A DNA stretch of 32,000 bases from contig NZ_CP011304.1 in assembly GCF_000981785.2 (NCBI RefSeq), forward strand, positions 540,001 to 572,000. Direction: 5' to 3'. The stretch's first letter is position 1, and the number at the start of each line of letters is the position of its first letter. Made by a program: the position numbers and the translations under genes. This document shows, piece by piece, positions 1 to 32,000 of this stretch. Source of the DNA: Microcystis aeruginosa NIES-2549. Its GTDB lineage: Bacteria > Cyanobacteriota > Cyanobacteriia > Cyanobacteriales > Microcystaceae. The notes under the pieces are model-generated. The model was not told where the DNA came from. It ran no database searches and was given only the letters and a program-made list of their open reading frames with translations.

Positions 1-350
1 AGACTCCAAATATGCAATCTTCCCGCCACATAACGCCAATCCGGTTCCTCTGGACTACACATTTCTAGGGCGCAATTGATTAAATTATCCTGTATTTCCC
101 TAGTGGTAATCCCATCCCGCAGGCGTGTGGTTAAACCCGCTTCTAAGGCGATTGAATTGACTTTTTTACCTTCACAAGCCCACTCTACCACGTCGCGAAT
201 TTTGCCGATATTTAAGCTTGTGGTGGAACCATCACGCCGAATCACTTTAATTCCATGGCTGCCCATATTAGCTAAAGGGGTAGAACGAAAGGGTATTACT
301 TCGTTATTTTTGTGAATGGAAACAGCAGTAGTCAAGGGCTTCGATTGCAT
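1..350 (-). CDS. nrdA: Ribonucleoside-diphosphate reductase alpha subunit, N-terminal part (gene continues beyond the window start)
   Basis: Not in the ORF track because it is open at the window edge. Own translation of the minus strand from ATG (350-348): MQSKPLTTAVSIHKNNEVIPFRSTPLANMGSHGIKVIRRDGSTTSLNIGKIRDVVEWACEGKKVNSIALEAGLTTRLRDGITTREIQDNLINCALEMCSPEEPDWRYVAGRLHIW. This co-linearly resembles the E. coli NrdA N-terminus recalled from memory (VTKRDGSTERINLDKIHRVLDWAAEG...DAPDYQYLAARLAIF). Confidence 0.75.
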   Translation of the reverse strand, partial: MQSKPLTTAVSIHKNNEVIPFRSTPLANMGSHGIKVIRRDGSTTSLNIGKIRDVVEWACEGKKVNSIALEAGLTTRLRDGITTREIQDNLINCALEMCSPEEPDWRYVAGRLHIWS

Positions 351-378
351 AATTGGGAAATTGCGGCGTTAAAAAAAC

Positions 379-407
379 TTGACAAATTAATCTATTTGTA
401 CTAGAGT
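379..407 (+). promoter_or_regulatory. Sigma70-like promoter candidate: TTGACA, 17 nt spacer, TAGAGT
   Basis: TTGACA at 379-384 and TAGAGT at 402-407, with exactly 17 nt between. It points toward the 840-3755 gene and away from nrdA. Two more cTTGACAAA copies lie near 575 and 612. Confidence 0.3.
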
Positions 408-430
408 ATTCTATCAGATTTTCTAGGAAA

Positions 431-478
431 ACACAACATCTAGCGTGTTAAATAATTTTATAACTCTATATGTAGTAG
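431..478. promoter_or_regulatory. Candidate tandem NrdR boxes upstream of nrdA
   Basis: acacaacatctagcgt (431-446) matches 13/16 and actctatatgtagtag (463-478) matches 12/16 of the recalled NrdR-box consensus acaCwAtATaTwGtgt. Centre-to-centre distance is 32 bp. They lie 80-130 nt upstream of the nrdA ATG at 350. Confidence 0.45.
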
Positions 479-803
479 AGCGAGGATTGTTTTGTTCCCC
501 AAAACAGTGTTTTGGATGACATTTTCCGCAAAAAATTCTCGATTTTCCTGGGAAGAAAGATAGTTCCTTTGTATGCTTGACAAAAAGCTTGTTTTTTGAT
601 AACAAAAACAGATTGACAAAATATTTCCGATCCCATTGTGCTTGACTACTGAGGAGGTTGTGGTGAGACTTTATTTGTTCTTAACTTTTCGATAATTTAA
701 GACAAGAGTGGATTAAAAGTCAAATTTCCTCTGAGAACCTCTGAGAGAGTAAATTTTCTCTTTTCGCTATTTAGTGTCTTACCGCTAGAATAATAGGACA
801 AAA

Positions 804-819
804 ACGCTATATATAGCGT
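804..819. promoter_or_regulatory. Perfect 16-bp palindrome ACGCTATATATAGCGT (NrdR-box-like operator)
   Basis: Perfect self-complementarity checked by hand. It matches 14/16 of the recalled NrdR-box consensus. It ends 20 nt upstream of the ATG at 840. Confidence 0.4.
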
Positions 820-839
820 CTAGCCAGTAGAGGACAAGG

Positions 840-3755
840 ATGAAATATTTAGAAGAATGGCGTGGTAGCGGGGTGGACGCGGAGTTAATTGATCTCAATG
901 TCACTGGTTTAGCGGGGTTATCTCCCAGTGAATACCTACTCTACTCCCAAGAATTACCGCGACGCAATGATGGCAGGGTTAGGGATAGTATTCTCAAGCG
1001 TTATGAACATACCAGTCAAGGCGGTTGGTGGTGTTCAGGAATTGACTTATTAACGGGTAATTATGACACTTGGGGCTGTTTTAAGCCCGATTTTCCCCGT
1101 TTAAGCTTCGATAAGGCTAAACCGATTAAGTACGAACATCCTCCCCAAACCCCTACGGGAGTCTTTGCTTTGCGGGTTCCCCTGAAAATTTGGCAAAGGA
1201 TAGCCCAGTCTATCAATGTTAATATTTTACCTGAAGAAGTGGATAATAAGCAAGAGGATCTCGGTTTTTGGTCGTGGGTAATTAAACATCCAGAGATACC
1301 TATTTGTCTTACGGAAGGGGCAAAAAAAGCGGGGGCTTTACTAACAGCAGGTTATGTAACAATTGCCTTACCCGGGATTCACAATGGTTATCGTACTCCC
1401 AAGGACGAATTAGGTAGGAGAATCGGCAAATCTCATTTAATTCCGCAGCTAGAAAAATTAGCTAACTCTGGACGAAAGATTTATCTAGTTTTTGATCAAG
1501 AAACTAAACCGAAAACCCAACAAGCGGTTAATTTAGCTTTACGGAGAATGGGTTATCTATTCAGTCAGGCTAACTGTGAGGTAAAGGTAGTTGCTTGGGA
1601 TGCTGCTGACGGTAAAGGGGTGGATGATTTACTAATCAATCGAGGAGAAGATTACTTTCAACAAGTCTATCAAAAAGCTACTTCTTGGGAGATTTGGAAA
1701 GCAACGAATTTAAATAGTTTAACTCTCCCACCTCATCTAGAGTTAAATAGCCGTTACTTGCCAGATATTTCTATCCCTACATCAGCGCAGTTAGTGGCGA
1801 TTCAATCGGCTAAAGGTACGGGTAAAACTGAGTTTTTAGCCAAGATAGTTAAACAAGCTATTGCCAATCAACAAAAAGTTTTAGTTATCGGTCATCGGGT
1901 TAAACTGGTAGAGGAGTTATGTCAACGCTTTGGTTTAAACTATATCAGCAAAATTAGGGATAATCCTGCGGCACAAATTTACGGTTATGGTTTATGTATT
2001 GACTCTCTCCATCCCCAATCACAAGCTAAATTTCAAGCGGAAGATTGGCAAGGCTCTATTATTATTATCGATGAGATCGAACAAGTTCTATGGCATGGTT
2101 TAAATGGGGATACTTGTAAAACTAATCGTGTAGCAATTTTAAAGTCTTTAAAGTCTCTGCTGCAAACTGTGGTCAGCAGTGGGGGAAAAGTCCTAGTTGC
2201 CGATGCTGATTTAAGTGATATTTCCCTAGATTATTTAACTTCTTTAGCTGCAATTAAATTAGAAACTTTCTTGATTAGTAACGAGTGGAAACCTAGTTAT
2301 CAGGAAGCTTGGCGAGTTTATAACTACTCTGATAATACTCCTCACCAGCTAATTAAGCATCTAGTAAAACATATTAAAGAGGGAGGAAAACCTTTTGTTT
2401 GTCTATCAGCACAAAAGTTAACCAGTAAATGGGGTACAATTACCCTAGAATCCTATCTCAAAAAACAATTTCCCCACAAGAAAGTTCTGCGAATAGATTC
2501 AGAGTCATTGCAAGATTCTAGTCACGCTGCCTATCAAGCGATTGGCAATTTAAATCAGTTGTTACTTAACTATGATATAGTTCTAGCTAGTCCCGCGATC
2601 GAAACGGGAATTAGTATTGATATTCAGCAGCACTTTTCCTCGGTTTGGTGTATAGCACAGGGAATTCAAACTCCCACTTCTATCGCTCAATTTTTAGGGA
2701 GAATTAGAGAGAATATTCCTCGTTATATTTGGTCAGCAGTGTACGGATTTAATCAGGTGGGTAATGGTTCCACTTCTATCCCCAAACTTCTCACCTCTGG
2801 ACACCGATTAACCGAGGTTAATATTCGCTTACTACACCAATCAGATTTAGAATCTCTAGAGGATTTAGATACAAGTTTTCAAGCGGAATCTCTCCTCTGC
2901 TGGGCTAAAATGGCCGTGCGAGTCAATGCTTATATGCTTAATTATCGTCAGTCAATTCTAGGGATTTTACAAGCAGAAGGTCATAGAATTAAAGAACGAA
3001 ATCAGGAAGAAGAACTAGACATAACTAATCAGTTAACGGCAGCAATTGAGGAGATTATGGAACATAATTATCGTTCTGAATGCGATGCGATTGCCAACGC
3101 AGCTGAGATAACGGAATCAGAGTGTCGTCTGCTAAAAAAACAGTTAGTTAAGTCAGTAAAAGAAAGGAGAATTATTAGAAAATATGACCTATATAAACGC
3201 TATGGAATCCCCGTCACACCGCAATTAGTGATTAAAGATGACCAAGGATGGTATCAAGAACTACGTCTACATTACTTTTTGACAATCGGGCGACAATTTT
3301 TGTGTGATCGAGATGCTTTAATTGCGCGTAAACTGATAGAATCAGGTCACGGAAGTTTATTTATTCCCGATTTTAATAGCAGTCAATTAGGAGTGATTAT
3401 CGGGACGTTAGAATTGTTGGGAATTCCCGTATTATTAGCTAACCCTGAGAGAGAATTAAATAATCATGATGCCGATTTACAAAAAATGGCGGAAATCGCC
3501 ATTAAAAACCGTAACGAGATTAAAACTATCACCAAGATTAACCTCTCTAATACTTCCCGTCCTCTGACGATTATTCGTAATTTTTTAAACTTGTTAGGTT
3601 ATCAATTAACCAGCAAGGGCAGCCAGAGAATTGCTAAAAAATACCTAAAAGTTTATCAGATTGTTGCACCTTATGATGGGAGAGAACAAGTGTTTCAACA
3701 ATGGTTATTTAGAGACGAAAAATGTGCGGGAAGTTCTGAGATTTGGTATGAATAA
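840..3755 (+). CDS. DUF3854 (Toprim-like) plus P-loop NTPase replication/primase-helicase protein, cyanobacterial plasmid Rep (CyRepA)-like
   Basis: 971-aa ORF. Toprim-like block: ICLTEGAKKAGALLTAGYVTIALPGIHNGYR...IYLVFDQE...GKGVDDLL. Walker A: IQSAKGTGKTE. Walker B: IIIIDEIEQV. This architecture is typical of cyanobacterial plasmid replication proteins. Confidence 0.7.
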   Translation: MKYLEEWRGSGVDAELIDLNVTGLAGLSPSEYLLYSQELPRRNDGRVRDSILKRYEHTSQGGWWCSGIDLLTGNYDTWGCFKPDFPRLSFDKAKPIKYEHPPQTPTGVFALRVPLKIWQRIAQSINVNILPEEVDNKQEDLGFWSWVIKHPEIPICLTEGAKKAGALLTAGYVTIALPGIHNGYRTPKDELGRRIGKSHLIPQLEKLANSGRKIYLVFDQETKPKTQQAVNLALRRMGYLFSQANCEVKVVAWDAADGKGVDDLLINRGEDYFQQVYQKATSWEIWKATNLNSLTLPPHLELNSRYLPDISIPTSAQLVAIQSAKGTGKTEFLAKIVKQAIANQQKVLVIGHRVKLVEELCQRFGLNYISKIRDNPAAQIYGYGLCIDSLHPQSQAKFQAEDWQGSIIIIDEIEQVLWHGLNGDTCKTNRVAILKSLKSLLQTVVSSGGKVLVADADLSDISLDYLTSLAAIKLETFLISNEWKPSYQEAWRVYNYSDNTPHQLIKHLVKHIKEGGKPFVCLSAQKLTSKWGTITLESYLKKQFPHKKVLRIDSESLQDSSHAAYQAIGNLNQLLLNYDIVLASPAIETGISIDIQQHFSSVWCIAQGIQTPTSIAQFLGRIRENIPRYIWSAVYGFNQVGNGSTSIPKLLTSGHRLTEVNIRLLHQSDLESLEDLDTSFQAESLLCWAKMAVRVNAYMLNYRQSILGILQAEGHRIKERNQEEELDITNQLTAAIEEIMEHNYRSECDAIANAAEITESECRLLKKQLVKSVKERRIIRKYDLYKRYGIPVTPQLVIKDDQGWYQELRLHYFLTIGRQFLCDRDALIARKLIESGHGSLFIPDFNSSQLGVIIGTLELLGIPVLLANPERELNNHDADLQKMAEIAIKNRNEIKTITKINLSNTSRPLTIIRNFLNLLGYQLTSKGSQRIAKKYLKVYQIVAPYDGREQVFQQWLFRDEKCAGSSEIWYE

Positions 3756-3898
3756 GGTTCTTAAGTACCTAAGCAAAATTAATTACACATATCTAACCAC
3801 CTCTTGCCTCTTGCCTCTTGCCTATCTTCACTAGGAAATTAATTTTGCACGACTACTTAGGGACTTCTTATACAAATAATTAGGGTTTCCTGAATAAA

Positions 3899-3937
3899 TC
3901 TAAAAACCTTGTTGGATAAGGTTTTTAGACTTTTTTC
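3899..3937 (+). terminator. Rho-independent terminator, probably bidirectional
   Basis: Perfect 12-bp stem tctaaaaacctt / aaggtttttaga (3899-3910 and 3918-3929) with a 7-nt loop, followed by cttttttcc. On the minus strand the hairpin is followed by tttattc. It lies between the convergent genes 840-3755 (+) and 4077-6086 (-). Confidence 0.7.
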
Positions 3938-4076
3938 CCCCCAAAAAGTGCCGACCATTGGAGTGATCGGGGAAAAATTCAGTTACTTTTTCTCTGAAAA
4001 TTAGGTAGTTGACCACCTGAAAATGGGTAAAACCCCACACCCTACCCCCACGAAAAACTTTTTCAGCAGACCCTAA

Positions 4077-6086
4077 TTAATTAGAAGAAGTCTCTAGGTT
4101 ATTTTTCGGGACATTCAAAACAGGATTTTGGTCAAAGAAACCCCAAGACATAATCTTAAAACCAGCCGGATGTACGGTCATAATTGGCCATTCTTCGGGA
4201 CGAGGAATATGGGTAACACCGTAGGTGTACCAGATAACTAAATCCTCATTGTCGAGAGATTCATTATCAGCAGTATATTGCGGTAAACCTCGGCCTTTTT
4301 TGCCTTGATTGGGATAATCTCCCGCTGCATAAAGCTCGTTCGCTTTGTAACGAGTTGCCCAAAAATGATGGGTAGCAAATTCACCCCGTTGATGAGAATC
4401 TGCTTGGAAATTGGGATAATAAATTGAATTTGTCGATGGCATTAACATATAACTTGTCGGCATTCCTAGGGAGTTTTTCTGATTCTTATTCATTACCATC
4501 CAAGCGCGACTTTCAGCTAAATTCACATCACGAATTGCCTCGGATTCTTGCTGAAGATTTCTTTCTGACATAGTGAAGGCATTACCAAAGGGATTCTTTT
4601 CTGGTGATCGGGTAGAAACCTTCATTTCAGTAACAGAATTTTTAACCCCATCCACATCAAAATCGAGACGAAAATTTAAGAAATGCTGATGATTAATTGC
4701 TTCCACATTTGCCGCTACTAATGTCCCAAATTTATCGCCATGCTCATGAGAATTAGTGAGATTAGGAGTCGCTTTAGCTAACATAATTCCCGTTAAATCG
4801 CTGCGCTGTTCTAAAGTACCATCTTCATGAAAAATCCAGTTAATTCCATAGTCATAATTACCAATAGCAGCCACGGTACTAACTACTAATTGACGGGCGC
4901 GGCGACCTTCAAAAGTTTCCGTGTTAAAATCATAATGTCGCCAGAGAATTCCCGCATCCTTTTCGTAAATACCGATAAGATTTTTCCCGATATAAGGTTC
5001 CCCATTATCATCAGCAAACAAGGCATTTAACAAGACAGTATTTTCGGGAACATCATTACCTTTATCCAAGGGAGTAGATAGCCAACCAAAACGATATTCT
5101 CCCACATCAAAAGCACTACGAACCGCCCATTCTCGCGAGGTATTGGAGTAGGGAACTAGCATTTCTGACAGTCCTGCACGATATAAAATCATTCTATCTT
5201 TACCGTTATCATTGTAGGTAACTAGATAAAGAACTAACCCCTCTCTTGGGTGCATGAGATAACGAAATTTCCAATTTTGCCAGCTAACTTCGTTACCCTT
5301 AATCTGAAAAGTTGTCCCTTGCGGTTGTCGAATTCTTAAAGGTTTTAGGGCTTTTTGAAGGGGTGAAAGGGTTTTTTCATCGTAATCAAAATTGGCTTTT
5401 GAGAAAGGTATAATACCAGTATCTTGCACTTCAAATACTTGGCGATTATTTAAATCTACCGTCACCGATAAACCTTCGATCGGTGCGCCATAATAATTAC
5501 TGCGATCCTTGCCTTTATAGTAAGTAATCCCGCGAATTAAGCGCTTTCCCGATGCTTGTTCTTTCTCGCTCATCATCCCAGGGGCCCAACCATCAATGAT
5601 GACGTTTTCAAAGTCAGCAATCCCGCGTTTTTTCATAGCTTCTTGCCAACGAAGATCAGCTTTAGCTACTTGATCGAGAATTTCGTATTCTTCATCTAAC
5701 AATGGTGGTTGTCCTGTCGATACTTCTTGCCATGAGATAATTTTACTCGCTTTGGTATCGACAATAGCCTCATAGGTTTTATTCAGTCTGGGTTCCAGAA
5801 TTACTAAAAAAGCCTGACGAGCAATAGCATCTCCTTTTTTAAAGTTTAAAACAGTTTGCTTATCGGGTTCTTGTAAAGAAATATTAGGAAATCTGGCGAA
5901 CTCCGTCAGGGATTTGTCTTTTTTCACCACAGTTACCGCCATTTTAATCTCATTTTCTGTGAGGGGGTCGAGAGGATGGCTAATCCCTGGGGATTGGGCG
6001 AAAGTTTTCCCAAAAATTAAGATCACTCCGCAGCTGATTACAAATAAAATCGTCAGTGGCCGCCACCATGAGTATTTTTTCAGCAT
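4077..6086 (-). CDS. Copper-containing (topaquinone) primary amine oxidase, secreted
   Basis: 669 aa. N-terminal signal-like segment: WWRPLTILFVISCGVILIFGKTFA. TPQ precursor motif NYDY in AAIGNYDYGINWIFHEDGTLE. Length and overall pattern fit the copper amine oxidase family. Confidence 0.85.
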   Translation of the reverse strand: MLKKYSWWRPLTILFVISCGVILIFGKTFAQSPGISHPLDPLTENEIKMAVTVVKKDKSLTEFARFPNISLQEPDKQTVLNFKKGDAIARQAFLVILEPRLNKTYEAIVDTKASKIISWQEVSTGQPPLLDEEYEILDQVAKADLRWQEAMKKRGIADFENVIIDGWAPGMMSEKEQASGKRLIRGITYYKGKDRSNYYGAPIEGLSVTVDLNNRQVFEVQDTGIIPFSKANFDYDEKTLSPLQKALKPLRIRQPQGTTFQIKGNEVSWQNWKFRYLMHPREGLVLYLVTYNDNGKDRMILYRAGLSEMLVPYSNTSREWAVRSAFDVGEYRFGWLSTPLDKGNDVPENTVLLNALFADDNGEPYIGKNLIGIYEKDAGILWRHYDFNTETFEGRRARQLVVSTVAAIGNYDYGINWIFHEDGTLEQRSDLTGIMLAKATPNLTNSHEHGDKFGTLVAANVEAINHQHFLNFRLDFDVDGVKNSVTEMKVSTRSPEKNPFGNAFTMSERNLQQESEAIRDVNLAESRAWMVMNKNQKNSLGMPTSYMLMPSTNSIYYPNFQADSHQRGEFATHHFWATRYKANELYAAGDYPNQGKKGRGLPQYTADNESLDNEDLVIWYTYGVTHIPRPEEWPIMTVHPAGFKIMSWGFFDQNPVLNVPKNNLETSSN

Positions 6087-6418
6087 AGAAATCCCTCGAT
6101 AAGGCTAAAAGATGGTCAATCCTAGACATGATAATCTGGGATGTCATAATTAACCTTATATCTTGTGAAAAAATTAAGATCGATGTCGGCTGTATTAGCG
6201 CAGCTTGATGCAGATTAAATTGTTAATTTTGACACAATACAAGGCGTTGCTCAATCAAGCTATGAATACCAACTGTGCATCCTATCTAAAAGTTAGTTTG
6301 CCAGAAGCTTCCTATCTCAAATCAGCAACGCCAACCCCTGCCAACCGAAACCGATAGCAACTCCTCAACCAGCGGCCAAAACAGCGATCAAAACCAGATT
6401 AAATCCAGTTAATCGAGT

Positions 6419-7069
6419 TTAGACTTGATAGGGATTACCCAAGCGATCCACAAAAACATTGTAATTTAAGGGTAAACGCCCTGGATTAAGCCGCGGTTCC
6501 GCCGCGTAACCGATGGGAACGACAACAGCGATCGCCAGATCGGGATGATCGGCAGCACCGATCACAGCTTTTACCTTATCCTCGATCCAACCGTTGAGAA
6601 AACAACTAGATAAACCGAGACTTTCAGCAGCTAAAACCAGATGAGTAGCGGCAATCATCGCATCTTTAATCGCATATTCCCGGGTTTTTTCGCCCAAATC
6701 CTTTTGAAATCCCGGGATTGCCTGTTTAAAATATTTTACCGTGCCTTCGCTCCAGGCACCTGTACTGAGAGCCTGTTCATAGATAGGAGTTAGATCTCCT
6801 CCTCCTGCGGCAGCATCGGCAGCGAAAACAAAAGTAACCGGCGCTTGGATAATTTGCTTTTGTCCCCAAGCGGCCTCGGCTAAAGCGGCCTTTTGTGCCT
6901 CATCTTGTACTAAAATAATTCGCCAATCTTGGATGTTGAAACTACTAGGTGCAGCAACGGTTAATTCTACCAGGGTTTTCAGCAGTTCTGGGGCGATCGG
7001 ATCGGTGGTAAAATTTTTAATAGAACGACGTTGATTAATCGCCGTGGGAACATCGAGAGGCAAGGTCAT
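6419..7069 (-). CDS. Nitroreductase family protein
   Basis: 216 aa. INQRRSIKNFT near the N-terminus, then PSSFNIQDWRIILV. This is typical of NAD(P)H-flavin nitroreductases. Confidence 0.75.
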   Translation of the reverse strand: MTLPLDVPTAINQRRSIKNFTTDPIAPELLKTLVELTVAAPSSFNIQDWRIILVQDEAQKAALAEAAWGQKQIIQAPVTFVFAADAAAGGGDLTPIYEQALSTGAWSEGTVKYFKQAIPGFQKDLGEKTREYAIKDAMIAATHLVLAAESLGLSSCFLNGWIEDKVKAVIGAADHPDLAIAVVVPIGYAAEPRLNPGRLPLNYNVFVDRLGNPYQV

Positions 7070-7275
7070 AAAGTCAATGGATCAAGTTAAATACTTCTAA
7101 TTATTATAAGGTCAAGCTATCAGCCTCAGTCTTAGGTGTGAAAAAACAGAAATAGTAAAACATCAGGGTTAAATTGTGGCAGTCAGGAAAAGATCGACTA
7201 TACTGTTAAACTTAAACAGGTCATAACCCAATGACCATCTAGCTATAATCATGTCACCGCCACAAAAATCATTTT

Positions 7276-8700
7276 ATGCTTTCTGAGCCGGAACCGAGGG
7301 ACACTCTCACCACTGCCACCGTCAATATGGGCGATCAAAGTGCCGATATTAAGCCAATTTTAGCCTTAAAAGAGTTGGTCGCCAGTTTATATCGTGAACA
7401 AAACAAAGTTCAAAATCTCTTAAGTTCCCTCGGTTTTGCCCTGCGGAGTTTCAATAATTTAAACCAATTCCTCGATCTTACCCCCTTGATGGCCGCACGA
7501 GTGGCAGACGCGGAGGGAGGGGCGTTGATTTTGAGCAAAAATAACGGTCAAGTGGCGCTTGATCAACTGCATTGCCAAGATAATCAAATTAATGGGGAAC
7601 TCCGCCGACAATTAGAGGCAATTATCCGACAATTAAACCAAGAAGCGACACTTGAGAACAAAAACAATCGATCGCTTCTCGATAGTCTCGACCATAAAAT
7701 CCGGCAAACTCTCGGACAGGGTACGCAGGTTTATAGTACACCTGTTTTGGTAAAAAATAGTGAGCGGGGACGTTTATACGTTTTCAGTCGCGATCCCGAT
7801 TATGGTTGGACACCCACCCGTCGTAAACTGCTGCAGCTAGTGGCCGATCAAACGGCGGTGGCTATAGCTAATAATGAATTAACGATCGAATTACGGGCCA
7901 AGGAACGTCAGGATCGAGAGTTAGAAATCGCTTCCGAAATCCAAAATCGTCTTTTACCCCGGCAATGTCCGAAAATTCAGGGGGTAGAATTGGCAGCCCA
8001 CTGCAAAACTGCTAATCGCGTTGGTGGCGATTATTATGATTTTATCCCCTGCAACTACGATCAATTTAAACCGGCAACGGAGGCGGAAATGGAAGCCAGT
8101 ACCGCCCCTTGGAGTATAGTCATCGGTGATGTTATGGGTAAAGGTGTCCCGGCAGGATTATTGATGACCATGACCCGGGGAATGTTGCGAGCGGAAGTGT
8201 TAAATCGTCACTCCCCGGCCCAGATTTTGCGTCATCTCAATCGGGTTATGTATGCCGATCTCGATAATTCTCATCGTTTCGTGACATTATTTTATTCCGA
8301 GTATGATCCCCTGACGCAGCGTCTTGGCTACAGTAATGCTGCCCATTATCCCACCCTCTGGTGGCGAGCTAAACGGGGAGAGTTAGAGTCTCTCGACACG
8401 GAAGGAACATTAGTTGGTTTAGAGGCCGATTCTATCTATGATGATGCCCAAGTGCAATTAGAAGCGGGAGATACGCTGATTTATTATACCGATGGCTTTA
8501 CCGATGCAGTCAACTCGAAAGGGGAAAGATTTGATCAGAAAAATTGGCTATCGGCAGTTAAAGAAGCCTGTCAACAGTACACCGATCCCGAACAAATTCT
8601 CGAATATTTATTTGGGACAGTTGCCGCTTTTACTGGGTTGGAAAGTGACGGTAGCGACGATATGACTTTAGTAGTTATGCGAGTGAAATCGGAGGAGTAA
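7276..8700 (+). CDS. GAF-domain PP2C/SpoIIE-family serine phosphatase (RsbU-like)
   Basis: 474 aa. The C-terminal half carries PP2C/SpoIIE motifs: ASEIQNRLLP, VGGDYYDF, VIGDVMGKGVPAGLLM, YYTDGFTDA, DDMTLVVM. The N-terminal half is GAF-like. The true start may be an internal Met. Confidence 0.8.
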   Translation: MLSEPEPRDTLTTATVNMGDQSADIKPILALKELVASLYREQNKVQNLLSSLGFALRSFNNLNQFLDLTPLMAARVADAEGGALILSKNNGQVALDQLHCQDNQINGELRRQLEAIIRQLNQEATLENKNNRSLLDSLDHKIRQTLGQGTQVYSTPVLVKNSERGRLYVFSRDPDYGWTPTRRKLLQLVADQTAVAIANNELTIELRAKERQDRELEIASEIQNRLLPRQCPKIQGVELAAHCKTANRVGGDYYDFIPCNYDQFKPATEAEMEASTAPWSIVIGDVMGKGVPAGLLMTMTRGMLRAEVLNRHSPAQILRHLNRVMYADLDNSHRFVTLFYSEYDPLTQRLGYSNAAHYPTLWWRAKRGELESLDTEGTLVGLEADSIYDDAQVQLEAGDTLIYYTDGFTDAVNSKGERFDQKNWLSAVKEACQQYTDPEQILEYLFGTVAAFTGLESDGSDDMTLVVMRVKSEE

Positions 8701-8728
8701 ATCATCGGTTTCTAGGTCATAAATTAGC

Positions 8729-9970
8729 TTAATTCTGCTCTTGCCAAGGGGCAAATAAAGGCAATAAAGCTAACCCAGGTAAAGCGGCAATTACCGTGAT
8801 TAAAAAGAACCACTGCCAACCGATCACCTCGGCTACAACTCCGGCGGGAGCCACCAAAATATCGCGACTAAAGGCCATTAAACTTGATAAAAGGGCGTAC
8901 TGAGTAGCGGTAAAACGAGCATTACAAAGACTCATTAAAAAAGCCACAAAAGCGGCAGTTCCTAAGCCACCGCAGAAGTTTTCAATATTAATAGCTAAGA
9001 CCATAAAAGGATAATTTTGCCCTAAATTTGCTAAAATAAAATAGGCTAAATTACTAAGAGCTTGCAAGACCCCAAAAATCCAGAGCGATCGATTAATTCC
9101 CCAACGACTTAACAGGGAACCACCTAATAAAACTCCCACCATAGTTGCTATCATGCCCATGCCGCCTTGGATCGCTCCGATATCGGTTTGACTGAAACCA
9201 GTTTTTAAGAGAAAAGGAGTCACCATATTATTAACTAAAGCATCCCCTAAACGATAGAGAACAATAAAGGCGAGAATGCCGATTCCTTGACCTATTTGAT
9301 AGCGTTGAAAAAACTCCCAGAAAGGCAACCAAACCGCCTCTAAAAGAGTTTGGGGATGATCATCTCTAGGGGTAGTAGCTGGGGCGAAAAAAGACCAAAT
9401 AATCGTTAAAGCCATCAATCCAGCCAGGAAAAGATAGACTAGAGGCCAGGGAAAGTGATCGGCTAAAATTAAAGCGATCGAACCAGTTAAAATTAAAGCC
9501 AAACGATAACCTAAAACCCCGATCGCCACCCCAGCACCCATCTCCCATTTTTCTAAAATATCTGTGCGATAGGCATCGTAGGCAATATCTTGGCTGGCAC
9601 TAAAAAAAGCGATCAGTAAAGCATTAATTGCCAATAATTCTAAAGATCGTTGCGGTTGTTGAAAAGCCATGCAACCAATCGCTAAAGTTAAACAAATTTG
9701 AGCGATGAAAATCCAACCGCGACGACGACCAAGCAGCGGGGGAAGATAGCGATCGAGTAAGGGAGACCAAAGAAATTTGAGAGAGTAGGGGAGGGTGACT
9801 AAACTAAATAAACCGATCGATTTCAGATCAACTCCTTCGGTGGTCATCCAAGCTTGCAGGGTGCGACTGGTGAGCAATAAGGGCAATCCGGAAGCGAAAC
9901 CTAAGAATAACAAAGCCGCCATTTTTTGACTGCGGAACACTTGCAAATAAGCGGAAATTTCTTTGATCAT
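8729..9970 (-). CDS. ampG: AmpG-family muropeptide MFS permease
   Basis: Multi-pass membrane protein with LFLGFASGLPLLLTSRTLQAWMTTEGVDLKSIGLFSLVTLPYSLKFLWSPLLDRY. The ORF track extends to 10066, but Met33 (ATG at 9970) gives a 413-aa AmpG-sized product. Confidence 0.75.
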   Translation of the reverse strand: MIKEISAYLQVFRSQKMAALLFLGFASGLPLLLTSRTLQAWMTTEGVDLKSIGLFSLVTLPYSLKFLWSPLLDRYLPPLLGRRRGWIFIAQICLTLAIGCMAFQQPQRSLELLAINALLIAFFSASQDIAYDAYRTDILEKWEMGAGVAIGVLGYRLALILTGSIALILADHFPWPLVYLFLAGLMALTIIWSFFAPATTPRDDHPQTLLEAVWLPFWEFFQRYQIGQGIGILAFIVLYRLGDALVNNMVTPFLLKTGFSQTDIGAIQGGMGMIATMVGVLLGGSLLSRWGINRSLWIFGVLQALSNLAYFILANLGQNYPFMVLAINIENFCGGLGTAAFVAFLMSLCNARFTATQYALLSSLMAFSRDILVAPAGVVAEVIGWQWFFLITVIAALPGLALLPLFAPWQEQN

Positions 9971-10277
9971 AGAGGGGATAGGAGGATAGATTAGATTAAA
10001 GAATATAGTTAATTGACCCAAAAAGAAAGAGATTAGTTCTGACCGGCATCGCCCCATATTAGCCATTGCCTGGAGATCAAAAAAAATTCCCGAAAAAATT
10101 GCGGTCTTTCCCCCAGCGGGGGCTAGAGGCAGTAGAATAGATGAGATTTTGATTCAGTAGTCTTGAAAAATTGCGGTATTCTCCTTAAGATATATGCTTG
10201 ATTCCCCCAACTAAATCCCACCCCTATTTACCTTTCCGGGATAAGGACTGCCATCCCCATCTTCCCTGCCGACTCCT

Positions 10278-10898
10278 GTGATTAAAGTGGACTCCTGTTT
10301 TATCTCATACCTATTGTCTCATCCCTCCGACTCGGAAGCGACCGGTGACAGTGCCGCCATTACCGTCGAGGTGCGTTTGGCCCAAAGCCAAGATATCAAA
10401 AGCTTGGCGGAGATTCTCACCGATAGTTTTTTTCCCACGGCCAATTATTGGTCTTTTCTGCGTTCTATCTTTAAATTAGGCATTTACGAGGACTTACGGG
10501 GACGATTGCGCGGTGATACCCCTTACTATCACTGTCTGGTAGTCAGTCAAACCAGTGTCACCGCCACGGGTTCTCAGGAAGTTATTGTCGCTACGGCGGA
10601 AATCAGCTTAAAATCCAGTTCTTTTTTAGCTGTTCCCATTCCTTATATTTCTAATTTAGCCGTTAGTCCCGATCGCCGGCGTGCCGGTCTGGCCCGGAGA
10701 TTGCTGCTCAAGTGTGAACAGATCGCTAGAGAATGGGGTTTTGAGGAACTTTCCCTCCATGTTCTCGATAATAATCTAGCAGCCCGGTCACTGTACTTAA
10801 GTAGCGGTTATCGTCTCCAAAAAACCGACGGTTGGTTGGTCAATTGGTTATTTAATCGACCACAAAAGTTATTTCTGCACAAAAAAATCAGCCAATGA
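10278..10898 (+). CDS. GNAT-family N-acetyltransferase
   Basis: 206 aa. Acetyl-CoA binding-type block ISNLAVSPDRRRAGLARRLL, followed by LHVLDNNLAARSLYLSSGY. It has a non-ATG start, so the start is uncertain. Confidence 0.7.
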   Translation: MIKVDSCFISYLLSHPSDSEATGDSAAITVEVRLAQSQDIKSLAEILTDSFFPTANYWSFLRSIFKLGIYEDLRGRLRGDTPYYHCLVVSQTSVTATGSQEVIVATAEISLKSSSFLAVPIPYISNLAVSPDRRRAGLARRLLLKCEQIAREWGFEELSLHVLDNNLAARSLYLSSGYRLQKTDGWLVNWLFNRPQKLFLHKKISQ

Positions 10899-10920
10899 GG
10901 AGATAGGAGGCAGGTTTTAG

Positions 10921-11015
10921 GGGTTGGGGTGTTGGGGTTTTAGTTCAATTTCCCCACTCCGCCACTCCCCCGCTTCCCCGCTTCCCCACTTCCCCACTCC
11001 CCCACTTCCCCACCA
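10921..11015. repeat. G-run block followed by a C-rich degenerate short tandem repeat (CCCCACT/CCCCGCT type, STRR-like)
   Basis: GGGGTTGGGGTGTTGGGG at 10921-10938. Then ccccactccgccactcccccgcttccccgcttccccacttccccactcccccacttccccacc at 10953-11015. The ORF-track entry 10924-11175 is just this repeat translated. Confidence 0.8.
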
Positions 11016-11194
11016 GCAAAGCCTAGATATTTCTCCAAAATTGCGATGCAGAACGATTATAAGGAAAAATTCTGCTATATTATCTGCTAACTCTCTAAAA
11101 AACCCGATTAGTTTAATGATCTTTTCCGGTTATCTGGGAAAAAAAATAGTTCATCTCTTTAAAATATGGTTTTAGGGAGATACTTAGTGACTGT

Positions 11195-12619
11195 GTGAGG
11201 CAATTTGTGGTTAATAAGACAAAATCAAGGCTTAAAAGCGGAAAATCAAGCAAATTAGCGGCTAAACCAGTGAAAAAGCGGCGATTGTCGCGTAAATGGT
11301 TCCTGACAGTCCTAGGCTTAACCAGCTGCGCCCTAGTTTCCGCAACGGTGGGGGCTATGTTGGCCGTGTCTCTCTCCTCCACACCTTTGCGACAAGCGGC
11401 TCTTAGTCCCGAAGAAGCCGCCGCTTTTAACAATCAGCAGGCCATATCCTATGAAAATCTGCAACTTCCCGCCCTCAACCGTCCCGTTAATATTCTGGTA
11501 GTCGGCGCGAAAGTGTTGACATCCGATGTCAAGGAGGCACAAACCCCAGATCTGGGTTATCATGCCCCGGTTAATTCCTTGGAGGGTTTAACCGATACCA
11601 TGCTGTTACTGCGTTTTGACCCCCAAAGACAGAAGTTAACCATGCTTTCCATCCCCCGGGATACCCGCACCGATATCGAGGGTTACGGGGAGAAAAAAAT
11701 CAATGAAGCTAACGCTATCGGGGGACCTGCTTTAACGGCGGAAACGGTTAGTCATCTTTTAGACGGAGTCGCTATCGATCGCTATATTCGCATTAATGTG
11801 CAGGGTGTGGAAAAATTAATTGATGCTTTGGGGGGGGTGACGGTATATGTTCCCAAAGACATGAAGTACCAAGATTTTAGTCAACACCTCTACATTGACC
11901 TGAAAAAAGGGGAACAACACCTTAACGGCGAGAAATTCCTCCAGTTTGCCCGTTTTCGTTACGATGCTAACGGCGATATCGGTCGTATCCAACGACAACA
12001 GCAATTAATGCGGTCTTTAGTAGAACAAACCCTAAAACCAGCAACTTTACTGAAAATTCCCGATATTATCGAGGTTATCCGCACTCATATCGATACTAAT
12101 CTCAGTTTAGAGGAGTTACTCGCCCTAGCCGGTTTTGCCTCTAAAACTCAGCGCACTGATGTGCAAATGCTACTGCTACCCGGAGACTTTAATGGTGATG
12201 GTCGGCAAGGGATCAGTTATTGGCTACCCAATCAAAGTAAAATTCAAGAGCTAGTGGCTCAACATTTTAACCACGGCTTTTTTATGGCTGACATCGAGGA
12301 AACCACGCAACCGACTCGCATAGCTGTGGAAGATAGCATCGATAATCCAGAAGCGGTGCAAACTCTAATTAGATATCTGCGCTCATTGGGTTATGAAAAT
12401 GTTTTTGTCTCTAAGTCTTCATCGCCAATTCTAGAAACTACCAAAATTATTGCTCAAAAAGGGGATAATTCCCTCGCTGCTTCCCTGCATAATAGCCTTG
12501 GTGTCGGGGAAGTTTTGGTGGAAAGTACAGGGAATCTCGCTTCTGATGTGACGATTAAAATCGGTCAAGATTGGCAAGAAAAATCAGCTAATCTTTCTGA
12601 GCTATCCCCTGGCAACTAA
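11195..12619 (+). CDS. LytR-CpsA-Psr (LCP) family cell-envelope phosphotransferase
   Basis: 474 aa. N-terminal TM segment. LCP core: NILVVGAK...TDTMLLLRFDPQRQKLTMLSIPRDT...INEANAIGGPALTAETVSHLLDGVAIDRYIRINVQGVEKLIDALGGVTVYV. C-terminal LytR_C-like tail. Confidence 0.8.
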   Translation: MRQFVVNKTKSRLKSGKSSKLAAKPVKKRRLSRKWFLTVLGLTSCALVSATVGAMLAVSLSSTPLRQAALSPEEAAAFNNQQAISYENLQLPALNRPVNILVVGAKVLTSDVKEAQTPDLGYHAPVNSLEGLTDTMLLLRFDPQRQKLTMLSIPRDTRTDIEGYGEKKINEANAIGGPALTAETVSHLLDGVAIDRYIRINVQGVEKLIDALGGVTVYVPKDMKYQDFSQHLYIDLKKGEQHLNGEKFLQFARFRYDANGDIGRIQRQQQLMRSLVEQTLKPATLLKIPDIIEVIRTHIDTNLSLEELLALAGFASKTQRTDVQMLLLPGDFNGDGRQGISYWLPNQSKIQELVAQHFNHGFFMADIEETTQPTRIAVEDSIDNPEAVQTLIRYLRSLGYENVFVSKSSSPILETTKIIAQKGDNSLAASLHNSLGVGEVLVESTGNLASDVTIKIGQDWQEKSANLSELSPGN

Positions 12620-12727
12620 GAGAAAAATCAAGTTTATCTGAGTTAGGAGTTACCCATTGACAAAAAACTCATCCATTATCAGTTATCATTGATTAGTGAT
12701 TGGTCACTGTTTACTGTTTACTCTCCC

Positions 12728-13705
12728 ATGACTCCTTTTGTCGAGAAACTAAAAACTCCTTTAACTAAGCACAAAATCTCGGTTCTGCAAATTAATTTGG
12801 GGAAAAAATGTAACCTTGCTTGTAGCCATTGTCATGTGGAAGCTAGTCCAGTTCGCTCCGAAGAAATGACTCCAGAAGTGTGCGAACAAATTATCGAACT
12901 GATCGCAAGATTCCCCCAAATTAAAACCGTCGATCTGACTGGCGGCGCCCCAGAAATGCTCTACGGTTTTAAGCCGATTGTGGAAATCTCTAGAAAAGCT
13001 GGGAAAGAGGTAATCGTGCGCTCGAATTTAACTATTTATTTCGAGAAAGGATTTACTGATATTCCTCAATATTGCGCTGGCCATCAGGTACGGGTGGTGG
13101 CTTCTTTACCCTGTTATCTTGCCGATAATGTGGATAAAATGCGCGGTCTGGGAGTCTATGATCGATCGATTGCTGCTTTACAATGGTTGAACCGTCTCGG
13201 CTACGCTCAAGAGCCGAATTTGATTGTAGATTTAGTCTATAATCCCCAGATTCCTAAGTCAGAGAATTTTTCTCTCACACCGGATCAGGTATCCCTAACA
13301 CGGGATTACAAAAAGTTCTTGCAAGAACATTTTAATATTTCTTTTAACAATCTGTTGACTATCATTAACCTACCTATTGGAAGGACGCGCTTCCATCTGG
13401 AACACCGGCAACTCTATCAACCCTATCTTCAATTCCTCGAAGACCATTTTAATGGCGATACTGTCGAACATTTGATGTGTCGTAATCAGCTTTCCATTGA
13501 TTATTTGGGTAATATCTATGACTGCGATTTTAATCAGATGGAAGATCTGGTCGCTTGCACTGGTCAAGACCAAAAATTAACCCTGTCGGATTTATTACAA
13601 GCGGATAGTTTAGATCTAATTGCAGAGGTACAAACCGCTTCCTATTGCTACGGTTGCACTGCCGGCAGCGGGTCCAGTTGTGGGGGAGCTTTGATTTCAG
13701 TCTGA
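12728..13705 (+). CDS. arsS: Radical SAM/Cys-rich-domain protein (ArsS-like, arsenosugar biosynthesis family)
   Basis: CNLACSHCH radical-SAM cluster motif near the N-terminus. C-terminal Cys-rich tail ASYCYGCTAGSGSSCGGAL. The start is placed at ATG 12728 (MTPFVEKLK); the ORF track begins at 12689. Confidence 0.65.
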   Translation: MTPFVEKLKTPLTKHKISVLQINLGKKCNLACSHCHVEASPVRSEEMTPEVCEQIIELIARFPQIKTVDLTGGAPEMLYGFKPIVEISRKAGKEVIVRSNLTIYFEKGFTDIPQYCAGHQVRVVASLPCYLADNVDKMRGLGVYDRSIAALQWLNRLGYAQEPNLIVDLVYNPQIPKSENFSLTPDQVSLTRDYKKFLQEHFNISFNNLLTIINLPIGRTRFHLEHRQLYQPYLQFLEDHFNGDTVEHLMCRNQLSIDYLGNIYDCDFNQMEDLVACTGQDQKLTLSDLLQADSLDLIAEVQTASYCYGCTAGSGSSCGGALISV

Positions 13706-13832
13706 ACAAGTGTACTGGATTGACAGCGCATCTCGACAAATTTAGTACAAATGCTCGGACTAGCTTTCCCTGCTGCCAACTCCGGCGCTGTCTTAACGAG
13801 TAATCTTAGATAGTCAAAAGTTTGGCTAATAA

Positions 13833-14105
13833 TTAGGGACCAGAAAAAACCGCCGATTCGATATCTTGGCGACTAAGGGAGTATTTAAAAGCGCGATTGA
13901 TATCACTGCCGTCATTTGCTGCCCGAAAGTAACGAACGGTGATTTCTTCGATGTCGAGGCAGATTTCCGCTTTCCATGTCGGTTTTTCCACAGTCCAACA
14001 GTGGATATTCTCGCTATTTTTCCGACAACCTAATTTAACTAGCCATGCTTCGATCGCCGGTAAGGGATGATTATAGAGGGGAGTATCAGCAGTGGGAATC
14101 TTCAT
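13833..14105 (-). CDS. DUF3143-family protein (conserved in cyanobacteria and plastid lineages)
   Basis: 90 aa. ADTPLYNHPLPAIEAWLVKLGC...HCWTVEKPTWKAEICLDIEEITVRY...FKYSLSRQDIESAVFSGP matches my recollection of DUF3143 proteins. Confidence 0.7.
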   Translation of the reverse strand: MKIPTADTPLYNHPLPAIEAWLVKLGCRKNSENIHCWTVEKPTWKAEICLDIEEITVRYFRAANDGSDINRAFKYSLSRQDIESAVFSGP

Positions 14106-14110
14106 CGCAT

Positions 14111-14605
14111 CTAAATCAAAAATAATTGGGCTACAGTGACGGCATTCTCTCCTCGAAGCATAGCAATAATCACCGCTAGTAACAAGCAGCCCAGCAGGGT
14201 GAGTGCCAAGATAAACAAAGCAAAAATTTCTCCCGAAGATAGGGGACGATCGGTAGGATCGAGATAGGCGCTACGATTAGCTATGGGTTGATCGCCATCG
14301 GGGATGGTTTGGATGACATTCCAGCGCGAGTAACCTATCTGTAAATCATACAGGGAACGGCGATCGGGATTACTCAGGGTGGCATAAGCTTCGTTAAGAC
14401 GCTGGAATTTAACCGTTGCCACTTCGGGGCTGAGTTCGGTAGTATCGGGGTGGTATCGTTTGCTGAGTTCCCGATAGGCGCGTCGCACTTCGATCACCGA
14501 GGCACTCGGATGTAGTCCTAGAATGGCATAATAAGTATTGGCAAAGCGCGAGTTAGCGGCAATGACTCGCGAGGTAGTTTGGGAATTATCGCGCTCGAAG
14601 GTCAC
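14111..14605 (-). CDS. J-domain (DnaJ-like) protein with C-terminal transmembrane anchor
   Basis: 164 aa. YYAILGLHPSASVIEVRRAYRELSKRYHPDTT contains the HPD motif. Hydrophobic C-terminus: IFALFILALTLLGCLLLAVIIAML. GTG start. Confidence 0.8.
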   Translation of the reverse strand: MTFERDNSQTTSRVIAANSRFANTYYAILGLHPSASVIEVRRAYRELSKRYHPDTTELSPEVATVKFQRLNEAYATLSNPDRRSLYDLQIGYSRWNVIQTIPDGDQPIANRSAYLDPTDRPLSSGEIFALFILALTLLGCLLLAVIIAMLRGENAVTVAQLFLI

Positions 14606-14617
14606 AAGATTTTTTAC

Positions 14618-15040
14618 CGAAAAATTGGGTTTAAAGCCTCGCCCTTTTAGGGCGACTTTATCTGATGTATGATATTAAGAATAGCGGGCCGGGTAAGCAA
14701 CCGCTTAAAAAACCCAGTCATCGCAGGATGAACGCACCGTTCGGCAAAAGCTCACGGCCGAAGCCTTGAAAACTAGAGTTATGGGGTTCTATGGGGGAAT
14801 GCTCCTATAGGTAAAAGCTCTAAGCGTCAAGTACCAGAGAAACCAAGTATTTTAGAGGTTTTGAACTGTATCGTAGGGCATAGGAAAACAGGCTTCTGTA
14901 AGGGAGCGAAAGTCTGAGGAGAGAACCACCTCTGGGTGGGATTTCGCCAGGAATCTGGTTCAAGTGGACTCGTTGAGCCAGAAATTCTCAGCAGTGATGC
15001 TAGAAGAATCCACGTCCGTTTACGGCGTGGGGTATGTCAA
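14618..15040 (+). mobile_element. ORF-less IS200/IS605-type mini-element (PATE-like) with candidate TnpB-type omega-RNA scaffold
   Basis: No ORF of 60 aa or more lies inside. Left hairpin at 14639-14655 (tcgccc-TTTTA-gggcga), with TTAC at 14614-17 about 21 nt 5' of its foot. Right hairpin at 15010-15030 (CCACG-T-CCG TTTA CGGCGTGG, with a bulged T), followed by ggtatgTCAA ending at 15040, exactly 10 nt after the foot. The last about 80 nt are homologous to 22300-22386. Confidence 0.45.
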
Positions 15041-15076
15041 ACTAAAAATTGTTTTAATATTTTAACCCTGTTGATC

Positions 15077-15640
15077 ATGAAATCTCGTTATCGGCTGCGT
15101 CTTCAGATCTGTCTTGTCTTTCTTATTGTTGCTCTGACGAGTTTGTCTCCTTGGCTAACCCCTAGTGCCTATGCGGGAATCGATGACGATCGCCTTGATG
15201 GTAATATTTTTGTGGTCTATGCGGGTAATGGTTCCCTCGTACCACCGCGTTTAAATTTAGCGGAAACTTTTCAACGGAAAATTCCAGCTATAATCGTCTA
15301 TTATCTGGATGATAGTAGTGATTGTAAGCGATTTGCGGCGATTGTCTCCCGTTTTCAAGAGTTTTACGGTCGCGCCGCCAGTATTATCCCCGTTACTGTC
15401 GATTCTATCCCCTTAAAGTCTTCCTATCGTCCCGATGAACCGGGTTACTATTATCGCGGTGGGGTTCCCCAAACGGTGGTTTTAGACCAACAAGGTAAAG
15501 TGGTTTATGATGGTTTGGGCAATGTTAAATATGAAGATGTGGATGATGTCTTAAGAAAGGTTTTTGATCTTTTGCCTCGATCGGAATCGGTAGAGTTAAA
15601 AAGACGCTCTTTTAACGAGTTTAACGCTGAATTGCGCTAG
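15077..15640 (+). CDS. Conserved cyanobacterial thioredoxin-like-fold protein with signal/TM segment (resembles proteins annotated as thylakoid membrane photosystem I accumulation factor)
   Basis: Start placed at ATG 15077 (MKSRYRLRLQICLVFLIVALTSLSPWLTPSAYA). The 47-codon extension in the ORF track runs through the structured repeat element. The DGNIFVVYAGNGSLVPP and YYLDDSSDCKRFA blocks are recalled from that family. Confidence 0.55.
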   Translation: MKSRYRLRLQICLVFLIVALTSLSPWLTPSAYAGIDDDRLDGNIFVVYAGNGSLVPPRLNLAETFQRKIPAIIVYYLDDSSDCKRFAAIVSRFQEFYGRAASIIPVTVDSIPLKSSYRPDEPGYYYRGGVPQTVVLDQQGKVVYDGLGNVKYEDVDDVLRKVFDLLPRSESVELKRRSFNEFNAELR

Positions 15641-15682
15641 TTACCCCTTTTTTATCCTCAATTGAACCAAAAATAATCATTT

Positions 15683-15717
15683 AGAGATGCTGTCAGCAGC
15701 GTCTCTATCTTGTTTTT
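15683..15717 (+). terminator. Rho-independent terminator
   Basis: 10-bp stem agagatgctg / cagcgtctct (one G-T pair) with loop tcag, followed by atcttgttttt. It starts 43 nt after the stop at 15640. Confidence 0.65.
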
Positions 15718-15872
15718 AGGAACAATAAAATTATTTACTTATTGCTTTTATTATCATTTAAGATTTATTTGAACCGATAAATGCTAGGCAATTCAGATTT
15801 TATCTGGAGTAACACTTGAAAAATATTGGCAATAGTGCCAGACTGGAAAAAGTTTGCTAACCTAATTATACT

Positions 15873-15891
15873 GAGAATAATAATCATTCTT
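15873..15891. promoter_or_regulatory. Fur-box-like site upstream of the porin gene
   Basis: gagaataataatcattctt matches 15/19 of the classical Fur box GATAATGATAATCATTATC. It ends 20 nt upstream of the ATG at 15911. Confidence 0.4.
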
Positions 15892-15910
15892 GTAGGTGTA
15901 GGAGACAGCA

Positions 15911-17473
15911 ATGAAAATCAAGCAAAATTTCCTAACAGCAGCGATATTACTGGGTTTTTCTGGTCCGGTACTGGCTAATAGTCTCGAAAACCTCTCTAGT
16001 AACCCCATGGCACAGGTAACAAGTGTCAATCAATTGCGGGATGTTTCTCCCACCGCCTGGGCGTTTGAGGCCTTAAGAAGTCTCGTGGAGAGGTATGGTT
16101 GTATAGTAGGTTATCCTGACCGCACTTTTCGCGGTGAACGCGCTTTAACTCGTTGGGAATTTGCCGCCGGGTTGAATTCCTGCTTAAATACCCTGGAAAG
16201 ATTGATTCAAGAAGGAGTAGCGGTATTAAAAGAAGATCTAGACAGAATCAAGCGATTAGTCAAGGAATTCGAGACAGAATTAGCGGCATTAGGGGCTAGA
16301 GTTGATAACTTAGAGAATCGAGTCGCTTTTCTGGAAAATAATCAATTTTCCACCACTACTAAATTAACCGGGGAAGTGGTGATGGCATTATATGGGGTAG
16401 CCACAGGAGAAAAAAACGGTGGTGAAGGAATTCCCCAAGTACCAGCTTTTGGTTATCGGGCCCGTTTAGAATTAAATACTAGCTTCACAGGCAAAGATTT
16501 ACTCTATACCCGTCTAGCAACGGGAAATATTGCCGATTTAGCCGATACTACCGGAACTTTTGCCAGTACCTTAGCCTTTACCCAACCGGACGGCAACGAT
16601 TTATTGGTAGAAGTTTTAAACTACAGTTTCCCCCTAACGGAAAATATCCAACTCTGGTTAGAAGCGACGGGAGGTGCTAAAGATGACTTTACCAATACCC
16701 TCAACTTTTTGGATGGAGATGGTGCTAGTGGGGCGCTTTCCGCTTTTGGTACTCGCAATCCCCTTTATTTTGCTCCCGGACAAACTGGACTCGGTTTACA
16801 GGGTAATTATGGGGCTTTCCAATTCAGCGCCGGTTATCTTGCCGGGGATGCTAACGATCCTAACCCGGGAGCGGGTTTATTTAACGGTTCCTATACTGCC
16901 CTAGGGCAGCTGGGTTATGTTCCAAACGATAATTTTGGCATTGCTTTATCCTACTTTCATGGTTATAACCAATTAGACACGGGGACGGGAAGTCAGCGCT
17001 CGAATTTCCGATTTTTCACCGAAGAACTATTCGGGGAGGCTGTCCCGACCATTAATAATAGCTTGGGTTTACAATTTACTTGGCGAATTGTCGATGGTTT
17101 TGTCCTCGGTGGTTGGGGTGGTTACACAAAAGCTATCACCCTTAGCACCTTAGATGGACAACTAGAACGCGGGGATTTAGATATCTGGAATTGGGCGGTA
17201 ACTTTGGCTTTTCCTGATTTATTTAAGGAAGGAAATACGGCCGGTATTATTGTTGGTATGCAGCCTTGGGTATCTAGTTCTAGTATTAGATTAAATGATG
17301 GTAGTTCCACTAATGATCCCGATACGTCCTTTCATATCGAAGGATTTTATGAGTGGAAACTCACCGATAATATTGCCCTCACTCCGGGGGTAATCGTGAT
17401 TACTTCTCCTAACTCAAATAACAACAATTCCACCTTAGTTATCGGTACTATCCGCACGACTTTTACTTTCTGA
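15911..17473 (+). CDS. SLH-domain / OprB-family outer-membrane porin (cyanobacterial iron-uptake-porin type)
   Basis: 520 aa. Signal peptide. SLH motif: DVSPTAWAFEALRSLVERYGCIVGYPDRTFRGERALTRWEFAAGLN. Coiled-coil linker. Beta-barrel-like C-terminal half ending in TFTF. Confidence 0.85.
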   Translation: MKIKQNFLTAAILLGFSGPVLANSLENLSSNPMAQVTSVNQLRDVSPTAWAFEALRSLVERYGCIVGYPDRTFRGERALTRWEFAAGLNSCLNTLERLIQEGVAVLKEDLDRIKRLVKEFETELAALGARVDNLENRVAFLENNQFSTTTKLTGEVVMALYGVATGEKNGGEGIPQVPAFGYRARLELNTSFTGKDLLYTRLATGNIADLADTTGTFASTLAFTQPDGNDLLVEVLNYSFPLTENIQLWLEATGGAKDDFTNTLNFLDGDGASGALSAFGTRNPLYFAPGQTGLGLQGNYGAFQFSAGYLAGDANDPNPGAGLFNGSYTALGQLGYVPNDNFGIALSYFHGYNQLDTGTGSQRSNFRFFTEELFGEAVPTINNSLGLQFTWRIVDGFVLGGWGGYTKAITLSTLDGQLERGDLDIWNWAVTLAFPDLFKEGNTAGIIVGMQPWVSSSSIRLNDGSSTNDPDTSFHIEGFYEWKLTDNIALTPGVIVITSPNSNNNNSTLVIGTIRTTFTF

Positions 17474-17500
17474 TTTGTCTAGGCAGCCAGTCAGAAATAA

Positions 17501-17532
17501 AGATAAAGTATGACGGGATTTGACCTCATCTC
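17501..17532 (+). repeat. 32-nt dispersed repeat, copy 1 (copy 2 at 23387-23418)
   Basis: agataaagtatgacgggatttgacctcatctc versus agatgaagtgtgacgggatttggcatcatccc: 27/32 identical, same orientation. Confidence 0.7.
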
Positions 17533-17709
17533 TCGACGACTGGCTGCTGTTCCTGCGTTTCGCACTCTCAACTAACTAAATTAAGGGGGCATTTATGGTA
17601 TTTTTAGAGGCAATTTAGCCGACTTTTGTGGTTTCTTTTTCAGTGGATTTAGAGGGTTTTAGTTTATGCTTGATGGTTGAAGCTGCGCTAGAGCCGAAGG
17701 TGACGATAC

Positions 17710-18072
17710 TCAAACTGTTATTTTTTGTACTGTAGATTTTTTGGTTATTTCCTTAGGATGTCTGAACAATTGACCTTCATTTTGGTAGAAAACTTCATAA
17801 TCTGGTGCCAGTTCAAGACATAACTGTTTCCATAAACTAATTCCTTCTTGTTTAAAATCCATTTCAGCTTGCTGATTAGGAAAATCTGATAAAGGTGGAT
17901 AGTCTTGATTTAAAGTCTTATCGTAAGTATCCTGCCATGGGTTTAAACGCTGAATAGTTTCTTTACTTAATGGTAATTCTTCAGGAGTAATGTTATCAAT
18001 TTCATCTACTCCCCAAAGTGGGTAACTTCCATAATCTGCCCAAAGTTTGATTCTGATTGCCATAACTATCAT
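17710..18072 (-). CDS. Hypothetical small protein (family not recognised)
   Basis: 120-aa ORF in an AT-rich region. MAIRIKLWADYGSYPLWGVDE...LPLSKETIQRLNPWQDTY. Coding status is plausible but there is no motif I can name. Met4 (18063) is an alternative start. Confidence 0.45.
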   Translation of the reverse strand: MIVMAIRIKLWADYGSYPLWGVDEIDNITPEELPLSKETIQRLNPWQDTYDKTLNQDYPPLSDFPNQQAEMDFKQEGISLWKQLCLELAPDYEVFYQNEGQLFRHPKEITKKSTVQKITV

Positions 18073-18101
18073 TCCTGAATCAGTTTATTAATTAATCGAG
18101 C

Positions 18102-18227
18102 CGTAGGTTGGGTTGAGCTATCATTATTGCTCAGGTATTACCCATCGGCTCAAAAGGCGAAACCCAACAAAAATTGTGAAAATATTCGAGGAAGTTGTTG
18201 GGTTTCCTTGCGTCAACCCAACCTACG
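18102..18227. repeat. MITE-like pair of inverted GTTGGGTT/AACCCAAC hairpin repeats
   Basis: cgtaggttgggttgagc...gcgaaacccaacaa at 18102-18170. The inverse unit ttgttgggtttccttgcgtcaacccaacctacg is at 18195-18227. This is a dispersed repeat type common in cyanobacterial genomes. Confidence 0.65.
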
Positions 18228-18465
18228 TTCTAATGCTCCGAGTAACAATTCCATAACACCCGATATTACTATCGATAATGGATCAGAACCAGAAATAGTC
18301 TATTCTCTTGAAGGATTTTCCCATCAGGAAATGAAACTATTAACAGACCTATCACTCTCTAGCATTCGGAGTAAAGCCAGTCGAGGGAAGGTGATTACAG
18401 CCAAGGATGGTTTTACCTACCTTTATGACAAAAATCCTGAGATATTAAAGTGGCTCAGAACTTAA
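18127..18465 (+). CDS. Doubtful ORF. The 5' third is the translated MITE repeat; only the C-terminal part (e.g. from ATG 18331) may be a real small protein
   Basis: The N-terminal ...SCWVSLRQPNLRS is encoded by the repeat. The C-terminal MKLLTDLSLSSIRSKASRGKVITAKDGFTYLYDKNPEILKWLRT is loosely HTH-like. A hairpin containing HIP1 (18482-18505) follows. Confidence 0.25.
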   Translation: MLRYYPSAQKAKPNKNCENIRGSCWVSLRQPNLRSNAPSNNSITPDITIDNGSEPEIVYSLEGFSHQEMKLLTDLSLSSIRSKASRGKVITAKDGFTYLYDKNPEILKWLRT

Positions 18466-18578
18466 CTTTAAATGACTCTAACAAAGGGGCGATCGCGCCT
18501 CTTTGAACTAAATTTGGTTTTTCTTGTGTTAAGTAGCTGGTTATAATTAGGGTTTGGTTAATTTTTTAGTATTTTTGC

Positions 18579-21500
18579 TTAGGGTAAGTCCAGATATTCT
18601 TGTTCTGTTAGGGCAAATTCTGGATCAATGATTTTTACTTCATTATAGGTGAGTTGATAGAGTTTGTAAACTAAGTGATCAATCTGCTTTTCTAATTCGC
18701 TTGTGTCAGCAGTAGGATCAGATTTTTTAGCGGCGAGAATTTTGTCAACTAAATTGATAAAAGCTGATTGGTTTTTAGTTTTCTTAATTGGTAAAGACGA
18801 CAATTCATAAATTCTAATCTCAGGAAATGTTATATCTTGCCTGTTATATTTTTTCCTAAAATAGAATGCTATTAACTTTGAGTTAATAATTCCTAAAAGA
18901 TATTTTGTAAGTGACTGATCATGTGGTTTTACTATTTGCAATAGCTGGCTAGTTACAAAATCACCATTAGTGTAACAAGCAATAAGCTTTTCTCCAACAA
19001 TTCGCCTTACCAATATTCTTTCTCCTTCAAAGAGAGAAATATCTCTTGGAGCAGCAAGATTTGAGCCGTATTTGAGCCATCTATTTTTCCAAGAAATCAA
19101 ATATGTGTTGATATCTTTTCCTTCTAAATATGGTCTATATGTGTTATCTACCTTAAAGTCAGCTTCAAATATTTTATTTTGGGCATCTTCTTTTTTCTGT
19201 TTTGGATTTCCCTTACCTGTCTCATAGATTTTTATACCAAATTTTACGATGGCAATCTCTGCTAATATTTGACTGTCACTTTCTATCTTATTTCTTAAAA
19301 GAATATCGTTTTTATTGGCATCAATATTAATAATTTTTAAATCATCTTGCGCCCAGTTATCCTGACTCATGATACACTTAGTAACAAGAGGATAATTGTC
19401 TTCTACACTGGGAACTAAAATTTCAGTTTGATTTGTAGTAGCCGTTTTTTTCTGAATTAATGTGATTACTGGTAAGACTGTAGCATCTTCAAAAACTTTG
19501 GTTTTAGAATAATCAACTATTTTTAATATTTTTAATTTGAGAAGTATTCCCCTAATTAATAAATTTTTCTGGTTGTTTAACCATGTATTTGGCGTGATAT
19601 AGCCAATTAAGTCTTTACTTAATTTTGTAGCCAATTCCCAAAACAAGATATAAGCATCAAATTGATACTCTGCACCTTTATAGGTATTCAAATAATAGTT
19701 AAATTCAGATTTTCCTAATCCCCATTCTCTACCTCCTATATAAGGAGGATTCCCAATCACCACATCAAACCCGACAAAATCCCCGTCATCATTCAACACT
19801 TCAGGAAACTCAAACCGCCATTCTAAAGCATTATCATACAGCCTACCGCTTTCAATATCTGCAATTTCAGCAGTTAGCTTATCAATCTCATTATTTAACT
19901 TAGTTACTTTTTTCTCCCGCGCTTTTTGCTCCGTCTTAGTCTCCTCAAACAATAAACCCTGATTTTCCAGATTATAAAGTTCCCCTTGTAATTGACGTAA
20001 CTTCACCTTCTTAGGATCACTAATTAATAAATTAGCACTAAAACCAGCCTTAATCTGAGCAATCAGCGTTTCCATCTCCCGCTTTTGTTCCTTATTTTCC
20101 GCATTGCGATAAGTCTGTACCGCATTGCGATATTCCTCAATACTAAACTTCTGCTTCTGTAAAACCTGTTTAACATCCACATCCAAAGCAAAGCGACTAA
20201 TCAAAGAATTACCACACTTGATATTAATATCAATATTTGGCAAAGTTTCTAAATTGCCATCCTCTCGATAATAAGCATTCTTTAAAAGCTCAATCCATAA
20301 CCGCAACTGACAAATCGTCACGGAATTAGGGTTAATATCCACCCCAAATAAACACCCTTCGATAATCGTCTGTTTCTCATGAAATAAGGCTTGCTGTACC
20401 CGTTGCTTTTCTTTATTATTCGGATGATAAGCAAATAAACTCCCCTCATCATCATAAACCAATAACTTATCGTTTCGCACCTCTACCCGATAATCTTTTA
20501 GCGACTTACCCGAACTATCTAATAAAACCCGTAACTCACTCTTAATCGCGATTATCTCATTCAAAGCTGAAACTAAAAAATGTCCTGAACCCACGGCCGG
20601 ATCGCAAATCTTCAGGCTATTAATAATAGTATTCGCCTCTCTTTTGTCCTCAATTCGTTCATATAAATTATCCAAACTTTGACAATTCCAGCCTTTTACT
20701 TCATTAAACTTCTGCACGATCGCTCTTCGTATCGTTTCCCGACACATATACATGGTAATAAAACTCGGCGTATAAAAAGAACCGTCCTTATAACCATTAA
20801 TCTTTTCAAAAATTAACCCCAACACCGAAGCATTAATTAACTTTTCGCTATCTTCTTGAGGATTTTCTAACTCATCTCGATCGAATTTATAAGCATCCAA
20901 AAACTCAAACAAATAAGCCAACGCATTTAACTCGCCTACTCGCTTATTACCCTGATTATCTTTTAGCACCGTACCTGCAAAAATGGGTAAAGTTCGCTCC
21001 CGCAAATTGCCAATAAAAATCGTTTGGTCTTCCGTCTCCGTTGGTAGAAATAGCGAACTATTTAAATAAGGTACATGAGCAAAAATCGTTTTAACCTTAG
21101 CCTCGCGCTTATTTTTCTCCTTGGCTAACACATCAAAAAACAAACTATCGAGATCACTATAACTGGGAACTTTCGCCAAATTGAGAAAAGCAAAATCTCG
21201 ATCGCCTTGATGATATTTAATTAATTGCGCTTCCAATAGTTTGAGAAATAAAACCCGATTAATCCAATTAATTGATAACCGCAACGCCACATTAAAAAGC
21301 CGTTCTTCATCTGTAGTTCCAAACTCTTCAGTTAATTTTGAAGTCTTATCTAGACTATCCAACCGACTAATCGCATTTTCAATTAGGGAACCATCACAGC
21401 GATCGCCTTCTTTCATTCGTCCGATTAACTTCTTCCCTTTTTCCTTAATTTCCGTCAAACCAATAATATACAAAAGCTCATTATAAAAAGGCTTATTTAA

Positions 21501-22214
21501 AGTATTACTGTCATTAACAAAAGGTAACTTAAGTAAATGTTCTGGTGAAAGAATCTTGTAAATATCAAGCAAATCTAAATTTTCCAGATCTCGCAGATCA
21601 AAATGAGTAAACTTAATTTGCTCAATAACTTTAGTGATCGCTGGTTCGGCAATTTGTTGATAGAAAAAATCCGTTTTTGTACTACTCAGTCTCCCTGCTT
21701 CAAAATCGCAAAACTGGTTAACTAGAGCCTTATTAGCAAAAAACAACTCCTCAAAAATCTTCGCATCGAAAATAAACCACTCATAAATATTTGTCACGAT
21801 CAAGTGTTTAATCTCAAGATTTTTATCCGTCACCCTTTCGCGGAGAAAATATAAAACTAACTGCTGAAAAGCCTTGGTATTGAGATTATCCAGTCTTGGC
21901 ATTTCTGCATTTATTGTCCGAGTAGGCTTCTTAGTCTCAAAAATGACCCCCACTGGACTTTTAACATCCTGGTTATTATGAATCACCAGATCAATGCGCT
22001 CTTTTGTATTGATAAAATAGCGATCGGTATAATAGGTATTTTTTAAAAAATCTATCAGCAAATTTTTATTAAACTCTTCCGACTTTTTGCTGTCACATTG
22101 CTCCAACAAGCGCGCCAAATTAGCTTGAAAAACCTGAATTGTTTCAGCCTCAGGCTTGATTTTTAAGTACACCCGATTTAAGGCTTGCTTGAGTTCTCGC
22201 TTATTGACGATCAT
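18579..22214 (-). CDS. Type IIG restriction-modification enzyme: N-terminal PD-(D/E)XK nuclease, gamma-class N6-adenine DNA methyltransferase, and C-terminal target-recognition domain (Eco57I/MmeI-like)
   Basis: 1211 aa. Nuclease-like RIDLVIH...VGVIFETKKP (D...ExK). SAM motif I: ICDPAVGSGHFLVSAL. Catalytic motif IV: VVIGNPPYIGG. Long C-terminal TRD-like region. The gene is visibly more AT-rich than its neighbours. Confidence 0.8.
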   Translation of the reverse strand: MIVNKRELKQALNRVYLKIKPEAETIQVFQANLARLLEQCDSKKSEEFNKNLLIDFLKNTYYTDRYFINTKERIDLVIHNNQDVKSPVGVIFETKKPTRTINAEMPRLDNLNTKAFQQLVLYFLRERVTDKNLEIKHLIVTNIYEWFIFDAKIFEELFFANKALVNQFCDFEAGRLSSTKTDFFYQQIAEPAITKVIEQIKFTHFDLRDLENLDLLDIYKILSPEHLLKLPFVNDSNTLNKPFYNELLYIIGLTEIKEKGKKLIGRMKEGDRCDGSLIENAISRLDSLDKTSKLTEEFGTTDEERLFNVALRLSINWINRVLFLKLLEAQLIKYHQGDRDFAFLNLAKVPSYSDLDSLFFDVLAKEKNKREAKVKTIFAHVPYLNSSLFLPTETEDQTIFIGNLRERTLPIFAGTVLKDNQGNKRVGELNALAYLFEFLDAYKFDRDELENPQEDSEKLINASVLGLIFEKINGYKDGSFYTPSFITMYMCRETIRRAIVQKFNEVKGWNCQSLDNLYERIEDKREANTIINSLKICDPAVGSGHFLVSALNEIIAIKSELRVLLDSSGKSLKDYRVEVRNDKLLVYDDEGSLFAYHPNNKEKQRVQQALFHEKQTIIEGCLFGVDINPNSVTICQLRLWIELLKNAYYREDGNLETLPNIDINIKCGNSLISRFALDVDVKQVLQKQKFSIEEYRNAVQTYRNAENKEQKREMETLIAQIKAGFSANLLISDPKKVKLRQLQGELYNLENQGLLFEETKTEQKAREKKVTKLNNEIDKLTAEIADIESGRLYDNALEWRFEFPEVLNDDGDFVGFDVVIGNPPYIGGREWGLGKSEFNYYLNTYKGAEYQFDAYILFWELATKLSKDLIGYITPNTWLNNQKNLLIRGILLKLKILKIVDYSKTKVFEDATVLPVITLIQKKTATTNQTEILVPSVEDNYPLVTKCIMSQDNWAQDDLKIINIDANKNDILLRNKIESDSQILAEIAIVKFGIKIYETGKGNPKQKKEDAQNKIFEADFKVDNTYRPYLEGKDINTYLISWKNRWLKYGSNLAAPRDISLFEGERILVRRIVGEKLIACYTNGDFVTSQLLQIVKPHDQSLTKYLLGIINSKLIAFYFRKKYNRQDITFPEIRIYELSSLPIKKTKNQSAFINLVDKILAAKKSDPTADTSELEKQIDHLVYKLYQLTYNEVKIIDPEFALTEQEYLDLP

Positions 22215-22386
22215 AAAAGTTTACCTCTAGGGAAACTACCGATTTTATTATAGCATTGCCAAATGATCGGTTAAAATAGAAGGATAAAAGTTGCAATCGA
22301 GGTAATCCGTCGAAGTAAGGAATTTCTAACAGCAATGGGGAAAAAATCCCCCGTCACAGCCTAGCTTGACGGGGGGAGTATGTCAC
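22215..22386 (+). mobile_element. Solo IS200/IS605-type right end / TnpB-type omega-RNA-like fragment
   Basis: Hairpin cccccgtca-(10 nt)-tgacggggg at 22348-22375 (plus a t47-g76 wobble), then agtatgTCAC ending at 22386, 10 nt after the foot. The preceding aaggaatttctaacagcaatgg...aaaatccc aligns with ccagaaattctcagcagtgatg...agaatcca at 14970-15012. No tnpB ORF is present. Confidence 0.4.
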
Positions 22387-23126
22387 TGTTGCAATGCTTT
22401 TAAGAAGCGTCCCATAGTGGCAAATAAACCCGACTTTTTGGCTTTATTAGCAGGATTAGAACTATCATTAGGATTATTACTAGAAGCTTTCAGAATCAGA
22501 TTTTCTAAAGCTTCGCCCATGGGTTTAGTGGATTGTTCGGAAATTAACTCGTAACCGTCTTCTTTTTCTAGCCAAACTTGCCACATGGAAGGATAGGAAC
22601 GATAAACGATCGCTGATTCCAAGGGACGAAAATAATAACAACTTTCTAGGGTACTTAAAAATCTTTCTCGCAATTGTCGGGCTGCGTAACCGATACCCAC
22701 TACCGATACATCTTCCAATTGAGGAATTAGAAGAACTACGGGGCGATCTTCGGCAAGGTAACAGAGTTTTTCTACGGAATTAATCTCCACCGAGGAGGGA
22801 CAAACAACTAAAAAAACTTCATCTTCGGGCTTAATTTTGTTTTCGACAGGAATAAAACGACTACCTAAATCTCCCAGTTGAAAAACTGTTTCTCCCCAAT
22901 CCCGTCGAGCTAACATGGCGGCCCCGGTATCGGGAAAAATTACCCTTAAACCAGAACCATAACTGTCAAAAATAGAGGCAAAATCAAGGGCTAAAGCTTG
23001 CGCTTGTAGAGCAATTTCTGGGATAACTAATTCCACTTGTAGGCGTCTAGCTCCCGATTCTAGAGCCAGTTGGGTGGCGGCTTTCGCTTGCAGGATGGTT
23101 TCTTCTAGGGAATTGGGTAGGGTCAT
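22383..23126 (-). CDS. DUF1995-family protein (conserved in cyanobacteria and chloroplasts)
   Basis: 247 aa. LEETILQAKAATQLALESGARRLQVELVIPE...VFLVVCPS pattern is typical of DUF1995. Its stop codon (TGA, 22385-22383) lies inside the GTATGTCA motif of the adjacent right-end-like module. Confidence 0.65.
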   Translation of the reverse strand: MTLPNSLEETILQAKAATQLALESGARRLQVELVIPEIALQAQALALDFASIFDSYGSGLRVIFPDTGAAMLARRDWGETVFQLGDLGSRFIPVENKIKPEDEVFLVVCPSSVEINSVEKLCYLAEDRPVVLLIPQLEDVSVVGIGYAARQLRERFLSTLESCYYFRPLESAIVYRSYPSMWQVWLEKEDGYELISEQSTKPMGEALENLILKASSNNPNDSSNPANKAKKSGLFATMGRFLKALQQ

Positions 23127-23128
23127 TT

Positions 23129-23170
23129 CAGTTATCAGTTATCAGTTATCAGTTATCAGTTATCAGTGAC
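23129..23170. repeat. Heptamer tandem repeat (GTTATCA)x5 in the 5' leader of the DUF1995 gene
   Basis: cagttatcagttatcagttatcagttatcagttatcagtgac begins 3 nt upstream of the ATG at 23126. Confidence 0.9.
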
Positions 23171-23223
23171 TACCTCTGGTCGTCGGTGACTTAAAATCAG
23201 AAAGATTTTAATTTTTATAAAAG

Positions 23224-23379
23224 GTAGGGTTGATTCATAGTAGGGTTGATTCATAGTAGGGTTGATTCATAGTAGGGTTGATTCATAGTAGGGTTGATTC
23301 ATAGTAGGGTTGATTCATAGTAGGGTTGATTCATAGTAGGGTTGATTCATAGTAGGGTTGATTCATGAATCAACCCTAC
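23224..23379. repeat. 16-bp tandem repeat (GTAGGGTTGATTCATA x8, plus a 9th variant) ending in a 28-nt perfect palindrome
   Basis: Eight identical head-to-tail units lie at 23224-23351. The ninth unit runs into gtagggttgattcatgaatcaaccctac (23352-23379), which is perfectly self-complementary. Confidence 0.95.
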
Positions 23380-23386
23380 CCTTAAT

Positions 23387-23418
23387 AGATGAAGTGTGAC
23401 GGGATTTGGCATCATCCC
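23387..23418 (+). repeat. 32-nt dispersed repeat, copy 2 (copy 1 at 17501-17532)
   Basis: 27/32 identity to 17501-17532. It is flanked by cttaat/attaag (23381-86 and 23423-28). Confidence 0.7.
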
Positions 23419-23500
23419 CAGCATTAAGATAACTCCTATAAAATACCTTTAGTTTTTAACAGGAAAGTCGGTAATCGGGGAAAAGGTGAAGAGAGAAAGC

Positions 23501-23773
23501 TTAGGAAAGCTGATAGGGGCCGTGACGTTGGGCATAATAATCGAGAATTGCCGTGACCAGAGTGCGATCGCTTTCCTGAAAAGTCTCAGTATAGTTAATT
23601 TCGAGACTACCGATCTGACTTTGATGATAATCGAATTGTTGGAACTGCTGGGCAGTTAGATGGGTTTCCACACCCTGAACCTGTTGTAAATGGCTGGCCA
23701 ACTCTCGATAGATAGCCAAGGGCATTTGCGGATAAATAATGGTTTGTTTTTGTTGAATAGCAATCGATCGCAC
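23501..23773 (-). CDS. Hypothetical small protein, probably co-transcribed with the upstream lipoprotein gene
   Basis: 90-aa ORF starting 5 nt after the stop of 23779-24570. No recognisable motif. Confidence 0.5.
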   Translation of the reverse strand: MRSIAIQQKQTIIYPQMPLAIYRELASHLQQVQGVETHLTAQQFQQFDYHQSQIGSLEINYTETFQESDRTLVTAILDYYAQRHGPYQLS

Positions 23774-23778
23774 GGGTT

Positions 23779-24570
23779 TTATTCTCCTGATTCGGGAATA
23801 TTATAGCTGATCGAGGCTTGCGGTGCGGCGGCGGGTTCGGGGACAACATCCCCTAGGCGACGGGTAATAGTTTGACCGTATTGTTCTAGGACAATATAGG
23901 GATTGTCGGGATCGGTGTTGATCGCTTTAACTAAAATTAAACCATTAGAGAGGGTAGAACCGGGGATAACTCGACGTTCCGTGGCTTCTCCGGTGGCTTT
24001 CACGATCGCCATGGCACTGGTGGGCAACCGGATGATGCCCAATACTTGCACTTCTTCGGCTTCCGTCGGTTGCGGTGGTGGGGGAGGTGCTTTAACTATC
24101 GGTAGTCTAAGAGTGGGCGGTGCTTTCACTATCGGTAGTCTAAGAGTGGGCGGTGCTTTCACTATCGGTGGTCTGGGAGTGGGACGATTGCCCCTTGCTG
24201 CGGGTGCGGCTGCGGTGGCCGCTGGAGTCCCAGCCGGGGGTTTTCCCGCCACTGTAATTGTAATATTTGGTTGTAGGGAAAAGGGGGCAAAGGGATCCTT
24301 ATTCCTGGAACCGCGATTAATTTCTGCCCGTTTTTGGTCGGGATCGGTAGCGGGAATAAATCCCGATGCGCTTGGGGGGGTCGATTCGGTGGCTGGTTGC
24401 ACAGGACCGCTAAAGGCAGGAGGTTGGGCAGCTGGGGGACTAGGAGAGGGGGTGGGGGTGGGGGTTTCTTGGGTGGGTGGTGGGGATTGATTAGCTTGGT
24501 TAGAAGCTGGACATCCCACCAACAATAAAGCGACACTCCCCACCGATAGGACTAGCGGCAATTTTTTCAT
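23779..24570 (-). CDS. Proline-rich lipoprotein with a triplicated 11-aa repeat and a C-terminal beta-rich domain
   Basis: Lipobox: MKKLPLVLSVGSVALLLVGC. Long P/T/A-rich linker. PPIVKAPPTLRL x3 is encoded by the 33-bp DNA repeats at 24086-24184. The C-terminal VQVLGIIRLPTSAMAIVKATGE...LILVKAIN...IVLEQYGQ loosely resembles PilP/GspC-type domains. Confidence 0.7.
   Translation of the reverse strand: MKKLPLVLSVGSVALLLVGCPASNQANQSPPPTQETPTPTPSPSPPAAQPPAFSGPVQPATESTPPSASGFIPATDPDQKRAEINRGSRNKDPFAPFSLQPNITITVAGKPPAGTPAATAAAPAARGNRPTPRPPIVKAPPTLRLPIVKAPPTLRLPIVKAPPPPPQPTEAEEVQVLGIIRLPTSAMAIVKATGEATERRVIPGSTLSNGLILVKAINTDPDNPYIVLEQYGQTITRRLGDVVPEPAAAPQASISYNIPESGE
24086..24184. repeat. 33-bp tandem repeat x3 inside the lipoprotein CDS
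   Basis: ggtgctttaactatcggtagtctaagagtgggc (24086-24118), ggtgctttcactatcggtagtctaagagtgggc (24119-24151), ggtgctttcactatcggtggtctgggagtggga (24152-24184). Confidence 0.9.
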
Positions 24571-24689
24571 GGGGAGACAAAGACAAAATGGCCTTGAAGG
24601 ACAACCTTGTATATTAACATAACATTTGTTTCCCAGAAATCTAGGCTGATTATAAGGGGAAAGTCAGGAACTTTGCCCCTAGTCCAATT

Positions 24690-26435
24690 TTAATATTGAC
24701 TACCAGATTTGCGATGACCGATGGCGGTGACACCGTTACTATCCAAAACTTGACCCCGCTCGACCGTGGCATAGACTAACCAGCGATCGCCGCAGAGTTG
24801 TCGCTCTTGGACCGTACACTCCAGGTAGGCGAGACTTTCGCTTAAAATCAGACCGCCATTTTCCCCGACTTGGGTTTCTAATCCTGTAAAGACATCGCCG
24901 CCAGATTTGATGCGATTGGAAAAATGGCGGCGTAAATTGCGCCCTTCCTTGAGAATATTCAAGATAAAGACGGTTCCCGAGTTAATTAGGCGATCGGCGG
25001 CTTGTTCGTCAGCAACGGCGATAATTAGCCCCGGGGGGTTAAAACTGGCTTGGGATACCCAAGAGGTCAAGAAACCAGCATGATCCTCGCCCTGACGAGT
25101 GGTGAGAACACAGAGGGAACCGACGATCCGACCAACGGCCTGGGCAGTGCGATCGATTTGTGTTTCGGTCATTCCCTGTTGGGGAACCCGCAATTTTTTG
25201 GTTTTTTTCAAGGTCCTGGCGAAGGTTTCTCCAGCTAAATAACCTGCTTGTAAACTGCTTTCTGTGGGGTTAAAACGCACGCGCAAAGACTCAAAACCGA
25301 GGCGATAATTAGCATCTTTGAGTTTAGTTTCAATTAAATCTACCGCTTCTCCACTCCAACCGTAGGAACCAAAAACCCCAGCTAATTTAGTTTTTGCTGC
25401 CGTGGAAAGAACGATTCCTAAAGCGGTTTGAATCTGGGTAGGAGCGTGACCAGCTAAGGTGGGAGAACCGATAATAAATCCGTCACAATTTTCGATCGCT
25501 TGACTAATTTCGGCGGGGGTGGCAAACTCACAATTTATTGATTCTACGGCTAGATCATTTTCTAATAATCCTCTTTCGATCGAGCGGGCCATGGTGGCAG
25601 TATTTCCGTAGGCAGAAGCATATAATAAAGCCACTTGTAGGGGTCGAGTTTTTTGTTCTTGACACCAATAGCGATAATCGTGGGCAAGACGACTAAGACT
25701 ATAGCGAATTATCGGACCGTGGGCGGGTGCATAATATTGGGCAGGAAATTCTTTAATTTTGTCGAGGGCTGTTTCTACTGGTTTTGATTGTACGGCATGA
25801 AGACAATCAAAATAATAACGACGATCTGCGTCTAATTGTTTCCAATTTTTATCCAAAATATCGTCACTGCACAGATGCACACTAAAGAATTTATCGCTGT
25901 ATAAAATTTGGGTTTTTTGGTCAAAAGTGCAGATACCATAAGGCCAGCGCGGGGTAGGAACATTAATAAAACTTAGTTGATGACCTTGCCCTAAATCAAG
26001 GATTTCATCGGTTCGTATGCCCAAAATTTGGGCATCGGGAAAGGCATTTTTTAGGGTATTTACAGCCGATTTAGAACAGAGGATGGTGATTTGATGGGTT
26101 TGGTCTAATAATGCCTTTAAAGTGACGATGCGGTTAGGATTAACGTGACTGAGAATCAGATAATCGAGACGATGTAAGGGGACATATTGACGAATTTCTT
26201 CTAAATAAATTTCGGTGAAGGATTCTCCAGGGGGATCGATTAAGGCGGTTTTATCGCCACAGATAAGATAGGAATTAGCGGTGGTTCCCCGTTGACGAGC
26301 ATATTCTATTTCAAATTTTAATCTGTCCCAAGTACGCGAGCGAAAAACCCAAGTTTGATCGGCAATTTCGGCGGTTTGAACATCGCGGGGGCGATTATTA
26401 ATAGCAGGATTGGGAATTAAAGTATTAGTGGTCAT
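24690..26435 (-). CDS. flv2: Flavodiiron protein Flv2-type (metallo-beta-lactamase-like, flavodoxin-like and flavin-reductase domains)
   Basis: 581 aa with three-domain class C FDP architecture. The diiron ligand motif is degenerate (LILSHVNPNR in place of HxExDH), as described for Flv1/Flv2-type proteins. It is the last gene of an flv4/small membrane protein/flv2 arrangement. Confidence 0.8.
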   Translation of the reverse strand: MTTNTLIPNPAINNRPRDVQTAEIADQTWVFRSRTWDRLKFEIEYARQRGTTANSYLICGDKTALIDPPGESFTEIYLEEIRQYVPLHRLDYLILSHVNPNRIVTLKALLDQTHQITILCSKSAVNTLKNAFPDAQILGIRTDEILDLGQGHQLSFINVPTPRWPYGICTFDQKTQILYSDKFFSVHLCSDDILDKNWKQLDADRRYYFDCLHAVQSKPVETALDKIKEFPAQYYAPAHGPIIRYSLSRLAHDYRYWCQEQKTRPLQVALLYASAYGNTATMARSIERGLLENDLAVESINCEFATPAEISQAIENCDGFIIGSPTLAGHAPTQIQTALGIVLSTAAKTKLAGVFGSYGWSGEAVDLIETKLKDANYRLGFESLRVRFNPTESSLQAGYLAGETFARTLKKTKKLRVPQQGMTETQIDRTAQAVGRIVGSLCVLTTRQGEDHAGFLTSWVSQASFNPPGLIIAVADEQAADRLINSGTVFILNILKEGRNLRRHFSNRIKSGGDVFTGLETQVGENGGLILSESLAYLECTVQERQLCGDRWLVYATVERGQVLDSNGVTAIGHRKSGSQY

Positions 26436-26461
26436 AATTGTTAAGTTGGTTATTAGCTGTA

Positions 26462-26503
26462 CTGATAACTGATAACTGATAACTGATAACTGATAACTGA
26501 TTA
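26462..26503. repeat. Heptamer tandem repeat (CTGATAA)x5 plus a partial unit in the spacer between the psiE-like gene and flv2
   Basis: Five perfect CTGATAA units at 26462-26496. The sixth, degenerate unit ctgatta (26497-26503) contains the stop codon of the 26501-27001 gene. Confidence 0.9.
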
Positions 26504-27001
26504 AGTTTTGCTATTTATTTCAGTTAATTCTTTAACTAAATGTTGACGATAACGCTCGGAAACTTTTTGCTCGGGATCGATACCTTCAAAGGTGGGAGGA
26601 AGCCAAACTCTTAATACCATTAATGTGCCGAGAACTATTAGAAAAGCACAGGCGGCTAATACTTGTGTCCAATTAGTTTCTAGGACTCCTCTGACAATTA
26701 ATTCTCGCAAAACTGAGACGATAGAAACTTCCACGGCAACACCGATAGAAACTCGTTTTTCTTGCAAATAAATAATTAACAATCGGAACAATTCTACTAG
26801 AATTAAGAGGAATAAAATATCGGCGGTAACAATCCGAAATTGAATCGGTGGCAGCAGAGACATAAACATTTCTCTGACTTCTAACACCATGAAGCTAAAT
26901 AAACCAATACAGAGAGAAATGACAATTAAATCTTGAATCATTTCTAAGACTTGCACTACCCGCACCATCATTGGGGAAGGATTTTTAATTGGTTCGTACA
27001 T
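26501..27001 (-). CDS. Small integral membrane protein, PsiE-like (Sll0218 homologue position in the flv4-flv2 operon)
   Basis: 166 aa with about four hydrophobic helices. It lies between the two flavodiiron genes, as in the Synechocystis flv4-sll0218-flv2 operon. Confidence 0.7.
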   Translation of the reverse strand: MYEPIKNPSPMMVRVVQVLEMIQDLIVISLCIGLFSFMVLEVREMFMSLLPPIQFRIVTADILFLLILVELFRLLIIYLQEKRVSIGVAVEVSIVSVLRELIVRGVLETNWTQVLAACAFLIVLGTLMVLRVWLPPTFEGIDPEQKVSERYRQHLVKELTEINSKT

Positions 27002-27035
27002 TTTATTTCTCCTAAGATTGATAGAATTGGATGTT

Positions 27036-27143
27036 TCAGTTATCAGTGAGCAGTAAACAGTAATCAGTGAAAATAAAGCGGTAACTTCCTACTTAACACT
27101 ATCCACTGAAAACTTAAATCTGAAAACTGATAACTGTTAACTG
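27036..27143. repeat. Two opposed blocks of degenerate heptamers (CAGTnnn x5 and CTGnnAA x6) forming a long imperfect inverted repeat
   Basis: cagttat cagtgag cagtaaa cagtaat cagtgaa at 27036-27070. ctgaaaa cttaaat ctgaaaa ctgataa ctgttaa ctgttaa at 27102-27143. This is the flv4-to-psiE-like spacer. Confidence 0.75.
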
Positions 27144-28868
27144 TTAATAATGGTTGCCAACTTTGCGATGATGGACAGCAGTTAAGACATCTAAACGAGC
27201 AACTCGTCCAGTATTAACGGTACAATAAACTACCCAATGATCGCCGCAATCTAAACGACTGGTGACTTCACATTCTATGTAAGCTAAGGCATCGCCTAAA
27301 ATTGGTGATCCATTATTGGCAGTATAGGTTTTAATGCCTTCAAAACGATTGGCACCGGGAGAGAAACGCTTGAGGAAATGTTTCATTAATTTCTGGTAAT
27401 TATCCTCAGCCAAAACATTTAAAACAAAGGTATCGCTAGGCTGTAAAAATGATACCATTGCCCGATCTTTGGCCACTGCAATCGCCACACCTAAAGGATT
27501 TAAACTTGCTTGCGTCACCCAAGAGGCAATCATAGCACTGGATAAATCGGCTTTTTGGGAAGTAATTAGGTATAATCCAGTGCTAATACGTCCTAGAGCC
27601 TTTTCTAAGTCGTTGTTAATCGATTTAATTTGTTTAATCGTTTTTTCTCGGCTTAACCATTGGCCGAGGTCGGTTCCTGCTTCATCGGCAATAAAATCGA
27701 GGGATTGATTGGTATTATCTTTAACTAAAAGAGGAGGAAAAGCTTCGATCGCCCCGATTTCCTGTAATTTATTTCTTAAGGGGAAAATTGGTTCATCTTC
27801 CCCACCTCCTGACTCAAATAATCCTACCGCTTGTTTGCCATTGACTGAAGCAAGAATCGTGCTTAAAATCATCTGGTTAGTCGGGGAAGATTGGGGCGGC
27901 ATTCCGATGATAACTCCCTTAGACTGATTGATTAATTCTCTGACTTCGTGGGGATCAGCATTATTCATATCGACTAATTCTGTCACCACATCAGTTTTAG
28001 TCAAACCCTGACTAATCATGGTAGCTAAATGTTCGCTTTGTCCGTAATCTTGGGTAAAGAATACAGTCACTAAAGTATCAGCAGAAGTTTGTTCTTGACT
28101 CCAAGTTTGATAACGTCCCACCCAATCAGCAATATGGTGTTTTAATAGGGGTCCGTGACCGGTGGCAATGAGATTAATCTCGAATTTCTCGATTCTTTTA
28201 ATTGCCCCTAAAACTGAACGAGCATTCGGTCGCATCAGACAGTCATAATAGGTTTGAAAATCGGCTTCTAGCAGCTCTTTTTCTAGATCATAGGTTTGAT
28301 CATCACAAAAGTGCATTCCGAAGGCATCACAGGTAAAAAGGGTGGCAGTTTTAGCATCAAAAGTGAAGATAGTATCAGGCCAATGAAGATTAGGGGCCGC
28401 AACAAATTCTAAAACATGACCATTACCTAAGTCTAAAGTATCACCACTTTTAACGATTAACTGTTTAAAGGGTCTGTGTACCATGTTTTCCAGGAATTGC
28501 ATGGCAACTTTTGCACCCACCACGGTAACTTCTGGGACTAATTCTAAAACTTCTTTGACTAAACCACTGTGGTCGGGTTCGGTGTGACTGATAATTAAAT
28601 AATCAAGATGATTGATGTTGATTAGTTTAGTTAATTCCTCCAGATAAAGGCGATCGAATTTTCGGTGAGATGTATCAATGAGAGCGGTTTTTTCCCCTTG
28701 AATAACAAAAGAGTTATAAGTCGTACCGTTTTCTAAACCAAACTCGATATCAAAACGATCGCGGTCCCAATCCAAACAGCGCAAGGTAAAAGTATTTTCG
28801 GCGATTTCTTGGATTTGTGTGGTTAAACGGCTGGTTTTAGCGGGTTTTGGAGTGATTAAAGCCACCAT
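27144..28868 (-). CDS. flv4: Flavodiiron protein Flv4-type
   Basis: 574 aa with the same three-domain architecture. Canonical diiron motif HTEPDH (LIISHTEPDHSG). It is the first gene of the operon. Confidence 0.8.
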   Translation of the reverse strand: MVALITPKPAKTSRLTTQIQEIAENTFTLRCLDWDRDRFDIEFGLENGTTYNSFVIQGEKTALIDTSHRKFDRLYLEELTKLININHLDYLIISHTEPDHSGLVKEVLELVPEVTVVGAKVAMQFLENMVHRPFKQLIVKSGDTLDLGNGHVLEFVAAPNLHWPDTIFTFDAKTATLFTCDAFGMHFCDDQTYDLEKELLEADFQTYYDCLMRPNARSVLGAIKRIEKFEINLIATGHGPLLKHHIADWVGRYQTWSQEQTSADTLVTVFFTQDYGQSEHLATMISQGLTKTDVVTELVDMNNADPHEVRELINQSKGVIIGMPPQSSPTNQMILSTILASVNGKQAVGLFESGGGEDEPIFPLRNKLQEIGAIEAFPPLLVKDNTNQSLDFIADEAGTDLGQWLSREKTIKQIKSINNDLEKALGRISTGLYLITSQKADLSSAMIASWVTQASLNPLGVAIAVAKDRAMVSFLQPSDTFVLNVLAEDNYQKLMKHFLKRFSPGANRFEGIKTYTANNGSPILGDALAYIECEVTSRLDCGDHWVVYCTVNTGRVARLDVLTAVHHRKVGNHY

Positions 28869-29660
28869 AATTTCTATCTCCCACAGGATTTGATTCGGAA
28901 CTGCATTTGCTTAATTCTTATGGTGACTTGCTTTCAGCGATTTGTAAAATACCAATTACTCAAGTCAATGATTAGCTAGATTTATATAACCTTTTATCTA
29001 TGGTTGCGCCTATTAAACCCCCACCAGCTAGAGAACTAGAATTTTTTGGCAAGAGCAGATAGACTATATCTAGAGACTCGCAACGAAGAAGAGACCTAAA
29101 ATGCTTAAGGTGGACTGGAAACGTTGCCATCAAAGCCTAGAAACCTGAAGAGAATAGGCACTAGCAGCGGAGCATCTACGAACAAGAGAAAGATTAACGG
29201 CCTTGTGGGAAATCTCCGAGAGCTATTATTGCGATTAGAAGAAAAACTCCCTGATTACTTCCCATTTTAGAGAATATCAATCTGTTTCCTATCCGATTAG
29301 GGTCCGTCGTTCTTTTACCGGTGATTTTGATTTTTAAGTACCCTCTCCCCACTTCCCCAGAGTTGTCTGGGGGTGAGTCTGAAACTTCTCTACCCAACTA
29401 AGATTCGGTTCGACTCTCAGAAATGCTTTGTTTAATCCTTGTCGGGGACAGAAAAATTCCGTCTTCGTACCTTGCTCTTATTCCTACCCAACCCGATTTT
29501 GGAGCCTATTTTTTTCTCTCTTATCTTCGCTCAAAAACCCTATATATATGGGCGCACGGATTCCCATTATACATAAAGTATAAAGCAAGTCTCGCCATTT
29601 GTCAAGGGTTTTTAGGAAATCTCCCCTTTCCGGTACTCCCCACGCCAGCATTTTTGGGGA

Positions 29661-30356
29661 TTAATCCTGTTCCTCTAGCCATTTTTGCCAGAGATCTGGA
29701 CGACGTTCCTGAGTGCGATCGAGTTGTTGTTGATAGCGCCAATCGGCGATATCCTGATGATTACCTGAGCGCAAAACCGGCGGCACTTGCCAACCGCGAA
29801 AGACTGGGGGCCGGGTATATTGGGGATAATCCAATAAACCCGCCTCAAAACTCTCCAATTTCAACGATTCGGCCTTACCTACCGTCCCGGGTAACAACCG
29901 CGTCACCCCGTTAATAATCGCTAAAGCAGGGATTTCACCACAAGTTAGGACAAAATCACCTAAAGATACCTCTCTAGTCACCAAATGCTCACAAACCCGC
30001 TCATCTACTCCTTCATAATGCCCGCAGATGAGAATTAACTGCTGATAACTACCGGCCCAAGTTTTCAGTAAAGCTTGATTGAGAGGTTCCCCCTGGGGAG
30101 TCATCAGCACGATCTCCCGGGGTGGTAAAGTTTCTAAAGACTCGATCGCCTCAAAAATTGGCTCTGGTTTTAATAACATTCCCACACCACCACCGTAGGG
30201 TTCATCATCGACGCGACGGTGTTTATCGTGGGCAAAATCTCGGAGATTGACCAAATTTACCCTAGCGATGTCGCGTTCGAGAGCTTTTGCCAACAACCCC
30301 GACTGCAGCGGTGAAGTAAAAAAATCGGGAAAGAGAGTAATAATGTCAAACTGCAC
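29661..30356 (-). CDS. trmD: tRNA (guanine37-N1)-methyltransferase
   Basis: 231 aa. MQFDIITLFPDFF...DDEPYGGGVGMLLKPEPIF...ILICGHYEGVDERV...SLGDFVLTCGEIPA are classical TrmD motifs. Confidence 0.9.
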   Translation of the reverse strand: MQFDIITLFPDFFTSPLQSGLLAKALERDIARVNLVNLRDFAHDKHRRVDDEPYGGGVGMLLKPEPIFEAIESLETLPPREIVLMTPQGEPLNQALLKTWAGSYQQLILICGHYEGVDERVCEHLVTREVSLGDFVLTCGEIPALAIINGVTRLLPGTVGKAESLKLESFEAGLLDYPQYTRPPVFRGWQVPPVLRSGNHQDIADWRYQQQLDRTQERRPDLWQKWLEEQD

Positions 30357-30729
30357 GGGGAAAATTAAGGCCTAGACTGGAATAGTGTTTAATGTATCAT
30401 TTTGTCACGGCTCGATCGGTTAAAATCTTGCTAATTTTGCGCTAGTCTATCTCGATAACATGGTAGACTATGCTGTACTGTCTAGGGGTTTTTCTGGCTC
30501 TAGCTTGAGTGATCGAAGTCTAGCCTAGACTTAAAGTTAACTAAAAGTCCGTCATTGCCAGTGGATCGAAGAAAATTGCTAAAATCGCCTCTACTATTGC
30601 TTGATGTCCCGAAAAATATTCCTAAACCGCATTTTTTTCCGTAAACCGTTCAGGGAAAATAACATCAAGATACCTGTCCATCTTCCCGAAACACCTTCCA
30701 TCCCTAAAAATGTCTATTCGTTCAGTGAC

Positions 30730-31584
30730 ATGATCATCGAGCTAGAAACCCAAAACCACCAAAATCCTACCCCCATATCTCTCAAAACGGCGATTTTAGT
30801 CATTGGAGGTGCCGAGGATAAAGTCCACGGTAAAGAGATACTGCATACCTTTTGGAATCGCGCTGGGGGTAGCGAAGCAGTGATCGCTATTGTTCCCTCC
30901 GCTTCCAGAGAACCGGTGTTAATCGGCGATCGCTATCAGAAGATTTTCGAGGAAATGGGGGCAAAATACGTCAAAGTTATCGATATTCGTGATCGCGTAC
31001 AGGGAGAAGACCCCCAATTCCAGGCCTACATCGAAGAATGTACAGGTGTATTTATGACTGGAGGCGACCAGCTGCGTTTATGCGGTTTGCTCTCCGATAC
31101 CCCCCTGATGGAAAGAATCAGACAAAGAGTGCAACAGGGAGAACTGACCTTGGCTGGAACTAGCGCCGGGGCTGCCGTTATGGGTCATCACATGATTGCC
31201 GGGGGCAGCAGCGGGGAAGCACCCAATCGGGCCCTAGTGGACATGGCCATGGGATTAGGTCTCATTCCTGAAGTCATTGTCGATCAACATTTCCACAATC
31301 GCAACCGCATGGCTCGGTTAATGAGCGCTATCTCTGGTTATCCCGAACGTTTAGGAATTGGCATCGATGAGGATACCTGCGCTATGTTTGAACGGGATGG
31401 CACGATGACGGTAATCGGCTGCGGTACGGTAACGGTAATTGATGCCAGGGAAATGTCCCACACCAACCACCATCACGTCACCGCCAACGAACCCCTGAGT
31501 CTGCATAATCTGCGGGTGCATATTCTTTCCTACGGTGATAGCTATCATCTCAAAAAACACCAAGTGATCGCTAAATTAGGGTAA
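30730..31584 (+). CDS. cphB: Cyanophycinase (S51 serine peptidase)
   Basis: GGAEDKVHGKEIL...VFMTGGDQLRL...LAGTSAGAAVMGHHMI (catalytic Ser in GTSAG)...DQHFHNRNRMARL. The start is placed at ATG 30730 (284 aa); the ORF track starts at 30601. Confidence 0.85.
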   Translation: MIIELETQNHQNPTPISLKTAILVIGGAEDKVHGKEILHTFWNRAGGSEAVIAIVPSASREPVLIGDRYQKIFEEMGAKYVKVIDIRDRVQGEDPQFQAYIEECTGVFMTGGDQLRLCGLLSDTPLMERIRQRVQQGELTLAGTSAGAAVMGHHMIAGGSSGEAPNRALVDMAMGLGLIPEVIVDQHFHNRNRMARLMSAISGYPERLGIGIDEDTCAMFERDGTMTVIGCGTVTVIDAREMSHTNHHHVTANEPLSLHNLRVHILSYGDSYHLKKHQVIAKLG

Positions 31585-31597
31585 AAAAACTCCTGAA

Positions 31598-31620
31598 AAA
31601 CTGTTCATCGTGAACAGTTT
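31598..31620 (+). terminator. Perfect 10-bp hairpin after cphB (terminator or element boundary structure)
   Basis: aaactgttca tcg tgaacagttt starts 14 nt after the cphB stop. No clear T-tract follows, so its role as a terminator is uncertain. Confidence 0.35.
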
Positions 31621-31906
31621 ACCGATCTCGGAAACCCAGACAATAAACAACGGCTTCTTTGTGCTTCTCAACAGCGAACACCAGCTATATCGTCACTAAC
31701 CCCGCCCTAAAAGGGACGGGGTTTGCCTAAACCAATTTAGGCGACGCAAGTAGAGACTACCGCACCGAGACGCAATCTGGCACAGACCTCCGAATGCTTC
31801 CCTAGTTCGGATTCTCTCTAAGCTTTATTGGTAAAGCGTTGTTAGACAAGACATCTTGATTGTGTTGCGGTAAGGGACTTTAACTTCACTCTTAAGGATT
31901 ATCTCC
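31621..31906 (+). ncRNA. Candidate IscB omega RNA (HEARO-type) / IS200-IS605 left-end region
   Basis: 286 nt of non-coding sequence immediately 5' of an IscB-like ORF. GC-rich bulged hairpin at 31700-31721 (ccccgccc-taaaa-gggacgggg), a perfect 7-bp hairpin at 31725-31742 (gcctaaa-ccaa-tttaggc), and ccgaa...ttcgg at 31790-31810. Position and size fit published IscB omega RNAs. No covariance model was run. Confidence 0.45.
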
Positions 31907-32000
31907 ATGGCAAGAGTTCCTGTTATCTCAAAAGACGGAAAACCGTTGATGCCCACTAAACCCAGTCGGGCCAGGCGGTGGATTAAGGAAGGAAAAGCTA
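31907..32000 (+). CDS. iscB: IscB-like RNA-guided nuclease, first 31 codons only (PLMP/RRXRR N-terminal domain); continues beyond the window
   Basis: Own translation from ATG 31907: MARVPVISKDGKPLMPTKPSRARRWIKEGKA. The GKPLMP motif and the basic R-A-R-R segment match the IscB N-terminus (OgeuIscB, recalled from memory, begins MAVVYVISKSGKPLMPT). It is not in the ORF track because it is open at the window edge. Confidence 0.65.
   Translation, partial: MARVPVISKDGKPLMPTKPSRARRWIKEGKA

Follow-up and report, generated by a model that had tools for sequence, protein, structure and literature searches.

An ORF-less IS200/IS605-type mini-element of Microcystis that very probably encodes an omegaRNA-like RNA

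Introduction

Cas12 descends from TnpB/omegaRNA systems, which in nature serve to retain transposons at their sites. In elements that carry tnpB, the guide corresponds to the DNA just beyond the right end (Meers et al. 2023). Palindrome-associated transposable elements (PATEs) frequently carry an omegaRNA gene whose product has to be used by a TnpB in trans, and PATE-like elements bearing an omegaRNA have been noted in Geobacillus stearothermophilus (Meers et al. 2023). ORF-less elements that carry an omegaRNA have therefore already been described, and the Microcystis element analyzed here is a variant of them. Another RNA of this kind, RAGATH-18, is the core of a TnpB reRNA and is linked to the TnpB of IS607 (Ren et al. 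2024).

The geometry of such elements can be compared with that of IS608, which inserts 3' of TTAC. This tetranucleotide lies 19 nt 5' of the foot of the left hairpin, and TCAA lies 10 nt 3' of the foot of the right hairpin (PMC3201880); the guide tetranucleotides are AAAG (GL) for TTAC and GAAT (GR) for TCAA (PMC5934647). In Microcystis itself, a 444-bp IS200/IS605 tnpA is present in 14 to 16 copies in strain PCC 7806 and was mobile in culture (PMC11448079), and M. aeruginosa NIES-843 contains 24 copies of MaeMITEf, a 429-bp non-coding repeat (Kaneko et al. 2007).

Results

The window (the whole stretch of 32,000 nucleotides of M. aeruginosa NIES-2549 DNA that was analyzed) contains a 471-bp gap between the GTG of a DnaJ-domain gene (14605, minus strand) and the ATG of a thioredoxin-like (Trx-like) gene (15077). 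An earlier note on this DNA held the gap to be free of any credible ORF, with which both the coordinates and the stops throughout all six frames agree: the sole ORFs listed there are a 47-amino-acid (aa) ORF with a TTG start and an extension of the Trx frame to an upstream GTG. Six-frame translation of 14618-15040 revealed no tnpB remnant, and a TnpB query had no tblastn match in the 32-kb window, in which there is no tnpB-like gene.

Table 1. Features of the mini-element and related sites, in window coordinates
Feature	Position	Strand	Basis or remarks
TTAC target tetranucleotide; host DNA, outside the element	14614..14617	+	Also present in the empty sites of related contigs (L001 and others)
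Whole ORF-less IS200/IS605-type mini-element, type A, 423 bp	14618..15040	+	Extra DNA relative to empty sites
Left end: 19-nt linker (14618-14636), then imperfect palindrome (CC foot 14637, paired core 14639-14655)	14618..14657	+	Sequence; IS608 layout
Putative -10 box TATGAT of the element's own promoter	14668..14673	+	TAnnnT upstream of S1; predicted transcription start near 14680
5' RNA domain: S1, AAAAAACCC, S2, CCTTGAAAA, GGGGTTCT, S3, GTAAAAG	14680..14817	+	Conserved from Microcystis to Nostocales and a Nodularia phage
Helix S1, loop GGGTAAGCAA	14683-14687 with 14701-14705	+	Standard pairs 97% versus 82% partner-shuffled (0/1000 as high)
Helix S2	14718-14722 with 14727-14731	+	Same place, five different stem sequences
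27-nt hairpin insert GTTCGGCAAAAGCTCACGGCCGAAGCC, nested, in some copies only	14739..14765	+	Comparison of copy lengths
Helix S3	14789-14797 with 14802-14810	+	Standard pairs 92% versus 68% partner-shuffled (0/1000 as high)
Hairpin H4, GGGCA loop; homology to tnpB-linked omegaRNAs starts here	14871..14885	+	All 5 bp covary
Core of omegaRNA-like 3' domain: outer helix, GGAG...CGUUGA motif, long inner stem	14913..14984	+	RAGATH-18-like architecture
Extra imperfect hairpin of type A and of the Microcystis tnpB element	14985..15005	+	Absent from type B and Nostocales copies
Right end: GAAT (15006-15009), imperfect palindrome (15010-15030), 10 nt ggtatgTCAA	15006..15040	+	Sequence; IS608 layout
Right flank actaaaaattgttttaat, would-be guide segment of a read-through transcript	15041..15058	+	By analogy with tnpB elements; putative function
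Site B: decayed right end (~95 nt) of a Microcystis tnpB element, ending TCAC, not TCAA	22290..22386	+	Aligns with L100, L117 and L118 right ends

The empty site that had been predicted from the sequence, ...TTAC/actaaaaatt..., exists exactly in related strains. In seven contigs whose 187-aa Trx-like protein is identical to that of the window, the two start codons are just 48 bp apart and the sequence reads cacaagattttTTAC/actaaaaattgtcttaat (the slash marks the insertion point), and subtraction of this allele from the window leaves exactly 423 bp (14618-15040) without a duplication. The DnaJ/Trx site is filled in four contigs, and contigs other than the window with the same insertion are 88 to 96% identical to the window copy. 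Full-length copies in this range of identity occur in Microcystis genomes and metagenomes: the exact right-end pattern detected 14 loci in the Microcystis genomes of GTDB, all of them ORF-less or fragments, and a core 20-mer detected 88 loci in metagenomes and none in viral contigs. A repeat search found no second copy of the element inside the window.

Across more than 30 independent insertion sites, nearly all insertions lie directly 3' of TTAC. In about 38 combinations of flanks, the left flank is TTAC in 34, TGAC in 2 and TTAT in 2; the element ends in TCAA in every combination, and none has a target duplication. The sites are diverse and share no neighboring gene. Because empty and filled alleles coexist and many TTAC sites are occupied, mobility is demonstrated, and it is virtually certain that 14618-15040 is a mobile, non-autonomous element of the IS200/IS605 type, as the earlier note had proposed.

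Some copies are truncated or internally deleted (L011, L012, L045, L046, L074 and L077). One TTAC site holds different subtypes in different strains (L077 versus the L048 group). Three loci (L003, L087 and L116) have chimeric flanks, in which copies of the element have recombined with one another and rearranged the chromosome.

Both ends follow the arrangement known from IS608, which the earlier note had given in agreement with the published descriptions and which here extends to the guide tetranucleotides. AAAG occupies the last four nucleotides of the left linker (14633-14636), at the GL position; GAAT (15006-15009) is at the GR position, and TCAA (15037-15040) forms the right cleavage site, CR. 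The distance from TTAC is 21 nt to the strict left hairpin, as the earlier note gave it, and 19 nt to the CC foot, such that the 19-nt spacing hinges on placing the foot at two unpaired nucleotides. At the right end, the hairpin has 8 bp and an extrahelical T (15015), and 10 nt separate it from the end of TCAA, again as first described. This hairpin covaries across the family while GAAT and GTCAA are fixed, with GAAT invariant in all members seen, an invariance that is partly due to ascertainment, since members were collected by exact patterns from the right end or core. Nucleotides 1 to 42 of the element share 88 to 95% identity with the left ends of elements from Nostoc, Trichormus, Chroococcidiopsis, Microcystis plasmids and two cyanophages, and one of these left ends is that of a Nostoc tnpB element. 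The element has no Y1 (HUH) TnpA of its own and is a non-autonomous derivative, not an insertion sequence proper.

The element contains a predicted plus-strand RNA gene of about 360 nt, consisting of a 5' domain of ~140 to 170 nt and a 3' half of ~170 nt (about 14871-15040). All 44 distinct sequences preceding helix S1 contain a TAnnnT hexamer at a distance of 6 to 9 nt, in three different promoter contexts; the hexamer is part of TGnTAnnnT in Nostocales-type copies and of TTGACC-17-TACTAT in type B copies. Pairs in S1 to S3 were counted by motif-anchored scripts because MAFFT misaligned S1 by one column between subtypes. The 5' domain has no match in Rfam and no counterpart among the tnpB elements examined. 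When an HMM of this domain was run against tnpB elements, the best alignment (E = 0.4) was a short one, GGTAAGAAAC..AAAAACC inside the ORF, and was judged not significant. Models in which the RNA serves TnpB give the 5' domain no role. The nested 27-nt insert accounts for two size classes, with copies of 396 to 397 bp lacking it and copies of 423 to 425 bp containing it, even at one chromosomal site, and related hairpins are present elsewhere (L019:817-846, the left end of L048, and L066).

The 3' domain resembles the RNAs of tnpB elements, in line with the earlier note, which had placed an omegaRNA scaffold in the region before the right end. In nhmmer searches, the family HMM matched five tnpB 3' ends (L118/L119, E = 1e-11; L117, 8e-10; L100, 1e-6; L027, 5e-5), and these alignments span only model positions ~151-190 to 339, continuing through to TCAA. 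Homology stops at the right boundary, as it should for an omegaRNA or reRNA; the tnpB gene that should accompany such an RNA in the same element is missing. Relative to the L117/L118 3' end, the 3' domain is 81% identical over aligned columns, and the features shared with tnpB 3' ends are the GGGCA-type hairpin, the core and the extra hairpin. The equivalents of H4 lie inside the 3' ends of the tnpB ORFs (CTGT-TGGGCAA-ACAG in L117/L118 and CCGTA-GGTCA-TACGG in L027), and the hairpin of the type at 14985-15005 recurs in the L117/L118 right end (TTTCTAACAGCGATGTGGAAAGAAT) and in site B of the window. In the window copy, H4 has one G.G mismatch, and with this mismatch and the 27-nt insert the copy could be impaired.

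Rfam models applied at gathering thresholds had no matches anywhere in the window. RF03064 (RAGATH-18) aligned over the full model at 21.8 bits (E = 0.028 on 106 nt), and the homologue in a phage (L026) reached 25.3 bits, both below the gathering score of 44.9 bits, which denotes resemblance and not membership. The earlier note had pointed to the Rfam IS605-orfB models, which had no match in a permissive scan of 14400-15300; a MOSES4 hit in that scan was dismissed as a chance match. A literature text search for conserved strings of the RNA returned no match.

Several features of the alignments point to conserved structure. Compensatory changes occur in 11 of 27 pairs; 96.7% of cells are paired, as opposed to 87.4% after shuffling and 25 to 45% with partners slid. 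The covariation score of the 3' domain is 0.395, versus 0.208 for shuffled data, and H4 and the right-end hairpin, like S1 and S3, exceeded partner shuffling in every trial (0/1000 as high). A long-range GGUUC/GAACC pairing suggested by RNAalifold on the full alignment was rejected, having wobble support only and competing with the covarying outer helix. The structure is specific to the plus strand, since the G-U runs fit only that strand, and the plus strand folds better than its own shuffles (z = -2.4) while the minus strand shows no such advantage (z = -1.2); single-stranded DNA forms G-T pairs as well, such that helices alone cannot separate a function in RNA from one in DNA. The ORF-less architecture, the -10 box at a fixed distance, and at least six compensated helices shared by Microcystis, plasmids of Nostocales and a Nodularia phage indicate purifying selection on an RNA, not decay. 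The element very probably encodes a transcribed omegaRNA-like RNA.

Transcription through the right end would enter 15041-15058, which doubles as the 5' untranslated or promoter region of the Trx-like gene and equals the empty-site sequence beside TTAC save for one single-nucleotide polymorphism. No terminator-like site was found 3' of the right end, and the Trx-like gene begins 36 nt past it. By its position, this gene would now be downstream of an unterminated RNA gene, a side effect at the locus, and the DnaJ gene would be 423 bp away from any promoter signals to the right of the insertion point.

The ORF-less family occurs in Microcystis, Nostocales and a Nodularia phage. Upstream of the exact RNA, no tnpB was linked among about 100 family members, although collection by exact patterns would miss a tnpB-linked relative with one mismatch; long ORFs upstream of metagenome copies belonged to genes in the flanks or to tnpB fragments not linked to the element. 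The closest omegaRNA with a linked tnpB is no more than a homologue. A tnpB of the L117 type is found in NIES-843 (L117) and other Microcystis, including strain T1-4, which holds mini-elements as well as tnpB. The related Microcystis TnpB has intact RuvC motifs (IDLGL, YEALK and DRDHNAAINIL, with D/E/D kept). Among the mini-elements, type A combines a Nostoc-type left end with a Microcystis-type right end, and type B has a left end of the Microcystis tnpB type.

A second related end at 22300-22386, reported by the earlier note, is indeed present: it is site B, 7 kb from the element. Its hairpin is nearly identical to those of tnpB right ends, CCCCCGTCACAGC(C/G)TAGCTTGACGG(G/T)GGG followed by AGTATGTCA. 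A blastn search at E<=1 missed the relation between site B and the element, and MAFFT aligned a common AAT-CC..C hairpin and GTATGTCA, a similarity that is real and weak; the likeness of site B becomes clear in a comparison with the right end of a Microcystis tnpB element. No tnpB ORF adjoins site B, and a permissive Rfam scan of it gave chance matches only.

Discussion

We propose that a PATE-type element with IS608-type ends inserted 3' of the TTAC in the 48-bp divergent region, bringing with it a promoter and an RNA gene of ~360 nt on the plus strand and no protein. A Y1 TnpA encoded elsewhere in the genome would excise and insert the top strand through the two imperfect palindromes, with AAAG pairing to TTAC and GAAT to TCAA. 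A transcript that starts at the internal promoter and continues past the right end would join an omegaRNA-like scaffold to a guide matching the element's own right flank, and a TnpB from a separate element would load this RNA. After excision, TnpB could cut the restored joint of TTAC and actaaaaatt... (the would-be cleavage target TTAC-actaaaaattgt), and recombination with a filled sister copy would reinstate the element. The candidate nuclease is the Microcystis TnpB of the 428-aa type (L117/L118), the right end of which has the same architecture. The mini-element would then be a parasite of both TnpA and TnpB. We assign this whole chain, from mobile element through omegaRNA-like RNA to TnpB in trans, a probability of about 0.6, and on balance the part in which the RNA works with TnpB in trans probably holds.

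The RNA might instead have a job independent of TnpB homing, vested in the 5' domain, or the element might matter mainly as a portable promoter or regulatory insert for its neighbors, at this locus driving the Trx-like gene and disturbing the DnaJ promoter, with TnpA still responsible for its movement. The 5' domain is conserved with covariation and is missing in all tnpB elements examined, no copy of the RNA with a linked tnpB turned up, the pairing of one RNA module with different end types suggests that the RNA is the selected cargo, and no terminator intervenes before the Trx-like gene. This reading is nonetheless rather unlikely: the 3' domain keeps the full omegaRNA-like architecture up to TCAA, as a guide-fused scaffold needs, the diverse insertion sites share no neighboring gene, and no protein partner or target can be proposed. 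Any effect on a neighbor would be a by-product, and a portable promoter leaves 340 nt of conserved structure unexplained. Regulation by a guide RNA of a nuclease-dead TnpB, which the earlier note had raised, finds no support, and a TldR-type guide RNA, which would be encoded beside a tldR gene with an inactivated RuvC site and bear a fixed guide against a host promoter, was rejected: there is no tnpB-like gene in the window, the related TnpB retains D/E/D, and the guide is the flank, which varies per site.

The same note had also considered transposon debris. As inert debris, the element would be an internally deleted tnpB element that TnpA still mobilizes, with an RNA portion that is silent and without use. 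The lack of a nuclease in cis fits such an origin, as do the mismatch in H4 and the foreign 27-nt insert of the window copy and the six truncated or internally deleted copies. Inert debris would hardly retain the promoter spacing and at least six compensated helices across Microcystis, plasmids of Nostocales and a Nodularia phage, and the 5' half has no significant similarity to tnpB and so is not a simple deletion product; with promoter and RNA structure conserved across genera, we regard this origin as improbable. Movement by the serine recombinase of an IS607-type element is very improbable. RAGATH-18 is the sole Rfam resemblance and its reRNAs have been reported only with IS607 TnpBs (Ren et al. 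2024), but the match is below the gathering score, the subterminal hairpins with TTAC/TCAA, AAAG/GAAT and 19/10-nt spacing are the signature of Y1-TnpA elements of the IS608 type, and L027, L117 and L118 have the same ends with no neighboring serine recombinase gene. A resident housekeeping or cis-regulatory RNA, such as a leader of the Trx-like gene, would agree with a highly structured sequence that fills the divergent promoter region; it is refuted by strains with an identical Trx-like protein and an empty locus and by the presence of the element at more than 30 unrelated loci.

Beyond the proposed homing through TnpB in trans, the ORF-less elements may, more tentatively and with the odds against it, be no sporadic deletion products but form an old self-sustaining lineage of "RNA-only transposons" that spread through cyanobacteria and phages with an acquired promoter and 5' domain. 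In such a lineage, the 5' domain could let the RNA outcompete the guide of TnpB itself, making the element a hyperparasite of TnpA and TnpB, or could alternatively give the RNA an activity of its own. The two subtypes at one TTAC site (L077 versus the L048 group) might then reflect guide-directed or otherwise targeted choice of the site, not chance.

If the proposed reading is true, the RNA component can persist as a selfish element in its own right after losing the nuclease gene, and the family would be a natural source of scaffolds encoded apart from the nuclease, with a conserved RNA domain whose effect on TnpB loading is open to experiment. At the level of strains, the element is an active source of differences within Microcystis, through insertion into a 48-bp divergent promoter region, an unterminated RNA gene, and recombination between copies.

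Among known systems, IS608 of Helicobacter pylori (IS200/IS605 family, Y1 TnpA) shares with the element the TTAC target without duplication, the 19/10-nt spacing, and AAAG and GAAT 5' of the hairpin feet. IS608 is ~1.8 kb and carries tnpA and tnpB, whereas the Microcystis element is 423 bp and has neither; the hairpin sequences are unrelated, the left hairpin of the element has the unpaired CC foot, and the right spacing in type B and Nostocales relatives is 8 nt instead of 10 nt. The tnpB elements of Microcystis (428 to 429 aa; L117 and L118/L119) and Nostoc (403 aa; L027) share with it a TTAC/TTAT target, a right end of the form GAAT-hairpin-(A/G)GT(AT)GTCAA, a GGGCA/GGTCA hairpin and a homologous omegaRNA region, and the L027 left end is 86% identical to that of type A. 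They differ in carrying tnpB, in an omegaRNA that overlaps the ORF, and in lacking the 5' domain.

In its listed size and copy number, MaeMITEf fits type A with the 27-nt insert. MaeMITEf is classed as a MITE, which implies inverted repeats, whereas type A has neither terminal inverted repeats nor target duplications; a strict MITE (terminal inverted repeats, duplication and DDE origin) was rejected, the ends CGAAAAATTGGG... and ...GGTATGTCAA not being inverted repeats and no duplication being present. The RAGATH-18 reRNA is similar in its position at the right end, on the top strand and ending at the transposon boundary, in a core that aligns over the full Rfam model, and in a scaffold that is wholly outside any ORF (Ren et al. 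2024), as in the element. The element differs in scoring about half the gathering threshold, in its IS605-type ends, in lacking an adjacent tnpB, and in its much longer 5' extension.

PATEs offer a further parallel: they are ORF-less, have IS200/IS605 ends, and presumably depend on TnpA in trans and provide an omegaRNA for TnpB in trans, and the Microcystis element is alike. It likewise has no protein gene, hairpin ends of the IS200/IS605 type, multiple copies, and presence/absence polymorphism. In contrast to PATEs, a tnpB-bearing parent with the same RNA was not found for the cyanobacterial family, which adds a conserved promoter and a 5' RNA domain of ~140 to 170 nt, persists across orders and in phage, and mixes left- and right-end types.

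Insertion site and transposon ends

A search of public assemblies with the exact thioredoxin-like (Trx-like) protein returned 20 contigs. In seven of these (L001, L002, and L006 to L010), the start codons of the DnaJ-domain and Trx-like genes are 48 bp apart, as opposed to 471 bp in the window, and the empty site reads cacaagattttTTAC to the left of the junction and actaaaaattgtcttaat to its right. At this junction the window differs from these contigs by exactly the 423-bp element, which lies between TTAC and actaaaaatt with 0 bases duplicated, matching letter for letter the empty site that an earlier note, made from the sequence alone, had predicted. Two further contigs (L004 and L005) carry a 396-bp version at the same site, and L003 has an element with the right flank of the window and a foreign left flank. 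The 471-bp gap contains no credible ORF in any frame, as that note had stated, and it folds better than its shuffles on the plus strand (z = -2.4) but not on the minus strand (z = -1.2).

Features of the element and other parts of the window (window coordinates)
Feature	Position	Strand	Remark
DnaJ-domain gene	14111-14605	-	Start codon GTG
TTAC target	14614-14617	+
Mini-element	14618-15040		423 bp, type A
Left spacer	14618-14636		19 nt, closing in AAAG
Left palindrome	from 14637
Left hairpin	14639-14655	+
Putative -10 box TATGAT	14668-14673
27-nt hairpin	14739-14765
RAGATH-18 match	14913-14984		21.8 bits
GTGGACTCG	14965-14973
GAAT	15006-15009
Right hairpin	15010-15030	+	8 bp, extrahelical T at 15015
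ggtatgTCAA	ends 15040	+	10 nt after right hairpin
Trx-like gene	15077-15640	+	Start codon ATG
Segment without synteny	17474-23126
Restriction-modification fusion gene	18579-22214		1211 aa, Eco57I/MmeI-like
Site B	22290-22386
16-nt tandem repeats	23192-23383		Unit GTAGGGTTGATTCATA
Heptamer arrays	12656-12704, 23126-23174, 26447-26513, 27034-27157
Bracketed genes	23779-26435
Paralogous gene pair	24690-26435, 27144-28868		~580 aa each

In IS608, TTAC lies 19 nt 5' of the left imperfect palindrome and TCAA 10 nt 3' of the right one, and guide tetranucleotides (AAAG on the left, GAAT on the right) stand just 5' of their own hairpin feet (PMC3201880, PMC5934647). The element agrees with this published layout in its spacings, as the earlier note had proposed, and in its tetranucleotides: TTAC is followed by the 19-nt spacer and the left palindrome (a spacing that depends on foot placement, the CC of the left foot being unpaired), and GAAT directly precedes the right palindrome, with TCAA ending the following 10 nt. 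All the sequence features listed in that note were found, and the two palindromes are alike (left, CC-TCG-CCC..GGG-CGA; right, CC-ACGTCCG..CGG-CGT-GG).

In empty-site strains, we infer, the signals that serve the two divergent genes must lie inside the 48 bp or beside it. With the insertion, all DNA rightward of TTAC would be moved 423 bp away from the DnaJ start, and the Trx-like ATG would have an RNA gene with no terminator 36 nt before it. The filled allele is seen in many contigs, and the insertion is therefore tolerated. At this site, three contigs (L004 at 7800-7815, L005, and L061) have a variant left junction, TTAC-ACTAAAAATTG-GGTTT rather than TTAC-CGAAAAATTG-GGTTT, in which right-flank sequence replaces the first left-end bases as far as an 8-nt microhomology (AAAAATTG); this looks like the scar of recombination between an empty and a filled allele.

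A family of ORF-less elements

Comparison with plasmids and phages by blastn yielded two conserved modules, the left end and the core. The left end (element nt 1-42) recurs at 88-95% identity in plasmids of Nostoc, Trichormus, Chroococcidiopsis, and Microcystis and in phages Mic1 and PA-SR01. Nostoc sp. UHCC 0870 has the same left end, placed after TTAC and ahead of a 403-aa TnpB (Pfam OrfB_IS605 and Cas12f1-like_TNB), whose element has the right end GAAT-ctccgcccttatagggcggag-agtgTCAA. Matches to the core (nt 298-368) came from relatives lacking an ORF, located in Nodularia phages and a Sphaerospermopsis plasmid. The 20-mer GGAGAGAACCACCTCTGGGT, common to these core relatives, occurs at 88 metagenome loci, with a tnpB ORF upstream of 0 of the 88.

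The family falls into three groups: type A (Microcystis, including the window), type B, which is longer and also occurs in contigs of Microcystis blooms, and a Nostocales type. All share ~340 aligned positions in the family alignment and the same order of parts: -10 box, helix S1 around a GGTAA..AA loop, AAAAACC, helix S2, CCTTGACAA, GGGGTTCT, helix S3, GTAAAA, hairpin H4 (GGGCA loop), long-stem core, GAAT, right-end hairpin, and GTCAA. A complete member is present in Nodularia phage vB_NspS-kac65v151 (L026:2600-3100) and four related phages, where it is flanked by gp175 and the ribonucleotide reductase gene. Its annotation, on the opposite strand, is a 70-aa hypothetical protein; that of the Sphaerospermopsis plasmid homolog, also on the opposite strand, is a 127-aa "transposase." Neither has a Pfam hit, and both are probably misannotations.

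In GTDB genomes, the exact right-end pattern occurs at 14 loci, all 14 in Microcystis; most are full length (396-425 bp, 88-96% identity), and 2 are right-end fragments. GTDB and metagenome loci together provide ~38 combinations of left and right flanks, in which the tetranucleotide to the left is TTAC (34 cases), TGAC (2), or TTAT (2). The element ends in TCAA in every combination, and a target duplication was never seen among them. Three contigs (L003, L087, and L116) join the left flank of one insertion site to the right flank of another, showing that element copies recombine with each other and that chromosomal rearrangements between Microcystis strains use them as substrates.

One site, gatatttgTTAC followed by TAAGCGTCAAAGTTCC, is occupied by a type A copy in L077 (reverse strand, ~12280-12620; 302 bp, internally deleted) and by type B copies of 577 bp in seven other contigs (L048, L071, L078, L093, L094, L096, and L101). 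Because a genome has ~20,000 TTAC per strand, chance co-occupancy by two subtypes is unlikely, and the shared site could reflect a hotspot, targeted choice, or replacement. Some copies contain the 27-nt hairpin (GTTCGGC...GCCGAAGCC) and some lack it, even where they share a site. Hairpins related to it lie at L019:817-846, at the left end of L048, and, several in tandem, in L066; it looks like a distinct, very small repeat prone to insertion. Small hairpin inserts of a second kind consist of a C/G-rich palindrome (CCCCCC..CCCGAYRTCGGG..GGGGGG) and occupy differing places in omegaRNA regions: one lies inside the 3' end of a tnpB ORF, and several lie inside mini-elements (L100:1240-1290; L011:2530-2570; mini-elements L030, L041, and L111).

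RNA structure and predicted promoter

Conserved RNA structure is specific to the plus strand. In a 27-sequence alignment of the 3' part, 96.7% of cells are standard paired, compared to 87.4% in column shuffles and 25-45% with slid partners; 11 of the 27 pairs show compensatory changes, and the covariation score is 0.395 versus 0.208. Three adjacent pairs are mostly G-U, which the opposite strand would turn into C-A mismatches. Motif-anchored counts over all distinct copies gave standard pairing of 97% in S1 (82% with shuffled partners), 92% in S3 (68%), 82% in H4 (55%), and 82.5% in the foot of the right-end hairpin (64%), with 0 of 1,000 partner shuffles as high in each case. Helix S2 is formed by five different stem sequences at the same position.

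In 44 of 44 distinct upstream sequences, S1 is preceded at a distance of 6-9 nt by a TAnnnT hexamer, which stands in one of three promoter contexts: TGnTAnnnT (Nostocales type), TTGACC-17-TACTAT (type B), and TATGAT (window). Since G-T pairs also form in single-stranded DNA, it is this box, not the helices, that argues for an RNA. The family was gathered by exact patterns, and the invariance of those stretches is partly ascertainment. No terminator-like site was found 3' of the right end. The window's GTGGACTCG has a recurrent alternative in both subtypes, GTGGAC-TCG or GTCCACATCG (e.g., type A copies L024, L012, L046, and L047 and type B copies L035, L102, and L109). GTGGAC and GTCCAC are reverse complements, and the swap disrupts two pairs of the CCAC/GUGG helix; its repeated appearance in separate lineages suggests that it is a small inversion, a template switch, or an off-state under selection.

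Relation to TnpB guide RNAs

No Rfam model matched at gathering thresholds. RAGATH-18 matched the core over its full model below its threshold of 44.9 bits, with 25.3 bits in the phage copy; Ren et al. showed RAGATH-18 to be the reRNA core of a TnpB family, and no part of it is encoded within the ORF. An HMM of the ORF-less family matched the 3' ends of tnpB loci L118/L119 (E ~1e-11), L117 from M. aeruginosa NIES-843 (8e-10), L100 (1e-6), and Nostoc L027 (5e-5), which bears out the omega/reRNA region proposed before the right end. These align only to model positions from ~151-190 to 339, reaching the TCAA boundary; their GGGCA-type hairpin falls within the ORF, and the 5' half of the RNA had no significant counterpart in any tnpB element searched.

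A Microcystis element encoding a 428-aa TnpB with intact RuvC motifs targets TTAC or TTAT, and its left end is type B-like. Its right end (...GGAATTTCTAACAGCGATGTGGAAAGAAT-hairpin-AGTATGTCAA) has the architecture of the window's, with 81% identity over aligned columns, and strain T1-4 carries both this type of TnpB and mini-elements. Site B, noted earlier as a second related end at 22300-22386, aligns with the Microcystis tnpB right end (hairpin almost identical; terminus AGTATGTCAC) and has no adjoining tnpB; it is a decayed right end of a tnpB element.

Other features of the window

Synteny with empty-site strains stops after the OprB porin gene, where a peptidase M16 gene is found in L001 and L002. 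The window instead holds two small ORFs and the restriction-modification fusion gene, the start of which abuts site B. Further on are ~9 tandem copies of the 16-nt unit and then an inverted copy. The heptamer arrays, (CAGTTAT)n and its complement (ACTGATA)n, make up perfect inverted arms of 40 nt that are ~3.3 kb apart; they bracket the genes at 23779-26435 and adjoin the paralogous gene pair.

Proposed mechanism and alternatives

These comparisons show a mobile ORF-less IS608-type element with a conserved promoter box and a 3' domain homologous to tnpB-linked omegaRNAs. It is almost certainly a nonautonomous IS200/IS605-type element, and its sequence very probably encodes a transcribed omegaRNA-like RNA. 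By analogy, we favor an RNA that works with TnpB in trans (probability, roughly 0.55 to 0.6). TnpA from elsewhere would move the element; in Microcystis PCC 7806, 14-16 IS200/IS605 tnpA copies moved in culture (PMC11448079). Transcription would pass TCAA into the flank and fuse the scaffold to a guide (actaaaaattgtttt...), TnpB supplied in trans would cut the joint of TTAC and flank restored by excision, and recombination would put the element back. This scheme is established for tnpB elements and was already suggested for omegaRNA-carrying palindrome-associated transposable elements (PATEs) (Meers et al.).

A resident RNA of the DnaJ/Trx-like locus is refuted by the empty sites, and an IS607-type element is highly improbable beside ends of IS608 layout. 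That the copies are inert debris is unlikely; internally deleted copies and right-end fragments speak for it, and a promoter box and helices kept across three groups speak against it. Somewhat less doubtful is an RNA function independent of TnpB, or chiefly a promoter effect on the neighbors; the 5' half peculiar to the ORF-less family and the position near the Trx-like start stand on its side, and the homology of the 3' domain to tnpB ends on the other.

Comparison with known systems

The conserved RNA strings of the family had no match in the papers searched. In the literature, we found no description of a dedicated conserved promoter in such elements, a conserved 5' domain absent from tnpB elements, ORF-less architecture across cyanobacterial orders and into phage, or left and right end types mixed around one RNA module. 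By its described size and copy number, the element may be MaeMITEf (429 bp, 24 copies) of the M. aeruginosa NIES-843 genome paper. As proposed, it would work like an omegaRNA-carrying IS608-type PATE, an ORF-less IS200/IS605 derivative of a kind already named (Meers et al.).

Follow-up and report, generated by a model that had tools for sequence, protein, structure and literature searches.

The cphB–cphA junction and its insertion

The last 309 bases of the window (the whole 32,000-nt stretch of DNA analysed here) carry the first part of an insertion that lies between a cyanophycinase gene, cphB, and the site at which the cyanophycin synthetase gene, cphA, begins in related strains. The features at this end of the window are the following:

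30730..31584, plus strand: cphB (cyanophycinase; Pfam Peptidase_S51, 98 bits), the upstream host gene, co-oriented with the element
31585..31691, plus strand: native cphB–cphA spacer, host DNA, base for base the same in two empty sites (L002 and L003, see below), where it runs into the cphA ATG
31672..31691, plus strand: predicted guide CAGCGAACACCAGCTATATC, the last 16–20 nt of host DNA before the element
31692..31884, plus strand: omega RNA scaffold of HEARO type (Rfam RF02033 match; boundary from occupied versus empty sites; covariation)
31700..31721, plus strand: subterminal hairpin CCCCGCCC-TAAAAG-GGACGGGG (covariation helix 2, compensatory change in 4 of 5 pairs)
31908..32000, plus strand: first 31 codons of isrB (PLMP domain; Pfam RRXRR), running off the window end

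A look-up of the exact CphB protein led to three Microcystis assemblies, each with a Cyanophycin_syn gene adjoining. The gene order in CP012375.1 (locus L001) is cphB, a 365-aa RRXRR ORF and cphA, whereas cphA follows cphB directly in BJCH01000011 (L002) and BJCJ01000003 (L003), which are therefore empty sites. In BLAST the window is 99.6% identical to L001 across its last 5.5 kb, with indels upstream, and 100% identical to the L001 element over the 309 visible bases (31692–32000), indicating a closely related strain with the same insertion. Side-by-side reading of the three loci reveals an insertion of 1372 bp between cphB and cphA, polymorphic among Microcystis strains with about 99% identical flanks. 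Its 5' boundary in this occupied/empty comparison falls on window position 31692, the same base at which the HEARO match starts; it is the transposon 5' terminus on the IsrB strand, that is, the right end as defined by TnpA. The left junction (marked here, as the others, by a slash) reads ...CACCAGCTATATC / GTCACTAACCCC..., the host side ending in CTATATC, and the right junction reads ...CCCATTTTTTCG / ATGAAAATTCTC... (in short form, ...CATTTTTTCG/ATGAAAATT). At the right junction, cphA starts with the ATG (L001 12335), the target (TAM) at cphA is ATGA, i.e., the start codon plus the next base, and a target duplication is absent.

A sequence-only reading of this DNA had proposed an element between cphB and cphA, with cphA just beyond it; both proposals hold, the first by the occupied and empty loci and the second by the cphA ATG, which directly abuts the 3' end of the element in CP012375.1. 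The same reading had the feature start at 31598, right after cphB, and this has to be corrected: the element begins at 31692 and lies immediately 5' of the cphA ATG, 31585–31691 being native spacer. An AT-rich hairpin at 31598–31622 is inside this spacer and outside the element. The last 22 nt of the element, beyond the window at L001 12313–12334, contain a terminator-like stem, GGGTTTCAGACCC, followed by ATTTTTTCG (a T-run), directly before the cphA ATG, an arrangement kept in most copies; this 3'-end stem could have a polar effect on the downstream gene or be part of the end recognised by TnpA.

Omega RNA and predicted guide

The Rfam HEARO model (RF02033) matches 31692–31884 end to end (model positions 1–211 of 211) with the same helices and beginning at the transposon end, at an E-value of 5e-7, although with 40.6 bits against a gathering score of 83. 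The match surfaced only in E-value mode, and a scan of the whole window against Rfam at gathering thresholds reported nothing, so that a HEARO covariance hit, which had been suggested as a check, was obtained in extent and E-value but not in score. Three of the nine clade relatives searched (L009, L040 and L045) also gave HEARO matches, of 36–58 bits and E up to 0.001, which begin at the first base of the element. Given the gathering score, default Rfam annotation misses at least these members, which shows that the HEARO threshold fails on omega RNAs of this cyanobacterial IsrB clade.

The first 280 nt of the element were aligned in 23 copies (from Microcystis, Nostocales, Pleurocapsales and others). 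RNAalifold predicted 45 pairs, 33 of them with compensatory changes; when the outer stem of the HEARO model was added, 35 of 52 pairs were changed on both sides among the 23 relatives, and pairing was found in 96.8% of cells. None of 500 shuffles reached the observed values, and sliding the 3' partners by 1–3 columns lowered pairing to 31–47%. The structure is kept across genera whatever the neighbouring gene is. The sub-threshold HEARO homology is supported by its position, by covariation and by the three matching relatives of nine. The scaffold may extend in 3' direction to about 31907.

Several predictions made from the letters alone were borne out in this region. The claim that 31622–31907 has no ORF stands, the only ORFs there being minus-strand ones of 31 and 43 aa, and the three hairpins described (31700–31721, 31725–31742 and about 31789–31811) are at the expected positions and are all helices of the Rfam HEARO alignment. 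The first of them is stem-loop 1 of the guide-adaptor region of the omega RNA and the presumed TnpA recognition hairpin, and a similar hairpin is found at the opposite end of the element (L001 12289–12318). An OMEGA element, i.e., an omega RNA followed by the gene of an RNA-guided nuclease, had been proposed, and the HEARO match, the covariation and the RRXRR ORF agree with it. So does the origin of the guide in flanking DNA: 32 other copies each have a left flank of their own, and the predicted 20-mer is followed by ATGAAA in the empty sites, a guide match plus ATGA, and by GTCACT in the window. The guide length of 16–20 nt is taken from DtIsrB, the IsrB of Desulfovirgula thermocuniculi, where it is 20 nt (PMC9581776). 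The scaffold before the ATG is about 216 nt here versus 264 nt plus the 20-nt guide in the DtIsrB construct (PMC9581776), and the TAM of that protein is NTGA (PMC9581776), compared with ATGA for the Microcystis element.

The arrangement resembles that of GstIscB from Geobacillus stearothermophilus: there, too, the omega RNA precedes the ORF and has the TnpA-defined right end as its limit, the guide comes from DNA beyond the element, outside transcription is needed, and the TAM TTCAT becomes ATGAA when the nuclease strand is read (Meers et al., bioRxiv 10.1101/2023.03.14.532601). GstIscB differs in having an HNH domain and making double-strand breaks, and cleavage-based retention has been shown for GstIscB and not for IsrB (bioRxiv 10.1101/2023.03.14.532601). 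In the view of Meers et al., omega RNAs of the IscB type rely on transcripts started outside the element (bioRxiv 10.1101/2023.03.14.532601). A promoter scan of the element detected sites no more frequently than in shuffled sequence, and cphB is a likely source of read-through transcription into it.

The nuclease, its transposon family and rival readings

The ATG at 31908 opens MARVPVISKDGKPLMPTKPSRARRWIKEGKA, and these 31 residues match Pfam RRXRR (PF14239) with 36.1 bits (cutoff 25; E 7e-9), in agreement with the PLMP/RRXRR N-terminus that had been read at the window end. The full isrB gene has 365 codons in CP012375.1 (L001 11178–12275) and is identical to the window over the overlap; residues past codon 31 are read from that copy, in a strain 99.6% identical, and the copy in the window could be damaged downstream. 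The best match of this protein among all PDB sequences is DtIsrB (8DMB), with an E-value of 7e-40 over residues 2–361 and about 31% identity, the low identity setting the two proteins apart. DtIsrB, an RNA-guided nickase that nicks the non-target strand (PMC9581776), has the same domain order: PLMP, RuvC, bridge helix, no HNH, and a C-terminal TAM-interacting domain (PMC9581776). The RuvC motifs and bridge helix of the CP012375.1 copy are D62 (in IGIDQG), RRGRRGRR at 102, E164, H236 and D239, and the four RuvC catalytic residues align with those of DtIsrB. Among 24 homologues reaching down to 66% identity, no substitution is seen at D62, E164, H236 or D239 or in the PLMP motif (P13-L14-M15-P16); a further set of 42 again shows the four RuvC residues unchanged, with P13 nearly invariant. 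An AlphaFold2 model of P0004, a 95%-identical orthologue (pLDDT 75.6, pTM 0.73), has 8dmb_P as its top Foldseek match in the PDB (E 1e-28, TM 0.68/0.75), followed by IscBs and then by RuvC resolvases. Alignment and model indicate that the RuvC active site is intact and that the fold is that of IsrB. The only names given to this ORF in public records are ‘RRXRR domain-containing protein’ and ‘hypothetical’, showing that public annotation still gives isrB genes just domain-level names.

A scan of one genome per species yielded 79 loci, nearly all of them cyanobacterial, two short contigs among them carrying an alphaproteobacterial MAG label. When the 1372-bp element was used in BLAST, its 5' end was aligned from position 1–2 in 32 loci, its 3' end to 1364–1372 in 44 loci, and the near-whole element in one piece in 16 loci, distant genera included. 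The termini are fixed as 5'-GT...CG-3', each of 44 copies out of 44 is followed on its right by ATGA (target N/ATGA), there is no target duplication, and the RNA-plus-ORF unit adjoins dozens of unrelated genes in many cyanobacteria. These are the described features of ISC1-1_MA of M. aeruginosa (termini 5'-GT and CG-3', target N|ATGA, no duplication; Kapitonov, Makarova and Koonin 2016, PMC4810608), which in strain NIES-843 of the same host genus has 5'-GTCA...CG-3' termini, an HNH-less Cas9 homologue as sole product and strain-polymorphic insertion, the likeness being one of described features (PMC4810608); the cphA start-codon site is absent from its description (PMC4810608). A Microcystis IsrB gene together with 207 bp upstream and 59 bp downstream has been reported to transpose into cyanophage Mic1 at ATGA (PMC11237433), and the corresponding lengths on either side of the ORF in the element described here are 216 bp and 59 bp.

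ISC1-1_MA and the abundant TnpB element IS605B-1_MA have a common 3' terminus, which points to one Y1 transposase for both (PMC4810608). TnpB elements of the IS605B-1_MA type share with the IsrB element the last ~35 nt (...ACGGGGTTTCAGACCCANTTTTTCG) and the ATGA target, and differ in carrying the TnpB gene in reverse orientation, along with a separate guide RNA at the opposite element end; both types are presumably moved by the same TnpA (PMC4810608). TnpB elements with the last ~35 nt of the IsrB element plus ATGA were seen in metagenome loci L083, L091, L094, L112, L184 and others, with an antisense ORF that starts MxxxAYRFRFYPTPxQENLLRRT at 75–140 nt from ATGA, and these loci fit the published IS605B-1_MA/ISC1-1_MA pairing and a shared transposase. 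No tnpA was found within the window; Microcystis PCC 7806 contains 14–16 tnpA copies, and the genus is rich in IS200/IS605 tnpA (PMC11448079).

We therefore read 31692–32000, with a probability of about 93%, as the first 309 bp of a 1372-bp non-autonomous transposon of the IS200/IS605 superfamily, ISC1 type (ISC1-1_MA-like), which consists of an omega RNA and the HNH-less nickase IsrB. As a clean example of a Microcystis family that is already known, the element adds little new by its identification.

Three other readings have to be weighed against this one. The insertion might be an immobile, decaying or domesticated relic that now serves chiefly to regulate cphA in cis, through its RNA or its terminator-like 3' end, as its position within the cphB–cphA unit on the cphA start codon and the stem and T-run before the ATG would suggest. 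Sister copies also have internal changes, namely an insertion of ~100 nt in the omega RNA region of L008, a deletion of ~50 nt in L010, an insertion of ~120 nt in L011 and a replaced segment within isrB in L015 and L044, which indicates that part of the family is decaying. We nevertheless hold this reading to be very improbable: the ORF is intact with invariant catalytic residues, the insertion is polymorphic between strains with nearly identical flanks, Microcystis copies are 93–97% identical among themselves, a sister copy moved in laboratory culture (PMC11237433), and the RNA keeps its structure across genera whichever gene adjoins it.

An even smaller chance is left to a true IscB element with an HNH plus RuvC double-strand nuclease, as the sequence-only reading had named it. 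The N-terminal 115 residues do align with several solved IscBs (E 1e-10 to 1e-13), NCBIfam guided_IscB gives a partial match of about 110 bits, and HEARO is a family named for HNH-carrying ORFs. Against this, the solved IscBs align with the N-terminal part only (about 115–175 residues), while the alignment with the IsrB 8DMB is end to end in both sequence and fold; the guided_IscB match (NF040563) covers only residues 6–172 with 109.7 bits, under the cutoff of 175; and Pfam finds RRXRR alone in the full 365-aa protein (175 bits), with no HNH match at E up to 10. The protein (CP012375.1 copy) has two cysteines, and only about 70 residues (71 by count) separate E164 (RuvC-II) from H236 (RuvC-III). 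IscB membership is rejected because there is no HNH domain, and by sequence and modelled fold the nuclease is an IsrB, not an IscB; for the CP012375.1 copy the IscB reading is refuted. Of the full-length ORF that had been anticipated, the RRXRR and RuvC motifs were thus found in CP012375.1 and the HNH motif was not.

Least credible of all is a host small RNA or cyanophycin operon leader followed by a coincidental ORF start, a reading that might draw on the intergenic location, flanked by two metabolic genes, and on a number of stable hairpins (MFE z-score of the structured region, −2.7) and that is ruled out by the empty sites, in which the whole 1372 bp are missing from otherwise identical loci, the same RNA-plus-ORF unit being present beside so many unrelated genes.

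Proposed mechanism and insertion at start codons

For the IS200/IS605-type transposon favoured here, a mechanism can be proposed by analogy with its relatives. A Y1 (HUH) TnpA encoded elsewhere in the genome would move the element as single-stranded DNA, as expected from the family, with ATGA (TCAT on the other strand) abutting the left end in TnpA terms and the omega RNA at the right end. Transcription from cphB or the spacer would produce an RNA in which 16–20 nt of host sequence at the 5' end (CAGCGAACACCAGCTATATC) are fused to the scaffold. IsrB with this RNA might then recognise the empty allele, where the CAGCGAACACCAGCTATATC 20-mer is followed by the ATGA TAM, and nick the non-target strand as DtIsrB does, and repair from the element-bearing copy could restore or spread the insertion, as with TnpB and IscB, for which retention or homing of this kind has been demonstrated, unlike for IsrB. 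The occupied site would be immune, since the guide match there precedes GTCA and not ATGA. The occupied and empty cphB–cphA junctions, in strains about 99% identical, are a natural allele pair for tests of IsrB retention, and the same pair can be used to test the effect of the insertion on the downstream gene.

The position on the cphA start codon is not peculiar to this locus. In 31 of the 44 copies of the genome set, an ORF of 100 codons or more begins with the ATG at the flank, versus 15% of all ATGA sites in the same loci. Pfam domains were found in 7 of 10 such ORFs, and in five of those seven (Phos_pyr_kin, Response_reg, GalKase_gal_bdg, TP_methylase and MFS_2) the profile starts within 2–26 residues of the ATG. 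The reconstructed pre-insertion sites have an in-frame stop at most 40 codons upstream in 23 of 24 cases, most of them without an alternative start. After metagenome loci found via the 3' end of the element had been added, unique sites abutting a long ORF were counted across L001–L186:

IsrB elements: 39 of 58 unique sites (67%)
TnpB elements with the same end and target: 11 of 25 sites (44%)
Chance matches to the pattern: 2 of 21 sites (10%)
Expectation if only non-genic ATGA sites are tolerated: about 29%

The IsrB insertions counted (39/58) are thus directly before a genuine start codon (ATG then A) and co-oriented with the gene. Their proportion differs from the 29% expectation with p = 1e-9, while its difference from the 44% of the TnpB elements is suggestive only (Fisher p = 0.055), which implies that part of the bias is common to the ATGA-targeting family or due to selection against disruptive insertions. 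The start-codon bias is real and only partly specific to IsrB, and it fits both a tolerance of non-disruptive sites and a need for host transcription. No mention of start-codon placement of the IsrB family was found in the cited literature on these elements.

That insertion at start codons is a strategy of the ATGA-targeting IsrB family, beyond mere survivorship, is a tentative idea that we regard as rather unlikely. If it were true, the position in a 5' leader or operon junction would let the host promoter supply guide transcription while the host gene is still read through, cyanophycin synthetase expression at this locus would depend on passage through the element, and occupied and empty cphB–cphA alleles could differ in nitrogen-storage physiology.

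When the window was searched for other element ends, only 14618–14665 (minus strand) came up, short and diverged, where ataaagtcgccctaaaagggcgaggctttaaacccaatttttcg resembles the 3' terminus of the IsrB/TnpB elements (83% over 30 nt, E 0.01). The next four bases are GTAA, not ATGA; the sequence lies 12 nt upstream of the GTG start of a DnaJ-domain ORF (14111–14605) and is possibly a solo end or a PATE-like relic; the hairpin motif occurs twice in the window versus 0.08 expected. The window also has perfect short tandem arrays in intergenic DNA at 23224–23366, 23128–23167, 26461–26501 and 10950–11013, the units being the 16-mer GTAGGGTTGATTCATA (x 8.9), the heptamers TCAGTTA (x 5.7) and ACTGATA (x 5.9), and CCCCACTC (x 7.8), and offset BLAST matches suggest that strains vary in how many copies of the 16-mer they have. 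A 1211-aa fused restriction-modification protein of Eco57I/MmeI/TaqI_C type with DUF7149 and DUF7814 is encoded at 18579–22214 (minus strand), and a 971-aa protein with DUF3854 and ResIII domains at 840–3755 (plus strand); both may be products of defence or mobile-element genes, and neither is related to the IsrB element.
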